Origin: Candidatus Latescibacterota bacterium
Lineage (GTDB): Bacteria; JAAXHH01
Assembly (NCBI GenBank): GCA_022823465.1
Contig: JAJEHX010000029.1
Coordinates: 7,852 to 71,851 of the forward strand
Length of the DNA: 64,000 nt
Direction: 5' to 3'
Position numbers and translations under genes: made by a program. The notes under the pieces are model-generated. The model saw only the letters and a program-made list of their open reading frames with translations, did not search any database and was not told the origin of the DNA. Positions 1 to 64,000 of this stretch are shown piece after piece; positions within the stretch are counted from its first letter, which is position 1; the number at the start of each line of letters is the position of its first letter.

Positions 1-527
1 GCAGGCAAACGGCTTGCCGGCTCACCCTCTTTGAAACACCAATCCGGGTTCTGTGACGGCCGGTACCGCAGGTGTTCCAGGGTAAAGCCCTGCCACGCCA
101 GGAGGCCGCCTTCGGCGACCGCGGTCCAGGCGCAGTCGAACACGGCTTCCTCCCAGTACATCACGCAGATCACGAGCGCATATTTCCGGTCGTTGGGTGG
201 CCGCCAGGCATTCAGGTCCGCCTCCACGCAGGTCAGCCTGGACGCGAGCCCCCGTTCAGCAGCCTCTGCACGCAGACGGTCCAGGGCCACGTCCGATATG
301 TCGACGGCCAGCACGTCCCGGCCTGATGCAGCCAGCGCGAGGGCCTGGGCCGACAGGCCGCAGGCGAGTTCCAGCACGGGACCGTCCGGATATCCCAGGG
401 ATGCCGCCCGTTCGTACAGCGGACACGATTCCCGCGGTTCCAGGCGTTTCGGCGCCCGGTAGCGCGCGTTCCACTTCAACCGGTCGGGATGGTCTTCGAG
501 TCGTTGCGTGTAGGGCTCCGTATTCAA
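1..527 (-). CDS. Class I SAM-dependent methyltransferase; 3' end runs off the window edge
   Basis: Minus-strand translation reads ...LEDHPDRLKWNARYRAPKRLEPRESCPLYERAASLGYPDGPVLELACGLSAQALALAASGRDVLAVDISDVALDRL... Motif I (VLELACGLS) and an acidic post-I residue (VLAVDIS) are present. No in-frame ATG; probable TTG start at 525-527, directly after the stop of the upstream gene (552-554). Not in the ORF table because it lacks an ATG and is truncated. Confidence 0.6.
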   Translation of the reverse strand, partial: MNTEPYTQRLEDHPDRLKWNARYRAPKRLEPRESCPLYERAASLGYPDGPVLELACGLSAQALALAASGRDVLAVDISDVALDRLRAEAAERGLASRLTCVEADLNAWRPPNDRKYALVICVMYWEEAVFDCAWTAVAEGGLLAWQGFTLEHLRYRPSQNPDWCFKEGEPASRLP

Positions 528-551
528 TTGACTTGTTGTATTGCTACATTA

Positions 552-1607
552 CTACCCGCGCTGAATCTCCTGTGCCACGACGAGAATGTGGCTGCCTTGC
601 CTCACCGGCTGACGGAACGACTGCGACAGCACGTAGCCGTCTACGCCGGCGCGCACCGGCCAGGGCGGATCGTCCACGCGGTAGAAATCGTGCAGGTTGC
701 CCACGACCTGCCCCGCCTCCACGTACTCCCCGCAGGCCATCAGCGGTTCGTAGTGCCCCGGGAAAGGCGCCGGCACGTAGCACCCCCGGTCGATGATGGC
801 CGTCAGTTTCTGGGTGCCGCCGGCATGATGGGCGATGGGCTGAATCTCACCCTCGAGCTGGCCGTGGTGGATGGCCGCGGCCTGTATGCCGTGCCGCGCG
901 TAGCGCACGCCGTCCGGGTTGATCGCTTCGCCCCAGCCCAGTTCCGTGCCGATGGTGATTTTGCCCAGCCGCTCCGCTTCACTGACCATCAACCCCGGCG
1001 TCTCGTTCTGGTACATCATCACGAATGGCGTGCCGAACCAGCGCGCTGTATCTTCGATGACGGCCGCCTGGGCGGGGTCATCCACCGCGTGAAAACTGGA
1101 ACACTGGGCGAAGTCGAGCTCGGCCCCGCCCGAATGGATGTCCGTCACAACGTGCACGCGGGGCCAGAGGTACTCCCTTACGAATTGGGCGATGCGGTGG
1201 GTGATGCCCGCGAGGGCCGGCGAGGTGCCGGCGCCATCCACGAAGGCGCGGTTCAGGTTGACCCCGTCATCGGCGTCGCTTGCCCGGCGGCCGGCGTGGA
1301 AGGCCGCGGGGTTGAGCACGGGAATAAAGATCAGCCGGCCCTTGACTGCCTCCAGCTCGATGTCCTGAAGCAGGCCCTTGATCGCCACCGGCCCTTCGTA
1401 TTCGTTGCCGTGATTGGACCCGCTGGCCAGAAGCCCCTGGCCTTCGCGGGCATCGGATCCGACCATGACCGTCAGGGGAATGAGATGGTCCGCCCATAGG
1501 GAATCGTGTTCGAGAGCGACCCAGTAGTCCCGGCGCCCCGGGGAATCAAGATCGAGCTTGTCGGGCCGTACAATTTCACGGGGCATATGGGTCTCCGTGT
1601 TCGTCAT
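552..1607 (-). CDS. Succinylglutamate desuccinylase/aspartoacylase (AstE/AspA, M14-like zinc hydrolase) family protein; possibly N-acetyl-diaminobutyrate deacetylase-like
   Basis: 351-aa ORF with a family-typical layout (HSGGAE...; GxE metal ligands). The methyltransferase gene lies immediately downstream, suggesting a co-operon. Confidence 0.65.
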   Translation of the reverse strand: MTNTETHMPREIVRPDKLDLDSPGRRDYWVALEHDSLWADHLIPLTVMVGSDAREGQGLLASGSNHGNEYEGPVAIKGLLQDIELEAVKGRLIFIPVLNPAAFHAGRRASDADDGVNLNRAFVDGAGTSPALAGITHRIAQFVREYLWPRVHVVTDIHSGGAELDFAQCSSFHAVDDPAQAAVIEDTARWFGTPFVMMYQNETPGLMVSEAERLGKITIGTELGWGEAINPDGVRYARHGIQAAAIHHGQLEGEIQPIAHHAGGTQKLTAIIDRGCYVPAPFPGHYEPLMACGEYVEAGQVVGNLHDFYRVDDPPWPVRAGVDGYVLSQSFRQPVRQGSHILVVAQEIQRG

Positions 1608-1658
1608 GTTATTCGACCGATGCGTTCAGCCCGAGTTGCCAGGCATGATGCAGGCAAA

Positions 1659-1804
1659 GCGCGACACACCGGACGCCGGGACTCGGCGGCCAGGCTCGTC
1701 ACACCGAGACGCCGGGGAGTCCGCGGGAAGATTTCGTCACTCCGACAACACCGAGGCGTCCAGAGGTACGGCTCGTCACACCGATACACCAAGAAGTCCG
1801 CGGG
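1659..1804. repeat. Four tandem ~39-bp imperfect repeats (GCTCGTCACACCGAGACGCCGGGGAGTCCGCGGG-like), partly overlapping the 3' end of the uxaA-like ORF
   Basis: Units begin near 1659, 1694, 1735 and 1771. Each unit looks like two ~20-bp half-units sharing a CGTCAC core. Confidence 0.6.
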
Positions 1805-4475
1805 TGACCTGGAAGTCCGTATTGCCGAGGAGCGCGGCCCTGGGCGTATGATTCCCGGCGGCCGTGTTCCGGATCAGATTCAGCACGTCCTCGCGCCATT
1901 TCTCCGATCCGCCGGACAGCATGAGATCCACGTCTTCATAGTAAGGGACGGCCAGGTCATCGGCGGCGACCTGGAGCACCGGAATCATGGGATGACCGGG
2001 CAGAGGATGGCTGCCGACTCCTGCGACGATCAACTCCACGCCACTTGCCCCCAGTCCGGTCAGGGTCTCCACCCAATGGGTCGTCTGCGTCTCCATGACG
2101 TGTAATCCGGATACCGGTACCGGCTCGCCGTAGGTCAACGTCGGTTCAACGGCACCGTCTGCCAGGTGGTGCACGAAAGCCGGATGAGCAAGCAACGTGG
2201 CATTGTCCGGCACGACGACGGTCCCGCCCCCGCTCACGACGTCCAGGATCAACTGCGAAAGCGTTTCCGAAACGTCATCGGAAACAGGATCGGCCGTGGC
2301 CATCCCCAGTCTGAGATGGGAAAGACCGGCTTCACTGGCGGCCGGCCCGTCGCGATCCCCCAGATTTTCGACAAACCAGGACTCGATGCGACCGATTACC
2401 TTCTCGATGCCACCATCGAGCTGTACGCTGGCCCAGCCGAAATCACCGGGATCCACACCCCGGTCGACCAGTTGATGACGATAGAAATCGTTATGAGTGC
2501 GTTCACAGCCATGCTCCAGGAGTAAGGCGGCGGCCGTCATCGGATGGGTCAGGTAACCGGTCATGGTGCGGATGTACATCTCCTCCGACACACCGCCCGA
2601 GACGCCGCAACCCTCGGTGTGTACCAGGGCGACGAAACGGGATATGCCGCCGCTGCGCCCCACGCCTTTTTCATTCAGCCGTTCCGCCGCCATCCGGGCG
2701 ATCTGACCGGAGCAGAGGCTGGTGGGCAGGATGAGGCCGATCCGGTCGGTGGCGCGGGCGCCGTTCAATTCGTACACGGGCAGCTTGAAAGGAGGCGGAG
2801 ACGCACGGTCCGTTCGGACCGCCAGCGGCTTGCCCGTCGGCGCTGCCTGGTCGCGGAGGGCCCGCAGCCTGCTTCCGTCGGTCTGCCGCCAGTCGCGCCA
2901 AATCTGGGTCTGGCTGTGTCCCGCTTTTTCGCCGCAGGTCAACTCGCCCGACGCCGCCTGCAACGTCAGGTCAAGGGTCTGCCGGCCCAGTTCATCCATG
3001 GGCACGCCGTCCAGGTAGGCCCCCGCGTTCACGTCCATTTCACCCGAGAGCATCTCGTACCGCTTCGTGGTGGTCACGATCTTGATCGTCGGGACGAAGG
3101 GGAAGTTGGTGATGGAACCGTTCCCGGTGATAAAGAAGATGAGATTGCCGCCGGACGCCACCTGGCCCGCGATGGCTTCCAGGTCGTTGCCGGGACTGTC
3201 CATGAAGTAGTACCCCGGATCCTTCATACGGACCGCGTAATTGATGGCGTAGTCGAGCCGGACGTCGGGGTGGCGCTTCCGGGCCGCGCCGATGGACTTG
3301 AGCACGATGTTGTAGATGCCCCTGAGCTTGTTGCCGCCGGACGGATTGGCGTCGACCGACTGGCCGTGCCAGGCCGTGCGTTCCTGGAACCGCTCGATCA
3401 TATGGAGGAAGGTGCGCGCCGTCTCGATGTCCCGGACATTGTTCAGGACGTAGGGCTCGCCGCCGATCAGTTCGTCCGTCTCCGCGAGATTGGCCTTCCC
3501 CCCGAAGCGAATGATCTCCCGGGCCACGTGCGCGGCCAGGGGATTGCCTGATATGCCCGAAAAAGAATCCGAACCCCCGCATTGGAGCACGATGTTGAGA
3601 TGAGCAGCGGAAGCCGGCTTCCGGTTCACGCGGTTGACCGTCTCGAACCATCCGGTGACGATCTTCGCGCAACGCTCCAGATCCTCGTTAAATGCGCCCT
3701 GGAGCGTTTCGAAACGGTGCAGCACGTCCTTCAGCGGATAGCGGTTGATCCGCATGTAGTTTTCCAGCATCCGGTCCGACACGATTTCGGTTCCCCGGTC
3801 CACCGCGAGTACGGCGCCGACGTTGGAATGGACCATGAAACCCGCCAGCGTCCGCAACACCAGTTCACGGTTGTTCGGGTCCACTCCCGCGCCGCCCTCG
3901 GTGTGGGCCACGGCCACTACGCCGTCGATGTTCGGATACAGGTCCGCCCGGTCCTTAAGCATGGATTCCAGCCGGCGGACGAACCCCGCCGTCTGCGACG
4001 TTACACCCAGGAGGAGGATATAGTTGCGGGTACCGACACCCCGTGCGGCGCCCCGGTCGTATCCCTCGAAGGCCGGCGGACTGTCGCTTGCCTGTACCTG
4101 ATCGCCCGGGGTGAAGGTGGATTCGTCCAACTCGTAGGGCACCACGCGGTCCTCGAAATTCGGCTGTTCCGGGAGGTCGAAATCGACTTTTCGAACGCGA
4201 AGGGCGTCGAGTATGTCGGCGTTGCAGATGTAGTCGCCGGGGGCGATATCGTGGGTCGCCCGGCCGAAGGGCAGTCCCCAGGAAAGGACGGACTCCCCGG
4301 CAGGTATGGACCGGACGGCGAAGCGGTGCCCTTCGAGCAGCGTATGGGCAAGGGCAAAGGACACGCCGGCTTCGCCAGCCACCTCCGTACCGGCTTCCAG
4401 CCTTCGGGAGACGATGGCCACGTTGTCGCCGGGTCCGGCCAAACGCGCGATTTCATTCAACTGGCAGGCGGACAC
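1776..4475 (-). CDS. UxaA/GarD-family sugar-acid dehydratase (altronate/galactarate dehydratase-like), unusually long at 899 aa
   Basis: N-terminal SAF domain (GDNVAIVSRRLEAGTEV...GHRFAV). Central and C-terminal dehydratase regions follow (NYILLLGVTSQT, VVAVAHTEGG, LQCGGSDSFSGISGNP). Residues ~590-899 repeat the middle-domain signature (IGLILPTSLCSGQ; FVALVHTEGCG). Confidence 0.7.
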   Translation of the reverse strand: MSACQLNEIARLAGPGDNVAIVSRRLEAGTEVAGEAGVSFALAHTLLEGHRFAVRSIPAGESVLSWGLPFGRATHDIAPGDYICNADILDALRVRKVDFDLPEQPNFEDRVVPYELDESTFTPGDQVQASDSPPAFEGYDRGAARGVGTRNYILLLGVTSQTAGFVRRLESMLKDRADLYPNIDGVVAVAHTEGGAGVDPNNRELVLRTLAGFMVHSNVGAVLAVDRGTEIVSDRMLENYMRINRYPLKDVLHRFETLQGAFNEDLERCAKIVTGWFETVNRVNRKPASAAHLNIVLQCGGSDSFSGISGNPLAAHVAREIIRFGGKANLAETDELIGGEPYVLNNVRDIETARTFLHMIERFQERTAWHGQSVDANPSGGNKLRGIYNIVLKSIGAARKRHPDVRLDYAINYAVRMKDPGYYFMDSPGNDLEAIAGQVASGGNLIFFITGNGSITNFPFVPTIKIVTTTKRYEMLSGEMDVNAGAYLDGVPMDELGRQTLDLTLQAASGELTCGEKAGHSQTQIWRDWRQTDGSRLRALRDQAAPTGKPLAVRTDRASPPPFKLPVYELNGARATDRIGLILPTSLCSGQIARMAAERLNEKGVGRSGGISRFVALVHTEGCGVSGGVSEEMYIRTMTGYLTHPMTAAALLLEHGCERTHNDFYRHQLVDRGVDPGDFGWASVQLDGGIEKVIGRIESWFVENLGDRDGPAASEAGLSHLRLGMATADPVSDDVSETLSQLILDVVSGGGTVVVPDNATLLAHPAFVHHLADGAVEPTLTYGEPVPVSGLHVMETQTTHWVETLTGLGASGVELIVAGVGSHPLPGHPMIPVLQVAADDLAVPYYEDVDLMLSGGSEKWREDVLNLIRNTAAGNHTPRAALLGNTDFQVTRGLLGVSV

Positions 4476-4607
4476 GATGCCAGAGTCCTTCTATAATCGA
4501 GGTCGAATGTGGGATTGAGTCTCACTGCATGGACTGGCAAAGTAACATCCGTTCCGATGCGATGTCAAAGGTAAATCGGCGGCCGAGGAACCGCCTGGAC
4601 TTCACAA

Positions 4608-4860
4608 AGCGCGTCACGGTTCCGAAAGTGCGTCAAGGATTCACAGAGCGCGTCACGGTTCAGAAAGTGCGTCGCGGTTGACTAAGCGCGGCCCGATTGA
4701 CGATACGGCGGCAGGATTGACGATACGGTGGCGGTTGACGATACGGCAGTACGGTGTACATTGTCTATCCGGGTCTGGTCTCAGCGCGGCCCGGACATCA
4801 TATAAGTTCGTGGCGCCATATAAGCTTCGGCGACGTATAAGCTTCGGCGACGTATAAGTT
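4608..4860. repeat. Three different tandem-repeat families in the divergent intergenic region between the uxaA-like and DMFase-like genes
   Basis: (i) AGCGCGTCACGGTTCMGAAAGTGCGTC x2, period 39 (4608, 4647). (ii) GATTGACGATACGGYGGC x3, period ~20 (4695, 4715, 4734). (iii) (C/G)ATATAAG(C/T)TTCGGCGACG x4, period 17-20 (4798-4860). Confidence 0.7.
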
Positions 4861-4870
4861 CCCGGCGCTC

Positions 4871-6511
4871 GTGACTGCCAGAATCCGTACCACAATATAC
4901 GCCAGCCGGAGGTCCAAGATGCTTGTAGGGTACGTCAGCGACGAACGGTACGTCGCCATTCCAGGGGTCCTGCTCGAGTTCGAAGCCGGCGGAGCGTCCA
5001 TCGAGGCGCGCTCCCGGGCCACGGGGACGGTCTACGCCGACGTAGAGCCCGGACGGGAGTACAGGGTCACGCTGGCGAGCCGGGACTTCGGATTCAAGAG
5101 TGTATACATGACACCAGACGAGGACCGGCCCTATCATTTCCGGCTGCTGCGGGATGGCCTGCTGGGGTACATGTGGCCCAAGTGGGTCCGGTCCGGGGAG
5201 AAATCGGAGTTCCGCGTCCATGCCGTGGAGGCCTACCAGCTCGAGCTGTACCGGTATGGCTGGAGGAAGGAATACATCCGGAACATCGGCTGGTACGACG
5301 AGCACGGTCCCCGCGCCACCATGCAGATCACGCCCGACGGCGACTATACCCGGACCGGGGTCCGGTGGAACACCCAGGGATATACCAATCCCGCCCACAA
5401 ACAGTACATCGAGGCGCCGGAACGGTCTGGGCTCTACTATCTCCACGCTTCAACGGAAGCCGGCGGGTTCTTTTCCTTCCCCTGGATCGTCGCGCCCGCC
5501 GCGCCGACTGCCGACGTCGCCGTACTGGCCGCGAACATCAACTGGAACGCCTACAACAACTTCGGGGGACGCAGCAACTACATCCACGCGGACGAGTTTC
5601 CGCCGGTCCCCACGGTCAACGCCCGGTACGACCTGAAGCGATACACCGATTCCTCGCACCGGATGTACAGCGCCGACGACTACGCGCCGCTTTCCTTCGA
5701 CCGGCCCGAACCCATCAACCACGTCCCCGAAGGGGTCGAGGCCACCGATATGATCCGGGGGCGCGCGGCCTGCCACGTGGCCCCCGCGGAATGGCGGTTC
5801 CTGGCCTGGTTGGAGCGGGAAGGCTTCGGCTACGATCTCTACGCCGAGACGCATTTCCACGACGGTACGTTGCCCCTGGACCGGTATAGGGTGTTGATCA
5901 CGACCACCCATCCGGAATACTGGTCGCGCGACATGTACTACCGGCTCAAGGACTGGGTCTTCGAATCCGGCGGTCGGCTCATGTACCTGGGCGGCAACGG
6001 CCTGAACTGCGAGGTCGAGTTCGTTGACGAATACACCATGAAGGTCAAGAATGGCAATATCGATTCGCTCGACCGGCCCGGGGAGGGCATCGAAAGCCGT
6101 TTCAACATCTACAACGAGTCCGAGGCGAACCTGCTCGGCGTGGCCTTCACGCGGACGGGGATCATGACCAGCGCGCCGTACAGGGTGATCGATGCGGGGC
6201 ACTGGGCGTTCGAAGGCACCGACGTATCGGAAGGGGACATCTTCGGCGAGGCGAGTCTGCACGAACGGGTGCCCGGCGGTGCGTCGGGCCATGAGACCGA
6301 CAAGATCACTCCCAACTCACCTCCCAACACCCACCTGCTCGCCAAGGGAACCAACGTGGACGACGGCGGCGCCGAGATGGTCGTGCATGAAACGGACAGC
6401 GGCGGGATGGTGTTTTCGGCGGGATCCATCACCTATCCGTCGTCGATCCTCGTGGACGACGTGGTGTCGCGGGTGACGTCCAACGTGCTGAAGCGGTTTC
6501 TGGGTGATTGA
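4871..6511 (+). CDS. N,N-dimethylformamidase large-subunit-like (DmfA2-like) protein
   Basis: 546-aa ORF. The N-terminal beta-sandwich-like segment (VGYVSDERYVAIPG...YRVTLASRDFGF) and overall composition resemble the DMFase beta-subunit family. Assignment is by recall only; the true start is probably the M at 4919 (MLVGYV...). Confidence 0.45.
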   Translation: MTARIRTTIYASRRSKMLVGYVSDERYVAIPGVLLEFEAGGASIEARSRATGTVYADVEPGREYRVTLASRDFGFKSVYMTPDEDRPYHFRLLRDGLLGYMWPKWVRSGEKSEFRVHAVEAYQLELYRYGWRKEYIRNIGWYDEHGPRATMQITPDGDYTRTGVRWNTQGYTNPAHKQYIEAPERSGLYYLHASTEAGGFFSFPWIVAPAAPTADVAVLAANINWNAYNNFGGRSNYIHADEFPPVPTVNARYDLKRYTDSSHRMYSADDYAPLSFDRPEPINHVPEGVEATDMIRGRAACHVAPAEWRFLAWLEREGFGYDLYAETHFHDGTLPLDRYRVLITTTHPEYWSRDMYYRLKDWVFESGGRLMYLGGNGLNCEVEFVDEYTMKVKNGNIDSLDRPGEGIESRFNIYNESEANLLGVAFTRTGIMTSAPYRVIDAGHWAFEGTDVSEGDIFGEASLHERVPGGASGHETDKITPNSPPNTHLLAKGTNVDDGGAEMVVHETDSGGMVFSAGSITYPSSILVDDVVSRVTSNVLKRFLGD

Positions 6512-7480
6512 CTACAACTTCCGCTGGTACACCCCCGTCACCCGGTGGTTCGTGCCCTTTTCCAGGATCAGGTCCGCCCGTTCGCGGGTGGGAATGATGT
6601 TCTCGCGCAGGTTCACGAGGTTGATGTCCCGCCAGATACCTTTGGCCGTCTCCACGGCCTCCTCTGTGCTCAAACCCGCGTAGTGATGGAAGTAGGATTC
6701 GGGATTCCGGAAGGCGGTATCCCGCAGTCTCAGGAACCGATCGACATACCACTGCTCCAGGTCATGCTCCTCGGCCTCCACGAAAATCGAGAAATCGATG
6801 AAGTCGGACACGAAAACGCGGGGCGACGCGTCGCCGGCCGTGTGGTGGCCCGTCTGGAGGATGTTCAGCCCCTCCAGGATGATGATGTCCGGCTGCGTGA
6901 CCGTCTTTTCGACGCCCGGCACGATATCGTAAATCAGGTGCCGGTACACGGGCACGGTTACCGAGGCGTGTCCGGACTTCACGTCGGCCATCATCTGCAC
7001 AAGGCGCCGGAGATCGTAGCTTTCCGGGAATCCTTTCCGGTGCATGAGCCCCCGTTCCTCCAGCACGCGGTTGGGGAACAGGAACCCGTCCGTGGTCACC
7101 AGGTCCACCCGGGGATGGTTCGGCCAGCGGCTGAGCAGGGCCTGCAAGATTCGCGCCGTCGTGCTCTTCCCCACCGCCACGCTACCGCCGATTCCAATGA
7201 CGTAGGGCACCTTGGCGGCCGGTTTTCCGAGAAAGGTGTCCATGACCTGGTACAGGTGCTGCGCCGCGGCCACGTGGAGATTGATGAACCGCGACATGGG
7301 CAGGTAGACCTCGGCGACCTCGTCGAGGGAGACCATTTCGTTGATGCCGTGCAGTTCCTGCAGGTCTTCTTCGGACAGCGTCAGCGGAGTCGCGGCGCGC
7401 AGCTTCGACCACTCGTCGCGGGACATATAATTGAAGGGGGAAGGAGATGATGGGGACATGGGTGTCGTTCCGTCGATCAC
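6512..7480 (-). CDS. coaA: Type I pantothenate kinase
   Basis: Near-collinear with E. coli CoaA: [22 protein letters not shown]-loop [61 protein letters not shown], and C-terminal [12 protein letters not shown]. The start abuts the stop of the upstream gene. Confidence 0.9.
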
Positions 7481-8592
7481 GATCCGTCGATCACGGCCCG
7501 ATCGATCGTCTGTTGCTCGAGCAGTTCGGGCACGGGCTCCGCGCCGGCCCCGGGCGTATCGGAAAGGACCATCTGTGACGGTCCCGAAAGTCGCAGCGCC
7601 GGCGCGCTCAGGTCTTGCTCATAGAACCGGGTGCTGGGAAAAACATCCGACGGATATTTCATGTTGGGCAGGGTCGCCAGCGCCATGCAGAAGGACGCGC
7701 CGAGGGCCGATTCGAGCATGCCGCCCGTCCAGCAGGGAACGCCCTCCTCCTCGCAGATCCGGTTCACCTCCAGCGCCTGGGTCACGCCGCCAACCCGCGC
7801 GGGCTTGATGTTGATCCAGCGGGCCGCGCCTATGCCGATCGCCTTCCGGGCCTTGGCGGGGGAGGTGATACTCTCGTCCAGGCAGACCGGCGTCTCGATC
7901 CGGCTCTGCAGCGCGGCGTGGTCGACCAGGTCGTCGCGCATCAGGGGCTGCTCGATCATGGCCAGGTTATAACGGTCCAGTTTCCTGAACATGGGCAGGT
8001 CGTCCAGCGTGTATCCGCTGTTGCAATCGATATGAAATACGGGGTCGGGAAAAGCCGAACGGACCGCGGCAATCATTTCAAGGTCCCATCCCCGGCTGTA
8101 CTTCAGTTTGATCCTTTTGAAGCCCGCCTCAACGGCCTGCTCGATATTGCCCAGCAGCATGTCGATGCTGTCCTGCACGCCGAAGTCCGCTCCCACGTCG
8201 ATGACCGGCCCCTTGCCGCCGATCAGTTGCCAGAGCGGCTTACCCCTCAAGCGCGCATGCAGGTCCCACCATGCCGCGTCCAGCCCGCCCTTGGCAAAGC
8301 AGTTTCCCGCGACCCAGGCGCAGGCTTCATGCAGGTCCTGCCCAGTGTCGATCCTTTTGCCGATCAGCAGCGGTGCGAGCACGTCTCGCGTCACGGCGAA
8401 GACGCCGGCCGTGTATTCCGGGCTGTACGTCGGCCGGGCAAGGGGTGTCGTTTCCCCCCATCCCACGGCATCGCCGGTGTGCATCTTCACGAGGACGCTC
8501 TCGATTACGTCGTCACTGCCGTAGGCCGTGCGCCACGGGTAGATCAGGGGCATGGCGACGTGATAGAGTTCGACGGCGTCGATGACGGGCAT
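7477..8592 (-). CDS. Enolase-superfamily enzyme, MLE subgroup (o-succinylbenzoate synthase / N-succinylamino-acid racemase / dipeptide epimerase-like)
   Basis: Catalytic pattern KxK (IKLKYSRGW), D (HIDCNSGYT), E (IEQP), D (LDES), K (NIKPARVGG). 371 aa. Confidence 0.8.
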
Positions 8593-8599
8593 TGCGGCC

Positions 8600-9811
8600 T
8601 CAGCCTTTCAAGTCAGCCAGCAGACGTTCGGTGACCGCCTCCGCGAAGGCCGGATCGTTGATGTTGCAGTCCATCTCTGTCACCGACACCTCGGCGGAGA
8701 CGTTGGACTTGATGGCGTCATACAGCGCCCGGTCGGCTTCCGGCCACCAGAACTCGTTCCCGGGGCTGTCGAGAATGGACACGCCCTTCAAGGGGAGGAA
8801 GATCGATACCGGCCCGCTGGAGGCGTTGGCTTTCTCAGCGATGATCTCGCCGAGACGGGCGTTCTCCTCCACGTTGGTCCGCATCAGCGTGATGTTGGGA
8901 TTCCATTTGTGCAGCCTTCGGTCGCCATACTTCTCCGGCACGGTATCCGGCGCCCAGAAGTTGACCATGTCCAGGCAGCCCGGCACGATGACCTGAGGTA
9001 TGCCGGCCCGGCCTGCCGCATCCATTCTTTCGGGACCCGCGGTCAGGACGCCTCCGGCCAGTTCGTCGGCCCACTCCGTGGTGGTGATATCGAGCACCCC
9101 TTCGATCAGACCCTCGTCGATCAGGCCCTCCATAGTCCGTCCGCCCGCGCCGGTGCAGTGGAAGACGAGCACCTCGTAACCTGCATCCTCCATGATGGCC
9201 CGGGCCTGGTCCACGGCCTCGGTGGTGTTGCCGAACATACTGGCTGTGATCAGCGGTTTGTCCGCTGCCGCTTCCGGCACGTCGGTTTCCACCATGCCCG
9301 CGATGGCGCCCGCGGCGTTGGCGAAGATCCTGCGGCTGATGCGGTTGATGCCGGCCACGTCCACGACGGAGGGAATCATCATCACGTCCTTGATCCCCAC
9401 GTAATTGCTCGTGTCTCCCGCCGCCACGGTAGACACCATCACCTTGGGCACGCCGACGGGCAACGCCCGCATGGCGCTCGTGCCCACCGCCGTGCCGGCC
9501 GAACCGCCCATGCTGATGATCCCGTCGAACACGCCGACTTCATACAGGCCCTGCGCGACCACCGCGACGCCGTCCGCCATGGCGTTGATGGCCACGCCCC
9601 GGTCGTCGCGCTTCGTCAACGCGTCTATCGTCGTACCAGCGGCTTCGGCGACCTGGTCCCGCGACACGTCCGCTTCAAGCGTCGAATCTCCGATGACGCC
9701 CGTATCGATGATCAGCGTCCCGTGCCCCCGCCGCTCGATCTCGTCTTTAACGAAGGCGAATTCCTCTCCCTTGGTATCCAGGGCGCCTACGATGGCTATG
9801 GTTTTCGGCAT
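8600..9811 (-). CDS. UPF0261 (Tm-1-like ATP-binding domain) family protein
   Basis: Family-typical N-terminus KTIAIVGALDTKGEEFAFVKDEI; ~400 aa. Tightly packed with the upstream genes (coaA, enolase). Confidence 0.7.
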   Translation of the reverse strand: MPKTIAIVGALDTKGEEFAFVKDEIERRGHGTLIIDTGVIGDSTLEADVSRDQVAEAAGTTIDALTKRDDRGVAINAMADGVAVVAQGLYEVGVFDGIISMGGSAGTAVGTSAMRALPVGVPKVMVSTVAAGDTSNYVGIKDVMMIPSVVDVAGINRISRRIFANAAGAIAGMVETDVPEAAADKPLITASMFGNTTEAVDQARAIMEDAGYEVLVFHCTGAGGRTMEGLIDEGLIEGVLDITTTEWADELAGGVLTAGPERMDAAGRAGIPQVIVPGCLDMVNFWAPDTVPEKYGDRRLHKWNPNITLMRTNVEENARLGEIIAEKANASSGPVSIFLPLKGVSILDSPGNEFWWPEADRALYDAIKSNVSAEVSVTEMDCNINDPAFAEAVTERLLADLKG

Positions 9812-10157
9812 GAATCCCCTCTTATGGCAGATATCGTCTGTTGATACGGCCCTTCAAGATTCAACCTATCAAGTTACAGGTATGCATATTTATTGTACAT
9901 ATCTTTATACCGTGAGCCCAGGAGCGATAACGCCATGGTCACTTCGCTCTTGGACGCCCTCAACACCTGGTGCGTTGATGTCCCGGGACGGCGGCCCGAT
10001 GTACTTTGACGTCCGAGAATGGAGAAGGCCACCAGCGGGTAGTTTTAAGATTTAGTTCCTTGACAGGGACGGACAAAAACATTACTTATTACGTAACGAA
10101 TAGAATTTCCGATTTGCCGTAGAGTAAGGGTGCGTAAAACAGTGACTGGTTTAACTC

Positions 10158-10493
10158 TTGGATATCATCTTCAAATCCCAAAAGCTTGCTCAGATATTCA
10201 ATTCCGGGTTCAATCTCAAGAAGAAGTACGGGGCAAAGGCGGCACGCACCATAATGATTAGGATGTCAGTGCTGAGAAACGCCCGGACCCTGGAATTAGT
10301 GCCGAAAACCCCGCCTGACAGGTGTCATCAGCTAAAAGGCCGTCGTAAGGGACAGTTCGCGGTGGATATTGATGAGTCGCGAAGGCTGGTCTTCAAACCA
10401 AACCATGAACGGACTCCCCGCTTGGACGATGGCAGTATAGACCTCAACGGTGTGACGGCAATAAAGGTCCTCGATGTAACGGACTATCATTGA
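10158..10493 (+). CDS. higB: HigB-type toxin (plasmid maintenance system killer protein, COG3549/PF05015)
   Basis: C-terminal signature ...PPDRCHQLKGRRKGQFAVDIDESRRLVF...VTDYH matches the HigB killer-protein consensus (PPGNRLEKLKGDR.GQYSIRIN.QWRICF...VEIVDYH). Confidence 0.8.
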   Translation: MDIIFKSQKLAQIFNSGFNLKKKYGAKAARTIMIRMSVLRNARTLELVPKTPPDRCHQLKGRRKGQFAVDIDESRRLVFKPNHERTPRLDDGSIDLNGVTAIKVLDVTDYH

Positions 10494-10532
10494 AGGAGGA
10501 CGTACGAGGGCTATCACTGAAGGAGGAGATGA

Positions 10533-11621
10533 ATGGCGGCCGGAAAAAACCAATACCAGCCAGACTACGCGGTGTCGCCGGGATGGGTCCTGGAAGAGAG
10601 ACTGGACGCGCAGGGTATTACGCACGCTGAATTCGCTCGCAGGTGCGATCGTTCGCCGAAGCTCATCAGCGAAATCATCGCGGGGAAGGCTCCGATCGTA
10701 CCGCAGACCGCTTTTCAATTCGAGTTGGTGTTAGGCGTTGATGCCAGTATCTGGCTGGGCATTGAAGCCGACTATCGTCTTTACAGGATACGGGCCGCCG
10801 CTGAAAAAAAAGCAGAAGCTGCCGGCTTGTGGTCACAGTCATTTCCCGTTAAAGATCTTATCAAACGAGGGGTAATCCAAAAACCGGTATCTGAGGGTAA
10901 GGCTGTATCCGAGCTACTGGCTTTCTTCGGTGTAGCATCCATAAAGGCATGGAAGATGAAGTACGAAAACGTAAACATCGCTTTTCGTCACTCTCCGGCT
11001 TTTGAAAGCGACGGCGCCGCTTTGACGGCCTGGCTTAGACTTAATGAGATCGACGCTCTGGATCAGCGCTGCGCAAACTACAATGTTTCCAGGTTCAAGA
11101 AAGCGCTGGCTCAAGTACGACAACTTACGCGGATTCCGATCCATGAAGCACTAAAAAACGCCAGGGTACTTTTCAATGAGGCTGGGGTTGCCCTGTCATG
11201 GGTCAAACCATTGCCAAAAACAAGGGTGAGTGGCGCCGCGTGGTGGGTGTCACCCGGCAGACCGGTCGTTGCACTCAGCGCGCGTCACAAAACAGATGAC
11301 CATCTATGGTTCAGCTTGTTTCACGAAGCGGCACATATAATCTTGCATGGCAAAAAACACGTGTATGTCGACCGGGCGAATGGCGGGTCCGACGCAATTG
11401 AAACGGAAGCCAATCAATGGGCGGTTGATTTTCTTATTCCCAATACTGCCTGGGATAATTTTGTAGCCAAAGGTAGTTTTCGTAGTACAGATGTTCGCAG
11501 ATTTGCCGACGAACATAAAATCGCGCCAGGTATAGTAGTTGGGAGACTCCAGCACACGAAACAGATCGCATGGAGCCACCTCAACAGGCTCAAAACACGC
11601 CTGCGGTGGTCAGACGAATAA
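10533..11621 (+). CDS. HigA-type HTH (XRE) antitoxin fused to a C-terminal ImmA/IrrE-family (COG2856/DUF955) HEXXH metallopeptidase domain
   Basis: The N-terminus SPGWVLEERLDAQGITHAEFARRCDRSPKLISEIIAGKAPIVPQTAFQFELVLGVDASIWLGIEADYRL matches the HigA/VapI COG3093 consensus. The zinc motif LFHEAAHIILH (HEXXH) sits at ~aa 264. The gene lies 40 bp downstream of higB on the same strand. Confidence 0.8.
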   Translation: MAAGKNQYQPDYAVSPGWVLEERLDAQGITHAEFARRCDRSPKLISEIIAGKAPIVPQTAFQFELVLGVDASIWLGIEADYRLYRIRAAAEKKAEAAGLWSQSFPVKDLIKRGVIQKPVSEGKAVSELLAFFGVASIKAWKMKYENVNIAFRHSPAFESDGAALTAWLRLNEIDALDQRCANYNVSRFKKALAQVRQLTRIPIHEALKNARVLFNEAGVALSWVKPLPKTRVSGAAWWVSPGRPVVALSARHKTDDHLWFSLFHEAAHIILHGKKHVYVDRANGGSDAIETEANQWAVDFLIPNTAWDNFVAKGSFRSTDVRRFADEHKIAPGIVVGRLQHTKQIAWSHLNRLKTRLRWSDE

Positions 11622-11635
11622 ACAATAAGGGAATG

Positions 11636-11836
11636 ACATCCAGTTTGATGCAAAGAAAAGTGCCTCCATGCCCATCCTGCGGAGGACAACTGCGCCACGT
11701 CCGCGGCGCCCGCTATTGCTGCAAGTCCTGCCAGGAAGATTACGGTTTATTCCGAAAACGCGCGCCCTACACCGGCACGCACTGCGTCCGGCTTCACTCG
11801 CCGGCCCAGGCCAGACAGGCCGAGGAGGAAGGATAG
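11636..11836 (+). CDS. Small C4 zinc-ribbon protein (hypothetical, ~66 aa)
   Basis: MTSSLMQRKVPPCPSCGGQLRHVRGARYCCKSCQEDYG... with two CxxC pairs. Starts 15 nt after the HigA-ImmA stop. Weak RBS and no homolog recognised. Confidence 0.3.
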   Translation, partial: TSSLMQRKVPPCPSCGGQLRHVRGARYCCKSCQEDYGLFRKRAPYTGTHCVRLHSPAQARQAEEEG

Positions 11837-11869
11837 CGGGAACCAGGTCTGACGGTTTCCGCGTACAGG

Positions 11870-12892
11870 ATGAACTGGCTCAAAAAAACCTGGGGCTGGC
11901 TCAGATGGCTGGTCGCTCTGGGCATCCTCACCTACCTGTTCTATCTCTATCGCGACCAATACGCCGATTTCATCCGCCGCGAGATCGATTTTACCTTCCT
12001 GGGCATCGGAGTCGTACTGGCCACGACGGCGACCATACTGGCCTTTTTCCGTTGGTACCTTCTGGCCAGGGGACAGAAGCTGGTGCTGAGATTCCGCGAA
12101 GCCGTCCGCCTGGGCTTCGTCAGCAATCTGTTCAACTACCTCGCTCCGGGGACCGCGGGCGGCGACATCGTGCGGGCCGTGGGCATCGCGCGGCATCAGA
12201 AGTCGAGGCGTACCGTCGCCGCGGCCACGGTGCTGCTCGACCGGTTATTCGGCATGTTGACGCTGCTCGTCATAGGTTCAGTGGTCGCCCTGCTCAACCA
12301 GGACCTGTGGCGTCACCGCGAGGTCATGCTGGTCGTGCTGGCATTCTGGGGTGGTTCGATCGCCGGTCTGATCTGCCTGGCGGTTTCCCTCCAGGCGCGG
12401 GTCCTTCGCTGGTCCCTGTTCCAGCGGCTCACCCATATCCGATTCATCGGGCCGGTCGTTACCGAACTGGTCAACAGCCTGGCGCTTTACCAGACACACC
12501 GCAGCGTGTTAACCGGCGCCCTGCTCATCAGCCTGGCCAGCCAGGTCTTCATGCTTTCGGCATTCTACTGCTGCGCGATGGCGCTGTTGCCCGGTCCCGC
12601 CGCTCCGGATTACTGGACTCACCTGATGCTGATTCCCGCGGCCGAGATCATCAGCACCTTTGCCCCGGTGCCTGGCGGCGTCGGCGCGCTGGAAGGCGCG
12701 GTCATCTACATCTATCACCTCGTCAGCACGACCGCTGAGGTACCGATCGCCGCCTCGGTCGCCCAGGCCACGGGACTGGCGTCCGCCCTGACGTACCGGA
12801 TCGTGCGCATTTCCGTCGCCGCCCTGGGCGCCGGGTACTACATGGTTTCGGATAGAAGCTGGAAGGAAAGGCTGGGACTGGAGGAGTCCTGA
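11870..12892 (+). CDS. Lysylphosphatidylglycerol-synthase TM-region / flippase-like (UPF0104) membrane protein
   Basis: 340 aa and polytopic. Family-like motifs NLFNYLAPGTAGGDIVRAV and PGGVGALEGAVIYIY. Confidence 0.7.
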   Translation: MNWLKKTWGWLRWLVALGILTYLFYLYRDQYADFIRREIDFTFLGIGVVLATTATILAFFRWYLLARGQKLVLRFREAVRLGFVSNLFNYLAPGTAGGDIVRAVGIARHQKSRRTVAAATVLLDRLFGMLTLLVIGSVVALLNQDLWRHREVMLVVLAFWGGSIAGLICLAVSLQARVLRWSLFQRLTHIRFIGPVVTELVNSLALYQTHRSVLTGALLISLASQVFMLSAFYCCAMALLPGPAAPDYWTHLMLIPAAEIISTFAPVPGGVGALEGAVIYIYHLVSTTAEVPIAASVAQATGLASALTYRIVRISVAALGAGYYMVSDRSWKERLGLEES

Positions 12893-13002
12893 CCGTACGG
12901 GCACGGAGAAAGTGCCGGAAATTCCGACGTATCCCCGCACCCGGTCAGGGCCGAACCCCGGGTACTTTATTCCCCGGCGTCCGGCGGTTCATTGCTGATG
13001 TT

Positions 13003-15798
13003 TCACGAACACCCGCTCGTCGACCCACACTCACGACACACGTAACACGAACCGTTGCGGGTCATCAGGCTGCCGCAGTCCGAACAGGACGGTGCGTCGG
13101 CCTGGGCGGTATATACTTCGTGTTCCTGGTTCTCCTGCGCGGTCATCGTCTGGTCCATGGCGTTCGAGTGCATGGTGGAATCCATGTCCTTGTCTTCCAC
13201 GATCTCGGAATGACTGTCCTCGGGCAGGAATTTCACCGCGAGCCACCGGAAGATGTAATCGGTGATGGACTTGGCGATGGGCACGTCCTTGTTTCCCGTG
13301 AAGCCGGCCGGTTCGAACCGCATGTGGCTGAACTTGCGGATCAGGCTTTCCAGGGGCACGCCGTACTGCAGCGACACGGATATGGCCGTGGCGAAGGCGT
13401 CCATCATGCCGGATACCGTGCTGCCTTCCTTGGACATCCGCAGGAAGATCTCGCCGGGCTGGCCGTCTTCGAAGAGGCCGACCGTCAGGTAGCCCTCGTG
13501 GCCGGCGATGCTGAACTTGTGGGTAATGGCTTCGCGCTCGTCGGGCAGCCTGCGGCGAACGGGCTGGACCTCTGTGGCGTCTTCATCCTCCGACGCCTTG
13601 GTGCTGAGCGGCTGGGTGCGCTTCGACCCGTCGCGGTAGATCGCCAGGGCCTTGAGCCCCATCTCTCCGCCCTTCATGTACACGTTCATGACGTCTTCGA
13701 CCGTCGCCTCGTTGGGCAGGTTTACGGTCTTGGATATGGCGCCTGAAATGAAGGGCTGCGCGGCGGCCATCATCTTCACGTGTCCCATGTGGTGGATGGA
13801 GCGGCTGCCGTTTTCGGTACGGAACGCGCAGTCGAAGACCGGCAGGTGTTCCTGGAGCAGGTGCGGCGCGCCTTCGATCGTGCCGTGCTCGTCGATGTAG
13901 TGGACGATCCGCTCGATCTGCTGATGCGAGTAGTCGAGCTTCTCCAGGGCGGAGTAAACAGTCCGGTTCACGATCTTCATCGTGCCGCCGCCCACCAGGC
14001 GCTTGTACTTGACCAGGGCGATATCGGGCTCGATGCCCGTCGTGTCGCAGTCCATCATGAAGGCGATGGTCCCCGTGGGCGCAAGCACCGTGGCCTGGCT
14101 GTTCTTGTATCCGTGCTTCCTGCCATGGGCGAGTGCGTTGTCCCAGGCGGTCCGCGCGGCGTCGAGCAGGTTCTTGTCCACCATCTCCGCATGAATATCG
14201 TCCACGGCGTCGCGGTGCTTCTGCATGACGCGCAGCATGGGTTCGCTGTTTTCGTCGTAGCCGGCGAAGGTGCCGAGGTACTCGGCGATTTCCGAGGAGC
14301 GGTAGTAGCCCTGGCCGGTCATCAGCGCCGTGATGGCGCCCGCGTAGGCCCTGCCGCCGTCGCTGTCGTAGGGCAGGCCCATGGCCATGAGCAGCGCGCC
14401 GAGGTTGGCGTAACCCAGGCCCAGCTGACGGAAGGCGCGGGCGTTCTCGCCGATCTTGTCCGTGGGATAGCTGGCGTTGTCGACGATGATGTCCTGGGCC
14501 ATGATCATGATGTTGACCGTGTGTATGAATCCCACTGTGTCGAAGGTGCCGTCGTCGGTCAGGTACTTGAGCAGGTTGATCGAGGCCAGGTTGCACGCGC
14601 TGTTGTCCAGGTGCATGTACTCCGAACAGGGATTGCTGGCGTTGATACGGTCCGTGTTGGCGCAGGTATGCCAGTCGTTGATGGTCGTATCGTACTGCAT
14701 ACCCGGGTAGCCGCACTCCCATGCCGCTTCCGATATCCAGGACATGACGTCCTTCGCCTTCAGGCTGTCCACGGGCTTCTTCGTGGTGATCGACTTCAGC
14801 GTCCAGTCCTCGTCCTTTTCCACCGCGTCCAGGAAATCGTCTGTCACCCGGACCGAGTTGTTGGCGTTCTGGAATTGAATGGAACTCCATGCGTCGCCGT
14901 TCAGGGTCATGTCCCATCCGGCGTCTCCGAGGGCGTAAGCCTTGCGCTCCTCGTTGGCCTTGCACCAGATGAACTCCACCACGTCGGGATGGTCGATGTC
15001 CAGGACGACCATCTTGGCCGCCCGGCGGGTCTTGCCGCCGGACTTTATGGAGCCCGCCACCGAATCGGCCGCCCGCATGAAGGAGACGGGTCCGGAAGCC
15101 TGGCCGCCTGAAGACAGGATTTCCCTGGAGGAACGGATCCGGGACAGGTTCACGCCGGCGCCCGAGCCGCCCTTGAAGATCATGCCCTCGACCTTGCACC
15201 ATTCGAGGATGGATTCCATGGAATCTTCGACCGACAGGATGAAACAGGCAGAACACTGGGGCGTGTCTTCGACGCCCGCATTGAACCAGACCGGGCTGTT
15301 GAACGTGGCCCGCTGGTGCAGAATGATTTCTTTCAATTCGTTTTGGAATGCATCGGCGTCCTCCTCCGATGCGAAGTAACCCTGGGCGCGACCCCAGCCG
15401 GCGATCGTATCCGCCACGCGGTTGATCATATGCTTGACGCTGTGCTCGCGCTTCGGGGTGCCGAGGGGGCCTCGGAAATACTTGGACACCACGACGTTAG
15501 TGGCCAGCTGCGACCAGTCGGCAGGAATTTCCACGTCTTCCTGCTCGAAGACGACTTCGCCGCCGTCTCCCGCGATGGTGGCCGTCCGCTTCTCCCATTC
15601 CACGCCCTCGTAGGGATCGACGCCCGGATTGCTGTACAGCCGTTCGACTGTCAGGCCTCCCTCAACGGCCAGCGCGTCGGATGGCCCGTCGACGGCTGAC
15701 GCGTCTTCAACGGACACCTCGGCGGCGGATTCCTCCATCTCTTCTATCGCGCGGCCGGGGTTGTCCTTCAATTTCAAACCAAGTCTTTCTGTAGCCAT
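13003..15798 (-). CDS. nrdJ: Adenosylcobalamin-dependent (class II) ribonucleotide reductase
   Basis: 931 aa with a class II RNR active-site region (...NPCSEYMHLDNSACNLASINL...) and a C-terminal Zn ribbon (CSDCGSLMTRNGSCYVCRECG). Immediately downstream of nrdR on the same strand. Confidence 0.9.
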   Translation of the reverse strand: MATERLGLKLKDNPGRAIEEMEESAAEVSVEDASAVDGPSDALAVEGGLTVERLYSNPGVDPYEGVEWEKRTATIAGDGGEVVFEQEDVEIPADWSQLATNVVVSKYFRGPLGTPKREHSVKHMINRVADTIAGWGRAQGYFASEEDADAFQNELKEIILHQRATFNSPVWFNAGVEDTPQCSACFILSVEDSMESILEWCKVEGMIFKGGSGAGVNLSRIRSSREILSSGGQASGPVSFMRAADSVAGSIKSGGKTRRAAKMVVLDIDHPDVVEFIWCKANEERKAYALGDAGWDMTLNGDAWSSIQFQNANNSVRVTDDFLDAVEKDEDWTLKSITTKKPVDSLKAKDVMSWISEAAWECGYPGMQYDTTINDWHTCANTDRINASNPCSEYMHLDNSACNLASINLLKYLTDDGTFDTVGFIHTVNIMIMAQDIIVDNASYPTDKIGENARAFRQLGLGYANLGALLMAMGLPYDSDGGRAYAGAITALMTGQGYYRSSEIAEYLGTFAGYDENSEPMLRVMQKHRDAVDDIHAEMVDKNLLDAARTAWDNALAHGRKHGYKNSQATVLAPTGTIAFMMDCDTTGIEPDIALVKYKRLVGGGTMKIVNRTVYSALEKLDYSHQQIERIVHYIDEHGTIEGAPHLLQEHLPVFDCAFRTENGSRSIHHMGHVKMMAAAQPFISGAISKTVNLPNEATVEDVMNVYMKGGEMGLKALAIYRDGSKRTQPLSTKASEDEDATEVQPVRRRLPDEREAITHKFSIAGHEGYLTVGLFEDGQPGEIFLRMSKEGSTVSGMMDAFATAISVSLQYGVPLESLIRKFSHMRFEPAGFTGNKDVPIAKSITDYIFRWLAVKFLPEDSHSEIVEDKDMDSTMHSNAMDQTMTAQENQEHEVYTAQADAPSCSDCGSLMTRNGSCYVCRECGSTSGCS

Positions 15799-15820
15799 AC
15801 TTGCCCCCTCGAATCGACTT

Positions 15821-15836
15821 ACACTATCTGTAACTG
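15821..15836. promoter_or_regulatory. Candidate NrdR box half-site (ACACTATCTGTAACTG) in the nrdR-nrdJ intergenic region
   Basis: ACACTAT matches the left half of the NrdR-box consensus acaCwAtATaTwGtgt; the right half is degenerate. Confidence 0.25.
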
Positions 15837-15925
15837 GTATTTGACACGGTCGAAAAATGTATTTATGAAGTCATCAAAAAGTGATGCCTGATCCGTGCGT
15901 ATGGACCAGGCATTCAAATCATTTG

Positions 15926-16417
15926 CTAATTCTGATTGGGCTGGTCCTTGACGACTGAGGCCAACTCCTGTTTCTCCAGCTGTTCGAGCTCTTCCCGGAA
16001 CTCGGTTCGATCCTGGAAATCACGGTAAACCGAGGCGAATCGCACATAGGCCACTTCGTCGATCTTGCGCAATTCCCGTATGATGAATTCGCCGATCTTT
16101 TCGGAAGGAATCTCGCGTTCGTTCAGGTTGCTTACGTAGTACACCACGCGGTCCACGAGTTCATGGAGTTGGTCGGCGGAAACCATGCGTTTCGTACAGG
16201 CCAGTTTCAGGCCGTGCATGATCTTTCCGCGGTCGAAAACTTCCCGGCGGCCGTCGGACTTCACCACCATCAGTTCTTCTTCCTCGATGGCCTCGTAGGT
16301 CGTGAAACGCTTGGTGCAGGACAGGCACTCACGCCGCCTGCGTATGGTTCTGCCACTTTGAATAGTGCGGGAGTCTACAACGTGGCTGTTCAACGTGCCA
16401 CACGCCGGACATCGCAT
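15926..16417 (-). CDS. nrdR: Transcriptional repressor NrdR
   Basis: MRCPACGTLNSHVVDSRTIQSGRTIRRRRECLSCTKRFTTYE... Zn ribbon plus ATP-cone (GKIMHGLKLA...YVRFASVYRDF). Confidence 0.9.
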   Translation of the reverse strand: MRCPACGTLNSHVVDSRTIQSGRTIRRRRECLSCTKRFTTYEAIEEEELMVVKSDGRREVFDRGKIMHGLKLACTKRMVSADQLHELVDRVVYYVSNLNEREIPSEKIGEFIIRELRKIDEVAYVRFASVYRDFQDRTEFREELEQLEKQELASVVKDQPNQN

Positions 16418-16665
16418 CTGCGACGGACCTCCGGTTGTAATTGATTGTTATATATAAGAATTAACTATCACAAGGTGTTGTGGTGCGAGACAACGTAACA
16501 AACAAGATATTGTATAGATTGCAATGTGGCAAGAGTGTTTTTTCAACTTTTTTTCCAACTAAAACTTCCACTAACGTGTGCAATTTGGCGCGATTCCCGC
16601 AGCACCGGGCACTGCGACAATTGTACTTTTTTTACATTAGTACCCGAATACGAAATCGAACGGAC

Positions 16666-19158
16666 CTACTCCACCCGCAGCGACTCGACCGGATTCGCGG
16701 ATGCGGCCCGCACGGCCTGGAAGCTAACCGTCAGCAGGGCGATCGCCATGGCGAGCAGGCCGGCCACGATGAAGGTGGTCCAGCCCAGGTCGACGCGGTA
16801 GGCGAACCCTTCGAGCCAGGCGTTCATTGCGATGTAGGCGACGGGCCAGGCCACCACGATGGCCGCGATGACGAGCCTGAGGTACTCTCGGGACAACAGC
16901 GCGACCAGACTGGAGGCGGACGCGCCCAGGACCTTGCGGACCCCGATCTCCTTCCTGCGTCTTTCCGCGGTGAATGAGGACAGGCCGACGAGACCGAGAC
17001 AGGCAATAACGACGGCCAATGCGGAGAAACTGATAAAGATCCTGCCGTACCGCTGTTCTGCTTCATACAGGCGAGCGAAGGTGTCTTCCACGAAGAAGTA
17101 CTCGAAGGCGAAGTCCGGGTTCACTTCATGCCATGCTTCCTCGATCGCCGAAAGCCCTTCCGGCAAGCGGCCGGCATCGATTTTGATCATGGCGTATCCG
17201 CCCGGGTAATTCGGAAACAGCACCAGGGGTTCGATGGGTTCGTGAAGCGTGGCGTAATGGAAGTCCCTTACCACGCCCACTATCGACGGCTGCAACTCGC
17301 CTCGCTCATTGGAATCCGTGATGAGTTCCTGCAATCCTTCGATTTCCTTGCCCAAAGCCTCGCCGGCGGATTCGTAGCCCAGTCTGGCAACGGCCGCTTC
17401 GTTGATCACAACCGCCCCCGTCGGTGTCCAGTCACCAGGGAACGCGGAATCGAAGTTACGGCCCGCAACCAGATCGATTCCGAGCATGTCAATGAAATCA
17501 TCGTCCACCCAGGCCTGGTTCATATCGATCATCGATGATTCGTCCTGGCCCCGTCTGCGCGCCTTGATCGGCACCACGGCGTTCTTGTGCCCGGGGAGCA
17601 AAAACGACATGGCGACGTTTGTCACCGCCGGTATCTCCTTTACCCGTGCTTTGTAGATCCTGGATTTGACGATAACCGGCGCGAAGGTCTGAGGCACCGC
17701 GACGACCTGGTCGGTATTGAGCCCCATGTTCCGCGCGCGTATGAAATCGAGCTGGCTGTAGACCACGCCGGTGCAGATGATCAGGGCGATCGAAATCACG
17801 AACTGGCCCACGACCAGGATCCGGCGGATGGTCGCGTTCCCGGTACCCGGGGAGCGCATGCCGCTCAGCGCATGAACCGGTACAAGGCCGGAAAGGTAAA
17901 ACGCCGGGTAGCTGCCCGCAACAAACCCCACTACGGCGCCAATCACCAGAACGGCACCCAGGGCGAACCAGGCGGTATCCGCGTCCAGGGACAGGGACTT
18001 TCCAGTCACCAGACTGAACCACGGCAGACTCGAGACGGCAAGCAGGACGGCCACGCATACCGCAAGCCCGGTCATGATCATGGACTCGCTGATGAACTGC
18101 CGGACCACCTGGCCTCTGGCCGCGCCGAAGGTCTTTCGCAGGCCGATCTCCCCGGCCCTTCCCGCGGACCTCGCCGTCGCCAGGTTCATGAAGTTGACGC
18201 ACGCGATGAGGAGGATGAAAACGGCGAGGGCACCGAAGATGTAGACGTACCGGACATCGCTGTTCGGGCCCAGTTCCCGCTCGAGATGGGAATGAAGATG
18301 TATATCCGCAACCGGTTGCAACCTGAATTCCAGGGATGACGCTTGACCGTCGTAGCGGTCGCCGATGTACTTCTCCACGAAAGCGGGTAGCTTGGCTTCC
18401 AGTTCATCCGGATCGCTCCCCTCGCGAAGCAGGATGTAGCTGTAAGACTTCCGCCAGTCCCACACGTCGGCCGGATTGTCCGCGTAATGCTCCTGGATCC
18501 GGAACGCCGCGAGGATATCGAATCCGAGGTGCGTATTGGACGGCAGGTCCCGCATGACGCCGGTCACCTCGAAATGGAAGGATCCCTCGGCGTCCAGGAT
18601 CTTCCCGATGGGATTTTCGTCACCGAAGTACTTTCGGGCAACGGATTCTGACAGCACCACTTTGTCGATTCCAGCCAGGGCCGTCCGGGGATCGCCCGCC
18701 AGAAGAGGAACGTTAAAAACATTGAAAACCGACGAGTCGGCCAGGTAGAAGTTCCTTTCGTAGAACCCCTTGTCGCCGTACTTGATCATCCAGGCGTTGC
18801 CAGGAGGGATGAAGCGTACCATCTCTTCCACTTCGGGGAAGTCTTCGCGCATGAACTTGACCGTGGGCATCATGACTTCGGCCGTCCGGACAACCACGTC
18901 TCCGTCTCGCTCTTCGGAAATCACGCGGTAGATACGGTCCGCCTTTTCGTGAAACCGGTCGTAGCTGAGTTCGTCGCGGATGTAGAGCAGGATGAGGAGC
19001 GCGCACGCGATGCCGAGCGCCAGGCTCGTCACATTGATGGACGAATAGCCTTTCTGGCGGTTCAGGTGGCGGACGGCTATCGTCAGGTAGTTGCGGAGCA
19101 TGGCACGCTCTTGTTCCTGTTCAGTCATGTGCTCAGTGGTGGACTGGGCGCTGCTCAT
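16666..19158 (-). CDS. ADOP-type orphan ABC permease (MacB-like, duplicated FtsX domains with two periplasmic MacB_PCD-like domains), paralog 1
   Basis: 830 aa. N-terminus MLRNYLTIAVRHLNRQKGYSSINVTSLALGIA. Two FtsX blocks (...ATARSAGRAGEIGLRKTFGA..., ...TAERRRKEIGVRKVLGAS...). No ATPase partner adjacent. Confidence 0.85.
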   Translation of the reverse strand: MSSAQSTTEHMTEQEQERAMLRNYLTIAVRHLNRQKGYSSINVTSLALGIACALLILLYIRDELSYDRFHEKADRIYRVISEERDGDVVVRTAEVMMPTVKFMREDFPEVEEMVRFIPPGNAWMIKYGDKGFYERNFYLADSSVFNVFNVPLLAGDPRTALAGIDKVVLSESVARKYFGDENPIGKILDAEGSFHFEVTGVMRDLPSNTHLGFDILAAFRIQEHYADNPADVWDWRKSYSYILLREGSDPDELEAKLPAFVEKYIGDRYDGQASSLEFRLQPVADIHLHSHLERELGPNSDVRYVYIFGALAVFILLIACVNFMNLATARSAGRAGEIGLRKTFGAARGQVVRQFISESMIMTGLAVCVAVLLAVSSLPWFSLVTGKSLSLDADTAWFALGAVLVIGAVVGFVAGSYPAFYLSGLVPVHALSGMRSPGTGNATIRRILVVGQFVISIALIICTGVVYSQLDFIRARNMGLNTDQVVAVPQTFAPVIVKSRIYKARVKEIPAVTNVAMSFLLPGHKNAVVPIKARRRGQDESSMIDMNQAWVDDDFIDMLGIDLVAGRNFDSAFPGDWTPTGAVVINEAAVARLGYESAGEALGKEIEGLQELITDSNERGELQPSIVGVVRDFHYATLHEPIEPLVLFPNYPGGYAMIKIDAGRLPEGLSAIEEAWHEVNPDFAFEYFFVEDTFARLYEAEQRYGRIFISFSALAVVIACLGLVGLSSFTAERRRKEIGVRKVLGASASSLVALLSREYLRLVIAAIVVAWPVAYIAMNAWLEGFAYRVDLGWTTFIVAGLLAMAIALLTVSFQAVRAASANPVESLRVE

Positions 19159-19227
19159 TCGGCGCGCTCGATTCAGTCCGGCATCGAATGGGAATAGGCG
19201 TTCTACCGCGGTCCTGCCCGTGCGTTC

Positions 19228-21714
19228 CTACTCGGTCCGCAAGGAATCGATCGGATTGGCGGTGGCGGCCCGGACGGCCTGGTAGCTCACCGTCAGCAGG
19301 GCGATCGCCATGGCGAGCAGGCCGGCCACAATGAAAGTGACCCAGCCCAGGTCGACCCGGTAGGCGAAGTTGTCCAGCCAGCTGGTCATTACGAGGTAGG
19401 CGGCAGGCCAGGCGAACAGGTTGGCCACGATCACGAGGCGGATGAATTCGTTGGACAGCAGGCGGAACAGGTTCGGGACCGTCGCGCCCAGGACCTTGCG
19501 GACGCCGATTTCCTTCGTTCGCCGTTCCGCGGTGAAGGAGGATAGGCCGACGAGGCCCAGGCAGGCGATGAGCACGGCCAGCGCGGCGAAGCTGACGAAC
19601 ACTCTTCCGAACCGTTGTTCGGCATCATAGAGGCGGGCGAAGTTGTCTTCGACGAAAAAGGACTCGAATGCGAAAGCCGGGTTCACATCGCGCCAGACAT
19701 CCTCGAGCACTTCAAGGCCCTCGGACAGGTGGCCCGGCGCGATCTTGACGACGATATGCCCGCCCTGTTCGTCGGGAAACAGGACCAGTGGACCGATCGG
19801 CTGATGCAGAGACGTGAAGTGAAAGTCCTTCATGATGCCGACGATCCTTCGCAGTTCCTTTTCCTCCTCGTCAAAGCCCTGGCGCAATTCGCGCACCCAG
19901 TGCACTTCCTTGCCCAGGGCTTCTTCCGGAGAGCCGAATCCCAGCCTCGTCACGGCCGCCTCGTTCAACACGACCCCGCCGCCCGTCGTCCTCCAGCCCC
20001 AGTCGCTTTGAAACGCCGGGTCGAAATACCTTCCCGTAATCAGTTCAATGCCGAGGGTCTCCAGGAAATCCTCGTCCGTCCAGGCCGCGTTCAAATCGAT
20101 CTTCTCGTAGGCGGCATCCCCCAGCCTCTGTAACGTGAGCTGTATCACGGCGTTCTTGTGGCCGGGAAGGATGAAGGTGGCGGTCGCGCTGGTCACGTGG
20201 GGACTTGCCGCTACGCGCTGCTTGTATATCCTTGCCGTCTCCTGGACCGGATCGAAGGTCAGGGGGACCGCGACGACCTGGTCGGTGTTCAGGCCCATGT
20301 TCCGGTTCTGGATGAAGTCCAGCTGGCTGTAGACCACCCCGGTGCAGATGATCAGCGCGATGGAGATCACGAACTGGCCGACCACCAGGACCCTGCGCAG
20401 TCCCGCGGTGCCGGAACCCGCGGCGAGGGTTCCCTTGAGCGTTTCGATCGGCGCGAGGCCGGACAGGTAGAGCGCGGGGTAACTGCCGGATGCAAAGCCG
20501 ACTACGCCGCCGATGGCCACGACCGCGGCGAGGGCAAACCCCACGGTTCCCGCGTCCAGCGACATGGCCTTGCCCGTAAGCAGGTTGAACCAGGGCAGAC
20601 TCACCCACGCGAGGATCAGGGCAAGGCACACGGCCATTCCGCTCATGATCAGCGATTCGAGGAGGAACTGCCGTATCATCTGGGTACGGGCCGCGCCGAA
20701 CACTTTCCGCAGGCCGATCTCCCTGGCACGGCCGGCGGACCGCGCGGTCGCCAGGTTCATGAAGTTGATGCATGCGATGAAGATGATGAACAATGCGATG
20801 GCGGCGAAGAGATAGATGTACCGGATGTCGCTGTTTGGCGTCAGCTCCCGTTCCAGCCGCGAATGGAGATGGATGTCCGTCACCGGTTGCAGCCTGAACG
20901 TCATGGATGCTTCGTCGCTCGTGTAACGGCTCCCCAGGTGTTTTTGCACGAAGGCGGGCAGCTTGGCTTCCAGTTCGGCCGGATCGCTTCCTTCCCGGAG
21001 CACGATGTAGCTGTGCGCCGTCCGCCAGCCCCATTCATCGACCTTCTTCTCCGAGTAGGCTTCCTGAATCCTGAAAGACGCGAGGATATCGAAACCCAGG
21101 TGGGTATTGGAAGGCAGGTCCGGCATGATCCCCGTCACTTCGAGGTGAAAGGTCCCTTCCGATTCCAGGATCTTTCCCATGGGATTCTCATCGCCGAAGT
21201 ACTTCCTGGCAATGGACTCGGACAGCACGATCTTGTCGTTCCCGGTCAGCGCGGTCTTCGGGTTGCCGGTGAGCAGGGGGACGTTGAACACGTCGAAGAC
21301 GGTCGTATCGGCGAGGTAGAAATTCCGTTCGTAGAACCCCTTGTCGCCGTACTTCACCATCCAGGCGTTGCCCGGCGGGACGAGCCGGACCATGTCCTCG
21401 ATCTCGGGGAAATCCTCACGCATGTACCACACCGTGGGCACCAGGGTGTCCGCGAGTCGAACGACCTCTTCGCCCTGCCGCTGTTCGGTGGTGACGCGGT
21501 AAGTGCGGTCCGCGCGGTCGAAGTAGCGGTCGTAGCTCAACTCGTCGCGGATGAAGAGCAGGATGAGGAGGCAGCACGAGATCCCGAGCGCCAGGCTCAT
21601 CACGTTGATGAGCGAGTAGCCCTTTTGGCGGTTCAGGTGGCGGATGGCTATGGTGAAGTAATTCTGGAGCATGGGGTGACGCCGTCCGGTTTCAGCGCTG
21701 GATGATCGCCGCAA
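19228..21714 (-). CDS. ADOP-type orphan ABC permease, paralog 2 (tandem with paralog 1)
   Basis: 828 aa, collinear and ~60-65% identical by eye to paralog 1 (MLQNYFTIAIRHLNRQKGYSLINVMSLALGIS...TAERRTKEIGVRKVLGAT). Confidence 0.85.
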   Translation of the reverse strand: MRRSSSAETGRRHPMLQNYFTIAIRHLNRQKGYSLINVMSLALGISCCLLILLFIRDELSYDRYFDRADRTYRVTTEQRQGEEVVRLADTLVPTVWYMREDFPEIEDMVRLVPPGNAWMVKYGDKGFYERNFYLADTTVFDVFNVPLLTGNPKTALTGNDKIVLSESIARKYFGDENPMGKILESEGTFHLEVTGIMPDLPSNTHLGFDILASFRIQEAYSEKKVDEWGWRTAHSYIVLREGSDPAELEAKLPAFVQKHLGSRYTSDEASMTFRLQPVTDIHLHSRLERELTPNSDIRYIYLFAAIALFIIFIACINFMNLATARSAGRAREIGLRKVFGAARTQMIRQFLLESLIMSGMAVCLALILAWVSLPWFNLLTGKAMSLDAGTVGFALAAVVAIGGVVGFASGSYPALYLSGLAPIETLKGTLAAGSGTAGLRRVLVVGQFVISIALIICTGVVYSQLDFIQNRNMGLNTDQVVAVPLTFDPVQETARIYKQRVAASPHVTSATATFILPGHKNAVIQLTLQRLGDAAYEKIDLNAAWTDEDFLETLGIELITGRYFDPAFQSDWGWRTTGGGVVLNEAAVTRLGFGSPEEALGKEVHWVRELRQGFDEEEKELRRIVGIMKDFHFTSLHQPIGPLVLFPDEQGGHIVVKIAPGHLSEGLEVLEDVWRDVNPAFAFESFFVEDNFARLYDAEQRFGRVFVSFAALAVLIACLGLVGLSSFTAERRTKEIGVRKVLGATVPNLFRLLSNEFIRLVIVANLFAWPAAYLVMTSWLDNFAYRVDLGWVTFIVAGLLAMAIALLTVSYQAVRAATANPIDSLRTE

Positions 21715-21910
21715 GTAAAGTCTCGCATTATCCTTTATTATCCCCTTTTGGGATGCATCGGAACCTTATTCCCTTAACCCCGGCGGGGATCCTGCTGTAT
21801 AATAATGATGAAACCCCGAAACTTCACGTATCTTTGCCCGGTGCGGACATAAAATCGCACCCCGGCGCACGGTGGCGTACACATCATCGCACTCCGGCGG
21901 ACGCTGAACC

Positions 21911-23245
21911 ATGACCGATCTCTTCTCCGAACAGGCCGAAAAGCAGTTGCGCCGGGAGGCGCCGCTGGCATCGCGCATGCGGCCGGATTCGCTGGAGGGT
22001 TTCCTTGGACAGCGTAGCCTGGTCGGGCAGGGACGCCTCCTGAACGAGTCCATCGAACGGGATACCCCTTTCTCGATGATCCTGTGGGGGCCGCCGGGCT
22101 CGGGAAAGACCACGCTCGCCTTCATCATCGCCCGTTCCACCGATTCCCATTTCGTCCCGATGAGCGCGGTAAGCGCCGGCGTGAAGGACCTGCACCGGGC
22201 GGCTGCCGAGGCCCGTGACCGCCTGGGGATGCATCGCAAGCGGACCATCCTCTTCATTGATGAGATTCATCGGTTCAACAAGCTGCAGCAGGACGCCGTA
22301 CTGCCGACCGTGGAGAACGGGATCCTGACCCTTATCGGCGCGACCACCGAAAACCCGTCCTTCGAGGTCAACGCCGCCCTGCTGTCCCGCTGCCGGGTAC
22401 TGCGTCTGGAACCTCTGTCGGAGGAGGATCTGCAAAGGATCGTCCGGCGCGCGCTGGAGGACGGCGAGCGCGGTCTGGGCGGACAAGCCATCGAGATGGA
22501 CGATGATGCGGTGGCGCACCTGGCTTCCGTGGCCGGCGGCGACGCGAGGGTAGCGCTGAATACCCTCGAAGTGGCGGCTATGACCACGCCGCGCGACGAC
22601 GAGACCCGAATAAGGCTGACAACGAAGGAGATCGACGAGGCGCTGCAGCACCGCGCGCCGCAATACGACAAGGGCGGGGACTGGCACTTCGACGCCATTT
22701 CGGCACTGCACAAGAGCGTGAGGGACTCCGATCCGGACGGCGCCCTCTACTGGCTGGCCCGGATGCTCATCGCCGGCGACGACCCCCTCTACATCGCCCG
22801 CCGGATCATCCGCATGTCGGTGGAAGACATCGGTCTTGCCGACCCCTTTGCCCTGACCCTGTCCACCTCGGCCCAGCAGGCCGTCCATTTCGTGGGCCAG
22901 CCCGAAGGCGACCTGATGCTCGCCCACGCGGTGGTCTACCTGGCCACCGCGCCCAAGAGCAACGCGGTCTACGCGGCCTTTTCAAAGGCGCGGCAGGACG
23001 CGGAGCAGACGAGCGACGAGCCCGTGCCTATGCACCTGCGCAATGCGCCGACCCGCCTGATGAAGGAAATGGGCCACGGCAAGGGATACAAGTACGCCCA
23101 CGATTACGACGGGGCGTCCGTGGACCAGGAGCATCTGCCCGAATCCATCAAGGGGCATCGATACTACGAACCCACCGACCGGGGCCGCGAAGAAAAGATC
23201 CGCGTGTGGATGGAGCAGATGCGGAAGATCAGGGACGGGGGATGA
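21911..23245 (+). CDS. rarA: Replication-associated recombination protein A (MgsA/WRNIP AAA+ ATPase)
   Basis: Walker A ILWGPPGSGKTTLA; Walker B ILFIDEIHRFNK; C-terminal RarA helical region (...LHKSVRDSDPDGALYWLARML..GDDPLYIARR). Confidence 0.9.
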   Translation: MTDLFSEQAEKQLRREAPLASRMRPDSLEGFLGQRSLVGQGRLLNESIERDTPFSMILWGPPGSGKTTLAFIIARSTDSHFVPMSAVSAGVKDLHRAAAEARDRLGMHRKRTILFIDEIHRFNKLQQDAVLPTVENGILTLIGATTENPSFEVNAALLSRCRVLRLEPLSEEDLQRIVRRALEDGERGLGGQAIEMDDDAVAHLASVAGGDARVALNTLEVAAMTTPRDDETRIRLTTKEIDEALQHRAPQYDKGGDWHFDAISALHKSVRDSDPDGALYWLARMLIAGDDPLYIARRIIRMSVEDIGLADPFALTLSTSAQQAVHFVGQPEGDLMLAHAVVYLATAPKSNAVYAAFSKARQDAEQTSDEPVPMHLRNAPTRLMKEMGHGKGYKYAHDYDGASVDQEHLPESIKGHRYYEPTDRGREEKIRVWMEQMRKIRDGG

Positions 23246-23317
23246 CCGGCTTTCGTGGCCAGCAGACGACATCCAAATGACAAAGAGGCGTCGCAGACTA
23301 CGCGTCAACCTGTACCG

Positions 23318-23893
23318 TTAGCCGATCGCTTTGCGGTAGCAGTAGTCGAAGAGCAGTTCCCACTCGCGCTGCTGGATGCTGCGGCAGAGATCACCGGCCG
23401 GGACCCCGCCCACGTTGGCCCCCTCGCACAAATCGATGAAGGCGTAGGGATCCCAGGAAGACTGGGACATGAGGTATGCGGCCTCCTCCGGCAGGTTGTC
23501 CGTACCGGACGCGATAGTGGCCGCCTCGTCTCTCAACTCGGGATAGATGTCGTGGTCGCCGACGCGGCCGAACCAGTACTTCCCATTGGGATAATCCGGT
23601 TCGCGGCGGTGCATGATGCCGTGCCAGTAGCTGCCCGTGGGCGTGGTGATCTGCTGGCTGAGGGTATGCGAGGTGACCAGGAAATCGTGGTACAGCCAAA
23701 GGGCCGACTGGCATCCCTCGGCCATCGTCCGGTCACTGATGCTGTCGGGCGCGAAGGCCTCGTCCAGGTCCAGGGCTTCCAGGCCGGCCTTCGCCGGGCT
23801 GTTTTCCTCGCCCGGGTCCAGCGGCATGACGCGGGGCGTTTTGAGCAGTTCCGCGAAAACGGATCCGTAGGCGGCGGGGTCAAAGGCAGGCAT
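23318..23893 (-). CDS. Hypothetical protein
   Basis: 191-aa ORF with normal codon usage; no family recognised. Confidence 0.4.
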   Translation of the reverse strand: MPAFDPAAYGSVFAELLKTPRVMPLDPGEENSPAKAGLEALDLDEAFAPDSISDRTMAEGCQSALWLYHDFLVTSHTLSQQITTPTGSYWHGIMHRREPDYPNGKYWFGRVGDHDIYPELRDEAATIASGTDNLPEEAAYLMSQSSWDPYAFIDLCEGANVGGVPAGDLCRSIQQREWELLFDYCYRKAIG

Positions 23894-23994
23894 GGGCGTT
23901 CCTTTCGTGGTTCATGCGGCGGGTCTTCATGCGGCAGGCGCGTACTATTATCTCCTACCGGACTTCCATCTACTACTGGACTTCCGCGTAGCAG

Positions 23995-24843
23995 CTACCG
24001 GGCTTCCGCGGCCTCGGCCTTCCGCTTCTTCAGCACCTCGTTCATGCTGCCGGTGCGGTATCCTTCCAGGTCGAGCGTGACATAGTCGTAGCCGATTTCC
24101 TTGAGATACACGGCGATCTCGTCGTGGTGTTCGATGACCTTCGCGAGGTCGGCGGGTTCCGTCTCGATGCGGGCCATGTTCCTGTGGTGACGCACCCGGA
24201 ACTGCCGGAGACCCAGGCCCCGGATGAAGGCTTCCGCCTTGCCGACCTGTTCGAGGGCTTCGATGGTAATGGGGTCGCCATAGGGAAAACGCGACGACAG
24301 GCAGGCCAGGGACGGCTTGTCCGCCGTGGGCAGGCCCAGGCGCACGGACAACGCGCGGACATCGGCCTTGGTGAACCCGGCGTCCTTCAGCGGACTGCGC
24401 ACGCCGTGTTCCCGGATCGCCAGCATGCCCGGACGGAAGTCGCTGATATCGTCCACGATGCTGCCTTCGCATATAAAGGCCGCGTCTTCTTCCCGGGCGA
24501 TTTCCTCCAGGCGGGTATACAGTTCGTCCCGGCAGAAATAGCATCTGCGCGGATTGTTCTGCATGTACTCCGCGTTGTGGATCTCCTCCGTGTCCACGTA
24601 GCGGTGGCGGGCGCCCATCCATTCGGCCAGTTCGGCGGCCTCGTTCTTCTCCTCCTCCGGCAGCGATTCGGACACGCCGGTTACGCCCAGGGCCCGCTCG
24701 CCAAGCACGTCGGAGGCCACCTTGAGCAGCAGCGTGCTGTCCACGCCGGCGGAGAAGGCCACCATGACGCTGCCCATGGCGCGGAGGTCTTCCCGGAGCG
24801 ACTGGTACTTTTCGTCCAGGGTGGATGCCTGGTTGCCGTTCAC
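23995..24843 (-). CDS. PP-loop ATP pyrophosphatase, LarE/TIGR00268-like (ATP-dependent sulfur transferase family)
   Basis: PP-loop VAFSAGVDSTLL; conserved Cys region RRCYFCRDELYTRLEEIA; ~280 aa. Confidence 0.7.
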   Translation of the reverse strand: MNGNQASTLDEKYQSLREDLRAMGSVMVAFSAGVDSTLLLKVASDVLGERALGVTGVSESLPEEEKNEAAELAEWMGARHRYVDTEEIHNAEYMQNNPRRCYFCRDELYTRLEEIAREEDAAFICEGSIVDDISDFRPGMLAIREHGVRSPLKDAGFTKADVRALSVRLGLPTADKPSLACLSSRFPYGDPITIEALEQVGKAEAFIRGLGLRQFRVRHHRNMARIETEPADLAKVIEHHDEIAVYLKEIGYDYVTLDLEGYRTGSMNEVLKKRKAEAAEAR

Positions 24844-25095
24844 GTCCTGTTCCTCGATTGAAACCAGTGATTGAAACCGGTCGCATCAGGTGCCGGGAGA
24901 CCGTTGCCGATATGGGCGGAATCGCCCCGGCGGCAATCGTTTGGAAACGGAACTCCCACCATGTTTTCGCTTGACAGAAGGGGGTTTTCGCCGCTATTTA
25001 ACACGTCTGTTTTTGATTGAATCAAGATACGGCGAGTGCGGCGTCATGACAACGTTTTTTTGCAGTAGTTCGCCGTGAATGAAGGGGCCGGGAGG

Positions 25096-25185
25096 TCCTG
25101 GAGAGTACGCTAAGGAGCGGGAGCGGGCATGAACATGGAACGACCCCGAAGGTCCACGGAGGAGCAGGAGCAGGCATGAACATGG
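25096..25185 (+). promoter_or_regulatory. Duplicated RBS/start segment and a 16-codon uORF (MNMERPRRSTEEQEQA) whose stop overlaps the trpS ATG
   Basis: GAGCGGGAGCGGGCATGAACATGGA ... GAGGAGCAGGAGCAGGCATGAACATGGA. The uORF TGA overlaps the trpS ATG (gcATGAacATGgat). Confidence 0.4.
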
Positions 25186-26309
25186 ATGAACAGAAAGCAT
25201 CAGACCCGTTGTCGGAAGAAGGGGCGGGGTCAGGTCCCGCGGCGGGAGATAGTAATACGAGTGCGGCTGGGGTTAACACGGCAGACGCGGCGGCAGAAGT
25301 GGCCGGCGTTGACACGGCAAACGCCGACGGCGAACCGACCCGGCTGTACAGCGGCATCCAGCCCACCGGCGACATTCACATCGGGAATTACCTCGGCGCC
25401 GTGGCCAACTGGGCCAAGCTGATCCCGCGGTACGACTGTATCTACTGCGTCGTGGACTATCACGCCATCACCATCGAGTACGACCCGGACACCATGCGGG
25501 ACGCCATACTGGACACAGCAACGATGGGCATGGCCTGCGGACTCGACCCGGACCATTGCACCTTCTTCGTGCAGTCCCATGTATCCGAAACCATGGAACT
25601 GGCCTGGATCTTCAGCACCTGTACCGCCATCGGCGCCCTGGAAAGGATGACCCAGTTCAAGGACAAGGCCGCCCAGCACAAGCAGAACATCAATGCGGGC
25701 CTGTTCACCTACCCCGTGCTCCAGGCCGCGGACATCCTGGGCGTCAAGGCCGACGGCGTACCCGTGGGCGACGACCAGTCCCAGCACCTGGAGCTGACGC
25801 GGGAAATAGCCCGGCGGTTCAACCACCTGTACGGCCCGGTATTCCCCGATGCGAAGACGCTGTACAGTCCCGCGCCGCGCATCATGGGCCTGGACGGCCA
25901 GGGCAAGATGAGCAAGAGCCAGGGGAACTACATCGCGATGAAAGACCGCAGCGATACGGTCAGGAAGAAGCTCAGCACCGCCTATACCGATCCGAACCGG
26001 CTGCGGAGATCGGACCCCGGCAACCCGGATATCTGCAACATCTTCACCCTGCACAAGTCCTTCTCGAGTCCCGACGAGGTGGCGACCATCGACGCGGAGT
26101 GCCGGAGCGCGGGCATCGGCTGCGTCGACTGCAAGAAGAAACTGGGCGCCAGCATGGAAACCGCGATGACGCCGATCCAGGACAAGTACGAAGACCTGAC
26201 CCGCCGGCCCGACGACGTGCGGGACGCCCTTGCGGCGGGCGCCGACAGGGTAAGGACGCTCACGTCGGAGACCATGACGGAGGTCCGGCAGAGCCTGGGA
26301 CTGCGTTAG
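25176..26309 (+). CDS. trpS: Tryptophan--tRNA ligase
   Basis: HIGH-type motif GIQPTGDIHIGNYLGA; KMSKS motif KMSKSQGN. Has a ~45-aa low-complexity N-terminal extension (AGSGPAAGDSNTSAAGVNTADAAAEVAGVDTANADGE); an internal GTG start is possible. Confidence 0.9.
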   Translation: MNMDEQKASDPLSEEGAGSGPAAGDSNTSAAGVNTADAAAEVAGVDTANADGEPTRLYSGIQPTGDIHIGNYLGAVANWAKLIPRYDCIYCVVDYHAITIEYDPDTMRDAILDTATMGMACGLDPDHCTFFVQSHVSETMELAWIFSTCTAIGALERMTQFKDKAAQHKQNINAGLFTYPVLQAADILGVKADGVPVGDDQSQHLELTREIARRFNHLYGPVFPDAKTLYSPAPRIMGLDGQGKMSKSQGNYIAMKDRSDTVRKKLSTAYTDPNRLRRSDPGNPDICNIFTLHKSFSSPDEVATIDAECRSAGIGCVDCKKKLGASMETAMTPIQDKYEDLTRRPDDVRDALAAGADRVRTLTSETMTEVRQSLGLR

Positions 26310-26494
26310 AATGGAACTCCCGGACATGCGCTGCGTTTATAACAACGTGTCAAACCTCCTCAAAGGTATCGTCCGGTCCGCAACGCACGAGCGCGGAACT
26401 GCTGACGGAGCTCGATGGAACTAAGCGCCGGTTCGCTCCGCATGCCCGAACACGGACGGGACGCCCGCTTGTAATCCTTTCCTAAGAATCATGC

Positions 26495-27631
26495 ATGGAT
26501 ATTTACTCGAAAGACTACGCCCACCAGTCCCGGCTCCTGGGACGGACCGTTTCCTTTCGCCGCAACACGGCCAAGTACCTCCTGATCGCCTTCGCAGCCG
26601 CCGGACTGCTCCATAGCCTCTCGCTGCTGGTCCTCCTGGCCACGGGCATGCTCGAAGACAAGAACATGATCGATCTTACCCTCGCGCCCTACGAGCGCCT
26701 GGAGCAGCTCGAAGAGGCCTACATGGAAATGCAGAACCCCCCGACCCTGGTGGACGTGCCGGAAGAAGCCCGCGTGGAGGAACCGCCGGACGATCCGGAC
26801 CCCGACGTGGCGGACAGGAATTCCATCGCCCGGGACCTGCTGGAGGATACGGAACTGCCTGAAGGACCGGCCTATTCCGAGGGCGACCTGGAGATCCGGA
26901 CGATGGAGGATTCGGACGAGGAAGAACAGCAGCATGAACCCTTTGAAGGCGGCGTCCCGCTCACGCCCCGGGAGGGCGGCATCGAGGATTTCAATGAGTT
27001 GGAAGACCCGCCGCTGTGGACCTCCGACCTGATCATCCGGCCCGAGTTCCGGGGCAGGGGCGGACGGGAAGGCCGTGGTGAAGGCGGGATGGAAGGCGAA
27101 GAAATCGCTTCGGCGCCCCGGCCTACCGGACCGGAAGCCCCGGTTTTCATCCCCCAGGACGACTTGAACGAACTGGCTCAGATGGCCCGTGAACCCGCGT
27201 ACGAACGACACAGGCGGTTCGGTTTCGGCTTCGGGAATTCAGGTCCGAGGGTACCCCGGACGGACAACCGCCACACCTCGGTCAAGGATTACGGCGATTT
27301 CTCGCTCAGCACCTATGCCTGGGACTACGCGCCCTACCTGTACATCCTTCGCGAACGGATCCGGCGGCGCTGGTTTGCCCCGGAGGCCTTCAATCTCGGC
27401 CTGGTAAGCGGGCGGGTCATCATACGCTTCAAAATCATGCCCGACGGCGCCCTGCGCGACCTCGAGGTCCTGTCCTACCGGGACAACGACATCCCCTACC
27501 AGTCCCTCGTAGCGTCGAGCCGCAACGCCATCGAATCCTCCAGCCCCTTCCCGCCGCTCCCGGCGGATTTCCTCCATCCTTTCCTTGAAATCACCGGCAC
27601 CTTCTACTACCAGATCCTCCGTGCGAGGTAA
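26495..27631 (+). CDS. TonB-family protein (N-terminal TM anchor, acidic/Pro-rich linker, C-terminal TonB_C domain)
   Basis: TM segment YLLIAFAAAGLLHSLSLLVLL; linker EEPPDDPDPD...; C-terminus YAPYLYILRERIRRRWFAPEAFNLGLVSGRVIIRFKIMPDGALRDLEVLSYRDNDIPYQSLVASSRNAIESSSPFPPLP. Confidence 0.6.
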   Translation: MDIYSKDYAHQSRLLGRTVSFRRNTAKYLLIAFAAAGLLHSLSLLVLLATGMLEDKNMIDLTLAPYERLEQLEEAYMEMQNPPTLVDVPEEARVEEPPDDPDPDVADRNSIARDLLEDTELPEGPAYSEGDLEIRTMEDSDEEEQQHEPFEGGVPLTPREGGIEDFNELEDPPLWTSDLIIRPEFRGRGGREGRGEGGMEGEEIASAPRPTGPEAPVFIPQDDLNELAQMAREPAYERHRRFGFGFGNSGPRVPRTDNRHTSVKDYGDFSLSTYAWDYAPYLYILRERIRRRWFAPEAFNLGLVSGRVIIRFKIMPDGALRDLEVLSYRDNDIPYQSLVASSRNAIESSSPFPPLPADFLHPFLEITGTFYYQILRAR

Positions 27632-27663
27632 CCGTTGAAAGCCCAGATCGTGCGAGGTAGGCG

Positions 27664-28554
27664 TTGAAAACGCAAATCGGAAAACTGGTAGACTCGAAAG
27701 GGTTCCAGCACACCGTACTCGGGGTGATTACGGCGGCCGCCGTACTGGTGGGTATGGAAACTTCCCGGGATCTCGTGGCCCGATACGGCGCGTGGCTGCA
27801 CCGGCTCGACCAACTGGTCCTGCTGTTCTTCGTCCTGGAAGCCGCCCTGAAGATGGCGCGTCACGGCCGCCACTGGTACCGGTACTTCGGCGACCGGTGG
27901 AACGTGTTCGACTTCCTCATCGTGGTGGCCTGCCTGGTGCCCGCGGGAGGGCAGTATGCCGCGGTGCTGCGGCTGGCCCGGGTGCTCCGGGCGCTGCGGC
28001 TGGTGACCGCGGTGCCGAAACTGCAGTTGCTGGTCAATTCGCTGCTCAAGTCGGTTACGTCGCTGGGGTATGTCGGACTGCTGCTGGGCGTGCTGTTCTA
28101 CGTCTACGCGGTACTGGGCGTCTACCTCTTTCGCGGCAACGACCCCGTGCACTTTCAGGACCTTTCGACGGCGCTGCTTACCCTCTTCCGGGTGGTGACC
28201 CTGGAGGACTGGACGGACGTGATGTACATCCAGATGTACGGCAGCGACGCCTACCCGAACTACGCGGATTTCGCGCAGGCCCATCTGCGCGAAGCCTCCC
28301 GGGCCATGCCCTTCTTCGGCGCGGTCTTCTTCGTGAGTTTCGTGATGCTCGGCACCATGATCATGCTGAACCTTTTCATCGGGGTCATCATCAACTCCAT
28401 GTCGGAGGCCCAGGCCGACCGGGAGTCGGAGGAAAGGCGCCGGCACCTGGAACGGGATGGCCGAATCAGCGTGGGAGATGAAATCGGGCTGATCGAGGAA
28501 GAGATCCAGAAACTCTCGAGGCGGCTCAAATCCCTGCGCGGGCGGGCGGATTAA
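27664..28554 (+). CDS. Bacterial voltage-gated cation channel (NaChBac/BacNav family) with an acidic TLEDWTD selectivity filter
   Basis: S4 voltage sensor LRLARVLRALRLVTAVPKLQ and pore FRVVTLEDWTDVMYIQMY. 296 aa, six-TM architecture. Confidence 0.8.
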   Translation: MKTQIGKLVDSKGFQHTVLGVITAAAVLVGMETSRDLVARYGAWLHRLDQLVLLFFVLEAALKMARHGRHWYRYFGDRWNVFDFLIVVACLVPAGGQYAAVLRLARVLRALRLVTAVPKLQLLVNSLLKSVTSLGYVGLLLGVLFYVYAVLGVYLFRGNDPVHFQDLSTALLTLFRVVTLEDWTDVMYIQMYGSDAYPNYADFAQAHLREASRAMPFFGAVFFVSFVMLGTMIMLNLFIGVIINSMSEAQADRESEERRRHLERDGRISVGDEIGLIEEEIQKLSRRLKSLRGRAD

Positions 28555-28561
28555 AGAAAGC

Positions 28562-28660
28562 GGCGATGCCTGACTACTAGCGGCGATGTCTTATAAATGT
28601 GGCGATGCCTGACTAATAGCGGCGGTGCCTTATAAATGGGGCGATGCCTGATTCGTGCGG
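28562..28660. repeat. 2.5 tandem copies of a ~39-bp repeat (GGCGATGCCTGACTAMTAGCGGCGRTGYCTTATAAATGK) between convergent genes
   Basis: Units at 28562, 28601 and 28640 (partial). Each unit contains an internal GGCGATG duplication ~20 bp apart. Confidence 0.7.
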
Positions 28661-28728
28661 ACGCGCGGAATCGGAGCGACGGAACCGCTGACGGCACTTG
28701 ATTGTGCGAGCGGGACTACGCGCACGAA

Positions 28729-29085
28729 TCAGACCTGCTCGCCGCCGTCCGGTCCGTAGAAGATGACCCAGGTCTTCATCGACTCGCCGAAATCCAGGAA
28801 CCGGTGCTCGACTCCCGCGGGCACGAAGAAGAAATCGCCGATCTCGAAGGGCACGACCTCGCCGCCCATTTCAAACTTCCCCTTCCCTTCGACGATCACG
28901 TAGCACTCGTCACGGCGGTGCGGCGTCTGGTCGTCCACGTTCCGAGGCATGTACAGCTCGATCTGCAGCTCGCCACGCTCCAGGGCGACGAAGAACCGGT
29001 CTCCGTTCGGTGCGGGTATCTTCGCGGCGATCTCCGCGGGTGTGATTCTTCTGGATTCGTTTCTTTTCATCATGTCCCCTTCCAA
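28729..29085 (-). CDS. Cupin domain protein
   Basis: Cupin_2-like motifs (HRRDECYVIVEGKGKF...FFFVPAGVEHRF). Confidence 0.65.
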   Translation of the reverse strand: MEGDMMKRNESRRITPAEIAAKIPAPNGDRFFVALERGELQIELYMPRNVDDQTPHRRDECYVIVEGKGKFEMGGEVVPFEIGDFFFVPAGVEHRFLDFGESMKTWVIFYGPDGGEQV

Positions 29086-29121
29086 ACATGTCCTTAAACA
29101 CCGAATCGATCGGGCAAAAGC

Positions 29122-29847
29122 CTACAACTCTACTTCCTTCACGACGAGGTTCGTGATGCTCTCTAGCAGATCTTCGAGGTATTCAAGGTCGTGCCTTTCC
29201 TGGCGCCCGAGCACATACTCCTGTATATCCGCCAGTTCATCCTGAAATCCTTCCGAATAACCACTCAGCAGAAACGCCGGGATCAACTCTCGTTTGTTCA
29301 GGATGAATGAGTCCGTCTTGTCCCATAACAGCAGACGAATCTCGGTCAGCATTCGGTTGACGGCGGCCACTACGCTGTGCTCGGCGTCGGGTCGATCCGA
29401 TCTCAACCATGTATGGAACACCCTTGCCCAGGCTCGAAAGTCGCCGCGGGCAGGCATGGGAACATTGGCCAGGTCATAGTTTCCCCAGATGCGTCTCCCC
29501 TGTACAAGAAGCCGGTATATCTCGGGTACGAGTTCCTTTTCCGGGTCGTAAGGAGGGTAGATATCGATCTCCGGGAGTATGATACCTCCAAAGTCTTTTG
29601 GAATCCCATACTTCAGGACCAATTCTGTTCGGATTTCCCGTAATCTGGCTCTCAAACCGCTGGAAACAGTATCTCGGACGACAAGGGCCGTGTCGATGTC
29701 GCTTCGGCCCGGTATGTACTCGTCGGCGCCCAGTGATCCGATGACATAAACCCCGAGGATGCTGTCATCTACATCCTCTCGTTTGGCGATTTCCGAGAAC
29801 TCCCTGGCGATTTCCCAGGCTTGATCTTTCGAGATGATGGCATTCAT
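29122..29847 (-). CDS. Nucleotidyltransferase-fold protein (ANT/AadA-like minimal NTase with a C-terminal helical domain)
   Basis: NTase motif VYVIGSLGADEYIPGRSDIDTALVV; 241 aa. Confidence 0.55.
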   Translation of the reverse strand: MNAIISKDQAWEIAREFSEIAKREDVDDSILGVYVIGSLGADEYIPGRSDIDTALVVRDTVSSGLRARLREIRTELVLKYGIPKDFGGIILPEIDIYPPYDPEKELVPEIYRLLVQGRRIWGNYDLANVPMPARGDFRAWARVFHTWLRSDRPDAEHSVVAAVNRMLTEIRLLLWDKTDSFILNKRELIPAFLLSGYSEGFQDELADIQEYVLGRQERHDLEYLEDLLESITNLVVKEVEL

Positions 29848-30098
29848 GGCTGAACGGGTCCAAAATCAGGTAATCTTCGAGACATTACGATACGTGCGAA
29901 CGTTCGGGCGAAACAGTATTGTGCAGGTTTTCAATCTCCTGAAGGGAGTTCACCGGGTTCTTCCGCGAAGCAGCAATCGCATGTTTGTAAATCGTGAACT
30001 AGGCGATGAACATGGCGACGACGCTTCCCGCCAGGGGAACCAGGCGATATCGATACCCGCCACGTATGCGTAGTTCTGCCTAGATGCGTATAAGCAGG

Positions 30099-30396
30099 TT
30101 AGGAGTGATAGGGGTGAGTGAAGATTACGACCGGTTCGATTTGCTCGCGGCTTGTGCAAAGGTGGAAGTCCTCTACCACGCCGATAACGCGTCCTTTCGT
30201 TACGCCGAAGGGGATCCAATCGAGCTGTTGGCCGATCGCGTCGAGGGGCGTTCCCCAGTCCAGGAAGCGCACGGACGTCTCGTTCAGCAAGAGACCCGTA
30301 GTGGAGTCCGTCCCCCAGTCCGATGATGTTGATGAACGAATAGGCGGGATGCCGTAGCAGGTTACGTGCCGCTATAGCGAGGTAGTTCCGGATCAT
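30099..30396 (-). pseudogene. Decayed remnant of an ADOP-type permease gene (N-terminal 27 aa plus an internal MacB_PCD fragment; most of the gene deleted)
   Basis: MIRNYLAIAARNLLRHPAYSFINIIGL matches the paralog N-termini. A second frame encodes ...LNETSVRFLDWGTPLDAIGQQLDWIPFGVTKGRVIGVVEDFHLCTSREQIEPVVIFTHPY, matching ...INEAAVARLGYESAGEALGKEI...IVGVVRDFHYATLHEPIEPLVLFPNYP of paralog 1. No FtsX domains remain. Confidence 0.6.
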
Positions 30397-30682
30397 TGTG
30401 GCCTTATGCTAGTTAAATCCCGGTAGGGGGAGTACGAGATAAGGTAACGGTTTTCGTGGGGGTATTCCCGGGGAGTTGCGTGCGACCGACGAACTATGGT
30501 TTTGTGGCTCGAAGTCGGGAATCTATTTTGATCTTGAAAGATCCGTAGGTATTGTAAATATCGTAATTGGGATGTATGTAAGGGTCAGGATATGAAGGAA
30601 CGACCTTGGATTCCTGCTACCGCTTCGTAAGTATAAGGTACGGTTTACCCAGCCGCATGCAAACCAGAAACAAGGTGGCCTT

Positions 30683-32578
30683 ATGCTGTCCCTTGAAATG
30701 GTTTTCGACAAGCGATTTAGTCCTTTGAAATTTGGAGGGTTCGACGCAATACCCGACTCGACGGACCTGGTCGTATCCACAGGAATTTCAAATGGAAGTT
30801 ATCTACTCCAACGGCTTGATGGCCTGACAGGCAAACGGACCAGCCTGAATATACAGGGCAGGTCTCCGAAGGTGTCTCCGGATGGAGTACAATTCCTCTT
30901 TACCTCGGTACAGCATCAAGATCGGACGATTTGCCGTTATCATCTGACCACAGAAGATGTCGTGGAGTTGTTTCCGGCCGATTTGGTTTTCGCCGGACAG
31001 GTATGTTGGTCTCCGGATGCCGATCGTATTGCCACGGTGGTGAAAGTTGAACCTTCGTTGGAAGCGGGTCCAGCCAAGCGGTTTCCAGACAGTTCTGCCA
31101 GAGTCTACTCGGTTCGTCCGTTACAGCCTGCATACGAGATTCGAATTCTCGAATTGGATACGCGACGGTGGACAACGGTATACAAGGGCGGAGAATTGAT
31201 TCGTGACCTCTCTTGGGCCGGGAACTACCTGGTGTTTCATGCCGTCGTACCACTGCTAACCGGCACTGATTCCGATCCCAAAGGTGAAATAAGGGTGCTG
31301 GATCTCCAGACAGGGAATGCCGTAACCGTTGTCGAAAAAGGCGGAGTACAACACCTTCGTCCGGTTCCTTCTCCGGATGGACGGCTGATCGCATTCAATT
31401 ACGATCCCAATAATCTCCACTATCCTTATTTTTGCCATCTTGCCGTTGTCCCTACAGATGGCGGGAGCGTACGCCAACTCACACGTGACATGTTTATCAA
31501 CGGCACTTCTGCGTGGGCTTCCGACGGCGAGGGTATCTATTTCGTTTTCGGGGAAGGAGTCTACCGCCAGATCGGTTACTCGGACCTGTCAGGTAACACA
31601 CGGGTATTGACCGACTCTCCCAGTTGGAAGAAGCCGAGAATCGTTGCCGTTTCAGATCGATCGATGGTGGGATTTCACGCCACGGATGCCGACTGCCGTT
31701 CGTTTATTGCTGTAAGTACCCAGGAGAAAGAGAAAGTCCTGTTGGATCTTACTGCCCACACGGACTCCGATATCCTAGGGGTATCTGAAGAGCTCAAGGT
31801 CGATCACGATGGACTCGTCCTGAAGGGATTGCTCATAACACCTAAACGCGGTGTGTCGGGGAACCTGCCCCTGATTGTCCAGCTACACGGCGGACCGGTC
31901 GGAGGAGTGCGCGATGCCAGCACGATCGTCGGCGGTCCCGTGGAGTGGCATTTCTGGACCAGTCTCGGGTACGCCGTGCTGTTGCCGGATTATCGAAGCA
32001 GTCTGGTGTACGGATGGAACGAGTTTGAACTGGGTAGAACCCGTCAGGATTTTTACGAACGTGATTTCTCTGATATTCAGGCCGTAATTGACTTCGTTGT
32101 GAAATCACGGTCCGTTGACAGAACCAGGCTGTGCCTTATGGGTCACAGCTATGGCGCAACCCTGACGAATTGGGTGCTCACCCGGACTGACATGTTCAGA
32201 GCCGCAATGTCCTTCGACGGGATTGTAGACCACTTCTATCGATATGGAACCGGGAATCTGGCGGGAAAGGGTGTGAAGACCTGGGAATACCAGTTCGGCG
32301 GGGAACCCTGGAAAGCAGAAGGGAATTACCGTAGGTCTTCTGCCCTCCCGGAACTCGGGAACGTTAAGACACCGACCCTGTTGGCGGTAGCGGGCCCCGA
32401 TGTGTTGTATCAGTACGAGTATATGTATACCGTTGTGAAGAAGCTCAGTGTGCCTGTTGAACTTGTCAGCTATCCCGATGAAGACCACGTTCTCAGACGA
32501 ATCGAAAACAAGAAGGACCTGCTCACAAGGACTGCGGACTGGTTCTCGCGACATATGAATCAAGACGACGCAATGTGA
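30683..32578 (+). CDS. S9-family serine peptidase (prolyl oligopeptidase/acylaminoacyl peptidase-like: N-terminal beta-propeller plus C-terminal alpha/beta hydrolase)
   Basis: Nucleophile elbow GHSYGA; Asp/His region PDEDHVL; repeated propeller signatures (SPDG...). Good RBS (AAGGTGG) 5 nt upstream. Lower GC than the flanks. Confidence 0.8.
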   Translation: MLSLEMVFDKRFSPLKFGGFDAIPDSTDLVVSTGISNGSYLLQRLDGLTGKRTSLNIQGRSPKVSPDGVQFLFTSVQHQDRTICRYHLTTEDVVELFPADLVFAGQVCWSPDADRIATVVKVEPSLEAGPAKRFPDSSARVYSVRPLQPAYEIRILELDTRRWTTVYKGGELIRDLSWAGNYLVFHAVVPLLTGTDSDPKGEIRVLDLQTGNAVTVVEKGGVQHLRPVPSPDGRLIAFNYDPNNLHYPYFCHLAVVPTDGGSVRQLTRDMFINGTSAWASDGEGIYFVFGEGVYRQIGYSDLSGNTRVLTDSPSWKKPRIVAVSDRSMVGFHATDADCRSFIAVSTQEKEKVLLDLTAHTDSDILGVSEELKVDHDGLVLKGLLITPKRGVSGNLPLIVQLHGGPVGGVRDASTIVGGPVEWHFWTSLGYAVLLPDYRSSLVYGWNEFELGRTRQDFYERDFSDIQAVIDFVVKSRSVDRTRLCLMGHSYGATLTNWVLTRTDMFRAAMSFDGIVDHFYRYGTGNLAGKGVKTWEYQFGGEPWKAEGNYRRSSALPELGNVKTPTLLAVAGPDVLYQYEYMYTVVKKLSVPVELVSYPDEDHVLRRIENKKDLLTRTADWFSRHMNQDDAM

Positions 32579-32721
32579 CACTGATTTCACCGAGGAAATG
32601 GGTAGCCCGCATTCACTAAAAAGGGCTCATCACTTCGTGCGCAGCGATTCTGCGGGACTGGCCGTCGCGGCTTTTGATGACTGATATCCGACTGTGATCC
32701 ATGCAAAAACAGCGCAGCATG

Positions 32722-35106
32722 TCAACCGTTTGGCGATCGTATCGAATCCACCGGATTGGCGGTTGCGGCTTTGAGCGTATGGTAACTGACCGTAGACATG
32801 ACGATCAATAAGGTAATCAGTCCCGCGAATACAAACGGTTTGAAGTCCAGGTCCGCTCGATATGCGAAGTTCTGCAGCCAGTAGGTCATGACCAGGTACG
32901 CAATGGGCGTAGCCGCCAGAATCGCCGTGAGTACCATGACCAGGTATTCTCTGGCCAGTAGCGACACGGTATGGGCGAGCGTCCCTCCGAGTATCTTGCG
33001 TATGCCAATCTCACGGCCCCTGTTTTTCGTTGTAAACGCCACCAGCCCCACAAGTCCGAGGCAGGCAATGAGCAGCAGTATCAACGAAAACACCATCAAC
33101 ATCGAGCCGATCGTTTCTTCAGATTTGTACTGCTCGTCGAAGATGTCATCCAGAAACGAGTAGAGGAGTGGAAAATCGGGATACAGCGTTCCCCAGGTAT
33201 GTTCGACGGCCCTTAGCGCCGAAACCATGTGTTCCGGATGAAGCCGTATCGATATGTACCCTCCAGGTCCCCGGGCCATCAACAGGGGCTCGATGGGATG
33301 ATGAAGAGATCTCATGTGAAAATCCCTTACGACGCCGATTACCTGAAAATCGCCATTGTTCCATGGAGTGTCCATGTTGATCGGTTGATCAATAGCCGTC
33401 TCGGGCCTTTCCCATCCGAGTCGCCTGGCGGCGGCTTCGTTCAATATGATCCCGTTTCCGGGTTTTGCCGCGAAAAGCTGGCCGGTCAGCATTTCCAATC
33501 CCAGGGTTTCTAATATGTCCATATCCGCAAAAAGCATCGGGATTTCGAAGTGCCGGGCGACGGGACTATTGCCCGATCGAACCTTGAACGTAGGGAGAAA
33601 GCCGCGGCCGCCCACATTCCCGGGGATCGTAAAGGAAACGGCTACGCCCGAGATGACCGGACTTTGAAGCAGCTCGTTTTTGAAAACCTCGTAGTCTTTG
33701 AGTATCTTTTCGAACGTCGCCGTGATGACGACGACAGGATCTTCCGTGAATCCCAGGGGTTTCGATTTCAAATACGATAGTTGTTGATATACCGTGGCCG
33801 AAGCGGCGAGTATCGTTACCGTGACCATGAACTGAAGGGTCACCAGGCCCTTTCTGACCGTATACCGCCCGCCGTCGAATCCGGAATGCCCGCCGTAGAT
33901 GACCAGGGCCTTCTTTTTCAGGAACAACAAGGCAGGATAGGCTCCCGACAGTACGGCTAAAAGCACCATTGCGCAGATCGCGGCGATCCATCCCCAGGAC
34001 CAGCCGATGCTCGAAATGGCGTATGATTTCTCAAGCCACGAATTGAAGGTGGGCAGGATAAGATAAACCAGGCCAATCGCGAGCATGAATGCGCAAGAGG
34101 TGACGATTGTCGATTCGCACAGGTATTGCCTGACCAGGTGGCGTTGATGGGCGCCAACCAGGAATCTCGCCCTGAATTCATGCAGCCTGTTCGCCGATAG
34201 GGCAGTAGCCAGTATGATGTAGTTGAAACAGGCGACGAGAATCAGAAAGCAGGCCAGCGATGTCAGAATGAAAAGCGTAGCGCTGTCGGTATTTGGCGAA
34301 AGTTCAGTATCCAGATTTGATGAAGTATGGATTTCCACCAGGGGTTGAAGAAAAGGACTGCTCTCAGGCCTGAGCGAGGGCTGGACATGCTTGTCGAGAA
34401 AACCCGGCAGTTTCTGTTCCAGGTCCGATGCCGCGGCGTCTTCCGTTAACAGGAGATAGGTAAAGTACCGGCGGTCCGTCCAGCGCGTTAACGGATTGCC
34501 ATAGTACAGTTCCGTTCTTGTGATCATCGAGATGAAGAAATCCCCTCTGATGTGCGTATTGGCAGGCGCATCCTGAATCACTCCGGTTACCGTGAGATCG
34601 AATAAATCATCGGCCCTTATAATCCTGCCGACAGGATTGGCCTCTTCGAAGTATTTCTCCGCGACGTTTTCGGTGATCACGACTGAATAGGGTGCGCTGA
34701 GCGCGGAATTGCCGCCGCCGCTTACAAATCGATACGAAAAGACATCGAACAACGATTCATCGGCCCAGTAGACGCTACGCTCATAGTTGACCTTGTCCCC
34801 GGCACGCATCATCCATTGTCCCGCGGGCGGGAGCAGCCGAACCGAATCGACCACTTCCGGAAATTCCCTTTGCAAAGCGGGCCCCATGGCCGCGGCGACC
34901 TGGCCGCTAGTCCCAAACACGACCCGGTAGATCCTGTCCGCATGGGCATGGTAACGATCAAAGCCGATTTCTTCTTTTACGTGCAAGAGAAGCAACAGGC
35001 ATCCAGCCATCCCGATGGCCAGGCCCGCGACGTTGATCAGCGTGTAGCTGATACGCCTGCGCAGACTGCGAAGAGCGGTCTTCAGATAGTAGGGGAACAT
35101 GTTCAT
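32722..35106 (-). CDS. ADOP-type orphan ABC permease, paralog 3
   Basis: 794 aa (MNMFPYYLKTALRSLRRRISYTLINVAGLAIGMA...) with duplicated FtsX and MacB_PCD-like domains. Confidence 0.85.
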   Translation of the reverse strand: MNMFPYYLKTALRSLRRRISYTLINVAGLAIGMAGCLLLLLHVKEEIGFDRYHAHADRIYRVVFGTSGQVAAAMGPALQREFPEVVDSVRLLPPAGQWMMRAGDKVNYERSVYWADESLFDVFSYRFVSGGGNSALSAPYSVVITENVAEKYFEEANPVGRIIRADDLFDLTVTGVIQDAPANTHIRGDFFISMITRTELYYGNPLTRWTDRRYFTYLLLTEDAAASDLEQKLPGFLDKHVQPSLRPESSPFLQPLVEIHTSSNLDTELSPNTDSATLFILTSLACFLILVACFNYIILATALSANRLHEFRARFLVGAHQRHLVRQYLCESTIVTSCAFMLAIGLVYLILPTFNSWLEKSYAISSIGWSWGWIAAICAMVLLAVLSGAYPALLFLKKKALVIYGGHSGFDGGRYTVRKGLVTLQFMVTVTILAASATVYQQLSYLKSKPLGFTEDPVVVITATFEKILKDYEVFKNELLQSPVISGVAVSFTIPGNVGGRGFLPTFKVRSGNSPVARHFEIPMLFADMDILETLGLEMLTGQLFAAKPGNGIILNEAAARRLGWERPETAIDQPINMDTPWNNGDFQVIGVVRDFHMRSLHHPIEPLLMARGPGGYISIRLHPEHMVSALRAVEHTWGTLYPDFPLLYSFLDDIFDEQYKSEETIGSMLMVFSLILLLIACLGLVGLVAFTTKNRGREIGIRKILGGTLAHTVSLLAREYLVMVLTAILAATPIAYLVMTYWLQNFAYRADLDFKPFVFAGLITLLIVMSTVSYHTLKAATANPVDSIRSPNG

Positions 35107-35191
35107 TTCGGCGAAGGCCTGTTTGGGGAATTATGTACCTTCAAACATTACTATTGAATGGCGCCTGAGTCCCGTCTCTTCGCGCATATTC

Positions 35192-35264
35192 GGCTATGTT
35201 AAGGCTATGTTAAGGCTATAGTACAGACTATTTAACAAGGCTATTGTACAAAAAACTGTTTAAG
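35192..35264. repeat. Tandem 11-13-bp direct repeats (GGCTATGTTAA x2, GGCTATAGTAC, AGACTATTTAACAA, GGCTATTGTACAA) in the ADOP3/lexA divergent region
   Basis: Read directly at 35193, 35204, 35215, 35226 and 35239. Confidence 0.55.
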
Positions 35265-35404
35265 GGGTGTCAACTTTCTGGCGTGACGGACCAGCAACTT
35301 ACAACTCATTGGAAATTATCTGACCGGTCTCACCGCAGTCCATACCCCCGATCCCACCTCCCAACCCCTTCCCAACTCACCAATCCTACAAAAACACTTG
35401 ACAT

Positions 35405-35422
35405 AACAGACAAATGTCTGTT
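35405..35422. promoter_or_regulatory. Perfect 8-2-8 palindrome AACAGACA-AA-TGTCTGTT; candidate LexA (SOS) operator ~180 bp upstream of lexA
   Basis: AACAGACA is the exact reverse complement of TGTCTGTT. ACAG-N8-CTGT is the arm order inverted relative to the E. coli CTGT-N8-ACAG box. It is the only strong palindrome upstream of the lexA-imuA-imuB-dnaE2 operon. Confidence 0.4.
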
Positions 35423-35601
35423 TTATGGACTTTAAGACGCTCGTTTGACGCGCCTCGACACGTTTGGCATGCTGATTGTTTAACGCGCAGAATCGTTTGG
35501 AGCGCCGTCTTGGTGCGTCGATCCGTTACATCGGCTCGTCGCGTCGGTCCATTTCGCCGGCCCATCGCGTCGGCTCTTTTCACCGTCCCTGGGAGACCAT
35601 C

Positions 35602-36216
35602 ATGGCCTACACATCGCCTGGAGAGACCAGAGAGAAGATCTACGGTTTCGTGCGGGACCGGATCATGAACGGGACCTCGCCCACGACCCGCGAAGTGCAG
35701 CGCGCCTTCGGGTTCCGGGCGGTCCAGTCGGCCCGGCAGCACCTGGAGAAGCTGGTGCTCGAGGGGAAGCTCGCCAAGGTGGACGGCAGGTCCAGGGGCT
35801 ACCGTCTTCCGGAGTTCGGCAAGGCCAGTCCGCCCCAACTGGTCCCCATGCTGGGGCGCGTCCAGGCGGGCGAGTTGACCGAGGCCATGGAGAACCCGCC
35901 GGAATACATCATGGCGCAGACGCGCTTCGAGGACGGCGAACTCTTCGCGCTGACCGTGGAGGGGGAGAGCATGCTCTACGCCGGTATCCTGCCGGGGGAC
36001 ATGGTGATCGTGCGCCGGCAGCCGACGGCCAGTCCGGGAGATATCGTGGTGGCGCTGGTGGGCGAGGAAGCCACGGTGAAGCGGTACCGTGAGCGGGACG
36101 GGCGCGTCGAACTGCATCCGGAGAACGATGCTTTCAGCCCGATCATTCCCCGTGAGGATGGCGCGCCCTTTTCGCTCCTGGGCAAGGTCATCGAGGTGAG
36201 ACGGAGCGTGGACTAA
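35602..36216 (+). CDS. lexA: LexA repressor (S24 peptidase)
   Basis: Winged HTH (GTSPTTREVQRAFGFRAVQSARQHLEKLVLEGKL), cleavage-site region, and S24 domain with GESM...GILPGDMVIVRR...KRY. The true start is MAYTSPGETREKIYGF (35602), not the upstream ATG of the listed ORF. Confidence 0.9.
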   Translation: MAYTSPGETREKIYGFVRDRIMNGTSPTTREVQRAFGFRAVQSARQHLEKLVLEGKLAKVDGRSRGYRLPEFGKASPPQLVPMLGRVQAGELTEAMENPPEYIMAQTRFEDGELFALTVEGESMLYAGILPGDMVIVRRQPTASPGDIVVALVGEEATVKRYRERDGRVELHPENDAFSPIIPREDGAPFSLLGKVIEVRRSVD

Positions 36217-36300
36217 ACTCATGCCGGCTAAGGAGTACCGGATAGACGCGCCGGGCAAGAAACGCCGGGCAGCATCATCGGGACAACCGAAGGAGAAGCC

Positions 36301-36936
36301 ATGTCGGCCCCGCAGGACCGGGATCCGCAGGATCTCGAACCCTACTTCACGCGGATGCCCGCCGGAGACCGGAAGGCGCAGCCGCGCTGGTCGCGGACGC
36401 AACTGGCCGGACGCCTTTGCGAACTCTCGTCTGTCCCCGGGACCGCCCTGCTGACTGCCGCTTTCCGGCTGGTGCTGGACGCGCAGCTCGAGGGCGAGCC
36501 GGCGGCCTGGATCACGGCGACGCCGGATACCTTCTTCGCGCCGGACGCGGCGGAGAGCGGCGTGGACCTGGACGCCCTGGCGGTCATCCGCGTCCCGGGC
36601 GCCGGCGCCGTGGCGCGCGCGGCGGACCGGGTCCTGCGATCGGGCGGCTTCGGCCTGGTTGTGATGGACCTGTACGCCGATTCCAGGATCCCCGTTCCGC
36701 TGCAGGTGCGCCTGGCCCGGCAGGCGCGGGACCACCATGCCGCCCTCCTGTGCCTGACCGCCAAGTCCCGGGAGGCGCCTTCGCTGGGACCGATGGTTTC
36801 CCTGAGAGGCCAGACTTCCAGCCGCCGCCTGGCGGTCGACCGTTTTCAATACGAAATCGAAATACTGAAGGACAGACGTCATGGACCGGGCTGGCGCCAC
36901 ACCGAAATCTGCCGGGGGCCGGACGGCCTGCATTAA
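36301..36936 (+). CDS. imuA: ImuA (SulA/RecA-like inactive ATPase of the mutasome cassette)
   Basis: 211 aa in the canonical position between lexA and imuB; RecA-like core remnants (LVLDAQLEGEPAAWITATPDTFF...LRSGGFGLVVMDL). Confidence 0.75.
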   Translation: MSAPQDRDPQDLEPYFTRMPAGDRKAQPRWSRTQLAGRLCELSSVPGTALLTAAFRLVLDAQLEGEPAAWITATPDTFFAPDAAESGVDLDALAVIRVPGAGAVARAADRVLRSGGFGLVVMDLYADSRIPVPLQVRLARQARDHHAALLCLTAKSREAPSLGPMVSLRGQTSSRRLAVDRFQYEIEILKDRRHGPGWRHTEICRGPDGLH

Positions 36937-38371
36937 CATCCGGGCGCTGCCGCTGCAGCTTCTGCTGAGGAGCCATCCGGAGTGGCGGGAAAGGCCGGTG
37001 GCGGTGGTGGAAGAAGAAAAACCCCTGAGCCCCGTGCTGTGGCTCAACGCCGCGGCCGTCCGGAACGGGATCCGGCCGGGCCTGCGATACGCCGCGGCCC
37101 TTTCCCTGGACCGCGACCTGTGCGCCGGGACGGTTTCGGAGGAGGAACTCCGGGCTGCGGTCCGGCAGGTCCACGGGGAACTGGGCCGCTTCAGTCCCCG
37201 GGTGGAGCCGTGCGGAGACGAGCCGGGCGTCTTCTGGGTGGACGCGGGTGGCCTGGGCTGGCTCTACGAGTCGTTCGCGGACTGGGCCGGACAGATGCAC
37301 GCCTGCCTTTCCCGGCTGGAACTCTCGGCGAGCATCGCGGTCGGCTTCGGCCGTTTCGGCACGTATGCCATCGCCAGGGCGAAGGACGCGGTGACCGTAC
37401 TCCCCTCCGTGGAAGTCGAGGAGGCCGAAAGCCGCGAGGTGCGGCTGCTTGATCTGCAGCTCGATCCAAAGCTCCGGGAACGCCTGGACAAGCTGGCCGT
37501 GTATACCGTGGGGGACTTCCTGGCACTCCCCGGGGAGCGTATCGCCCGGCATCTCGGCGAGCAGGCCAGGGAACTCTACCGCTTTGCGGCGGATGAACGG
37601 CCCACGCCGCTTCAGCCCCTGGCGCTTCCCGAACCCCTCCGCGCCCGGATGGAACTGGACGAAAACGAAACTGACGCCCGGAGCCTGCTGTTCCGGGTAT
37701 CTCAGCTCCTGGCGCCCCTGCTGAAGGCCGCCGCCGGAAGATGCCAGGCGGCTGCGGCGCTCCGGCTTCAATTCCGCCAGGAGGACGGGGCGCGGCGCCG
37801 CTTTCGCATCCAGGCGGCAGAGCCGACGCTGGCCGCGCCGGTCCTGCTGGAACTGGCCGGCCTGCACCTGGAAACGGTCTCCTTCCCCTTCCCCCCGGTG
37901 GCGTTGTCCCTCGAGGTGGAGGGCGTAGGCGTCACCGCCGAGAAACTGAACCTGTTGCAGGAGAACCCGAACCGCGATACCGGGTCGGCTATGCGCGCCC
38001 TGGCGCGGGTCCGGGCCGAGTTCGGACCCGATTCGGTGCTCACGGCCCGGCTCAGACCGGGGCATCTGCCGGAGGCCCGCTTCGCGTGGCATCCCTTCGG
38101 CAAGCTCGCCGAGGCCAGCCCCCGGCCGGTCGCGGTGCGCTCCCTGGTGCGGCGCGCCCATGCCAGTCCCCGCGTCCTGGAAGGCCTGCCCGTGAACTGG
38201 CCGTCGCCGCCGGCCCCGGGTCCGCCCCCGGAACACCTGGTCAGCGGTGGATGGTGGGTCCGGGAGGTCCGAAGGGATTACCGCTTCATCGACACCGGCC
38301 GGGGAGAAACTCTCTGGGTCTATTACGACCACCGGAGAGCCCGCTGGTACGTGCAGGGACGGGTCGAATGA
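36881..38371 (+). CDS. imuB: ImuB (Y-family polymerase-like, non-catalytic)
   Basis: 496 aa. UmuC/DinP-like N-terminal region ([12 protein letters not shown]...[29 protein letters not shown]). The stop overlaps the dnaE2 start (ATGA). Confidence 0.8.
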
Positions 38372-41300
38372 CGGCCGGGATCCAGGCCTACGCGCCCATC
38401 TGGTGCAAGAGCAACTACTCCTTCCTGGAAGGGGCCAGCCATCCCGAGGAACTGGTGGAAGCCTGCCGGCGCCTGGGCATTCGGTCCCTGGCCCTTACCG
38501 ACCGCAACGGGGTGTACGGCATCGTCCGTGCACACGTCCGCGCCCGGGAACTGGACGTCCACCTGATCGTGGGATCGCAGGTCAGTCTCCAGGACGGTTC
38601 GGAGGTCCTGCTGCTGGTACAGAACCGGGAAGGCTATGCCCGGCTATGCCGGCTGCTGACCGCCGGACACCTGCGCGCCTCCAAGGGGAACTGCAGGGTG
38701 AGCTGGGAGGAAGTGTGCCGCTACAGCCCCGGCCTGATCGCCCTGTGGATCGGCGGGCCCGAGGCTGATCTTGAGGCTGCTTCCGGGGGTGTAGCTCCGA
38801 TCCGCCCGGGTCCTCCCGCCCCCGATCCCGTCCTGGAACAACTCCGCACAGCCTTCGAAGACCGCCTGTACGTGGTCCTGGCCCGGCACCTCCGGGCGGA
38901 GGAAGCCCTGAAGGAGATCCGCCTCCGGGAGATGGCGGACCGGTTCGGGCTGCCCACCGTTGCCGCCGTGGAGGTGCTCTACCACGCGCCCGAAAGGCGG
39001 CGGCTGCAGGACGTGCTGACCTGCATCCGGGAGGGCGTGACGCTGCCCGCGGCCGGGCGCCTTATCCGGTCGAACGACCAGCACGCCCTGAAGGGACCGG
39101 AAGACATGGCGCGGCTCTTCCGCGATGACCCGGCATCCCTCGATCGGACCCGTGAGGTGGCCGACCGCTGCACCTTCGCCCTCGGGGAACTGCGCTACCG
39201 CTACCCGCTGGAGCGCCTGCCGAAGGGCAAGACGTCCATCCAGTACCTGGAAGAGCGCACCTTCGCGGGCGCGGAACGCCGCCTGGGCGACAAGCTCGCG
39301 TCGCAACTGGCTCCCCAGTTGAAGAAAGAACTCGCGCTGATCCGGGAACTGGAGTACGAGGGCTATTTTCTGACCATGCACGAAATCGTGGAATACTGCC
39401 GCCGCGAGCACATCTTCTGCCAGGGCCGCGGGTCGGCGGCCAACTCCGCCGTCTGCTTTTCCCTGGGCATCACCAGCGTGGACCCCACCCAGGTGGACCT
39501 CCTCTTCGAGCGTTTCCTGTCGAGAGAAAGGGCCGAGCCGCCGGACATCGACCTGGACATCGAGCACAACCGCCGGGAAGAGGTGATCCGGCACGTGTAT
39601 CAGAAATACGGGCGCACCCACGCCGCCATGGTGGCCAACGTCGTCCGCTACCGCTACCGGTCCGCCATCCGGGAGGTGGGCAAGGTACTGGAGATACCGG
39701 CGACCAGCCTGGACCGTCTGGCCAAGCTGATAGCGCACGAACGCTGGGACGGGGCCTTCATCCGGCGGGCCGGTCTCGACCCGGAGAACCCGGCCCTGCG
39801 CCACCTGAACGCCCTGGTGCGCGAGATCCAGGATTTCCCCCGCCATCTCTCCATCCATCCCGGGGGGTTCATGCTGGGCCATTATCCCGTCCACGACCTG
39901 GTGCCCATCGAAAACGCCACCATGGAAGGACGAACCGTGATCCAGTGGGACAAGGAGGACGTGGAGGACGCGGGGCTCTTCAAGGTGGACCTCCTCGGCC
40001 TGGGCGCCCTCAACATGCTGCACCTCGCTTTCGACCTCCTGCGGCGGCACCGCGGGACGGACCTCTCCCTGGCCGATCTCCCCCGGGAGGACGCCGCCAC
40101 CTTCGACCTGATCTGCCGCAGCGACACGGTGGGCGTGTTCCAGATCGAGAGCCGGGCCCAGATGGCCATGCTGGGACGCCTGAAGCCGCGCACCTACTAC
40201 GACCTGGTGATCGAGATCAGCATCGTCCGTCCCGGGCCCATCACGGGCGGCATGGTCCATCCCTACCTGCGGCGGCGCAACGGCGTGGAGGAAGTCACCT
40301 ATCCCCACAAATGCCTCGAGCCTGTCCTGGAAAAAACCCTGGGCGTGCCCCTCTTTCAGGAGCAGGTGATGCAACTGGCCATGGTGGCGGCGGACTACAC
40401 CCCCGGCGAGGCCGACCAACTCCGGCGGGACATGGCCGCCTGGCGGCGTTCGGGACGGATAGACCGGCACCGGGAACGGCTGGTCTCGCGCATGATGCGA
40501 AAGGGCATTAAGCAGGAATTCGCCGAACGCGTCTTCCAGCAGATCCGGGGGTTCGGCGAGTACGGCTTCCCGGAAAGCCACGCCGCCAGCTTCGCCCACA
40601 TCGCCTACGCCACCGCCTACCTGCGGTGCCACTACCCGGCGGAGTTCAACTGCGCCCTGCTGAATGCCCAGCCCATGGGGTTCTACTCGCCCGCCACCAT
40701 CGTCAACGACGCCCGGATACACGGGGTGGAGGTGCGGTCGGTGAGCATACGCCACAGCCGTTGGGACTGCACTCTGGAAGAGATTGAAGCGGAAGACGCG
40801 GGCGATCGCGTCCGGTTCGCGGTGCGCATGGGACTGCGTTACGTCCGGGGATTGAGTGAGGGAGATTGGGAGAAACTGGCACAGACCATGGAGCAGGCCC
40901 CCTTCCGGGACCTTCCGGACGTCGCCCGTCGGGCCGGACTCCACGAGGACAAGCTGGAGTCCCTGGCCGAGGCGGGCGCCTTCGCGTGTTTCGGCCTGGA
41001 CCGCCGCCGCGCCCTCTGGCAGGTCCTCGGTACCAAACCCCGGCAGCCGCCCGCGCTGTCGCTCGACAGCCACGCTTCCTCGCCCCGGTTTCCCTCCCTG
41101 AGCAATCTCGAGACTATCGTCTGGGATCATCAGGTCAGCGACCACAGCGTCCTGGGCCACCTCCTGGAACCGTTGCGTCCCGGTCTGGCCGCCCAGGGGC
41201 TGCCTGCGGCGCGGGATCTCAACGGGATGCCGGACGGCAGCCTGGTCCATTACGTGGGCATGGTCATCTGCCGTCAGCGCCCCGGGACCGCCCAGGGCGT

Positions 41301-41520
41301 CACCTTCATGACGCTGGAGGACGAAACGGGGTTCGTGAACCTGGTCATCTGGGAGAAAGTATTCGAGTCCTATTCCTCGCTGGTCAGAACACTTCCCTGC
41401 TTAGGCGTGACCGGAAACCTGCAGGTGGGGGAGGGTGTGGTCCACCTCGTGGCCGAGGCGGTCTGGGACCCGAGGCTGGAGGACGGGTCGTTGCGTCTCA
41501 AGAGCCGGGATTTTCATTAG
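38368..41520 (+). CDS. dnaE2: Error-prone DNA polymerase III alpha-like subunit DnaE2 (ImuC)
   Basis: 1050 aa starting [51 protein letters not shown] (PHP domain). Pol III alpha core motifs ([28 protein letters not shown] fold). The listed ORF 37741.. carries an artefactual N-terminal extension; the ATG at 38368 overlaps the imuB stop. Confidence 0.9.
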
Positions 41521-41611
41521 ACTTGCAATCAGACGATATATAATTTACAATTGGACGGCATCAAAACTTGCAATCAGACGACATTATAACTTGCAATCAG
41601 ACGCATACAGT
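41521..41611. repeat. Left array: four direct ~23-bp-period repeats (ACTTGCAATCAGACG core), starting one nt after the dnaE2 stop
   Basis: Units at 41521 (ACTTGCAATCAGACG), 41544 (TTTACAATTGGACGG), 41566 (ACTTGCAATCAGACG) and 41589 (ACTTGCAATCAGACG); 15-nt core plus ~8-nt variable segment. Confidence 0.8.
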
Positions 41612-41707
41612 TTAAATTGTTATAAACGTCCAGGTTTATTGTGACTGAACGAACCCATCAAAACATATTTAACAAGAAAACACATACCTTGGAAGTGCTT
41701 TAAGCCG

Positions 41708-43054
41708 ATGAAAACCGAATCCGGACTTTATCCACGATACGCCGAACATCCCCTGAAAGAGGCGCTCTCCGATTCGCCGGCCGTCCTGATCCACGGTCCG
41801 CGCCAGTGTGGCAAGACCACCTTGGCCAGAATGGCCTATCCGTCCCGATACGCGCAATGGGACGACGGCTTGGTAGCGCAGGACGACGGCTCGGTAGCGC
41901 AATGGGACAATGGAGATCGGGTGGAATGGAGTAACGCTAACTACATCACCTTCGATGATGACGTGGCTCGTAACGCAGCCGAAAGCGATCCGATTGGATT
42001 CGTTAACGATTTGCCTGACAGGGTTATTCTGGATGAGGTTCAGCGGACGCCTTCCATTTTCACCGCGCTGAAGATGGCGATAGACCGTGACCGGAAACCC
42101 GGCCGTTTTCTGTTAACGGGATCCTCCCAGGTACTTCTGGTACCGAAAGTGTCGGATTCCCTCGCCGGACGAGTGGAGATAATAAGACTGCACCCACTGG
42201 CTCAGTGCGAACTGTCGGGTCGGCGTCCTGTTTTTCTTGACCGCTTGTTCTCTGGTGATTTCAAAGGCCCTCAACTGCCCCGATCGTCGGACCGACTGGT
42301 TGATCGTATCGTCGCCGGAGGCTTTCCGGCCGCACTGGCGCGTTCAACCGAGGGGCGAAGACGCAATTGGTACGTCAGCTACGTGGAAACCCAACTTCAA
42401 AGGGATGTGCGTGACATCGCCCATATAAGCGATCATGAGGTCATGACCCGTCTGCTCGGTATCGCTGCGACTCAAACGGCACGGTTATACAACCTACTGG
42501 ACATGTCCGCAACCTTCAGCCTCAGTCGCCCGACGATTGGCAAATACGTAGAGATTCTTGAAAGAATCTTTCTTGTGGAGCGACTCCCGGCATGGCAGAA
42601 CAACCGCTTGAAGAGATCAGTCAAGGCGCCGAAACTGCACGTCTGTGATACAGGTATTGGATGCGCCATGATCGGCGCGAACAGCGATTCGCTCAAGAAA
42701 GACCGCGATCTGCTGGGACAGTATCTTGAGTCATTCGTGTTTCAAGAGTTGAAACGACAGTCCAGCTGGTATGGCGATCCGTTGACATTTTTCCACTATC
42801 GGGACAAGGACAAGGTTGAGGTGGACCTCGTTATCGAAAAGGGATCTATTGCCGTGGCTGGTGTGGAAGTGAAAGCATCCAGTACCGTGCGAGCGTCTGA
42901 TTTTCGTGGATTACGCAAACTCATGAACGCGGCCGGTGACCGGTTCGCTGGCGGAATAGTGCTTTACGACGGCGAGATGTGTTGGAGTTTCGGAGACGGA
43001 TTGACAGCCGTACCCATCAGAATGCTGTGGGAAGCATCAGAAGAAGCGGTATGA
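41708..43054 (+). CDS. AAA+ ATPase, COG1373/DUF4143 family
   Basis: Walker A AVLIHGPRQCGKTT; Walker B RVILDEVQR; DUF4143-type C-terminal domain. Contains an in-frame 21-nt tandem duplication (LVAQDDGSVAQWD). Bracketed by matching repeat arrays. Confidence 0.8.
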   Translation: MKTESGLYPRYAEHPLKEALSDSPAVLIHGPRQCGKTTLARMAYPSRYAQWDDGLVAQDDGSVAQWDNGDRVEWSNANYITFDDDVARNAAESDPIGFVNDLPDRVILDEVQRTPSIFTALKMAIDRDRKPGRFLLTGSSQVLLVPKVSDSLAGRVEIIRLHPLAQCELSGRRPVFLDRLFSGDFKGPQLPRSSDRLVDRIVAGGFPAALARSTEGRRRNWYVSYVETQLQRDVRDIAHISDHEVMTRLLGIAATQTARLYNLLDMSATFSLSRPTIGKYVEILERIFLVERLPAWQNNRLKRSVKAPKLHVCDTGIGCAMIGANSDSLKKDRDLLGQYLESFVFQELKRQSSWYGDPLTFFHYRDKDKVEVDLVIEKGSIAVAGVEVKASSTVRASDFRGLRKLMNAAGDRFAGGIVLYDGEMCWSFGDGLTAVPIRMLWEASEEAV

Positions 43055-43182
43055 ATTCAAGTGTTGGAAAGGATAAACTTGAGTCGATTCCTTAACGTTG
43101 AAGCATTAAAAACACACGCTTGTACACCGATTGGGCCGCCTGTCGCCCGTTGATCGTAAATCTTCTGCCAGGCCCCACGATA

Positions 43183-43290
43183 TCTTGCAATTGGCCGCAC
43201 CACTAACTTGCAATCAGCCGCTTTTCAGACTTGCAATTGGACGGTATCAAGACTTGCAATCAGCCGTTACCGAGACTTTCACTTGGCCGG
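43183..43290. repeat. Right array: five direct repeats at exact 23-bp spacing (ACTTGCAATCAGCCG / ACTTGCAATTGGACGG core), same orientation as the left array
   Basis: Units at 43183, 43206, 43229, 43252 and 43275. The last unit overlaps the 3' end of the tfoX-like ORF. Confidence 0.8.
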
Positions 43291-43605
43291 CAGGGATGCA
43301 GCGTAGGCCGCGGCACGGTCCACCCAGTCCTGCAGATCTTGCTCTGATGCAATGCCCGGCGGTTCCACCAGCGCCCATCCCTTCATGGTCCGTCCCGCGA
43401 TGTCGGCAGGTTTCGTGTGCGGTTCCGCCAGCGTCTCGTCGTGTTGCATGCGGTCCAGCCGCACGATGAGCGAGCCTTTCCAGGTCCCCGCACACATATT
43501 GCCGTTGATCATGAAACAGACGCCGCCGAACATGTTTCGCTCGGAGTATCCGTTACGCTTCGAAAGAATGGAACGAATCCGACCGGCTAACGCGTCATTG
43601 CTCAT
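43279..43605 (-). CDS. TfoX/Sxy N-terminal-domain protein
   Basis: ...GYSERNMFGGVCFMINGNMCAGTWKGSLIVRLD... matches the TfoX_N signature (MFGG..lyl.Gkmfa). Confidence 0.6.
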   Translation of the reverse strand: MSNDALAGRIRSILSKRNGYSERNMFGGVCFMINGNMCAGTWKGSLIVRLDRMQHDETLAEPHTKPADIAGRTMKGWALVEPPGIASEQDLQDWVDRAAAYAASLPAK

Positions 43606-43822
43606 CCTGACCTGTGCTTTCCCTCTTCGATAAGATCAAATGGTATCGAGTGCGTATCAGCGCTTGAAGCCCCGTCCTCGTAATGACCGGACTGCTGTTC
43701 CCGCTCATTCCGTCTTCCCGTGTCGTCATGTATAGGGACGCCCATAGTTTCGAGTGCCGATCGACACGGCTCTCCCGCTCATCCCATTGTCCCGTTTCGC
43801 CAGGTGTTGGGGGTCGAGACGA

Positions 43823-44287
43823 TCAGGGCAATACGAACTCGTGCTCCGGATGCTTTACGGTCAATACCGGGCAGGGCGCCATCTGAACGACCTTCTCAGC
43901 CACGCTCCCGATCAGGGCGTGGGTGATCCCCGTCCTTCCGTGGGTAGCCAGAACGATCAGGTCCACGTCGTGGTTCTTGGCATAGCGGATGATGGACACG
44001 TGCGCGACGTCCGTGTCCACCGCGGTGCGGACCTCGAGACCTTCGATTTCGCCGCGGATCGTTTCCAGCCGGGATCTCACGTCCAACTCGTACTGGGATT
44101 GCATCTCCGAAGCCGAGGATACAACCGGCAGATCGACGCCCGCCGCACTCATCCACGGCAGATCGAACACGTGGAGCAGATGCAGTTTCGCCCCGTATGC
44201 CGAGGCAAACTCGCGGGCGTAATCGAGCGCGTATCCGGCATAGTCCGACAGGTCGGTCGGCACGAGGATGTTGTTGATTCTGATCAT
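43823..44287 (-). CDS. Universal stress protein (UspA family)
   Basis: ILVPTDLSDYAGYALDYAREFA...HLLHV...DLIVLATHGRTGITHALIGSVAEKVVQMAPCPVLTV. Confidence 0.8.
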   Translation of the reverse strand: MIRINNILVPTDLSDYAGYALDYAREFASAYGAKLHLLHVFDLPWMSAAGVDLPVVSSASEMQSQYELDVRSRLETIRGEIEGLEVRTAVDTDVAHVSIIRYAKNHDVDLIVLATHGRTGITHALIGSVAEKVVQMAPCPVLTVKHPEHEFVLP

Positions 44288-44644
44288 GATTGTACCTTCT
44301 TTCCCGTACGGGATTTATCCGCGGCGTTTGACAAGGCGCGGCGAAGGGTGAGGGGGGCGACGGTCTCCGACAAAAGACGGCAATATGCCCTGTCATATAG
44401 ATACGTAATTTTGAAGGCGGTGTCAAAAAGCTACAGGCTGGAGTAGCGGCCTGATCAAGTAGCACTTGTCGAACGATAGATTCGAAAGAAGGTGCCATTC
44501 CCCACGTTGGTCTTCATGGCGTCGGAATGTATCGACATCGTTATATGCGATTTACTGTACGCATATTGCGTTTGCCGGTGACTATGTAGAGGATGGACGG
44601 AGCGAAATCAATAGGCGGAATGAGATCAGTATTCATAAAGGAGG

Positions 44645-44803
44645 ATGCATGTGGCGCGGCGTGACTGGTACTGCGAGGATGTGCTGTCTGGAGAGCTTGA
44701 CGTACAGTGCGTGTACGAGGACGATCTGGTCCTGGCGTTCCACCATCCGCGAGTTCGTTACACTAAATGTGGGCCGGTTCAAGATGCCTGCGAAGGAGGT
44801 TAG
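44645..44803 (+). pseudogene. Truncated HIT-family (histidine triad) N-terminal fragment
   Basis: Translation ...YCEDVLSGELDVQCVYEDDLVLAFHHP... matches the HIT N-terminus (CIFCKI.GE.PA.IVYEDD.VLAF.DI.P). The HxHxH core is absent; the frame stops after ~50 codons; RBS AAGGAGG immediately upstream. Confidence 0.3.
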
Positions 44804-44806
44804 CAG

Positions 44807-45616
44807 TTGAACCGGAAACAGACGTCTATTTCAACTTGCTTCTCCTACGAGCGATCGCTTGAAGATCTGTTCCCTTTGATCTCCTCTGCTGGATTCACGC
44901 ACGTGTCGCTAGGTGCTAAAGAGCCTCACTCCAGCTATCTGAGCGTATCAAGAAGAGGTGATCTTCTCCAGCTTCTGCACGACGCCAACCTGCGAATGGA
45001 CTCGATTCACGGCATTCGGCTTGATCTGCCGGGAGCCCTTTCCAGCCTTACCGCTACCGCCGAGGCCGCTGCTTTTCTCGACGTACCGGTCATCGTCGTC
45101 CACGCGAGTTCGTTTGATTTCGATCCCAGCGAGTTCGACGAACGCCTGGAAGTGGTACTGAATACGTGTGAAGCCTTGGCGCCAGTCGCCGAAGACACCG
45201 GGGTGAGATTCGCTCTTGAGAATGTCCTCCCGGGTCCAGCGACGGAACTTGTCCGTTCCGCACTCGAGCGTTTACCCAGTGAACATTTTGGTTTCTGCTA
45301 CGACTCCTCACACGACCAGATAGGTGGTCCGAAACCTTTCACTTTGCTTGATGTCTTGGGGACCAGACTTCTGGCCCTTCATTTGTCGGATCGAATCAGG
45401 GATCATGTTGACCACGTCGTTCCTGGCGAAGGGTTCATAGACTGGGAGAAACTTTGTGAGGAAATCCGTCATTCCGCATATGCAGGACCCGTAAGCCTCG
45501 AAGTGTTAATGAATTTCTCTGGTTTCAAGGACCAAGTTGAATTTCTGCGACAAGCCTGCAGGCAAGCTGAGAGGCTCTACCCCCTGGTTTTCGGTGAGAA
45601 TGCCGCGGGTTTGTGA
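44807..45616 (+). CDS. Sugar phosphate isomerase/epimerase (xylose-isomerase-like TIM barrel)
   Basis: TTG start. AP-endonuclease-2/TIM-barrel motifs (VPVIVVHAS...VRFALENV...LHLSD). Confidence 0.7.
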   Translation: MNRKQTSISTCFSYERSLEDLFPLISSAGFTHVSLGAKEPHSSYLSVSRRGDLLQLLHDANLRMDSIHGIRLDLPGALSSLTATAEAAAFLDVPVIVVHASSFDFDPSEFDERLEVVLNTCEALAPVAEDTGVRFALENVLPGPATELVRSALERLPSEHFGFCYDSSHDQIGGPKPFTLLDVLGTRLLALHLSDRIRDHVDHVVPGEGFIDWEKLCEEIRHSAYAGPVSLEVLMNFSGFKDQVEFLRQACRQAERLYPLVFGENAAGL

Positions 45617-45760
45617 AATCCTACACGGGCAGTGCGCCTGTAACATGGCGACATGGTGTGTGTGGCTTCGGTCGCGAGGGTCCTCTAAGCAACGCATTTT
45701 GCACCTCGTGAACCTTTTCCCCTCCTACATCGCCCTGTTAGATGAAGGGAGAGCGATCTA

Positions 45761-47179
45761 ATGGGGTTCCTCGATGATCAGATCCTAGTCCAACAGATCC
45801 AGGCAGGCGACGAGCAGGCCCTCGTGGCCCTGATCCGGCGCTACGAGCGTTCGCTGGCCGCCTTGATCCGGGATCGGATCGGGTCGGTGCAGGCGGTGGA
45901 GGACGTGCTGCAGGAGACCCTCCTGCACGTCTGGTTGGGGTTGCGTGATCTGGAGCCGCGGAACGTGCGCGCCTGGCTCTACCAGGTTGCGCGTAACCGC
46001 TGCAGTGACTACCTGCGCTCCACGCAACGTCGAGAGCGCTTTGTCGGAGCAGAGGAACTCGCGACGATGATTAACCGCTTCTGCGCACCGGCGGCTCGTC
46101 AACGCCAGGCAGCACAGGATGTGGTTGAAGCCTTCGATCATGTGCCGGAGAAGGAACGAGCGGCACTGAGGTCGTTCTACCTGGATGGATTGAGCATCGC
46201 GGAAATCGCTGCCCGTCATCGCTGCCCATCGGGAACCATCAAGCGGCGACTGTCCCACGGCCGGGACTTGGTCCGAAGCGAGCTGGGCGTAACCACGAAA
46301 AGAAGGAGTATTACCATGACCGCAGAAATAAAAACCGTAAAGGCGTCTTTTCCAGATTTCCGGCCCGAAATCTCCATCGAAAAAAGTGCAAAACCGCCAT
46401 TCGCCATCGACCTACGGGAGTTGTCATGGTGGTTCATCGTTCCCGAAATCGGTGACCAGGTGCGGTGGGCGGACTACGAGCCAACGCGGGATGGATCGGC
46501 GTGGAAGTTAACCGAGGTCAAGGACATGGCTGCTACGCGACGCGCCATCATCCACGGAAGACCGTGCGTAGAGATCGAGATGGAGGACCAGCGCTGCGGG
46601 GACCGGGAAGGCCTCCTCCCGTTTAACCATGATCCGGAGACGAGGGATCGCCATACCCGCGTCTGGGGCCGCCTGGAAGAGACGGAGGTGCATTGGCTGG
46701 CCGTCGAAAGCATGAAATCCGATGGCACCAGGGAACTCCTGACCTGCCTGGACGAAGACTTTGGATGGGATTTTGGCATGACGCCACGTCTGGTCGAAGA
46801 CCGTGGTTACCTGACGGAGCAGTCGGACGGCACGTTCGTAAAGAAACCAGATGCTCCACAGTTATTCTCAAACGGACTCTACACGGTACGTATCGACGAT
46901 CGGACATTCGAATGCATGCGGGTTTTCGACATCGACGCGGATACGTCTGATCGAGCGGTGCTGATCATGGCATACGTCACCCGTGCCGGCCGCACGCTGC
47001 TGTTCCGGCGCTACAACGGCAACCTTTGGGGAAAACGGGAGAAGCCACCTCATTTACAGGGGGTCGAAATGACGTGGGAAGATGACCTGCCCCACACCGA
47101 CCGTCTCGTGATCGACGGCGTGAAGTACGTGCATCACTACGACGTCCTGACGGATGAGACGTGTGGGATCAGGGCGTAG
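45761..47179 (+). CDS. ECF (sigma-70 group 4) sigma factor fused to a ~280-aa C-terminal domain of unknown function
   Basis: Region 2 (LIRRYERSLAALIRDRIGSVQAVEDVLQETLLHVWLGLRDL...AWLYQVARNRCSDYLR); region 4 (ALRSFYLDGLSIAEIAARHRCPSGTIKRRLSHGR). Then a soluble 280-aa extension with no TM segment; no adjacent anti-sigma gene. Confidence 0.8.
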   Translation: MGFLDDQILVQQIQAGDEQALVALIRRYERSLAALIRDRIGSVQAVEDVLQETLLHVWLGLRDLEPRNVRAWLYQVARNRCSDYLRSTQRRERFVGAEELATMINRFCAPAARQRQAAQDVVEAFDHVPEKERAALRSFYLDGLSIAEIAARHRCPSGTIKRRLSHGRDLVRSELGVTTKRRSITMTAEIKTVKASFPDFRPEISIEKSAKPPFAIDLRELSWWFIVPEIGDQVRWADYEPTRDGSAWKLTEVKDMAATRRAIIHGRPCVEIEMEDQRCGDREGLLPFNHDPETRDRHTRVWGRLEETEVHWLAVESMKSDGTRELLTCLDEDFGWDFGMTPRLVEDRGYLTEQSDGTFVKKPDAPQLFSNGLYTVRIDDRTFECMRVFDIDADTSDRAVLIMAYVTRAGRTLLFRRYNGNLWGKREKPPHLQGVEMTWEDDLPHTDRLVIDGVKYVHHYDVLTDETCGIRA

Positions 47180-47182
47180 GGA

Positions 47183-47404
47183 TTGGCAACGGAACAATAC
47201 AAGTGCAGCGCAGATTCCCAGGTTCAACTTGAAAAATGGTGGTTTACCGTTGTCTTTCTGACCATCACGGTCGCAAGCCATGCTGTATTCTGGAAGTTCG
47301 GAGCTTACGCCTTTTCAATTGAGCTTGTCTTCGATTACATTGCTAGCATCATCCATCCTAACACACCGGCATCACCCACCGTATTGGGAGAAACAGGTGC
47401 ATAA
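47183..47404 (+). CDS. Small membrane protein, paralog A (73 aa)
   Basis: MATEQYKCSADSQVQLEKWWFTVVFLTITVASHAVFWKFGAYAFSIELVFDYI... A ~105-nt stretch is ~90% identical to 49253-49357, and its substitutions are synonymous or conservative. Its stop overlaps the GFA start. Confidence 0.45.
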   Translation: MATEQYKCSADSQVQLEKWWFTVVFLTITVASHAVFWKFGAYAFSIELVFDYIASIIHPNTPASPTVLGETGA

Positions 47405-47867
47405 GGACCACAGTTACTCTGGCGGCTGCAGCTGCGGAGAGGTACGTTACAGACTTCGGAACCCGCCACTTTTTGTGCACGCGTGTCACTGTCTCGACTG
47501 TCAGAAGGCATCCGGGTCCGCCTTCGGGATTACGACTATTGTTTTGGAAAACGATATCTCATCAGATCATGGGGTGATTGTTTCGAAGCCTTCCGATGCA
47601 AAACGAACGACGTTCATCTGCGGGTCCTGCGGAGATGTTATCTACAGGACTGCTTCGAATCATCCGGCCACTGCGCTACTGAGTTCGCGAACGCTGGACG
47701 ATATGAGGGTGCTTGAGATTAACGCACACATTTGGACTAAAGAAAAGCACGCCTGGCTCGAGCTGCCGGCTCATGTTCCGCAGTTTGTAAAAGGATACGA
47801 CCGGGACGAGACGTGGCCTCGGGAGAGCCTGGAGCGCCTCTGTAACGCACTGGGGAAAGTTATTTGA
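47400..47867 (+). CDS. GFA-family protein (glutathione-dependent formaldehyde-activating/CENP-V-like Cys-rich domain)
   Basis: CSCGEVRY...CHCLDCQKASGSAF...CGSCG zinc-binding pattern. Probable GTG start at 47400. Confidence 0.7.
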   Translation, partial: HKDHSYSGGCSCGEVRYRLRNPPLFVHACHCLDCQKASGSAFGITTIVLENDISSDHGVIVSKPSDAKRTTFICGSCGDVIYRTASNHPATALLSSRTLDDMRVLEINAHIWTKEKHAWLELPAHVPQFVKGYDRDETWPRESLERLCNALGKVI

Positions 47868-48044
47868 ACCTCCGTCGAGCAGCTACTGGACCGTGAACGA
47901 AGTACCATCGTCGGTATCGAGTCGGCCTGCATCCCGGTCATGCCGCGGCTCAGCGTAGGTAGGCCATAAGGGGCTACATTCACGATGCCAGATCCCTGGC
48001 CTACGGGAAGGAATCTGTCACCGAAGGACAGGAAGTAAGACTGG

Positions 48045-48766
48045 ATGACGCGCTTGTACTTCATATTACGAAGAAGATAGAGCAGAACCGGCCAACCTCT
48101 CTGTAACATCGTTGACGAACGGAGACAGGCAATTACCCACATCATTACCTCACGTCGCCTGGAATTGGTCTCGATGGGGCCGCGACTGCTGGAAGCGTTG
48201 CTAGCCCGCAATCATGGGGCGGCGGAGAAGGTTGCCGGCTTTGAGATTCCCAGGGATCTCGTTCTCAGTGCTCGCACGCTGCGAAACCGATTAAGACAAC
48301 TCCAGGCTCGTCCAGAGGTACAACCCTGGTTGTTGCGGGCAATAGTCATTAAACAGGCACAGACTATGTGTGGTCGGATCGGTTTCCACTCCGAGCCTGG
48401 TCCCGAGGATCTGCGGAATGTAGCAGCAGATGGAGTAGAGCTCGGTTACGAAGTTGGTGAATCCTTCCGCAGACGGGGCATCGGCAAGGAAGCGGCGCTT
48501 GCGTTGATGAAATGGGCGTATGAAGAACATGGTCAGCGTTGTTTGTCCTATCTATTGACCCAGACAACATTCCATCTCTGTATATGGCTCGGTCGATGGG
48601 GTTTCGAGAAATAGGTTCACATATTGATGAAGAGGACGGTCTGGAATTGTACTTCGAGCGCCGACTGGGATGTTGGCCTGGCGAATGGGCATCATGGGAG
48701 TTCGTAGATGCCATCGAGAACGAAGATGGAGATCGTCAGAATGATCAAGCACTTTCCGGTGAATGA
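48045..48766 (+). pseudogene. GNAT-family N-acetyltransferase (RimJ/RimL-like) with an internal frameshift near 48535-48545
   Basis: Frame 1: ...ITSRRLELVSMGPRLLEALL...RIGFHSEP...ESFRRRGIGKEAALALMKWAYEEHGQR. The conserved C-terminal motif continues in another frame (...VLSIDPDNIPSLYMARSMGFREIGSHIDEEDGLELYFERR). The listed ORFs 48165..48614 and 48539..48766 are the two halves. Confidence 0.55.
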
Positions 48767-49191
48767 TCCGTAGATATACACCACGTCAAATACCTGTGCG
48801 GTTATTCTGCGCCGATGATCATGGCTTAGCCTTTGTGCAACTCTCGACTTTGATCCGGGTTAACCAGTCGATGCCCAGAATACGACAGCGAAGAGAAGAC
48901 CTGGCGTCATCTGAACTTCCTCGAGCACGTGAGATGTTGGCGCATCCCCAGCTATCTCTGGTTGAATGTCAAGACCAGTTGGTAATATTGGTTTTTTGAC
49001 ACAGATTCCAAGATTCGACTCTAAAAATCGACTAATCCCAATAAGCCATTTTCGGATCGTGTATCCGTTTGATATCGGGGCCTCCTGCGCCTGATTTCCC
49101 CGCATTGTGCGTCATGCCACGATCAGGTCGGGGACTATGCGATCGATTCATGCATCATATCAGAAGCGAGTCGAGGAACGCGACGACTACA

Positions 49192-49623
49192 ATGGGCAAA
49201 AACCAAAGTCAAAACCGGGTCGCTGTCTGGGGCGTTCCCGAAAACACTCGATGGTGGTTTACTGTTGTCTTTCTGGCCATCACGGTAGCAAGCCATGTTA
49301 TTCTCTGGAAATTCGGGGTTTACGCCTTTTCAATCGAGCTTGTCTTCGATTACATTATCAAGATCGGTGGATCATCGGTATTCGCCACGTTTACGATCAT
49401 AGAAGGAGTAGATTTCATGGGGTGGCTCTACGAATCCATAAAGCGACGACACAGGGAGGAGGGTCGCGCTGAAGGCCGCGAGGAGGGTCGGAGAGAACGA
49501 GACCAGGCATACAGGGAGTGGATCAGCAGGGAACAGGAGGCCGGCACGCTTGGCACGCCGAAGCAAAGTCCTCCGCCCTTTCTCGATGACGTTGTCTCGC
49601 AATCAGAACGAGGTTCGGCATAA
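49192..49623 (+). CDS. Small membrane protein, paralog B (144 aa) with a charged Arg/Glu-rich C-terminal tail
   Basis: MGKNQSQNRVAVWGVPENTRWWFTVVFLAITVASHVILWKFGVYAFSIELVFDYI... then ...RRHREEGRAEGREEGRRERDQAYREWISREQEAG. Confidence 0.45.
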   Translation: MGKNQSQNRVAVWGVPENTRWWFTVVFLAITVASHVILWKFGVYAFSIELVFDYIIKIGGSSVFATFTIIEGVDFMGWLYESIKRRHREEGRAEGREEGRRERDQAYREWISREQEAGTLGTPKQSPPPFLDDVVSQSERGSA

Positions 49624-49872
49624 GCCTGCATAGAAGCCATCAAGGCGGAGCTATCCGTTGTCGTCCAGCGAAAGTACCGATACCTGAGAATTGTCAATCA
49701 TCCGAGACCGGGTTGGAGTTTGAAGTGAGTCTTCCTACCGGTCTTCTCGCCAAAGCAGTAGCCGGGAGTCTGTAACATGTTTTGTGTAACTGGCGATAGC
49801 ATGTATCCTTGCTCAAATGGAGGAAATGCTATGGCCAGAGACAAACGAACCCTCAGAATGAGGAGATAACCA

Positions 49873-50109
49873 ATGGCTCGTTCAAAGAGGCCTGGCAAGG
49901 CTGCCGCAAGTAGAGCTGCGAAAACACTTCGGAATCCGAGGTCTACCCAAAAGGCCAAAACATCTGCCGCTAAAACGCTGGCAAATCGGTCGAGTAGTGG
50001 ACGAAAAGTAAAATCAGCGCCAAGATCAGGAAGTGTGGGACAAAGGGCAATTAAGAGGGCTGTCAATTCTGTGAGGTCCAAAAGGGGGAGCCAGTCCAAG
50101 AGGCGTTGA
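49873..50109 (+). CDS. Small highly basic Lys/Arg/Ala-rich protein (histone H1/Hc1/AlgP-like), 78 aa
   Basis: MARSKRPGKAAASRAAKTLRNPRSTQKAKTSAAKTLANRSSSGRKVKSAPRSG...; strong RBS GAGGAG 7 nt upstream. The opposite-strand ORF 49698..50099 is probably its complement artefact. Confidence 0.45.
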   Translation: MARSKRPGKAAASRAAKTLRNPRSTQKAKTSAAKTLANRSSSGRKVKSAPRSGSVGQRAIKRAVNSVRSKRGSQSKRR

Positions 50110-50112
50110 ATA

Positions 50113-50728
50113 ATGTCAAGTCCGTATACAAGTAATGTGTTTCTGAACTTCCCATTTGATGCTCAATATCTTTCGATTAGAAACGCGATTGTGTTTTCTG
50201 TCTTCGACTGCGGGTTTGTTCCCAGATGTGCTCTTGAAATCGATAATAGTGGTGAGGTAAGGTTTGATCGTATTCAGCGACTTATAAATGAATCCAAATT
50301 CGGGATTCATGATATTTCCAGAACTGAGCTGGATTCAGCCACTAAACTTCCCAGGTTTAACATGCCATTGGAATTGGGAGTGTTTATTGGCGCAAGACGA
50401 TATGGCAGTACGAAACAGAAACATAAAAACTGTCTGATACTGGATATCGAACAATACCGGTACCAGGCGTTCAGTTCATATCCGACATTGCAGGTCACGA
50501 TATTCGTGCTCATTCAAACGAACCAGAACAGGCAATCAATCATGTAAGGAATTGGTTGAACAGTGCATCCGGACGTAAAACCATACCAGGTGGCAGCGAA
50601 ATCCTGCGTCGTTTCACACAGTTCGAGGCCGAATTGCCAGACCTGTGTAAGGCAGTACCAATCGAATTAGACGAACTAACCTACAATGACTATTCGAATT
50701 TCGTTTCAGAATGGCTTGCCGCGAATTA
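50113..50728 (+). pseudogene. Low-GC (~40%) ORF with a weak TIR-like N-terminal signature, split across two reading frames near 50425-50460
   Basis: Frame 1: MSSPYTSNVFLNFPFDAQY...RIQRLINESKFGIHDISRTE...PLELGVFIGARRYGS (resembles the TIR DVFLSF...I..S...IvvlS pattern). Frame 3 continues as a clean protein: ...PGVQFISDIAGHDIRAHSNEPEQAINHVRNWLNSASGRKTIPGGSEILRRFTQFEAELPDLCKAVPIELDELTYNDYSNFVSEWLAAN*. Confidence 0.35.
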
Positions 50729-50819
50729 AGGTCACGATATCAATCCTCCCGCCCGATGCGACTCTTGCATATCACCCCAAACGCCTTGCGACAGTAGTAC
50801 TGAAGGAGGTACCGATAGG

Positions 50820-51410
50820 ATGCCGGTGCTCGTTCTGGTGAAGCATTCGTTACCGGAAATCGATCCTGCGGTTCCTTCGAGGGAATGGCCTTTGTCGGAG
50901 GAGGGTCGAGCCCGTTCCCGGACACTCGCCCAGAAACTGGGCCGGTATGATCTCGATATGATTGTCAGTAGCAACGAACCTAAAGCCGTAGAAACAGCCA
51001 GTATCTCGGCGCGCGGGTTGAATGTTCCGGTAGAAGTCGTCGAGGGGTTGCACGAACATGAACGTAGCAATGTCGGCTTCCTTGAAAAGGACCACTTCGA
51101 GCAGTCGATCGGCCGTTTCTACTCCCGACCGGCGGAACTGGTTTTCGGCGAGGAGACGGCGGATGCAGCGTACGACAGGTTTTCGAAGGCCGTCCATGGA
51201 GTATCGGACCGATTTTCACAGGCAACCCTGGCGCTCGTAACGCATGGGACTGTACTGAGCCTTTTCGTGAGCCGCATTTCGGGGTTGAAACCCTTTGCTA
51301 CGTGGAAGCAGTTGGGACTGCCATCTTTTATCGTCTTGTCCCGGCCCGGCTTCGGCGTGGCCGAGACTTGCTGGCGTGTCGAAGACGCGGGGCCTCGGGC
51401 CGTCGAGTAA
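50820..51410 (+). CDS. Histidine phosphatase (phosphoglycerate mutase-like) family protein
   Basis: LVLVKHSLPE (variant of the RHG motif) and second-His motif LALVTHGTVLSLFV; 196 aa. Confidence 0.65.
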   Translation: MPVLVLVKHSLPEIDPAVPSREWPLSEEGRARSRTLAQKLGRYDLDMIVSSNEPKAVETASISARGLNVPVEVVEGLHEHERSNVGFLEKDHFEQSIGRFYSRPAELVFGEETADAAYDRFSKAVHGVSDRFSQATLALVTHGTVLSLFVSRISGLKPFATWKQLGLPSFIVLSRPGFGVAETCWRVEDAGPRAVE

Positions 51411-51602
51411 ACACGTCGAGTAACAATTCGGCATGCGCCGCGCGCCGTTCGGCGTACTGGCCGTTGGAAACCCTCGACTTCGATCCGGGTGTTGCCAGCC
51501 TGCGAAACGCTAAGCGGTAGCCTTCGATACATTTGCGATACATTGCTGGTAGCCAGCGATACATTATTGAGACATCGCCGGTAAGGTAACAGGAGAAGAT
51601 CA

Positions 51603-52640
51603 ATGCCGCAGTTGGATCTCAGAAAGAAACCCATAGAGGAAGTGCGCGCCTTGCTTGAACGGCATAAAGGCCTTCTGCCGGTCGAGCTGCACTGCGACGC
51701 CCGCGAGATCACGTGGCTAGACTTTGGGGACATGCATCTGCGCGAGACCTTTCTCGAGATATCCGCGGAAGAGCTACTTGCTGACGATGCAAACGCATTG
51801 TCGGTGGTTACTGATCTCGATGTACTTGAGAGGTCTGATCTTTACTCGGACGCGCTTTCGCCAGCGGGATTCATCTTCCACGTCGGGCGATGTGGTTCGA
51901 CCCTGCTTGCCAAGGTATTGTCGAGATCGGATCGACACATCGTCATCAAAGAGGCGGAACCTGTACAGCAGGTGCTGGGCGTTGAATTCGAAGACGTAGT
52001 CAGAGATAAACGCTCCCTGTATTTTCAGTCCTTGCTCAACATGTATGGTCACAGGCGGCTGCCGGTACATGAACGATTTTTCGTCAAATTCTCAAGTAAT
52101 CACGTCAATCGACTGGCTTTGATCCGAAGCCTTTATCCGGGTGTGCCGTGGCTGTTCCTCTATCGCAATCCCTACGAGATCATTCCAACCTCGCTTGAGG
52201 GACCCGCGTGGTTTATCCGCAACAAAAACACTGCCGAGGGAGCCTTCGAAGCCGGTCTGCCGATTGAAGCTGTTGAACAGTTGAGCGATCTGGAATTCAG
52301 CGTGCAGGTTGAATCTTCCACCCTGCAGATCGCCATTGAAAATACCTGTGACCACTGTCTGTTCGTGGACTATACGCAGTTGAGGCCGGGCAACCTCCCC
52401 AGGATCCTCCGCTTCTTCGGACTCGATGTGACCGAAGAGGAGTATGACGAAATGGTTGCGCAGTTTGGAATCTACTCGAAAAGCGATGGGGAGTCCGTGC
52501 CGTTCGTGCCGGACAGTGCAACGAAGAGAGGTAAAGTGACTGATGAGATCAGGCAGGCCATAGAGGAGGAACTGTGGGGACTGTATCTGTCCCTCAGGAA
52601 CTCGGAACGTAACCTGGATCAGGTCTCCGGCGCCCCTTGA
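51603..52640 (+). CDS. Sulfotransferase family protein
   Basis: PAPS 5'-phosphosulfate-binding-type P-loop FHVGRCGSTLLAKVL plus downstream family-like features; 345 aa; lower GC. Confidence 0.55.
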   Translation: MPQLDLRKKPIEEVRALLERHKGLLPVELHCDAREITWLDFGDMHLRETFLEISAEELLADDANALSVVTDLDVLERSDLYSDALSPAGFIFHVGRCGSTLLAKVLSRSDRHIVIKEAEPVQQVLGVEFEDVVRDKRSLYFQSLLNMYGHRRLPVHERFFVKFSSNHVNRLALIRSLYPGVPWLFLYRNPYEIIPTSLEGPAWFIRNKNTAEGAFEAGLPIEAVEQLSDLEFSVQVESSTLQIAIENTCDHCLFVDYTQLRPGNLPRILRFFGLDVTEEEYDEMVAQFGIYSKSDGESVPFVPDSATKRGKVTDEIRQAIEEELWGLYLSLRNSERNLDQVSGAP

Positions 52641-52673
52641 GTGGAAGATGTATTTCTCTCGCCAAAAATGCTC

Positions 52674-53540
52674 TCAGTCTTCGAACCGTAGTTTCAACCC
52701 GTCATAAGCCACCCGGTAACCATGTTCCCGGGCGTATTCATCAAGCTCATCGTGCTCGAGGTTGCCCTCGTGGGACAGGTGCGTCGCATAGACCGTGCCG
52801 TTCTCTTTGAGCAATCCGGATTCGCGAAATCGACCTGCGTGGGCAATGACGTCCCGTGACGCCAGGTGGTCTCCCGGTCTTGAGTCAAACCCGATGCCAT
52901 AGGTGTGATCGAGAAGGACCGCGTCATACCGGGTACGTTGGCGTCGAAGGTGATCCCAGACCTCCTCGGACAGGACCGACGTGTCTGTACCATAGAAAAC
53001 GGCATGGTTGCCCTGTTCTATAGCGTAGAGCAGGTATCCCTGATCAAAACCGTGGTTGGCGGGATAACCGGTAACGCGGTAATTCCCCGCGGTGCAAGTC
53101 TCGAACGGCGCGAGAGACATCGGTTTCAACCGCAGTGCGGACTGCGGTCCCGGATCGAAGATGCTCCCGTATTCACTTGTACTGCGTACCATCTCATCGA
53201 CCGCGTTCAGCGTTTCACCGGAGCCGACAAGCAGCAGGTCTCCTGATACCACTGTGCCGTAATCGGCGTGTCTGGATATGATGTAGCCGGTATCCAGATG
53301 GTCTTCGTGGGGGTGCGTTTGAAGGCATAGGCCGATGCCGGCGAGTGAGAGACCGTACTCGAACGACGCCGAGGCAATATCAGGACCGATGTCCACCAGT
53401 GAATCGTCGTTGATCATCAGCGACGACCTCCGGCGCAGGTTCTTCCCTCCAACCCGTCTGGCACCAGTGCATACCTGGCAGGTGCAGAACGGGACCGGCA
53501 TCGATGGCGCCGCGGCGGTTCCGAGAAAAGTTATTCGCAT
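52674..53540 (-). CDS. MBL-fold metallo-hydrolase, PhnP-like phosphodiesterase
   Basis: MRITFLGTAAAPSMPVPFCTCQVCTGARRVGGKNLRRRSSLMI (PhnP-type Cys-rich N-terminus) and HxHxDH motif THPHEDHL. Confidence 0.7.
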   Translation of the reverse strand: MRITFLGTAAAPSMPVPFCTCQVCTGARRVGGKNLRRRSSLMINDDSLVDIGPDIASASFEYGLSLAGIGLCLQTHPHEDHLDTGYIISRHADYGTVVSGDLLLVGSGETLNAVDEMVRSTSEYGSIFDPGPQSALRLKPMSLAPFETCTAGNYRVTGYPANHGFDQGYLLYAIEQGNHAVFYGTDTSVLSEEVWDHLRRQRTRYDAVLLDHTYGIGFDSRPGDHLASRDVIAHAGRFRESGLLKENGTVYATHLSHEGNLEHDELDEYAREHGYRVAYDGLKLRFED

Positions 53541-53619
53541 TTATACAACCTGGAATGACGGGCTGGTATGACGCGACCAACGTGGTCGTACCCAATGCAT
53601 CATTGCCGTAACACCTGTA

Positions 53620-56025
53620 TCAGCCCTGCCTCAGCGCGTTAACCGGGTTCCTGCCTGCGGCGGCCAGCGCGTGCGCCCCGATCGTCAGCCAGGCGATGGC
53701 CAGGGCGACGATGCCTCCCGCTATAAACCACACGAAGTTGATTCCCGCCGCATAGGCATAGTTCTGCAGCCATTGCGCCATGGCGTAGTACGCCAACGGC
53801 CAGGCGATCGCATTGGCCAGCAGGACATACTTCATGAAGTCCTTCGAGAGCAGCAGGACGATGTCCGAAACGGCGGCGCCGAGTACCTTGCGGATTCCAA
53901 TCTCCCTGGTCCGCTGCTGGATCGAGAAGGAAGCCAGGCCAAGGAGACCCAGGCACGCCACGAAGATCGCGAGAAAGGCGAATACCGCGAAGACCGTACC
54001 CAGTTGTCGTTCGGCGCGGTAAAGGCTGTCAAAATCCTCGTCCAGAAACGTGTATGCCAGGGGATAGACGGAATCGACTTCCCGCCACGCCTCCTGAATC
54101 CGGGCGATGGTATCCGACAGGTTCTCCGGCCCGATTCGAATGAGTATGTCACTGAAGTCGTAGGGATAGTGTATGAAGACGATCGGTTCGATTTCCTCAT
54201 GAATCGATTGCAGGTGGAAATCCTCCATGACCCCCCGGACGCGTCCTTTCGTACCGCGGTACTCGATCCATTCCACGAGCATGCCGATCGCGTCGGGCGG
54301 AGCTTCCCAGCCCAGTTTACGGGCGGCGGTCTCGTTCAGTAGGATTACCATGGTGGTATCCCTGGCCAACTCGACCGGAAAGTTCCGGCCTGCCGCGAGG
54401 CCGATTTCCATGACCTCCAGGAACTGGTCATCTGAAGAGAACACGGACACGATCAGGTTGTCCTCGGGGCTCATCTCATCGGAACGGACGGCCATAATCC
54501 GCGGTGATTGTTCGCCCGGGACACCGTCGGTCGTCGCCATGCCGACCACGCCCGGCATTTGTGCGAGGCGTAGTCTCAGCAATTGGGTGCTTTCACGCTG
54601 AACCGCGCCGGTAATCGGGATCACCATGACATGCTCCTTGTTGAAACCGAGCCGCACGTCCTGGATGTACTCGAGCTGGTCGTAGATGACGGCGGTGCTG
54701 ACCAGCAGAAAGATGGACATAGAGAACTGGATCACCACCAGGGACCGCCGCAATCCCATACCTTCCGTACCTGACTTCAAACTCCCTTTCAGTACTTCGG
54801 TGGGCAGGAAACCCGACAGGTACACCGCGGGATAGCTTCCAGCCGCCACTGCAATCGCGAGCGTTCCCGCCGCGAGCGCTCCCAGCACCCAGCCTTCCGA
54901 TAGGGCAAAGTCCAGTTGCTTGCCAGCCAGTACGTTCACGCCGGGCAGGGCGAGTTGTACAAGCGCGACCGCGACGATCATGGCAAGTCCCGCCATGAGG
55001 ATGGCCTCACCCAGGAACTGCCCCAGCAATTGGGACCGGTTGGCCCCCATCACTTTACGCACACCCACCTCTCTGGCGCGCATGGCGGACCGTGCCGTGG
55101 CCAGGTTCACGAAGTTGATGCACGCGATGAGGGGAATCAGGAACGCGATAACCAGGAAGAGCACCACGTAGCGGAAATCCCCGTTGGGCTCGAGCTCGCT
55201 GTCCCGGTGCGAATGCAGATGAATGTCCACCAGAGGCTGCAGAGACGGTCTCAACACTTTGCTCGAATCGCGGAACCTGCCTGTTTTGTTTCGTTCCACG
55301 AAGGCGGGCAGTTGCGCTTCCAGGTCTTCCGGAGCGGCATTTTCATGTAGTCTGATGTAGGTATAACGGTTTTCGTGAAATTCCCAATCATCCAGGCTAT
55401 CCGGATAAAGGGCGTTCCTTGTTACAAGAGACAGGATCATATCCGGCCGCAAATGCGAATTGGCCGGGATGTTCCGCATGACGCCGGTCACCATAAAGTC
55501 CCAGACGTTGTCCCCTCTGAGGACCTTCCCCATGGGGTCCTCGCCGCCGAAGTACTTGAAGGCCATATCCTCCGAAATCACGATCGAATACGGTTCGGTC
55601 AGCGCGGTACGGGGATTGCCTGCGACAAGCGGAATGGAAAACATGTCCAGCAGAGCCGCATCCGCCCAGATGACCTTTTTCTCATAGTATCGTTTTTCTT
55701 CATGCATGATGAACCAGACTGAAGTCGTGCCTCGCACCCGGGCGAACAGCTCGATTTCAGGGAAATCCCGCTTAAGGGCGGGTCCCCATCCCGATGGCGA
55801 TCCCGCCGTCTGGACCGTCTGCCCGGCACTTTCTATATCATCGACGATCCGGTAAACCCGGTCGGCATGGGGATGATACCGATCGTAGCTCAACTCGTCC
55901 CAGACGTAGCGCAGGATCAGCATGCAGGCCGCCAGGCCGATCGCGAGCCCCGCGATGTTGATGAGCGTGTAGGCGGGATACCTGAGCAGGCTGCGTGTGG
56001 CTATGGTGAGGTAGTTTTGGAGCAT
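53620..56025 (-). CDS. ADOP-type orphan ABC permease, paralog 4
   Basis: 801 aa (MLQNYLTIATRSLLRYPAYTLINIAGLAIGLA...) with duplicated FtsX domains (...ATARSAMRAREVGVRKVMGA..., ...SIQQRTREIGIRKVLGAA...). Confidence 0.85.
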   Translation of the reverse strand: MLQNYLTIATRSLLRYPAYTLINIAGLAIGLAACMLILRYVWDELSYDRYHPHADRVYRIVDDIESAGQTVQTAGSPSGWGPALKRDFPEIELFARVRGTTSVWFIMHEEKRYYEKKVIWADAALLDMFSIPLVAGNPRTALTEPYSIVISEDMAFKYFGGEDPMGKVLRGDNVWDFMVTGVMRNIPANSHLRPDMILSLVTRNALYPDSLDDWEFHENRYTYIRLHENAAPEDLEAQLPAFVERNKTGRFRDSSKVLRPSLQPLVDIHLHSHRDSELEPNGDFRYVVLFLVIAFLIPLIACINFVNLATARSAMRAREVGVRKVMGANRSQLLGQFLGEAILMAGLAMIVAVALVQLALPGVNVLAGKQLDFALSEGWVLGALAAGTLAIAVAAGSYPAVYLSGFLPTEVLKGSLKSGTEGMGLRRSLVVIQFSMSIFLLVSTAVIYDQLEYIQDVRLGFNKEHVMVIPITGAVQRESTQLLRLRLAQMPGVVGMATTDGVPGEQSPRIMAVRSDEMSPEDNLIVSVFSSDDQFLEVMEIGLAAGRNFPVELARDTTMVILLNETAARKLGWEAPPDAIGMLVEWIEYRGTKGRVRGVMEDFHLQSIHEEIEPIVFIHYPYDFSDILIRIGPENLSDTIARIQEAWREVDSVYPLAYTFLDEDFDSLYRAERQLGTVFAVFAFLAIFVACLGLLGLASFSIQQRTREIGIRKVLGAAVSDIVLLLSKDFMKYVLLANAIAWPLAYYAMAQWLQNYAYAAGINFVWFIAGGIVALAIAWLTIGAHALAAAGRNPVNALRQG

Positions 56026-56216
56026 GATTGTCCTGGTATAGGAGGCCAGGTGCTGACCCGGAATGTAACGTGTTTATCATCGAATATACACCTTTTCCAT
56101 GGGTCAGTCGATTCAGTATCTTACGGTCAGTCGATTCAGTATCTTAGTCTAATTTGAAAATCCCTTGGGAAATTACTCGGCCACGAGTCTGACGATTGGA
56201 ATCCCGGTAAACAACG

Positions 56217-58736
56217 ATGCCCGACCCCACGACCAACACATCGCGACAGGTCTCGATCCCTGTTCTCCGCCATGAAAGACCCCGGTTGTTCAGGCCGGTA
56301 GACGATCCGGGTTTCGAGTACAAGCCACCGGCCGATCCAGTGCGACGGCGCATCCTCTCCAACCTGCTGGACGATTGTGAACTGTATGCAGGTCAGCGGC
56401 CGTGGAGGTGGGTCCCTAGACGGACACACAGCCCACACCCCAACCACCAGCTTTACCTGACCTTCTACACCGCCATGCAGGCCACGGCCCTGATCGAGAA
56501 TTACGCCTTCGCCTGGCGGCTTACGGGCGACCCGCGCTGGCTTGACCGAGCTCGCGCATGGCTCAGGACCGCGGCGGTTTGGGACCACGGCGACCACGTG
56601 GAGGAGCACTTTTACACGGCCAACCGTTACATGCACGCTTTCGCGCTTGCCCTCGACCTGATGGACGAGGTACTGTCCGATGTCGAGAAGCGCCATGTCC
56701 GAGAATGTCTCGTGGAGTTGATGGACCGCTGGTGGCCGTACGTGGACGAACGGCGGCACTTAACGGCAGGCGGGCACCACACCGTCGTCGACTATGGGCA
56801 CTTCGGGGTGGCCGCGGTGCACCTGCTGGGTGAGCACCCCCGGGCGGAGGCATGGCTGCAGGCGGTTATCGATCGCTTCCGGAGCGGCGTCCTGCCCCAC
56901 GGCTGCGGTCCCGGCGGCGAGCCCGTGGACGGCCCTACTTTCTGGGCTTTTGAAAACCTCTGGCTCCTGCATTTTGCCGATGCGCTACGCAATGTTACCG
57001 GCATCGACCTGATGAGCGAGGTACCGGACCGGTTTCGTCGCCCGCTAAAATGGTTCCGCGCCCACTGGACGGCGCCTCGCGAGATCCCCGATCAGCTCTA
57101 CTATCCCGTAAATGCCAACATCGTGCTCGGCGGCCAGCTCAATAACAGTTCGCCGGTACTTCTGAGGCTGGCCCAGGAGGCCGGAGACGGAAGGCTGCGC
57201 GACGTGGCGCTTTCCGATCCCCGCCTGGGCAGGCTGTATCGCTTCGGAATGGGCGTCAAAGGTTCGACGGCGGAGTGTATGATATCCTACGGGCCATACG
57301 CTTATTGCTACTATGATCCCGCTTTCCGCCCGTCCAGGACGCGGCGCGTGACTTCGCTGGCGGGTCGTTTCAGTATGTACACGGGTGGTTTCGCCGTGAT
57401 GCGCAGCAATCACGAGCCCGATGCGGCAATCATGTGCGTCAGCGGGTTCGACGGCGGCCTGGCCGCCAATTTCATGAGCCTGCACGTCCAGTGGGCGGGC
57501 AGTCCGCTGCTCCGCACGATCAGTGCCTTCGAGGCCCAGCCGGTGACTTGCGGCAGCCTGCCCTGCGTGGGCGGCCAGAACGAGACCGTCGCCGTGCTGG
57601 GCGGGCTGAAGCGCACGGAGGACTGGCAGCGGCTGCGTGTCTCCTCCCGGCGAACCGAGCACGAATACTGGATCTCTCGCGGGGAGCATCCGGTTCTGCT
57701 CGTGGCGGTGAGGCGCCGGCCGCGCGGCGTGTGCGTCATTAAGGACGGCGGTTCGCTGATCCAGTTGCGTGGCGGCGACGTCCTGCAGTACGAAGCAAAA
57801 CCCTGGTTCCGTGCCAACGGAGGACGCCTGCGTCTTCGCTTCCGGTTGCGGGGACAGGCAAGCGGGCCCCGGGTGCTGTTCAACGCCGGGAACGGTGTTG
57901 GCGGGCATTGCGGGACGGGGGTCAATACATTCGCCCTCTTCGCCGATACGGACGGCCACCTGAATTTCAGTGTACAGAGCCAGAACAGCAACCTGGTTAC
58001 CGTGCAAGCGCCGGGTCCGGTAGATGTCGGAACCTGGCACGACGTTCAAATCGCCTGGGGTGGCTTCAACCGCCGCGGTGACAGGCCATGGATGGAGATT
58101 GCCTTGGATGGCAAGTCCAGTCGTCAGGACGACCCTGCGGTCTTCGGCGAGATGGGACGGGACACGCAGGGTCTCGCTTCACGGATCGAACCGAGGACGT
58201 TCTACGTCAGGCCCAATACGGCCCTGGCCTTCGGCGGATCGGTACAGACGCCCGGGGTCTCCGCGGATTGCGATCTGTCCCTTATCGAACTAAGTTGTCC
58301 GGGCCGACGGGAGTTAACCATAGATCCAGCAAGTGGGATAGGTCCTGAAACGGGGAGCGGTGAATTGGCCTACAAGCTGAATCCGGTGGATCTGCGCGGC
58401 CTGGAAGAGGACCGCGCCCGTCTTGGCGCCGGATCGCGCGTTGTGGAGGTGATTTCGGTGTTCGGAAAAGGACTTCAGTGGCGAACGGAGGAGGTGCCCT
58501 ATGCGCCTTCAGGACTTGCCGCCGGAAGCCTGGTCAGCTTCCTTCCGAATGCTACCGCCGCATCAACGCGGCTGGTGGCGGGTACGGACGACGACGTCCT
58601 GGTCCTTGCCTTCTGCAGCAGTTCGGCGAAGGCTCGGGTCAACCGTGAGGACGACCGGTTCAGTTTGAGCGCGGGCGAGCGGGAGTATTCATTTGAGGTT
58701 TCGCGGGGGAGGGGTGCGATACTGCTTCAGACTTGA
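56217..58736 (+). CDS. Heparinase II/III-like (alginate-lyase-like alpha/alpha toroid) polysaccharide lyase family protein with a C-terminal concanavalin/laminin-G-like domain
   Basis: 839 aa. The N-terminal alpha-toroid region (WRLTGDPRWLDRARAWLRTAAVWDH...) is followed by a beta-rich region (GTWHDVQIAWGGFN...). Family call is by overall architecture; moderate certainty. Confidence 0.5.
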   Translation: MPDPTTNTSRQVSIPVLRHERPRLFRPVDDPGFEYKPPADPVRRRILSNLLDDCELYAGQRPWRWVPRRTHSPHPNHQLYLTFYTAMQATALIENYAFAWRLTGDPRWLDRARAWLRTAAVWDHGDHVEEHFYTANRYMHAFALALDLMDEVLSDVEKRHVRECLVELMDRWWPYVDERRHLTAGGHHTVVDYGHFGVAAVHLLGEHPRAEAWLQAVIDRFRSGVLPHGCGPGGEPVDGPTFWAFENLWLLHFADALRNVTGIDLMSEVPDRFRRPLKWFRAHWTAPREIPDQLYYPVNANIVLGGQLNNSSPVLLRLAQEAGDGRLRDVALSDPRLGRLYRFGMGVKGSTAECMISYGPYAYCYYDPAFRPSRTRRVTSLAGRFSMYTGGFAVMRSNHEPDAAIMCVSGFDGGLAANFMSLHVQWAGSPLLRTISAFEAQPVTCGSLPCVGGQNETVAVLGGLKRTEDWQRLRVSSRRTEHEYWISRGEHPVLLVAVRRRPRGVCVIKDGGSLIQLRGGDVLQYEAKPWFRANGGRLRLRFRLRGQASGPRVLFNAGNGVGGHCGTGVNTFALFADTDGHLNFSVQSQNSNLVTVQAPGPVDVGTWHDVQIAWGGFNRRGDRPWMEIALDGKSSRQDDPAVFGEMGRDTQGLASRIEPRTFYVRPNTALAFGGSVQTPGVSADCDLSLIELSCPGRRELTIDPASGIGPETGSGELAYKLNPVDLRGLEEDRARLGAGSRVVEVISVFGKGLQWRTEEVPYAPSGLAAGSLVSFLPNATAASTRLVAGTDDDVLVLAFCSSSAKARVNREDDRFSLSAGEREYSFEVSRGRGAILLQT

Positions 58737-58791
58737 GGACTTCTGGATAGCGGTAGGAATCATGCCCAGGTGTACCGGACTTTCAGGTCGT

Positions 58792-59058
58792 TCAGTTGTC
58801 TGTGGGGTAAGAATCCCTTCGATACCCAGCTTCACGACTCAGCCAGAAACCGATTGTACTTCCCAGAACTCGTGCCAGTTTAATAGCACTTGCTTTCGAG
58901 ATTGCAGCCTTCAGTTCACTCACGTGCTTGCGCGACACACCTAACCGGTCCGCTAACTGAGCTTGTGTCCAATTGCGCTCTTCGAGCAGCTCCTCTATGG
59001 TGCGGCCGGGTGGCGAGATCCAGTCTCGTTTTAGAGAATCTTCCCTTGCTTTACCCAT
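58792..59058 (-). CDS. HigA-family HTH antitoxin (COG3093/VapI-like); apparently orphan
   Basis: ...GRTIEELLEERNWTQAQLADRLGVSRKHVSELKAAISKASAIKLARVLGSTIGFWLSRE. There is no room for a toxin gene in the 72 bp upstream; start taken at MGKARED. Confidence 0.65.
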   Translation of the reverse strand: MGKAREDSLKRDWISPPGRTIEELLEERNWTQAQLADRLGVSRKHVSELKAAISKASAIKLARVLGSTIGFWLSREAGYRRDSYPTDN

Positions 59059-59159
59059 TGAAATCCCCCCACCGGCAAGGCATATCACACGTTAAATGAG
59101 TATATTGCTACACTTTGTATTGGTGTAATTTGGGTCGAACATTTCGTATTTTTGTGTCC

Positions 59160-59885
59160 TCAATCCTTCTTCTGCTTTGCCAACCATTCCCACAATTCAG
59201 GATCGCCATACGCATTTTCCCATGCCCCCACGTGGCCTGCTTCAGGGTACACGGTAAAGCGGACGTCCCCACCGGCCGCCTCTAGCGCATCGACCATCTC
59301 CTGAGATTGCTGGAGCGGTACGGCTGTGTCTTTCGCGCCGTGGAAGACCCAGGTCGGAATATCCTTCATCAGTGGCGCCTTCGCAGGCTCTCCTCCCCCG
59401 CAGATGGGAACTGCCGCGGCGAGTAGGTCAGGATAGGTACAGGCCAGTCCCCACGACCCGTATCCGCCCATGCTCAGGCCAGTTACGTAGATCCTGGACT
59501 CATCGATGCGATGGGTATCGACGACTTCATTGATCAGCGCATGCAGCGCTTCGATGGACCACCACACCTCCTCCGGACACTGCGGCGAAATGACCACGTA
59601 AGGAAAGTCCCTGCCCTGTTCGATCATTTTGGGAGGACCGTGGACCTTTACCATTTCCAGGTCGTCTCCACGTTCGCCCGCGCCATGCAGGAACAGAAGC
59701 AGCGGCCATTCCTCTTCGCTACTGTCATAGGAAGGCGGGAGGTATTTCAGGTACTTCATCTCGGTAAGCTCTCCATTTTCAAGTACCAGACGCTGTGCGA
59801 CCTGTCGCTCAGCGGGCTGAGCATCGCAGTGTTGGACATTCCACAGGAGGCAGCACATCACGGCCGAGAGGCAAAGACTTCGCAT
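59160..59885 (-). CDS. Secreted alpha/beta-hydrolase esterase (PHB-depolymerase/carboxylesterase-like)
   Basis: Signal peptide MRSLCLSAVMCCLLW; oxyanion-hole region LLLFLHGAGERGDD; nucleophile elbow GLSMGGYGSW. Confidence 0.75.
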   Translation of the reverse strand: MRSLCLSAVMCCLLWNVQHCDAQPAERQVAQRLVLENGELTEMKYLKYLPPSYDSSEEEWPLLLFLHGAGERGDDLEMVKVHGPPKMIEQGRDFPYVVISPQCPEEVWWSIEALHALINEVVDTHRIDESRIYVTGLSMGGYGSWGLACTYPDLLAAAVPICGGGEPAKAPLMKDIPTWVFHGAKDTAVPLQQSQEMVDALEAAGGDVRFTVYPEAGHVGAWENAYGDPELWEWLAKQKKD

Positions 59886-59916
59886 GGTCACCATTGGTAT
59901 CCTCATAGTTGGAAAA

Positions 59917-60306
59917 TCACCTCGGCCGTCCAAAGAACAGGATGTATCCATCGTTGTCGCGCAACTCAAAACCTCTTAACCCTTCCTCCGTATCTTCCAG
60001 TTCCCTGGTAAACCTGATATTGGCCTCGGCAAATTCCGCCGCCAGTGCATCGGGATTCTCGACGCTGATAAACGCGTCCCAGCGTGCCCAGGGGTGACGT
60101 GTACTGTTCGGCTGAGGGTTGATATCCTGAGTGATCGCCTTCAGGAGAATCTGCGTGTCGTCCCGGCCGACGATTGCAAAGAAAGGGTTCTCTTCTGGCG
60201 ACTGGTGACGGACTTCGAATCCCAATTGCTCATAAAAAGCGACTGAAGGCGCGATTTCGTCTACGATAAAAAACGGTGAGACTTTACCCAATGGCGTACG
60301 CGACAA
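59917..60306 (-). CDS. VOC family protein (glyoxalase/bleomycin-resistance fold)
   Basis: 129 aa with typical VOC-fold spacing (FFIVDEIAPSVAFYEQLGFEV...GFELRDNDGYILFF). Confidence 0.7.
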   Translation of the reverse strand: MSRTPLGKVSPFFIVDEIAPSVAFYEQLGFEVRHQSPEENPFFAIVGRDDTQILLKAITQDINPQPNSTRHPWARWDAFISVENPDALAAEFAEANIRFTRELEDTEEGLRGFELRDNDGYILFFGRPR

Positions 60307-60416
60307 CTTCCTCTCCCATATCGGTCATCTTCATATGTGAATGCCAGACCTGCATACGACACATTCGGGTCAGGTTCAGATGACTAAAGCCAATCTGCTG
60401 ATTGATGGGCAAAGGG

Positions 60417-61520
60417 TCAAGAACGCGGGGCTGCCCGAACCTCGACCTCGGTCCCGTCCCGCACAAGCGTCGTCACTCGTAGCACGCCCGGCCTAACGAC
60501 TTCCGCCGCCAGTTCCTGTTCCTCCACTGTCACACGGGGATCCCGGCACCAGGCGGCCGGCACATTGGCTTCCAAAGTCAGACTGCGGTACGGCACCTGA
60601 TCGGGCAATTCCGGCAGGACGATGCGATAGCGCTGCGAACTTATATTACCACCTACGGTTGCACCGCCTGCGGTCGCACCACCAGCGGTCGCACCACCGG
60701 CCATTTCTCCATCGTCATCGCTCGTTCCAGCATCTTCAGGCCCATCTCCGGCCACCGCCTCGATCCGGGCGTGACGCCGCATCAGGTGGTAGCTGAGTAC
60801 TTCCTCCGGCACCGCGCACCAGACCGAGTCACCACCCTCGCTCAGTACCGTCTCAAGGCGTTGCCGAAGCTGGGCTTCGGAGCAATCCTTGTTGGGATGG
60901 ACGGCCGTCTCCAAAGGACAGTGACAGTAATCGATGATCCAGCCCTGCACGGCCTGGGCCTGGCGGATATTTCGGTAGGGGTCATAGGCGCTGTAGAAGG
61001 GCGGGTAGTAGTGGTCGTGCAGGGCCGTGCGGTTGATCCAGAACAGTTCATCTCCTGGAAGATTAAGCGCGTCCGTCAGACTCATGGCGCCCAGGTAGCC
61101 GTAGTTGCGGCAGGCCTCGAGAACGTGGTCGGCCATGTTCGTGTTGTCGCCCGGCGAGCAGTAGAGAATGATCGACTCGCCGAGCGCTTCCTCCAGTACC
61201 TCCTTGGCCTGATCAATTTCTCTGTCCACCATCTCCGGCGTGATGATCTCGTGGCTCCACGAATGGTTCCCCACGCCCCAGCCGCGGGCGAGCAGGTCGC
61301 GCAATTCGTCCGCATTCATGTGGCGATACCCGTTGAAGCTCGAGTTGCCGATGTTGCGGACCTCGCCCATTTGGCCGACCACGACTTCCACGTGGCCGGG
61401 GATGCCGTACTCCTCGTGCATGGGGATGGCGAAGCGGTGCAGATCGGCGAGGGCCTCGTCGTAAGTGATCGAGTAAACCCAGCGCTTGCCGTATTTCCAG
61501 GGACTGATGCTCAGACTCAT
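60417..61520 (-). CDS. Polysaccharide deacetylase (CE4/NodB-homology) family protein
   Basis: NodB motifs TYDE (motif 1 variant) and GNHSWSH (motif 2). C-terminal Gly/Ala/Thr repeat GGATAGGATAGGATVGG. Confidence 0.75.
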   Translation of the reverse strand: MSLSISPWKYGKRWVYSITYDEALADLHRFAIPMHEEYGIPGHVEVVVGQMGEVRNIGNSSFNGYRHMNADELRDLLARGWGVGNHSWSHEIITPEMVDREIDQAKEVLEEALGESIILYCSPGDNTNMADHVLEACRNYGYLGAMSLTDALNLPGDELFWINRTALHDHYYPPFYSAYDPYRNIRQAQAVQGWIIDYCHCPLETAVHPNKDCSEAQLRQRLETVLSEGGDSVWCAVPEEVLSYHLMRRHARIEAVAGDGPEDAGTSDDDGEMAGGATAGGATAGGATVGGNISSQRYRIVLPELPDQVPYRSLTLEANVPAAWCRDPRVTVEEQELAAEVVRPGVLRVTTLVRDGTEVEVRAAPRS

Positions 61521-61619
61521 GGTATCCTGTTGTTATACATTCTAATGACCGTGTTCCTCTTGTCCGGTTCCTGCCCGGTTATCTCGGATCCGGCTCTTGG
61601 ACCATGTTCCTGATCTGAC

Positions 61620-62398
61620 TCAAGTCTGCTCACCGTTCAGCTTCTCGATCGCAGTTTTGAACTGAGCAAAGGAACACCCGTATCCCAGGCTCCACTCGAA
61701 GATATGCAGGCCATAGTTTGTCGCCAGCCGCTGCGGGAAGGTGTCCGGCGACTCCACCCCGACGGTCGCGTCTCGCATCACCACGCAGCGGTACCCGCGT
61801 GCCAGCATCTGACGGGCGCCACCCTCGGCGCCGAGCAGGCACATGTCGGCTGCGAACCCCGTGTAGATGAGCGTGTCCACATCGTGGCTACGAAGATATT
61901 CGTCCAACACATCCGAGTAGAAGACGAGCGGTTCGTCGCCAACCGGGGACACGATTTCGGCGCGACGCATTTTCGCCAGGGGCGAGCGCTCCATGTAGTC
62001 GACGCCGTGGGCCCGTTCGAGCATCTCGCGCTGTCGCGGGTGTATGGACGCCGGTTCTCCCTCGCGCCGCGACGCGATGCTGGTATACTGGCGGTCCATC
62101 CAGTCGGTCTCGACGTGGCACACCGCCATGCCGATCGAACGGGCCAGGTCCATGGCCGGGCGGATGACCTCGGCCATGATGCGCCCGGCCTCCTCCGTCG
62201 CCTGAGGCCAGCCCATGCCGACACAGTAGTCGTTATCCTCGGGCGGTCCGTCGGGGCAACCGATGTTCCAGCAGTGCATGCCGACCAGTGCGGTCTTGTC
62301 CACGGGCAGTGAAAGGGTGACTTCTTCGTACCCGGCCCGGTCCGTAGGCACGGATCGATAGTAACGGGCCGAGAGTTGAAGCGTGGCTTCACTCATCG
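61620..62398 (-). CDS. Isochorismatase-family cysteine hydrolase
   Basis: From MSEATLQ...; conserved ...LIYTGFAADMCLL... region. The listed ORF has an artefactual Arg/Gly-rich N-terminal extension. Confidence 0.7.
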
Positions 62399-63676
62399 CC
62401 GGTTCTCGTCCGCGACGCGGCGCACGATCGCGGCCGCCTGTTCGCAGTGATGGGGCTCGTACTTGTCGCAAAACGAGCTCCAGCGGATGAAGCGCTCCAA
62501 TACCTCGTGGGCGTTCGGACAGCTTTCCGCGTCGTATCGGTAGGTATGCGACGCCGGCGGTTGCGAGTACGGGAAACGTTGTTGCTTTGCCGCCTCGTCC
62601 AGGAAGGGCAGCGCCACCGGAAGCAGGTAATAGCGCATCGGGCTCGCCCCGGGGATCCCTCCGGCCGCGACCTGGGCGCCAAATTCCTCCACGTCGCATC
62701 GGAACTGATCCGGATCAATGGTGAATCCCGCCATCCAGCAGGAGTACGCCTCGGTCTCCGGTGGAATTGGCAACGCCGTGATGCCCGGGATTTCGTCGAG
62801 GTGAGCGCTAAGCAGACGGATCATGCGATCGCGTTTCTCCACCTGTGGTTGTATGATCTCTAGCTGGGCCAGGCTGATCGCCGCGGTGGACTGGGTCATG
62901 CGATGGGCGAAGCCGTTGACCGTGTGTACGCGCCCGAAGTGCTCGACCATCTCGCCGGCGCGGCTGTGACCGACGAATCGTGCCCGTTCGGCCAGCGCAT
63001 CGTCATCGGTAAGGATGCAGCCTCCCACGTCGGAGCCCATGGTCTTCTCCGCGTCGAAGGAGAAGCCTCCCGCCGTCGCGAGGGAGCCGGCGTAGCGGCC
63101 CTTGTAGCGGCCGAAAACCGCTTGACAGGCGTCCTCGTAAACCACCAGGCCGTGGCGCGCGGCGACTTCGTTGATGCTGTCCATGTCGCAGATCAGGCCG
63201 CTCAGATGCACGACGAGAATCGCCCGGGTGCGGTCGGAGATGCATGCCTCGATGGTCTCGACGCTCACATTGATCGTGCCGGGCGCGGTATCGGCGAACA
63301 CGGGGATGTAGCCGGCGCTGATCAGGCCCTGCACGGTGCCGAAGTCGCTGACCGAACTGACCACGATCTCGTCGCCGGGTTCGAAGTCGAAGGCCGCGGC
63401 CAGTACGGCAAGGGCCGGCGTGCACCCCGGCGTGGCGATGCAGTGGGCGACGCCGTTGGCCTCGGCGAAGGCACGTTCGAACCGGCCCACCAGGTCGCAG
63501 GTCAGCCCGGAGTCGACGACCTCGGCCAGGTACTCCATGGCGCGCGGGCCGATCTCCCGGGGAAAGGGCTGGGGCAGTGGTCCGGTAGCCTGCTGCTGGG
63601 TTGCGGCCCCGTATCGCGCGTGCTCACGCTGGCGGCGGCTGGCCACGGTTTCGGATGTCATGTTTCCTCCGTTCAT
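62393..63676 (-). CDS. DegT/DnrJ/EryC1/StrS-family PLP-dependent sugar aminotransferase
   Basis: Family-typical ...VVSSVSDFGTVQGLISAGYIPVFADT...LSGLICDMDSINEVAARHGLVVYEDACQAVF...SFDAEKTM (Lys in SFDxxK). Confidence 0.85.
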   Translation of the reverse strand: MNGGNMTSETVASRRQREHARYGAATQQQATGPLPQPFPREIGPRAMEYLAEVVDSGLTCDLVGRFERAFAEANGVAHCIATPGCTPALAVLAAAFDFEPGDEIVVSSVSDFGTVQGLISAGYIPVFADTAPGTINVSVETIEACISDRTRAILVVHLSGLICDMDSINEVAARHGLVVYEDACQAVFGRYKGRYAGSLATAGGFSFDAEKTMGSDVGGCILTDDDALAERARFVGHSRAGEMVEHFGRVHTVNGFAHRMTQSTAAISLAQLEIIQPQVEKRDRMIRLLSAHLDEIPGITALPIPPETEAYSCWMAGFTIDPDQFRCDVEEFGAQVAAGGIPGASPMRYYLLPVALPFLDEAAKQQRFPYSQPPASHTYRYDAESCPNAHEVLERFIRWSSFCDKYEPHHCEQAAAIVRRVADENRR

Positions 63677-63745
63677 ATCGTTAGATTTCGGACCCTGCTA
63701 TCGCGTAGCGTAATGCGTCTTTGGCAAGATTCCGTCGCGAACGCT

Positions 63746-64000
63746 TTATCCCGCCCTCGCGCCATCCGGCACGGGTCGTTCGGGTACCAGGAGGCACGGG
63801 GTGAGTCCGTCCGCATACCCGATATCGAACAGCATGCCCTGAGAAACCTCGCCGGCCATTTTCCTCTCGGCCAAGTTCACCACGAAGAGCGCTTGTTTTC
63901 CTTCGATTTCCCGCGGATCTGACCTCTCTTGCTTGATGCCTGCAAGGATCGACCGGGTGTGATCGCCAAAGTCGACCGCCAGCTTCATAAGCTTATTGGA
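63746..64000 (-). CDS. tRNA-binding domain protein (CsaA/Trbp111/EMAP-like OB fold); N-terminus beyond the window
   Basis: ...EIEGKQALFVVNLAERKMAGEVSQGMLFDIGYADGL matches the tRNA-binding OB-fold family. Reading continues past position 64000. Confidence 0.5.
   Translation of the reverse strand, partial: SNKLMKLAVDFGDHTRSILAGIKQERSDPREIEGKQALFVVNLAERKMAGEVSQGMLFDIGYADGLTPCLLVPERPVPDGARAG

Follow-up and report, generated by a model that had tools for sequence, protein, structure and literature searches.

An intact two-gene cassette encoding a HigB-like protein and a HigA-metallopeptidase fusion, inserted in the chromosome of a Candidatus Latescibacterota bacterium

The stretch of DNA analysed here (the window, 64,000 nucleotides long) contains a real and intact two-gene cassette, in which a gene for a HigB-like protein precedes a gene for a HigA-type HTH domain fused to an ImmA/IrrE-type (M78) metallopeptidase. 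The cassette is an example of a kind that is already known, having been predicted in 2009 and tested in 2022. We favour, with a probability of roughly 0.6, the reading that it is a horizontally acquired, stand-alone higBA-type cassette whose protease-fused antitoxin represses its own operon and is switched by a stress or phage signal; within this reading we infer the toxin polarity, the self-cleavage, the trigger and any anti-phage role. Both open reading frames lie on the plus strand, as originally predicted, and the sequence motifs quoted for their products were confirmed. The elements of the locus are:

9820 to 11658, no strand: low-GC inserted islet that holds the two-gene module only
10060 to 10065, plus strand: TTGACA, the -35-like hexamer of the module promoter
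10082 to 10096, no strand: operator-like inverted repeat TTACTTATTACGTAA, overlapping the expected -10 region
10158 to 10493, plus strand: gene for a HigB-like, RelE-fold putative toxin (111 aa, TTG start), assigned by profile, fold and alignment
10481 to 10527, plus strand: tandemly duplicated 27-nt segment with the 3' end of the HigB-like gene and the Shine-Dalgarno sequence (GGACTATCATTGAAGGAGGA / GGGCTATCACTGAAGGAGGA)
10533 to 11621, plus strand: gene for the fusion of HigA-HTH, helical linker domain and M78 metallopeptidase (362 aa)
10572 to 10796, plus strand: HigA-type Xre HTH domain (residues 14-88)
11208 to 11564, plus strand: ImmA/IrrE (M78, COG2856) metallopeptidase domain (residues about 226-344)
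11322 to 11336, plus strand: HEAAH zinc-binding and catalytic motif (H264, E265, H268)
11400 to 11402, plus strand: E290, candidate third zinc ligand
11648 to 11836, plus strand: small CxxC...CxxC zinc-ribbon gene, a host gene that adjoins the insertion and lies outside the module

The pair has been inserted into an intergenic site of the host chromosome. It is recognized as an insertion because a related locus, L084, is an empty site that has the same flanks without the pair: blastn aligns only positions 9508-9818 and 11659-12000 of the window to it. A second locus, L085, aligns with the window up to position 9911, and the left boundary of the islet is accordingly placed between 9819 and 9911. 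The GC content of the islet is 0.46-0.55, while that of the flanks is 0.62-0.67; the region 5' of the pair, which had been described as AT-rich, is indeed so (GC 0.46 versus about 0.65 in the flanks). Target-site duplications, flanking repeats and Rfam RNAs were looked for around the insert and none was found.

The original prediction had suggested that the module may include a third part, a small zinc-ribbon open reading frame. The reading frame exists, with its start probably at 11648 and not at 11570, but the gene belongs to the host. In the window it lies directly 3' of the fusion gene and it is conserved in the seven closest relatives, as would be expected of a module component; however, it is missing from the other 73 loci, and its only homologues are four, all within the same clade. 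The distance between zinc ribbon and fusion varies from 12 to about 720 nt, while the spacing to the downstream host gene, encoding LPG_synthase_TM, is stable (at most about 75 nt in 7/7 relatives, and about 35 nt in most). In locus L005 an unrelated gene separates the zinc ribbon from the fusion, and the zinc ribbon is still found beside LPG_synthase_TM. Loci L084, L086 and L087 have the same flanking genes, including the zinc ribbon, and no toxin-antitoxin pair. The constant spacing to the host gene and the presence at empty sites identify the zinc ribbon as a host gene; a three-part module is thereby refuted, and we give it practically no weight.

The two genes themselves form a conserved unit. 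Of 80 loci, drawn from many phyla, 77 carry a HigB-like reading frame, almost always immediately 5' of the fusion and typically at a distance of 17-18 nt, and a fusion of HTH and M78 domains follows downstream even of HigB-like homologues at 40% identity. In the window, the 27-nt duplication stretches the intergenic gap to 39 nt, whereas most relatives have 17-18 nt. Purifying selection acts on both genes: across eight syntenic genomes dN/dS is 0.17 for the HigB-like gene and 0.12 for the fusion, with no stops in either.

The first gene had been identified as higB, and this assignment is upheld by the fold, by profile matches to GraT and HigB, and by the catalytic residues. Both motifs on which it was based, KGRRKGQFAV and the C-terminal VTDYH, are found in the 111-aa protein. 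Its match to the Pfam family HigB-like_toxin (PF05015; E=0.012, 16.5 bits) is below the gathering score of 27; 21 of 32 family members match PF05015 (E<=1, best 1.3e-5), and a profile of the family finds the HigB-family toxins GraT (1.1e-4) and Proteus vulgaris HigB (0.013) in the PDB. The AF2 model (pLDDT 95.3) resembles YoeB, HigB, RelE and YafQ in Foldseek searches (E 6e-5 to 1e-3), with a TM-score of 0.75-0.79 to P. vulgaris HigB. The catalytic set of that enzyme (His54, Asp90, Tyr91 and His92) has equivalents in the window protein, with H57 aligning to His54. The putative catalytic residues are H57, R63, R76, D109, Y110 and H111 (the last three at the C-terminus), all of which are kept across the family. 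A family-specific insert is located at about residues 83-98 (P87, D91, G92, D95). The TTG start is common to 8/8 syntenic genomes, and in most of the 77 loci that have the gene the protein can be aligned over its full length from residue 1. As annotated in the deposited genome, the toxin gene is truncated.

The second gene product combines the two predicted parts. Residues 14-87 match the HigA profile TIGR02607 with an E-value of 1.9e-11 (43.6 bits, just under the cut-off of 47.7), and the HTH part also matches HigA of PDB entry 2icp (5.5e-9), chain 4mct_A and GraA. In the C-terminal part, which contains the motif FHEAAHIILH, residues 226-311 match Peptidase_M78 (PF06114; 2.6e-9, 37.4 bits) above the cut-off of 22. 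The model of the fusion has a pLDDT of 84; its N-terminus resembles HigA structures (TM 0.74-0.85 in Foldseek) and its C-terminus resembles CapP (7t5t, 3.5e-3), PprI (8sln, 3.7e-3) and IrrE (3dti, 1.6e-2) over 167-179 columns. The TM-scores to these proteases are low (0.31-0.34) because each chain aligns only in part. Sets of 81 and 30 homologues show H264, E265 and H268 to be invariant or almost invariant, and E290, an acidic residue downstream of the HEXXH motif, is kept in at least 90% of homologues.

The TTGACA hexamer and the putative operator were identified through comparative alignment; a consensus promoter scan reported no convincing promoter upstream of the pair and did not call TTGACA. 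The hexamer is kept in 8/8 syntenic genomes, and a TTGAC-like hexamer is found across the wider family 21-22 nt 5' of the operator. The operator has a family core of TTAC-N7-GTAA (family consensus GTTACCTaTTAgGTAAC), found across phyla in 67 of the 75 upstream regions, while shuffled sequences gave a mean of 0.16 and a maximum of 2. Outside the upstream regions, the core occurs eight times in 622 kb of the same loci. In the syntenic clade the operator block survives even where its surroundings are deleted. A palindromic putative operator in the pair's own promoter is the arrangement looked for in autoregulation by HigA antitoxins.

Decayed copies of the cassette are found as well. Loci L048, L052 and L054 have a deleted or truncated HigB-like gene next to an intact fusion with its HEXXH motif, and the operator is kept; in L085 only an HTH-encoding fragment remains. 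Loss of the HigB-like gene is the pattern expected if its product is the toxin and the HTH protein the antitoxin, although the argument comes from three loci that were picked via the fusion gene and hence from a biased sample.

In the favoured reading, the first gene product would be a HigB/RelE-fold, ribosome-dependent mRNA endonuclease acting as the toxin. The second would serve both as antitoxin and as autorepressor, with its HigA-type HTH neutralising HigB and binding TTAC-N7-GTAA over the promoter. This HTH is joined by way of the helical domain to a predicted-active zinc protease of the ImmA/IrrE (M78) type, which, by analogy with ImmA/ImmR, IrrE/DdrO and CapP/CapH, is proposed to become active in response to a stress or phage signal. 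The protease would then cut the HTH or linker part of its own chain or of its dimer partner; cleavage would derepress the operon and free HigB, leading to translation arrest as in abortive infection or addiction. The original prediction had proposed just such a release of toxin by self-cleavage. Inactivation of the antitoxin by a triggered protease is a reasonable proposal, but the simple model is not established: in PD-lambda-2, the one operon of this layout that has been tested, the polarity is the opposite. Also against the favoured reading stand the scores of the HigB-like protein and of the HTH, both under their profile cut-offs, and the absence here of the third gene that PD-lambda-2 needed for defence.

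Accordingly, the reverse assignment has to be weighed, in which the HTH-protease fusion is a growth-inhibiting effector that attacks host targets and is held in check by the HigB-like protein, or the two inhibit each other. The window fusion is a near full-length homologue of the PD-lambda-2 B component (PADLOC profile PD-Lambda-2_B, 2.3e-38 over residues 23-344; 30/30 fusion homologues match, the best at 5.4e-43), and the invariance of the protease active site also speaks for this assignment. However, invariant catalytic residues in HigB are not expected of a mere inhibitor, three loci keep fusion and operator without the HigB-like gene, a state that a fusion toxic on its own would hardly allow, and the A components are of different families (PF09907 in PD-lambda-2, PF05015 in 21/32 members here). 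We consider reversed polarity rather unlikely. A related and more speculative reading, which we hold to be unlikely, is a two-enzyme switch in which HigB RNase and M78 protease inhibit each other within one autorepressed operon. The protease would be the sensor, responding, like CapP and PprI, to ssDNA or a phage protein, and in a subset of lineages the switch might have been recruited as the front-end regulator or guard of large methyltransferase or R-M-like defence genes, the start of which overlaps its stop codon. If true, mutual inhibition would reconcile the odd polarity of PD-lambda-2 with the conserved active site of HigB.

Neighbouring genes also bear on a further reading, in which the pair would chiefly switch the transcription of nearby defence or mobile cargo in response to a signal, as ImmR/ImmA, CapH/CapP or BrxR do, instead of being a self-contained toxin-antitoxin system. 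Among 71 non-syntenic loci, 10 have a methyltransferase gene (1050-1145 aa) whose start coincides with or overlaps the stop codon of the fusion; other neighbours include AAA_15/21, AbiJ, TIR, ResIII and DUF499/DUF1156 proteins, a Leptolyngbya copy adjoins an R-M methylase, and the copy on a Methylorubrum plasmid adjoins cyclase and E2-domain genes. The resemblance of the fold to CapP points the same way. Against this, the insert in the window holds the pair alone, the neighbours in most loci are unrelated housekeeping genes, the operator lies in the pair's own promoter, and a catalytically intact HigB would be needless in a pure regulator; a purely regulatory role therefore seems quite improbable. 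It is more improbable still, to the point of being very hard to credit, that an ordinary higBA addiction module is at work here, with the protease domain as a vestigial, non-catalytic passenger. HigB and the HigA part would by themselves be enough for a complete canonical system, and there are short HigA proteins that align with residues 16-87 of the fusion, but HEXXH, H272, D280, E290 and the DHLWF motif do not vary between phyla, the full length of 362 aa is retained across the family at about 60% identity, and the fusion evolves with the low dN/dS given above.

The class of RelE/HigB proteins paired with Xre-M78 fusions is abundant and linked to phage defence, and its sole experiment gave a counter-intuitive polarity. 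The minimal two-gene version described here, with a defined putative operator and invariant catalytic residues in both enzymes, lends itself to finding out which of the two proteins is toxic and what role the protease plays, and occupied, decayed and empty natural alleles of one chromosomal site are available. The significance is modest: for genome annotation, this is an ordinary mobile toxin-antitoxin or defence cassette.

Fusion of antitoxin and protease had been presented as unusual, which does not hold. The HTH-M78 fusion family has thousands of members in many phyla, and such pairs are already named in RefSeq. Operons in which an Xre-COG2856 fusion accompanies a RelE or PIN toxin were described by Makarova, Wolf and Koonin (2009); over half of all COG2856 occurrences are Xre-COG2856 fusions, and the class was a predicted three-component toxin-antitoxin type, purely computational, with 15-22 RelE pairs (PMC2701414). 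The window pair shares with that class the Xre-fused COG2856 Zn-protease, the operon with a RelE-family toxin and the mobile distribution, including plasmids and phages. Neither the subfamily of 111-aa HigB proteins that carry the conserved insert nor the TTAC-N7-GTAA operator was resolved in the 2009 description. The profiles support the ImmA/IrrE fold; the fused architecture is in part already curated or characterised, which goes some way to refuting the original prediction on its own terms.

The closest tested system is PD-lambda-2 of E. coli ECOR42, assayed for anti-phage activity by Vassallo et al. (2022), an operon of a HigB and an Xre-peptidase that defends E. coli against phage (PMC9519451). 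The fusion alone was toxic when overexpressed and the HigB-like protein rescued growth; a third gene, C (PF14350, P4 Beta-like), was needed for defence (PMC9519451). Both operons are toxin-first, with a HigB-like protein of the RelE superfamily followed by a HigA-HTH/ImmA-IrrE fusion. They differ in the A component, which is PF09907 in PD-lambda-2 according to the supplement of that paper (PMC9519451) and PF05015-type here: neither PD-Lambda-2_A nor PF09907 matched the window HigB-like protein or any of its 32 homologues. Component C is also found in PD-lambda-2 only, PF14350 being absent from the two-gene insert and from 71 related loci, whose downstream neighbours include no recurring third gene of this type. 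The comparison was made via PADLOC profiles and the Pfam accessions in the paper supplement. Matches by tblastn on enterobacterial plasmids were considered as candidate PD-lambda-2 proteins and rejected; they are ordinary short HigA proteins, aligned over residues 16-87 only. A search of the available literature found no newer mechanistic work on PD-lambda-2 or on HigB with M78 fusions.

Canonical HigBA systems (P. vulgaris HigB-HigA and P. putida GraTA) share the toxin-first order, the RelE fold with His...Asp-Tyr-His, the HigA Xre-HTH antitoxin and the inverted-repeat operator in the promoter. The solved structures nearest to the two parts come from cognate pairs, HigB/HigA in 4mct and GraT/GraA in 6f8s. 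Here, in contrast, the antitoxin has about 270 additional residues that include a predicted-active M78 protease, and the toxin has an insert of ~15 residues and falls under the Pfam gathering score. RosmerTA (RmrT/RmrA), in which protease-fused antitoxins are validated, with varied toxins and phage defence, shares an antitoxin with HTH and ImmA-type protease; its partner is an RmrT type, whereas the window has a classical HigB, which matched none of the PADLOC toxin profiles. The RmrA profiles cover only the peptidase core (residues about 173-317; 1e-8 to 1e-4, the weakest 2e-4). The locus was not assigned to RosmerTA or to CapH/CapP, the match being limited in both cases to the peptidase core and the architecture being different.

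ImmA/ImmR of ICEBs1, IrrE(PprI)/DdrO of Deinococcus and CapP/CapH of CBASS regulation have in common with the fusion the HEXXH M78 fold and an Xre HTH. In those systems a repressor and a distinct protease regulate other genes; here, both are in one polypeptide that is paired with a toxin and predicted to control it. To the known kind the present analysis adds the conservation of the pair, the TTAC-N7-GTAA putative operator over its promoter, the purifying selection on both genes and the finding that, where one of the two has decayed, it is the HigB-like gene.

The two genes lie exactly where the original prediction had placed them, and the locus holds a genuine toxin-antitoxin or defence cassette that is intact and was acquired horizontally. 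Its features, in window coordinates, are as follows.

within 7477-9811, minus strand: MR_MLE-type enolase-superfamily gene, UPF0261 (Tm-1-like), upstream flank
10060-10065, plus strand: TTGACA, upstream of the TTAC-N7-GTAA copy
10082-10096, unstranded: operator-like TTAC-N7-GTAA copy, from comparative alignment
10158-10493, plus strand: HigB-like gene, 111 aa, TTG start
10533-11621, plus strand: fusion gene (HigA-HTH + M78), 362 aa
within 11870-15798, plus strand: LPG_synthase_TM/flippase-like gene, downstream flank
within 11870-15798, minus strand: class II ribonucleotide reductase, downstream flank

The small protein matches Pfam HigB-like_toxin (PF05015) at E=0.012 and 16.5 bits, under the cut-off of 27, yet the wider evidence is consistent with the proposed HigB identity. 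A 32-homologue profile matches two HigB-family toxins of known structure, GraT (6f8s_B, 1.1e-4) and P. vulgaris HigB (4mct_B, 0.013), and in the profile alignment the catalytic His54 of the latter falls on H57. The AlphaFold model (pLDDT 95.3) resembles RelE, YoeB, HigB and YafQ, the top TM-scores (0.75-0.79) being to P. vulgaris HigB. H57, R63, R76 and a C-terminal D-Y-H are conserved family-wide, as is an insert of ~15 residues (P87, D91, G92, D95) that is absent from the canonical 92-aa HigB. The deposited gene call covers only 79 aa (P0133; 100% identity, 71% of the query), apparently from an internal Met; this annotation is truncated, since the TTG start is kept in 8/8 syntenic genomes (the window and its closest relatives, L001-L007) and the homologues are 111 aa long.

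Both domain assignments made for the fusion protein hold. Residues 14-87 match HigA TIGR02607 at 1.9e-11, and residues 226-311 match Peptidase_M78 at 2.6e-9, above the Pfam threshold. In the structural model (pLDDT 84.4, pTM 0.74) the N-terminus matches HigA structures with TM 0.74-0.85, and the C-terminus matches CapP, PprI and IrrE. Homologues show little or no variation at H264-E265-A-A-H268, H272, D280 and E290 or in a DHLWF motif.

The fusion protein is a member of a very large family, with at least 5,947 clusters at E<=1e-3, including hundreds of full-length members (~362 aa, roughly 60% identity); relatives are named 'ImmA/IrrE family metallo-endopeptidase' or 'HigA family addiction module antitoxin' at source. 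Species-representative genomes hold 177 relatives, and the best 80 of these come from Latescibacterota, Gemmatimonadota, Acidobacteriota, Alpha- and Gammaproteobacteria, Binatia, Nitrospirota, Chloroflexota and Verrucomicrobiota. Others occur on 115 plasmids and a few phages. A HigB-like ORF accompanies the fusion gene at 77 of the best 80 loci, nearly always directly 5' of it and typically with a gap of 17-18 nt, and most alignments span residues 1-111; contig ends truncate L023 and L035. Downstream of HigB-like homologues at only ~40% identity, an HTH_3+Peptidase_M78 fusion of 362-367 aa is again found. No recurring third gene was detected at the non-syntenic loci; the two-gene pair is the conserved unit. 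One Verrucomicrobiae MAG (L079) carries two complete tandem pairs, at 3639-5065 and 6358-7787, whose HigB-like proteins are 41% and 44%, and fusions 56% and 53%, identical to those of the window.

The pair's stretch has a GC content of 46-55% versus 62-67% in the flanks. The host flanks (7477-9811 and 11870-15798) carry ordinary metabolic genes. Both flanks are common to L001-L007, and the closest relatives are labelled Latescibacterota or Gemmatimonadetes MAGs. One related genome, L084 (GCA_009840045.1), runs from UPF0261 across 197 nt to the zinc ribbon, followed by LPG_synthase_TM and RNR, and the pair is missing; the L086 and L087 sites are likewise empty, and L085 holds a decayed remnant in which the HigB-like gene is absent and only fusion residues 1-118, the HTH-encoding part, survive. 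By homology to the L084 and L085 sites, the insert runs from ~9820 (or 9911) to 11658; neither flanking repeats nor an integrase or RNA gene was found with it. A single chromosomal site is thus seen in three states in the clade, empty (L084:3804-4000), remnant (L085:3319-4000) and occupied (window 9820-11658), providing a natural allelic series.

The suggestion that the small zinc-ribbon ORF completes a three-part module is not borne out. Judged from these contexts, which are decisive, it is a host gene, because it is present at sites that have no pair. Among the 80 loci it occurs only in L001-L007, within ~75 nt of the LPG_synthase_TM gene in all seven (~35 nt in most), while its distance to the fusion gene ranges from 12 nt to ~720 nt; in L005 an unrelated 152-aa ORF intervenes. 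Only four homologues were found in a 5.8-billion-cluster database.

Both genes are free of stop codons across the syntenic clade; their median dN/dS values, 0.17 (HigB-like) and 0.12 (fusion), compare with 0.19 for the adjacent host gene. Values of dS are ~0.7 for both module genes, higher than the 0.38 of that host gene. The L001 module (3626-5086) is a mosaic relative to window 10158-11621: no other fusion lies nearer to that of the window (93% aa, dS 0.38), but its HigB-like protein has diverged further than any other of the clade (72% aa, dS 0.86), which suggests recombination within the module.

Alignment of the eight syntenic genomes reveals a conserved upstream block, CCTTGACA...AAAACATTACTTATTACGTAACGAA. 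Its core, TTAC-N7-GTAA (consensus AAAncGTTACCTaTTAgGTAACGAAAA), is present in 67/75 upstream regions across the whole family, against a shuffle mean of 0.16 (maximum 2) and just 8 occurrences in 622 kb elsewhere in the loci. Its most frequent starting point is position -33 relative to the start codon of HigB-like, 21-22 nt past a TTGAC-like hexamer, and therefore overlaps the -10 region. These comparisons argue strongly for an operator that would be bound by the conserved HTH, i.e. for autorepression. An AT-rich upstream segment of ~120-150 nt (window ~9920-10040), with an imperfect palindrome at 9918-9953, is absent from L002, L004 and L005 and present in the other syntenic genomes. A 27-nt tandem duplication (10481-10527; GGACTATCATTGAAGGAGGA / GGGCTATCACTGAAGGAGGA) of the HigB-like 3' end and Shine-Dalgarno widens the window's intergenic gap to 39 nt; gaps are also enlarged in the syntenic relatives (43-79 nt), where most family members have 17-18 nt.

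The best-supported model, with a probability of about 0.6, is an autorepressed higBA-type module in which the fusion's own M78 domain inactivates the antitoxin. Comparative data point to the HTH binding the operator over the promoter; by homology to cognate HigB-HigA and GraT-GraA, it would also neutralise HigB. By analogy with ImmA/ImmR, IrrE/DdrO and CapP/CapH, a signal may activate the M78 domain, which could cleave the HTH or the linker, in cis or across the dimer. The operon would then be derepressed and HigB freed to cleave ribosome-bound mRNA, with growth arrest, abortive infection or addiction as the probable result.

The main rival is reversed or mutual polarity, as was seen with the E. 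coli anti-phage system PD-lambda-2, in which the fusion was toxic when overproduced by itself and its HigB-like partner relieved this. At three loci, all found through the fusion gene, HigB-like has decayed and the fusion gene is intact with its HEXXH: an in-frame internal deletion leaves ~19 codons in L048, where the operator is kept, and residues 87-111 and 26-111 remain in L052 and L054. L085 keeps the HTH-encoding part only. A decayed toxin gene beside a persisting antitoxin is what is classically seen; together with the invariant HigB active site it favours HigB-like as the toxin, with the caveats that the loci are only three and were picked up by way of the fusion gene. In L054 (3600-3977) an upstream reading frame has taken the place of the first 25 HigB-like codons; fusion with a neighbouring gene, or truncation by one, may explain this.

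A second rival is that the pair regulates neighbouring defence genes. The commonest immediate downstream gene is a large N6_N4 DNA methylase (10/71 non-syntenic loci), the remainder being a few other defence-type genes and otherwise housekeeping genes; PF14350 was not found among them. This role could hold in the methyltransferase-linked subset; it fails for the window because the insert there carries only the pair. The methylases (1050-1145 aa) start at or overlap the fusion stop codon (L016:5083-8247, L027:5083-8316, L051:5044-8481; also L026, L032, L057, L063, L066, L073), which suggests a HigB-like/HTH-M78/large methyltransferase operon in Nitrospirota, Binatia and Acidobacteriota MAGs. 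DUF1156 occurs in two downstream genes, and AAA_15/21, AbiJ, TIR, ResIII and DUF499 are other neighbours. On Methylorubrum extorquens CM4 plasmid pCMU01 (L082; NC_011758.1 264598-270638) a homologue of the fusion (42% identity) is divergently oriented beside two genes, one with an adenylate/guanylate-cyclase domain and one with an E2 domain, in a CBASS- or Pycsar-like arrangement; no HigB gene is annotated upstream, and the locus resembles CapH/CapP-type regulation.

The fusion had been thought unusual, a view contradicted by earlier work; the HigB-like + HTH-M78 architecture is already known and common. In over half of its occurrences COG2856 is joined to Xre, many of the fused genes share an operon with a RelE or PIN toxin gene, and a three-component TA with LexA-like or ImmA-like cleavage logic has been proposed (Makarova, Wolf, Koonin 2009, PMC2701414). 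RefSeq names such pairs 'killer suppression protein' and 'HigA family addiction module antitoxin'. Antitoxins fused to a protease also define RosmerTA, but the RmrA profiles align to the window fusion over its peptidase core only. PD-lambda-2 came from a functional screen and comprises a HigB-like protein, a HigA-HTH/peptidase fusion and a P4 Beta-like gene (Vassallo et al. 2022, PMC9519451); no newer mechanistic study of it or of HigB + M78 fusions was found in the literature searched. The window pair has exactly the layout of its first two genes, and the fusion is homologous to PD-lambda-2B over nearly its whole length (2.3e-38; 30/30 homologues match). The window toxin is PF05015-like rather than PF09907, a different RelE-superfamily family, with no match to PADLOC profiles, and component C is absent. 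The pair should not be classed as PD-lambda-2 because two of the three component tests (A and C) failed. It is related to PD-lambda-2 and probably works like it, and it offers a clean, minimal model in which to study the mechanism of the class.

What the first reader, a model, noticed from the sequence alone, without database searches (positions are those of the whole stretch)
41521..43290. Same-orientation 23-bp-period repeat arrays exactly bracket a COG1373/DUF4143 ATPase gene inserted between dnaE2 and tfoX
The first nucleotide after the dnaE2 stop begins an array of four ~23-bp units (ACTTGCAATCAGACG core, one TTTACAATTGGACGG variant). About 90 bp later the ATPase gene starts. After its stop, a second array of five units sits at an exact 23-bp register (43183, 43206, 43229, 43252, 43275) with the same core in the same orientation, running into the 3' end of the tfoX-like gene. 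Each unit is a 15-nt conserved core plus ~8 variable nt. This is too short for CRISPR, and the direct orientation rules out inverted transposon ends. Candidates are iteron/centromere-like protein-binding arrays, a cassette-type insertion footprint, or regulator arrays controlling the ATPase. COG1373 ATPases are frequent in defence/TA neighbourhoods but have no assigned function.
Basis: seen in the sequence. Interest (0 to 1): 0.7.

Follow-up and report, generated by a model that had tools for sequence, protein, structure and literature searches.

The report
Promoter-operator repeat arrays of a defence-candidate ATPase
The 23-bp repeats are real and are the conserved signature control region found upstream of one clade of a very common but uncharacterised candidate anti-phage ATPase-nuclease gene (PDC-S01); the second, downstream copy is a rare duplicate that lets the gene be deleted by recombination, as has happened in the closest relative.

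Summary
There are 4 units at 41521-41603 and 5 units at 43183-43289, with a 23-bp period, the same orientation and the core CTTGCAATYRGMCG. They bracket an AAA_14/DUF4143 gene between dnaE2 and tfoX.

The motif is not a generic repeat. A scan of 185,579 species genomes found 94 loci against about 4 expected by chance. At least 69 of them carry this ATPase, or fragments of it, directly downstream of the array on the same strand.

The converse also holds. Of 80 loci chosen only by the protein, 79 show the array just upstream of the start codon; the other has only 20 nt of upstream sequence.

In typical members the last two units form a sigma-70-like promoter (-35 TTGCAA, -10 TACAAT). It places the transcription start at the ATG, which implies a leaderless mRNA. 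Unit positions that RNA polymerase does not read are still conserved.

No other gene is conserved nearby. More distant clades carry different repeats or palindromes at the same place. I therefore infer self-binding by the protein's winged helix, giving autoregulation.

Downstream arrays are rare, seen in 3-4 lineages. The closest relative (L004) has dnaE2, one solo array and tfoX but no ATPase, most simply explained by deletion through inter-array recombination.

The ATPase matches PADLOC candidate PDC-S01, which is untested. I found no description of this cis-element.

The parts
38368..41520 (+). dnaE2 (error-prone DNA polymerase III alpha). It is the last gene of a lexA (35476-36216), imuA-like (36301-36936), imuB (36881-38371), dnaE2 cassette. 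This is flanking context, not part of the module.
   Evidence: Pfam. The start coordinate comes from the gene call on the identical scaffold L097. The stop codon TAG is at 41518-41520.
41521..41603 (+). Array 1: four head-to-tail units (ACTTGCAATCAGACG, ATTTACAATTGGACG, ACTTGCAATCAGACG, ACTTGCAATCAGACG), each followed by 7-8 variable nt. It is the cognate upstream promoter/operator array of the ATPase gene.
   Evidence: The same kind of array lies upstream of homologues in at least 140 loci.
41523..41551 (+). Candidate promoter a: -35 TTGCAA (41523-41528), 17-nt spacer, -10 TACAAT (41546-41551), formed by units 1 and 2. An alternative, candidate b, is -35 TTGCAA (41591-41596), 16 nt, TAAATT (41613-41618), formed by unit 4 and a degenerate fifth unit.
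   Evidence: Candidate a is the only sigma-70-like hit on the + strand in 41300-43700, but its TAC variant is not conserved in L009, L024 or L066. Candidate b was read from the sequence and is conserved in L009. Neither is proven.
41604..41707 (+). AT-rich 104-nt spacer or leader peculiar to the window lineage. It ends in a degenerate unit, AGTGCTTTAAGCCG (41694-41707), that abuts the ATG. This looks like a relic of the family-typical arrangement, in which the last unit touches the start codon.
   Evidence: There is no Rfam match and no conserved RNA structure.
41708..43054 (+). ATPase-nuclease gene of 448 aa. Domains: AAA+ (AAA_14, aa 23-169, Walker A GPRQCGKT, Walker B ILDEVQ), lid helices, winged helix (aa 243-312, recognition helix RPTIGKYVEILER) and a PD-(D/E)XK nuclease (DUF4143, with D366, E371-x-D373 and E387-x-K389). 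It matches the PADLOC candidate defence gene PDC-S01.
   Evidence: Pfam. PADLOC PDC-S01, E = 3e-157. Invariant residues. AlphaFold model with pLDDT 82.7. Foldseek.
41852..41908 (+). In-frame 21-nt tandem repeat inside the ATPase gene. It encodes W-D-D-G-type heptads and forms a lineage-variable, predicted-disordered insertion (aa 47-75) between the Walker A helix and the next strand.
   Evidence: TRF, alignment, and pLDDT below 50 for residues 47-75.
43055..43182 (+). 3' spacer between the ATPase stop codon and array 2. It is conserved in L009 and absent in L066, where array 2 starts 6 nt after the stop.
43183..43289 (+). Array 2: five units (TCTTGCAATTGGCCG, ACTTGCAATCAGCCG, ACTTGCAATTGGACG, ACTTGCAATCAGCCG, ACTTTCACTTGGCCG) in the same orientation. 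It is a downstream duplicate of the operator array and has no TAC-type (-10) unit. It is the recombination partner for deletion of the gene.
   Evidence: Its units erode in L009 and L066. The L004 solo array carries array-2-type spacers GTATCAAG and CTGCTCAG.
43279..43605 (-). TfoX_N-domain gene (108 aa), convergent with the ATPase. Its last three codons and stop codon lie inside the last unit of array 2. This is flanking context.
   Evidence: Pfam and sequence.

Best explanation
The repeats are the cognate cis-regulatory array of a single-gene module. That gene encodes an AAA+ ATPase, winged-helix and PD-(D/E)XK nuclease protein of the PADLOC candidate-defence family PDC-S01.

Shown:
- In this ATPase clade an array of 14-nt cores (consensus CTTGCAATYRGMCG) at a 23-bp period always lies directly upstream of the gene on the same strand.
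- This holds in at least ten phyla and on plasmids of cultured bacteria.

Inferred from sequence statistics:
- In typical members the last two units are a sigma-70-type promoter. The penultimate unit supplies -35 TTGCAA. The last unit is specifically changed to TTACAAT, which supplies -10 TACAAT.
- The last unit ends 0-2 nt before the ATG, so the mRNA would be leaderless.

Inferred from elimination and co-variation:
- Every unit is also a binding site for the encoded protein's own winged helix.
- Head-to-tail AAA+ oligomers would assemble on the direct repeats, cover the -35 and -10 elements and the start site, and autoregulate (most likely repress) a potentially toxic nuclease.

The window lineage is atypical in two ways:
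1. A 104-nt AT-rich leader separates array 1 from the ATG.
2. A second copy of the array lies downstream. Array 2 is a duplicate under weaker constraint. Because it is a direct repeat of array 1, recombination between the two excises the gene and leaves a solo array. That is the state of the closest relative, L004.
For: Specificity of the motif:
- The two-unit pattern gave 94 genome loci against about 4 expected.
- Of these, 58 have a full-length ATPase homologue (46-88% identity) starting 0-120 nt downstream on the same strand. Five more are cut by the locus end. Six to eight have ATPase fragments.

The converse test:
- Of 80 metagenome loci selected only by protein (54-60% identity to the window protein, median 71% to each other), 79 show motif or variant-motif units in register just upstream. 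The remaining one (L110) has only 20 nt of upstream sequence.
- Arrays have mostly 3-4 units.
- The period is 23 nt in 173 cases and 22 nt in 15.

Promoter geometry:
- The gap from the last unit to the start codon is 0-2 nt in 66 of 76 loci, and the start codon is ATG in 68 of 76.
- Unit position 4 is A in 54 of 62 last units, against 7 of 124 in the two units upstream. It is G in 39 of 62 at unit -1 and T in 52 of 62 at unit -2. Fisher p = 3e-30, not corrected for phylogeny.
- This gives TACAAT or TACGAT at -12 to -7 relative to the A of ATG, and TTGCAA 18 nt upstream.

More than a promoter:
- G12, C14 and G15 of the core stay conserved (information 1.2-1.8 bits) in all three proximal units, including the unit at about -55.

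No other partner:
- No neighbouring gene family is shared by more than 8 of 148 loci.

Cis-element class tracks protein clade:
- Homologues at 43-47% identity on plasmids keep 23-bp arrays with altered cores. These are Salipiger CTTTCAATCGGTCG, Agrobacterium TTTAAATTGGACG, Marinobacter ATTGGACG and Spartinivicinus AGTCAATTAGACG.
- Clades at 27-39% identity have perfect palindromes abutting the ATG instead, and a different recognition-helix N-terminus.

Protein structure:
- The model (pLDDT 82.7) shows AAA+, winged-helix and nuclease domains.
- The best structural matches are archaeal AAA+/winged-helix ATPases, clamp-loader subunits and DNA-bound Orc1/Cdc6.

Deletion in L004:
- L004 is the closest relative (dnaE2 92-94% nucleotide identity).
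- The ATPase-bearing relatives are more distant: 88% for L009, 80-88.5% for L066 and 84% for L024.
- L004 has dnaE2 stop, 4 units, then the tfoX end, with array-2-type spacers.
- About 20 further solo arrays exist elsewhere, most lacking the TAC unit.
- Downstream arrays of the locus's own motif variant are seen in L060, L028 and L182.
Against: - No binding, transcription-start or expression data exist. Self-binding is inferred by elimination and analogy.
- The test of protein residues against motif variants within the clade gave only diffuse, phylogeny-confounded signal.
- TTGCAA-18-TACAAT is a sub-optimal promoter, and the hosts span phyla with different sigma preferences.
- In the window lineage itself the family-typical geometry is broken. 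There is a 104-nt leader. The unit abutting the ATG is degenerate. The one scanner-detected promoter (units 1-2) is not conserved in L009, L024 or L066. How this particular copy is transcribed is therefore unclear.
- Array 2 in the window has four perfect cores, which could mean it is functional rather than a relic.
- Solo arrays stay well conserved across species (L085/L088/L092 and L036/L064). A pure relic model does not predict this.
Confidence: 0.6

Rival explanations
1. The array is only a slippage-amplified promoter. Because the -35-like and -10-like elements resemble each other and lie 23 bp apart, the promoter core duplicates in tandem. No dedicated DNA-binding protein reads the units.
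For: The last two units fit a -35/-10 pair at the right distance from the ATG. Some arrays are runs of identical units including their spacers, which points to recent slippage: L029 has 9, L044 has 6 and L015 has 12.
Against: Core positions 9-14 (YRGMCG) are outside what sigma-70 reads in the distal units. They are still conserved across phyla and in the unit at about -55. The three proximal units are differentiated in a fixed order, TTT / TTG / TTA. More distant clades replace the array with perfect palindromes, which are typical operator sites.
Confidence: 0.13
2. The arrays are recombination (att-like) sites of an excisable or self-mobilising cassette. The AAA+ nuclease acts on its own arrays. 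Array-gene-array is the integrated form, solo arrays are empty sites or footprints, and a circular gene-plus-array form is the intermediate.
For: Occupied (window, L009, L066) and empty (L004) states exist at one site. About 20 solo arrays exist, most lacking the promoter-type unit, as recombination between flanking arrays would produce. Bracketing with the locus's own motif variant arose in 3-4 lineages. Homology between L036 and L064 breaks exactly at the array end. The protein carries a conserved nuclease active site.
Against: Only 1 of 66 protein-selected loci is bracketed. Identical proteins were always found in the same genomic context. L004 is nested among occupied relatives, so ordinary homologous deletion is enough to explain it. 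Array 2 erodes in L009 and L066. There are no target duplications, no defined right end and no transposase or integrase.
Confidence: 0.1
3. The arrays are a parking or sensing platform rather than a transcriptional operator. The nuclease-ATPase is held inactive on chromosomal repeats and is released or activated on infection. The downstream array adds capacity or forms a loop.
For: The evidence for self-binding is the same as in the best explanation. Unit number is variable and sometimes large, up to 12. Solo arrays are conserved across species without a gene in cis.
Against: The strict placement of the last unit on the -10 element and start codon points to transcriptional control. Typical arrays have only 3-4 units. 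Nothing here tests sequestration.
Confidence: 0.07
4. The arrays are iterons or a centromere of an integrated plasmid-like replicon, or binding sites of a host transcription factor such as TfoX or LexA.
For: Direct repeats of 17-23 bp at about two helical turns are typical of iterons (background knowledge). In the window an AT-rich stretch follows array 1.
Against: There is no Rep, Par or relaxase gene. The locus sits in a 519-kb scaffold with conserved chromosomal synteny. There is no GC-skew switch at the locus. The AT-rich leader is specific to the window lineage. The neighbours dnaE2 and tfoX are absent from all other loci, while the array always follows the ATPase. The hosts span phyla, so a host factor is unlikely.
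Confidence: 0.04

Closest known systems
PDC-S01 (PADLOC phage-defence candidate; Pfam AAA_14 + DUF4143; COG1373)
   Same: The window protein matches the PDC-S01 model at E = 3e-157. It has both Pfam domains and the conserved Walker and PD-(D/E)XK residues. It is a stand-alone single gene in variable contexts, sometimes next to TIR or transposase genes and on conjugative plasmids.
   Different: PDC-S01 is known only as a computational candidate with no tested function (PMC12988326, bioRxiv 10.1101/2024.01.29.577857). No cis-element is described in the papers I could search. The repeat array and the leaderless-promoter arrangement are additions made here.
parC/ParR of plasmid R1 and parC1/parC2 of pB171 (from my own knowledge, not tested here)
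   Same: Arrays of short direct repeats overlap the promoter of the operon whose product binds them cooperatively, giving autorepression. In pB171 two such arrays bracket the genes.
   Different: Those repeats are 6-11 bp. They are bound by small RHH or HTH adaptor proteins working with ParM or ParA, and they serve plasmid segregation. Here there is no par gene, the units are 14 nt at a 23-bp period, and the candidate binder is an AAA+ nuclease.
Iteron plasmids (RepA/RepE/Pi: iterons plus an inverted-repeat operator at the rep promoter; from my own knowledge)
   Same: Direct repeats of about 19-22 bp spaced two helical turns apart lie next to the gene of a winged-helix protein that binds them. 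Different family members use direct repeats or inverted repeats at their own promoter, as seen here across PDC-S01 clades.
   Different: There is no Rep-family protein, no origin features and no autonomous replicon.
Orc1/Cdc6 with ORB elements, DnaA with DnaA boxes, MalT with MalT boxes (AAA+/STAND ATPases with a DNA-binding domain that assemble on repeated sites; from my own knowledge, plus fold matches)
   Same: The model shows an AAA+ module followed by a winged helix. Foldseek matches include DNA-bound Orc1/Cdc6 (2qby) and MalT (8bob). Repeated cognate sites lie next to the protein's own gene. Head-to-tail AAA+ assembly fits direct repeats.
   Different: There is no origin or regulon function, a PD-(D/E)XK nuclease is fused at the C-terminus, and sequence similarity is limited to the P-loop.

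Membership tests
PDC-S01 / AAA_14-DUF4143 (COG1373) ATPase-nuclease | N-terminal AAA_14 P-loop domain with Walker A and Walker B motifs | tested here: met
   PF13173, E = 4.7e-24. GPRQCGKT and ILDEVQ are invariant in 119 homologues.
PDC-S01 / AAA_14-DUF4143 (COG1373) ATPase-nuclease | C-terminal DUF4143 PD-(D/E)XK domain with catalytic acidic and lysine residues | tested here: met
   PF13635, E = 4.7e-43. D366, E371, D373, E387 and K389 are invariant. Foldseek matches to the Can2 and Card1 nuclease domains. Listed in the PD-(D/E)XK superfamily in PMC3424549.
PDC-S01 / AAA_14-DUF4143 (COG1373) ATPase-nuclease | Match to the PADLOC PDC-S01 profile | tested here: met
   PDLC04790, E = 3.2e-157, plus six further PDC-S01 models.
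PDC-S01 / AAA_14-DUF4143 (COG1373) ATPase-nuclease | Anti-phage activity | not testable with these tools
   The family itself is unvalidated.
Autoregulatory operator or promoter array bound by the product of the adjacent gene | Repeats overlap the promoter of the adjacent gene | tested here: met
   This is met for typical family members. The last two units give -35 TTGCAA and -10 TACAAT, 0-2 nt before the ATG. For the window copy itself the promoter position is ambiguous.
Autoregulatory operator or promoter array bound by the product of the adjacent gene | The gene product has a DNA-binding domain, and the cis-element co-varies with the protein | tested here: inconclusive
   A winged helix is predicted with confidence. 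The class of cis-element changes with protein clade. Co-variation within the clade is diffuse.
Autoregulatory operator or promoter array bound by the product of the adjacent gene | Demonstrated binding and regulation | not testable with these tools
   This needs gel-shift or footprint assays, reporter fusions and transcription-start mapping.
Iteron-type replication origin | Rep-family initiator gene next to the repeats, together with a DNA-unwinding element, DnaA boxes and autonomous replication | tested here: not met
   There is no Rep domain. The context is a conserved chromosomal one on a 519-kb scaffold. The AT-rich stretch is found only in the window lineage. There is no skew switch.
Plasmid partition centromere (parC/parS-type) | Adjacent ParA/ParM NTPase and centromere-binding adaptor genes | tested here: not met
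   There is no such gene in the window locus or as a conserved neighbour in 148 loci.
CRISPR array | Repeats of at least about 23 nt separated by unique spacers of similar length, with cas genes or a leader | tested here: not met
   The units are a 15-nt core plus 8 nt at a 23-nt period. There are 2-12 units, always abutting the ATPase start.
Transposon ends with multiple transposase-binding repeats (Tn7/Mu-like) | Repeats in inverted orientation at the two ends, target-site duplication, a transposase gene, and copies in different contexts | tested here: not met
   The two arrays have the same orientation. Most loci have one array only. There is no transposase. Identical proteins are always in the same context.

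The most novel reading that the evidence does not exclude
The array-flanked ATPase-nuclease is a self-excising, re-integrating gene cassette. The AAA+ winged-helix nuclease assembles on its own 23-bp repeat arrays and promotes recombination between them. Array-gene-array would be the integrated form. The roughly 20 solo arrays found in other genomes would be empty landing pads or footprints. If so, part of the very abundant PDC-S01 family would be a new kind of mobile element rather than, or as well as, a defence gene.
Probability: 0.1. Interest if true: 0.85.

Novelty: new variant of a known kind. Interest (0 to 1): 0.6.

Why it matters
PDC-S01 (AAA_14-DUF4143) is reported as the fourth most common defence candidate in prokaryotes, with about 39,000 copies in surveyed genomes (PMC12988326). 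Here it has 20,040 cluster representatives at E <= 1e-3. Nothing is known about how it works.

A cis-element conserved across phyla, always attached to one clade of the family, gives a concrete and testable handle:
- a predicted DNA-recognition sequence for its winged helix;
- a predicted self-contained promoter with a leaderless mRNA, which would work in many hosts;
- a simple assay (array binding and autoregulation) in cultured carriers: Agrobacterium tumefaciens pAt, Salipiger profundus pTPRO7 and Marinobacter nauticus pMAQU02.

The element also explains presence/absence polymorphism of the gene, since direct arrays promote clean deletion. It further provides a sequence tag (solo arrays) that records past carriage of the gene.

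Tried and rejected
- CRISPR, inverted transposon ends, integron attC: rejected on geometry.
- Structured RNA: no Rfam match in 41000-44000. No conserved RNA structure in the 104-nt leader of the four lineage members.
- Phage origin of the motif: the viral-contig scan gave one chance-like hit with no ATPase. Only 5 viral contigs encode relatives.
- GC drop as evidence of insertion: the whole 42-52 kb region is at 0.52-0.57 GC. The high-GC outlier is imuB-dnaE2.
- Conserved partner gene, such as a small regulator: none found in 148 loci.
- Mutual information between motif variants and protein columns: diffuse and phylogeny-confounded. One suggestive column lies in the recognition helix (residue 278).
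- First AlphaFold run with 18 sequences: too poor to use (pLDDT 59). I replaced it with a 119-sequence run.
- PDB sequence search: only P-loop matches. NCBIfam: no match.
- Recent mobility: identical proteins P0100 and P0020 always sit in the same context.
- Intrinsic terminator between the ATPase and tfoX: none found.
Full report
**1.

Reading the sequence, Tandem Repeats Finder, a mismatch-tolerant motif search and the repeat finder all agree.
- Array 1 has four units with cores at 41521, 41543, 41566 and 41589. It begins at the base after the dnaE2 stop codon.
- Array 2 has five units at 43183, 43206, 43229, 43252 and 43275, in exact 23-nt register on the same strand.
- The last unit of array 2 overlaps the stop codon and last three codons of the convergent TfoX_N gene (43279-43605, minus strand).
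- The degenerate core has six exact matches in the window, all in the arrays. No copy with two or fewer mismatches lies elsewhere in the 64 kb.
- Pfam confirms the genes: imuB (IMS), dnaE2, AAA_14 + DUF4143 (41708-43054) and TfoX_N.
- The identical locus lies on a 519-kb metagenome scaffold, downstream of lexA, an imuA-like gene, imuB and dnaE2.

**2. The motif belongs to the ATPase, not to the genome**

I scanned one genome per species (185,579 species) for two adjacent units, CTTGCAAT-NNGNCG-N9-CTTGCAAT. About 4 chance hits are expected from 19 specified bases. The scan gave 94 loci.

The loci come from Chloroflexota, Acidobacteriota, Binatia, Gemmatimonadota, Latescibacterota, Myxococcota, Proteobacteria, Bacteroidota, Ignavibacteria, Verrucomicrobia and Actinomycetota.

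| Class of locus | Number |
|---|---|
| Full-length ATPase homologue downstream, same strand (46-88% identity) | 58 |
| ATPase present but cut by the locus end | 5 |
| ATPase fragments only | 6-8 |
| Array with no ATPase (solo array) | about 20 |
| Cannot tell | 3 |
| Chance-like match | 1 |

The full-length homologues start 0-120 nt after the array.

The converse test used 80 metagenome loci picked only by protein similarity.
- They are 54-60% identical to the window protein, with a median of 71% among themselves.
- 79 show motif or variant-motif units in register just upstream of the start codon. The other (L110) has only 20 nt of upstream sequence.
- Arrays have mostly 3-4 units, at a period of 23 nt (173 cases) or 22 nt (15 cases).

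No neighbouring gene family is shared by more than 8 of 148 loci. The array plus the ATPase is therefore a self-contained single-gene module.

**3. Anatomy of the typical array**

I anchored 62 non-redundant protein-selected loci on the last unit and read fixed 23-nt offsets. This shows three differentiated units.

| Unit | Consensus |
|---|---|
| -2 | aac.TTTCaaTtgGcCG |
| -1 | AAccTTgCaATTaGcCG |
| 0 | aaggTTACAATtGGCCG, followed by ATG |

Position 4 of the core differs by unit.

| Unit | Base at core position 4 |
|---|---|
| Last unit (0) | A in 54 of 62 |
| Unit -1 | G in 39 of 62 |
| Unit -2 | T in 52 of 62 |

The Fisher test for A in the last unit against the upstream units gives p = 3e-30. 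This is not corrected for phylogeny.

The last unit ends 0-2 nt before the start codon in 66 of 76 loci. The start codon is ATG in 68 of 76.

By established promoter rules, the -10 element is TATAAT with A at -11 and T at -7 most important, the start site lies 6-8 nt downstream, and the -35 element is TTGACA at 17±1 nt. Applying these rules:
- TACAAT or TACGAT sits at -12 to -7 relative to the A of the ATG.
- TTGCAA lies 18 nt upstream.
- There is no room for a ribosome-binding site.

I therefore infer a sigma-70-type promoter that produces a leaderless mRNA. This suits a gene that moves between phyla. It remains inference, because no transcription data were available.

**4. More than a promoter**

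Core positions G12, C14 and G15 carry 1.2-1.8 bits in all three proximal units. This includes the unit centred near -55, where RNA polymerase makes no base-specific contacts of this kind. Something else must read the 14-mer. The only conserved candidate is the encoded protein.

A 119-sequence AlphaFold model (pLDDT 82.7, pTM 0.86) shows these parts:
- an AAA+ module;
- lid helices;
- a winged helix, with helices at 243-256 and 263-270, the recognition helix at 274-286 (RPTIGKYVEILER) and wing strands at 290-293 and 309-312;
- a PD-(D/E)XK domain with invariant D366, E371, D373, E387 and K389.

The best Foldseek matches are the archaeal AAA+/winged-helix ATPases 2qen and 2fna, clamp-loader subunits, DNA-bound Orc1/Cdc6 (2qby), MalT, and the nuclease domains of Can2 and Card1.

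AAA+ proteins oligomerise head to tail, which fits sites arranged as direct repeats. This is background knowledge.

**5. The cis-element changes with the protein clade**

Plasmid-borne homologues at 43-47% identity in cultured bacteria keep arrays at a 22-23 bp period but with altered cores.

| Host and plasmid | Units | Core |
|---|---|---|
| Salipiger profundus pTPRO7 | 4 | CTTTCAATCGGTCG |
| Agrobacterium tumefaciens pAt | 3 | TTTAAATTGGACG |
| Marinobacter nauticus pMAQU02 | 4 | ATTGGACG |
| Spartinivicinus ruber pB | about 3.9 | AGTCAATTAGACG |

Clades at 27-39% identity instead carry perfect inverted repeats abutting the ATG.

| Source | Inverted repeat |
|---|---|
| Azotobacter | GGTGTAATTTCA / TGAAATTACACC |
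| Moraxella bovis | 20-nt arms |
| Thermus | CTGAATGA / TCATTCAG |
| Paracoccus, L103, L131 second gene | ACCTTGCAA-type half-sites |
| Runella | TTATGTAAT / ATTACATAA |

The N-terminal half of the recognition helix differs between these clades. Within the main clade, a mutual-information test was inconclusive.

Taken together this supports autoregulation by self-binding. It does not prove it.

**6. What is special about the window lineage**

Blastn and alignments give the following picture.
- L009 (about 88% nucleotide identity) and L066 (80-88.5%) share imuB, dnaE2, array, ATPase, array and tfoX. L024 (84%) shares the synteny through the upstream array until its locus ends inside the ATPase, so its downstream side cannot be seen.
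- The arrangement is therefore old in this lineage. The taxonomic labels of these MAGs differ, but the DNA shows they are related.
- In this lineage a 104-nt AT-rich leader separates the last good unit from the ATG.
- A degenerate unit still abuts the ATG.

The only scanner-detected promoter is formed by units 1-2: TTGCAA, 17 nt, TACAAT at 41523-41551. This variant is not conserved in the relatives. An alternative promoter is unit 4 plus a degenerate fifth unit. How this copy is transcribed remains open.

There is no Rfam family and no conserved RNA fold in the leader.

**7. The downstream array and the empty site**

Downstream arrays in the same orientation, and of the locus's own motif variant, occur in:
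- the window lineage;
- L060 and L028, where one downstream unit matches an upstream unit at 22 of 23 positions including the spacer;
- L182, with the variant TTTCGTTTGGACG on both sides.

A stricter test that requires the locus's own cores finds bracketing in only 1 of 66 protein-selected loci.

Array 2 has no TAC-type unit. Its cores are eroding in L009 and L066, while array 1 stays intact.

L004 is the closest relative (dnaE2 92-94% identical). It has the dnaE2 stop codon, four units and then the tfoX end, with no ATPase.
- Its spacers GTATCAAG and CTGCTCAG match array-2 units of the window and of L009.
- Its last unit is the array-2 terminal unit.
- L004 is nested among ATPase-bearing genomes.

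The simplest reading is loss of the gene by recombination between the two direct arrays, leaving a solo array.

Most solo arrays elsewhere lack the TAC unit and the ATG, as this route predicts. Some are conserved across species (L085/L088/L092). In L036 and L064, homology breaks exactly at the array end. A pure relic model does not fully explain that conservation.

**8. Mobility was looked for and not found**
- Identical proteins (P0100, P0020) always occur in the same context.
- The motif is essentially absent from viral contigs.
- There is no transposase, integrase, Rep or Par gene.
- The GC drop after dnaE2 is regional, not specific to the gene.

A protein-driven cassette mechanism stays possible but unlikely, at about 0.1.

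**9. Relation to what is known**
- The protein matches the PADLOC candidate PDC-S01 at E = 3e-157.
- PDC-S01 was proposed from 'guilt by embedding' in BREX, DISARM or type I RM loci (bioRxiv 10.1101/2024.01.29.577857).
- It is reported as the fourth most common defence candidate in prokaryotes but has not been validated experimentally (PMC12988326).
- DUF4143 is listed as a PD-(D/E)XK family of unknown function (PMC3424549).
- Full-text searches for DUF4143, COG1373 and PDC-S01 found no description of a cis-element.
- The family is large, with 20,040 cluster representatives at E <= 1e-3.

In how it would work, the closest analogues are promoter-overlapping repeat arrays bound by their own gene product (R1 parC/ParR; pB171 parC1 and parC2, which also bracket their genes) and AAA+ or winged-helix proteins assembling on repeated boxes next to their own gene (iteron Rep proteins, Orc1/Cdc6, DnaA, MalT). 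These comparisons rest on my own knowledge. Membership in any of those families fails on the defining genes.

**10. Verdict**

The finding is real and specific. It is a new cis-regulatory variant attached to a known but uncharacterised candidate-defence family, and it can be tested directly in cultured carriers.

Noticed in passing
window 4601-4858: Three different short tandem arrays lie back to back in one intergenic region. They are about 4.7 copies of the 19-nt unit TTCACAAAGCGCGTCACGG, about 2.8 copies of the 20-nt unit TTGACGATACGGCGGCAGGA, and 3-4 copies of the 17-nt unit TATAAGCTTCGGCGACG. They lie between a galactarate/altronate-dehydratase-like gene (1776-4475, -) and a DMFA2_C-like gene (4871-6511, +). 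They could be operator arrays or solo relics of other modules.
   Followed up: no
window 28559-28651: Five units of about 19-20 nt alternate between two forms, GCGGCGATGCCTGACTAATA and GCGGCGATGTCTTATAAATG. They lie directly after an Ion_trans channel gene (27664-28554).
   Followed up: no
window 35192-35251: Repeats of 11-13 nt (three GGCTATGTTAA units plus variants) lie about 230 nt upstream of lexA (35476-36216), the first gene of the lexA, imuA-like, imuB, dnaE2 cassette. A possible regulatory site.
   Followed up: no
window 41852-41908 (ATPase aa 47-75): An in-frame 21-nt tandem repeat encodes W-D-D-G-type heptads. It forms an insertion between the Walker A helix and the next strand. It is variable in length in close relatives, is present in a different form in a few other lineages (P0020, P0026, P0103), and is predicted to be disordered.
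   Followed up: partly
L024, about 280 nt upstream of the second ATPase gene (which lies at 27-1031, minus strand): A second, distant AAA_14-type paralogue (23% identity) in the same lineage has its own upstream array of about 18-20-nt units (GCGCCAAAACGG-like). This suggests other clades of the superfamily also carry private repeat arrays.
   Followed up: partly
L191, L195, L196, L197, L198 (plasmids) and L103, L131, L183: Distant PDC-S01 clades (27-39% identity) carry perfect palindromes abutting the start codon instead of direct arrays. L131 and L183 have a second, divergent AAA_14-DUF4143 gene directly downstream of the first, as tandem paralogues.
   Followed up: partly
L085/L088/L092 and L036/L064: Solo arrays without any ATPase are conserved, with intact cores, across different species. 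In L036 and L064 the homology ends exactly at the proximal end of the array. The arrays therefore mark rearrangement breakpoints, or are under some constraint in trans.
   Followed up: partly
window 36000-41500: The imuB-dnaE2 segment is a high-GC outlier (0.68-0.69) against a window mean of about 0.60 and neighbours at 0.52-0.57. The composition step at the dnaE2 stop codon therefore reflects the mutasome genes rather than the ATPase.
   Followed up: partly
window 56102-56146: An exact two-copy tandem repeat of a 23-nt unit (GGTCAGTCGATTCAGTATCTTAC) lies in the intergenic region between 53620-56025 (-) and 56217-58736 (+). It is unrelated in sequence to the ATPase motif.
   Followed up: no

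What the first reader, a model, noticed from the sequence alone, without database searches (positions are those of the whole stretch)
49873..50728. Very low-GC islet: histone H1-like basic protein gene followed by a frameshifted TIR-like ORF
Within a 65% GC genome, ~50.1-50.7 kb falls to ~40% GC, a hallmark of recent horizontal acquisition. It encodes an ORF beginning NVFLNFPFD... with a TIR-like pattern, though the family is uncertain. A clean second reading frame carries ~95 more codons (...QFISDIAGHDIRAHSNEPEQAINHVRNWLNSAS...), implying a recent frameshift or sequencing error. Immediately upstream, behind a strong RBS, is a 78-aa Lys/Arg/Ala-rich protein with AAKTL repeats, like bacterial histone H1/Hc1-like proteins. 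Both may be parts of a decayed defence or nucleoid-targeting module.
Basis: partly seen in the sequence, partly recalled or inferred. Interest (0 to 1): 0.55.

Follow-up and report, generated by a model that had tools for sequence, protein, structure and literature searches.

The report
Broken TIR-like enzyme gene with tag-bearing partner
The low-GC islet is a self-contained, horizontally spread two-gene module, a small very basic protein carrying a conserved 30-residue motif plus an unannotated TIR-like enzyme that is broken here by a 5-bp duplication, and this gene pair recurs across many bacterial phyla without having been described.

Summary
The window is 59.6% GC, not 65%. The stretch 50113-50729 is 42.6% GC, the lowest in the window. 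The frameshift is a 5-bp tandem duplication (GTTCA GTTCA, 50469-50478). Removing one copy gives a 203-aa protein that is colinear with, and up to 93% identical to, more than 8000 intact database proteins.

That protein has no Pfam, NCBIfam or PADLOC family. A confident AlphaFold model and sub-threshold PF10137 hits place it in the TIR / Cap12 / nucleoside-deoxyribosyltransferase fold. It has an invariant Glu (E87, NMPLELG) and an acidic C-terminal helical domain.

The 78-aa basic protein is not an Hc1/H1 family member. It carries a ~30-aa motif (R-x-[VI]-K-x-x-P-K-x-G-x-[VIL]...A-V-x-x-V...R). This motif lies directly beside the TIR-like gene, on the same strand, in 57 of 83 loci from about ten phyla, and nowhere else in those loci. 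In Poribacteria the motif is the N-terminal tag of ThsB-TIR, CD-NTase, DUF2188, GIY-YIG-like and TPR proteins.

Best reading: a mobile conflict (defence or toxin-antitoxin-like) module in which a TIR-like N-glycosidase works with a tag-bearing partner. The copy here was inactivated very recently. The mechanism is inferred, not shown.

The parts
49857..50737 (+). Whole two-gene module, a discrete block of foreign composition
   Evidence: One 881-bp blastn block, 89% identical to L001 5745-6620 and 82% identical to L004 and L006. Homology stops at both ends. GC3 is 0.40-0.43 against 0.55-0.80 for neighbouring genes.
49860..49865 (+). Shine-Dalgarno-like GAGGAG, 7 nt before the ATG of the small gene
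   Evidence: Read directly from the sequence.
49873..50109 (+). Gene for the 78-aa basic partner protein (pI 12, no acidic residues)
   Evidence: ORF. Composition. Orthologues of 78 aa sit in the same position, 3 nt before the TIR-like ATG, in L001-L006. Database proteins P0268 (96% identity) and P0261 match it. No Pfam, NCBIfam or PADLOC family.
49915..49980 (+). N-terminal region with two AAKTL repeats (aa 15-19 and 32-36)
   Evidence: Read from the translation. Similar 'S-x-AGK-x-L ... AKS-x-AA-x-x-L' N-termini occur in the Chlorobi (L011), Geomonas (L018) and L026 partners.
49999..50100 (+). Conserved ~30-aa partner motif ('tag'): RKVKSAPRSGSVGQRAIKRAVNSVRSKR
   Evidence: The custom HMM hits this place only in the whole window (E 7e-12). 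It hits directly beside the TIR-like gene in 57 of 83 loci and nowhere else in them. The 45-sequence alignment is gapless, with an invariant Gly and near-invariant Arg and Ala.
50113..50729 (+). TIR-like enzyme gene, frameshifted pseudogene (203 aa when repaired)
   Evidence: The repaired protein is 93% identical to P0001. 5319 to more than 8000 homologues of about 203-216 aa were found. Alignments A1-A3. AF2 model with pLDDT 87.
50134..50510 (+). TIR/NDT-like flavodoxin-fold core (aa 8-131)
   Evidence: DSSP of the model gives E8-12, H17-32, E36-38, H48-59, E63-67, H85-97, E106-111, H118-125, E129-131. Foldseek hits SPARTA TIR, plant TIRs, TIR-SAVED, NDTs and a Cap12/Pycsar TIR. PF10137 sub-threshold matches cover protein residues 42-128 and profile positions 32-112.
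50371..50373 (+). Codon of invariant Glu87 (NMPLELG), the predicted catalytic residue
   Evidence: Invariant in A2 (95 sequences) and A3 (150 sequences). It lies at the N-terminus of helix 85-97 after strand 63-67. Its equivalence to the TIR/NDT catalytic Glu is an inference. The only residue-level alignment to an NDT-like neighbour is not significant.
50469..50478 (+). 5-bp tandem duplication GTTCA GTTCA, the inactivating frameshift between codons 119 and 121
   Evidence: Removing one copy restores colinearity with all homologues, with no gap.
50523..50723 (+). C-terminal three-helix domain (aa 136-202), out of frame in this copy; acidic (pI 4.6)
   Evidence: Model helices H136-151, H159-179 and H189-202 with pLDDT 88-98. 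pI.

Best explanation
The islet is one copy of a compact, horizontally mobile two-gene conflict module.

Gene 2 encodes a roughly 203-aa enzyme of the TIR / Cap12 / nucleoside-deoxyribosyltransferase fold. Its invariant Glu87 probably cleaves the N-glycosidic bond of NAD+ or of a nucleotide, and a C-terminal acidic helical domain follows the core.

Gene 1 encodes its obligatory partner. The only universally conserved part of the partner is a ~30-residue basic strand-turn-helix motif.

I infer that this motif docks on the TIR-like protein, plausibly on the acidic helical domain. The docking either keeps the enzyme inactive until a trigger arrives, or couples it to whatever the partner's other domain does. 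In this window that other part is just a basic, possibly nucleic-acid-binding tail. In Poribacteria it is a ThsB-type TIR, a CD-NTase, DUF2188, a GIY-YIG-like domain or TPR repeats.

The copy in this window was inactivated very recently by a 5-bp tandem duplication. The partner gene remains intact.

Shown: the gene pair, the motif, the fold class, the invariant residues, the lesion and the spread of the module.

Inferred: enzymatic activity, physical docking, and a defence or toxin role.
For: - The frameshift repair is exact.
- The family is large and full-length: 5319 to more than 8000 proteins, and at least 547 tblastn-confirmed loci among GTDB species genomes. These span Gemmatimonadota, Planctomycetota, Nitrospirota, Gammaproteobacteria, Chlorobi, Acidobacteriota, Verrucomicrobiota, Poribacteria, Clostridia and Actinomycetota.
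- Fold: the model has pLDDT 87 and pTM 0.87. Its best structural matches are TIR domains, NDTs and a Cap12/Pycsar TIR. 42 of 95 members give colinear sub-threshold PF10137 hits across the catalytic region.
- 15 columns are invariant across 95 diverse members, including D16, R50, R81, N83, E87, K105, S122 and H132. This pattern is typical of an enzyme.
- Partner linkage: motif HMM hits are 38 upstream, 19 downstream and 0 elsewhere in 83 loci.
- The motif is fused to ThsB_TIR (E 8e-21), a DncV-like CD-NTase (Pfam 6e-7; PADLOC cyclase 5e-125), DUF2188 and TPR. Family genes lie next to two further fusion proteins found through the motif alone.
- No third gene is conserved among 145 immediate neighbours.
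- Mobility: the gene has lower GC than its flanks in 74 of 75 loci. It is found on 17 alphaproteobacterial plasmids. It is next to IS elements or integrases in some loci.
- It is absent from 50,697 phage genomes and from IMG/VR.
- Disrupted copies recur, as expected for a costly or toxic gene: L015, L073, plasmid L086, the Sinorhizobium fragments and L092.
- The lesion is recent: synonymous to non-synonymous changes are 27:8 before it and 20:6 after it.
Against: - No biochemical or phenotypic data exist for any member.
- The family fails every curated TIR or NDT model threshold. Structural matches are weak (best PDB E 3.7e-3, TM about 0.5).
- Association with known defence genes among the immediate neighbours is modest and was not quantified.
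- Conservation is unusually high (at least 50% identity across phyla), which is atypical for fast-evolving immune proteins.
- 26 of 83 loci lack a motif hit at E <= 1e-3, although many of these show visibly degenerate versions.
- Some tag-bearing proteins sit on short contigs with no adjacent TIR-like gene (L089, L091).
- Docking of the motif on the helical domain rests only on genetic linkage and charge complementarity.
Confidence: 0.6

Rival explanations
1. The pair is a type II toxin-antitoxin-like addiction module. The TIR-like protein is an NAD+/nucleotide-degrading toxin. The small basic protein is its antitoxin, with the motif binding the toxin and the basic tail binding the operator DNA. 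The module persists by addiction on mobile DNA rather than by defending against phage.
For: - A small gene (43-90 aa) lies directly upstream, with a gap of -14 to +10 nt, in most phyla.
- The module is self-contained, with no third conserved gene.
- It occurs on plasmids and in variable islands.
- Only the enzyme gene is repeatedly inactivated.
Against: - In Poribacteria the motif is fused to ThsB-TIR, CD-NTase, GIY-YIG-like and TPR domains, and the gene order is reversed. This is not what antitoxins look like.
- Antitoxins are usually acidic or carry a recognisable DNA-binding fold. This partner has pI 12 and no known fold.
- This reading is not exclusive of a defence role.
Confidence: 0.2
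2. The roles are reversed. The TIR-like protein is the sensor, signal generator or modifier, and the tag-bearing partner is the effector. The enzyme would act on the tag, for example by ADP-ribosylating the near-invariant Arg or Lys, or would release it. That would switch on whatever is attached to the tag. In this window the attachment is a histone-like basic tail that would condense or coat nucleic acid.
For: - The constant component is the enzyme. The variable component carries interchangeable domains behind one conserved receiver-like motif. This is the layout of CBASS and Thoeris effectors, where a shared sensor domain is joined to variable effectors.
- The tag has an invariant Gly and near-invariant Arg and Ala.
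- The basic tails are compositionally similar to Hc2 in some loci (L025, weak HC2 hit at 1.4e-3).
Against: - Several of the fused domains (ThsB-TIR, CD-NTase, TPR) are signal generators or sensors in known systems, not effectors.
- No evidence exists of any covalent modification.
- The window's partner gives no Hc1/HC2 family hit.
Confidence: 0.15
3. The frameshift is an assembly or sequencing artefact, and the gene is intact in the organism.
For: - The out-of-frame part shows no extra decay.
- A second nearby gene, the GNAT at 48165-48766, also appears to be split by an indel. That could point to local consensus errors.
Against: - A clean 5-bp tandem duplication in non-repetitive sequence is not a typical homopolymer or consensus error.
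- The long genes of the window are uninterrupted: 1259-aa DnaE2-like, 801-aa MacB-like and an 839-aa ORF.
- Independent nonsense or frameshift lesions in other members, including a finished plasmid (L086), show that real inactivation is common in this family.
Confidence: 0.15
4. The pair has a housekeeping or metabolic role. The enzyme would be a nucleoside/nucleotide salvage enzyme similar to NDT, LOG or DNPH1, and the partner a nucleoid-associated protein.
For: - The fold is shared with nucleoside 2-deoxyribosyltransferases.
- Sequence conservation is very high.
- Some neighbouring genes are housekeeping, such as DHO dehydrogenase and tRNA synthetases.
Against: - The distribution is patchy: hundreds of the 185,579 species genomes.
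- Composition is foreign in 74 of 75 loci.
- The module is carried on plasmids and its context varies.
- Partners are fused to immune domains.
- There is no PF05014 hit.
Confidence: 0.05

Closest known systems
Cap12 / Pycsar effector TIR domain (Pfam PF10137), the NADase effectors of CBASS and Pycsar such as TIR-SAVED and TIR-STING
   Same: - Both have a flavodoxin-like TIR fold.
- Sub-threshold matches are colinear over profile positions 32-112, including the D-I-S ... N-x-x-x-E-L-G region.
- A BFVD protein annotated Cap12/Pycsar TIR is among the best structural matches.
- In L046 and L066 the family gene sits beside a bona fide CD-NTase.
   Different: - The family fails the PF10137 threshold: best E 8e-4, and the window protein gives no hit at all.
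- It has no SAVED, STING or cNMP-binding sensor domain. It carries a 70-aa acidic helical domain instead.
- Its partner is defined by a short peptide motif, not by a cyclase.
Swarozyc / DUF4062 TIR-like NADases (bioRxiv 10.64898/2026.05.01.722283)
   Same: Both are divergent TIR-like domains with a conserved catalytic-type Glu followed by C-terminal helices. The DUF4062 proteins are found in defence contexts. A DUF4062 gene lies directly downstream of the pair in L002 and L003.
   Different: - Only 3 of 95 members give weak PF13271 hits.
- According to the paper, Swarozyc is a single-gene system activated by a phage portal protein.
- The family here is always paired with a tag-bearing partner.
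Thoeris (ThsB TIR with ThsA or other effectors; Yirmiya et al., bioRxiv 10.64898/2025.12.03.692087)
   Same: Both are two-gene operons with a TIR-fold enzyme and a modular partner. Some partners here actually contain a ThsB_TIR domain (L060, P0327, P0331), and DUF2188 is listed in that paper as a putative Thoeris effector.
   Different: - The constant protein here is not a Pfam-recognisable ThsB.
- The partner's conserved element is a 30-aa motif, not a SLOG, Macro or other ligand-binding domain.
- The window's partner has no effector domain at all.
Nucleoside 2-deoxyribosyltransferase (PF05014)
   Same: The fold and the position of the conserved Glu are shared. PDB entries 2a0k and 8rh3 and several viral NDTs are among the structural matches.
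   Different: There is no sequence-level match. The helical domain is additional. The context is a mobile gene pair.
Chlamydial histone H1-like proteins Hc1/Hc2 (PF07432, PF07382)
   Same: Both are Lys/Arg/Ala/Ser-rich, have a very high pI, and contain short repeats.
   Different: The window protein gives no family hit. Only the Microbulbifer partner shows a weak, compositional HC2 match. What is conserved is a specific non-repetitive motif that Hc1 and Hc2 lack.

Membership tests
TIR superfamily (Pfam clan STIR; PF10137 Cap12/PycTIR as nearest member) | Five-stranded parallel beta-sheet in a beta-alpha repeat (flavodoxin-like TIR fold) | tested here: met
   The AF2 model (pLDDT 87.2) has strands 8-12, 36-38, 63-67, 106-111 and 129-131 alternating with helices. 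Its best Foldseek matches are TIR domains, but they are weak (E 3.7e-3 to 5e-2, TMq 0.45-0.54).
TIR superfamily (Pfam clan STIR; PF10137 Cap12/PycTIR as nearest member) | Scores above the curated threshold of a TIR Pfam model (PF10137, PF13676, PF01582, PF08937) | tested here: not met
   The window protein hits no family at E <= 1. 42 of 95 members hit PF10137 only below threshold: best E 8e-4, 14-17 bits against a 24.7-bit cut-off.
TIR superfamily (Pfam clan STIR; PF10137 Cap12/PycTIR as nearest member) | Conserved catalytic Glu at the start of helix C | tested here: inconclusive
   E87 is invariant in 95 and in 150 sequences and sits at the N-terminus of helix 85-97, after strand C. No residue-level structural superposition was available. 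The hhalign pairing with the NVFYEVG Glu of an NDT-like neighbour is not significant (E 0.21).
TIR superfamily (Pfam clan STIR; PF10137 Cap12/PycTIR as nearest member) | NAD+ glycohydrolase or cyclase activity | not testable with these tools
   Needs an enzyme assay on an intact homologue.
Nucleoside 2-deoxyribosyltransferase (PF05014) | Sequence match to the family model | tested here: not met
   No PF05014 hit for the window protein or for any of 95 members, even at E <= 10. Only the fold is similar.
DUF4062 / Swarozyc | PF13271 domain | tested here: not met
   3 of 95 members hit, with best E 0.019. The window protein gives none.
Histone H1-like Hc1/Hc2 | Match to PF07432 (Hc1) or PF07382 (HC2) | tested here: not met
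   The window's 78-aa protein gives only a Con-6 hit at E 0.1. The NCBIfam and PADLOC scans gave nothing.
Histone H1-like Hc1/Hc2 | Lys/Arg/Ala-rich, highly basic composition | tested here: met
   pI 12.0, 32% K+R, 13 Ala, 14 Ser, no Asp or Glu. This is a resemblance in composition, not evidence of homology.
CBASS | A CD-NTase gene in the operon | tested here: not met
   There is none in the window. A tag-fused CD-NTase is the partner only in L046 and L066.
Type II toxin-antitoxin module | Two small adjacent co-directional genes with a short or overlapping junction | tested here: met
   The gap is 3 nt in the window and -14 to +10 nt in most loci.
Type II toxin-antitoxin module | The toxin is growth-inhibitory and is neutralised by binding of the antitoxin protein | not testable with these tools
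   Needs expression experiments. The recurrent loss of the enzyme gene is only suggestive.
Known anti-phage systems in PADLOC-DB v2 (2023) | Either protein matches a PADLOC model | tested here: not met
   The only hit is a weak BrxA match (E 0.008, 14 bits) for the enzyme. The partner gives nothing.

The most novel reading that the evidence does not exclude
The ~203-aa TIR-like protein is the hub of an undescribed 'hub-and-tag' immune architecture. One highly conserved enzyme would recognise, and possibly covalently modify (for example ADP-ribosylate), a portable 30-residue tag. That tag is attached in different genomes to ThsB-TIR, CD-NTase, GIY-YIG-like, DUF2188 or TPR domains, or to bare basic tails. 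A single enzyme family would thereby be coupled to many sensors and effectors.
Probability: 0.25. Interest if true: 0.8.

Novelty: new variant of a known kind. Interest (0 to 1): 0.6.

Why it matters
TIR-fold NAD+-cleaving enzymes are central to immunity in bacteria, plants and animals, and new branches of the fold are still being found (DUF4062/Swarozyc in 2026).

This work exposes a large branch: more than 8000 protein clusters, hundreds of species and about ten phyla. The branch is invisible to Pfam, NCBIfam and PADLOC and is annotated only as 'hypothetical protein'. Its genetic logic is unusual: an obligatory partner defined by a 30-residue motif that is also used as a tag on ThsB-TIR and CD-NTase proteins.

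If the enzyme and the tag interact as inferred, this would be a new way of wiring TIR enzymes to sensors or effectors. It would also give a directly testable two-gene system, since cultured carriers exist: Geomonas silvestris, Microbulbifer sp. HZ11, Duganella aquatilis, Massilia eurypsychrophila, and Sphingomonas and Bradyrhizobium plasmids.

The copy in this window is a fresh pseudogene. Its local importance is limited to marking a decaying accessory island.

Tried and rejected
- **Hc1/H1 membership of the small protein:** rejected. No family hit.
- **Programmed frameshift:** rejected. All close homologues are uninterrupted and colinear.
- **Chimeric assembly:** rejected. The same module and the same neighbouring genes occur in related contigs.
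- **Phage origin:** rejected. No match in INPHARED or IMG/VR.
- **A third conserved gene:** none found among 145 flanking ORFs.
- **Sequence search of the PDB** with two profiles: nothing.
- **First AF2 model** from 29 close sequences was poor (pLDDT 58). A 150-sequence alignment of database proteins worked.
- **hhalign against single NDT-like and DUF4062 neighbours:** not significant.
- **Word-indexed search with the motif profile** found only 50 small proteins. The full HMMER scan found 149 clusters.
- **Motif scan of viral contigs** could not be run from the alignment. Viral relatives of the P0335 non-tag domain lack the tag.
- **Rfam and tRNA scans** around the module were empty. The promoter and terminator scan was at chance level.
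Full report
**1. What is in the sequence**

The window averages 59.6% GC. The stretch 50113-50729 is 42.6% GC, the lowest 617-bp stretch in the window (z = -3.1). The surrounding 42-54 kb is already reduced to 52-56%, against 62-69% in the core parts.

An ORF of 144 codons starts at 50113 (MSSPYTSNVFLNFPFD...). A second frame then stays open to the stop at 50727-50729. The frame change is a perfect 5-bp tandem duplication, GTTCA GTTCA, at 50469-50478. Deleting one copy gives a 203-aa protein that reads ...ILDIEQYRYQAFISDIAGHDIRAH....

Directly upstream, behind GAGGAG (49860-49865), lies a 78-aa ORF at 49873-50109. It ends 3 nt before the ATG of the second gene. Its product has pI 12.0, 32% Lys+Arg, no acidic residue and two AAKTL repeats.

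**2. The repaired protein belongs to a large, unnamed family**

A search with the repaired protein returned 5319 proteins. The best is 93% identical, and nearly all are 202-212 aa and full-length. Identity stays at 65-70% even in Pseudomonadales and Nitrospirae. A profile search hit the 8000-candidate ceiling.

The repaired junction matches the family consensus with no gap. The duplication is therefore the lesion, and the reading frame is not programmed to shift.

A scan of GTDB species genomes confirmed at least 547 loci. These come from Gemmatimonadota, Planctomycetota, Nitrospirota, Gammaproteobacteria, Chlorobi, Acidobacteriota, Verrucomicrobiota, Poribacteria, Clostridia, Desulfobacterota and Actinomycetota.

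Neither Pfam, NCBIfam nor PADLOC recognises the protein. RefSeq calls the plasmid copies 'hypothetical protein'.

**3. Fold and likely chemistry**

- A first AlphaFold model from 29 close sequences was poor (pLDDT 58). With 150 sequences it reached pLDDT 87.2 and pTM 0.87.
- The model has a five-stranded beta-alpha core (aa 8-131) followed by three long helices (aa 136-202).
- Foldseek against the PDB returned TIR domains (SPARTA TIR-APAZ, RPP1, RPS4, TIR-SAVED, SARM1) and nucleoside 2-deoxyribosyltransferases, mixed with generic flavodoxin folds. All matches were weak (best E 3.7e-3, TM about 0.5).
- Against viral models, the best named match was a Cap12/Pycsar TIR protein (6.3e-4), followed by NDTs.
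- 42 of 95 family members give sub-threshold PF10137 (Cap12/PycTIR) hits. These are colinear over profile positions 32-112, which includes the active-site region.
- Across 95 diverse members, V9, N12, P14, D16, R50, R81, F82, N83, M84, E87, G89, K105, S122, G126 and H132 are invariant.

I therefore treat the protein as a new, divergent branch of the TIR/NDT-like fold and a probable N-glycosidase. It is not a member of any curated family.

**4. The small basic protein is a conserved partner, not a histone**

An ORF of 43-110 aa lies directly upstream, with a gap of -14 to +10 nt, in most loci. Its C-terminal ~30 residues are alignable across phyla without gaps. The pattern is R-x-[VI]-K-x-x-P-K-x-G-x-[VIL]-x(4)-[IV]-x-x-A-V-x-x-V-x-x-x-R, with an invariant Gly and near-invariant Arg and Ala.

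An HMM of this motif was searched against all six frames of 83 loci of about 12 kb each. At E <= 1e-3 it hit 38 times immediately upstream, 19 times immediately downstream, and never anywhere else. In the 64-kb window it hits only 49999-50100. Many of the 26 sub-threshold loci show visibly degenerate versions.

The downstream cases are all Poribacteria. There the motif is the N-terminal tag of larger proteins:

- ThsB-type TIR (L060, E 8e-21)
- DncV-like CD-NTase (L046 and L066; PADLOC cyclase 5e-125)
- DUF2188 (L043, L048)
- A GIY-YIG/MUG113-like domain (weak match)
- A TPR array (L031)
- Unknown domains

A full HMMER scan of 1.84 billion representatives found 149 clusters carrying the motif. 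Most are 30-120 aa, and a few are fusions (ThsB_TIR, TPR, DUF2188). Two fusions found purely through the motif (P0331, P0296) turned out to lie next to a family gene. Four others sit on short contigs with no family gene, so the tag is not exclusive to the pair.

The window's partner has no Hc1/HC2 hit. The 'histone H1-like' label reflects composition only.

**5. The unit is mobile and self-contained**

- Nucleotide homology to the nearest contig (L001) is one block, window 49857-50737, at 89% identity. The window's neighbouring 184-aa membrane-protein gene and its ECF sigma gene also have homologues in L001, L004 and L006, but in rearranged positions. This argues against a chimeric assembly.
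- GC3 is 0.43 for the small gene and 0.40-0.42 for the enzyme gene. The flanking accessory genes are at 0.55-0.71 and the core genes at 0.74-0.80.
- Family-wide, the gene has lower GC than its flanks in 74 of 75 loci. The mean difference is -8 points and the correlation with host GC is r = 0.87. Low GC is therefore a standing property of the module rather than proof of a very recent arrival.
- Among 145 immediately flanking ORFs, no family recurs more than three times.
- The gene is on 17 alphaproteobacterial plasmids. In one Sphingomonas plasmid it forms a tight small-ORF / enzyme / restriction-endonuclease operon.
- It is absent from phage genomes and from IMG/VR.

**6. State of the copy in this window**

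Against L001, synonymous to non-synonymous codon differences are 27:8 before the lesion and 20:6 after it. The out-of-frame part has not yet drifted, so the duplication is very recent, or it is an artefact.

I consider an artefact the less likely reading (about 0.15). A clean 5-bp duplication is not a typical consensus error, and the long genes of the window are intact. Real lesions are also common in the family:

- TAA at invariant S122 in L015
- A stop at codon 19 in L073
- TAG at codon 118 plus a frameshift in the finished Sphingomonas sp. NIC1 plasmid
- Unannotated fragments on Sinorhizobium plasmids
- A frameshift near codon 30 in L092, a low-coverage contig

**7. Mechanism**

Shown: a constant enzyme-like TIR-fold protein, an obligatory neighbour defined by a short basic motif, modular fusions of that motif to immune domains, mobility, and recurrent loss of the enzyme gene.

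Inferred (confidence 0.6): the motif docks on the enzyme. The acidic C-terminal helical domain (pI 4.6, against pI 12 for the partner) is the obvious candidate surface. Docking would then regulate or target a Glu87-dependent N-glycosidase in a defence or toxin-antitoxin-like module.

The rivals are listed separately: a pure addiction module, reversed roles with the tag as a receiver or substrate, an assembly artefact, and housekeeping salvage.

**8. Comparison with known systems**

The nearest known relatives are the Cap12/PycTIR effectors, the recently described DUF4062 'Swarozyc' NADases (bioRxiv 10.64898/2026.05.01.722283) and Thoeris (bioRxiv 10.64898/2025.12.03.692087). The family fails the sequence definition of each one. 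It also differs in having a motif-defined partner. I found no paper that describes this pair, but my literature access is limited.

**9. Verdict**

The islet is a freshly broken copy of an undescribed but widespread two-gene module: a TIR-like enzyme plus a tag-bearing partner. I class it as a new variant of a known kind. Interest is 0.6, resting on the family-level pattern rather than on this particular pseudogene.

Noticed in passing
window 48165-48766: The GNAT acetyltransferase gene appears to be split by a 1-nt indel near 48535-48545. ORF 48165-48614 matches Acetyltransf_3 profile positions 31-114. The typical C-terminal GNAT sequence (...LFVLSIDPDNIPSLYMARSMGFREIG...) continues in another frame to 48766. 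This is a second disrupted accessory gene 1.9 kb from the finding.
   Followed up: partly
window 47236-47341 and 49251-49356: A 106-nt direct repeat (90% identity) lies inside two paralogous small membrane-protein genes (47183-47404 and 49069-49623; shared sequence ...WWFTVVFL.ITVASH...WKFG.YAFSIELVFDYI...). Neither has a Pfam family. Homologues sit near the module in L001, L004 and L006.
   Followed up: partly
window 43171-43290: An array of about 4.7 copies of a 23-nt unit (consensus ACTTGCAATCAGCCGCTATCAAG), resembling iterons or an operator. It lies just downstream of an AAA_14/DUF4143 ATPase gene (41708-43054), at the left edge of the reduced-GC island.
   Followed up: no
family-wide: window codons 119-121; L015 codon 122; L086 codon 118: Counting five lesions from four copies (this window, L015, L073 and plasmid L086, which has two), three fall within codons 118-122, the invariant YRYQxFISDIAG segment. 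By a rough estimate the chance of this is about 0.01. It could be a hot spot, selection for a truncated product, or coincidence.
   Followed up: partly
L002 4531-7776 (same region in L003 and L005): In a sponge-associated Gemmatimonadota MAG the pair is flanked by two more genes of the TIR/NDT fold. Upstream is a 307-aa protein with an NDT-like C-terminus (…NPNVFYEVGYA…). Directly downstream is a 342-aa DUF4062 (Swarozyc-type) protein. Together they form a small cluster of TIR-like genes.
   Followed up: partly
L089 265-840; L091 691-1107; L088; L090: Four proteins carry the tag motif (P0371, P0335, P0324 with a C-terminal tag, P0414 with two tags) on short contigs that hold no TIR-like family gene. 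The non-tag domain of P0335 has relatives in IMG/VR viral contigs, and those relatives lack the tag. The tag may therefore be used outside the pair.
   Followed up: partly
window 37741-43054 and 42000-54000: A DnaE2-like error-prone polymerase gene and a DUF4143 ATPase gene border a ~12-kb accessory island of reduced GC (52-56%). The island holds a xylose-isomerase-like gene, an ECF sigma factor with a long C-terminal extension, GFA, GNAT, a histidine phosphatase, a sulfotransferase-like gene and an MBL hydrolase. No integrase, transposase or tRNA was seen in the window.
   Followed up: partly
L019-L082 (many loci): A large share of family members come from MAGs whose names suggest sponge association (Candidatus Poribacteria, RHO1 and SB bins). 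Some Poribacteria genomes carry two copies (OZ246979.1: L046 and L062).
   Followed up: no
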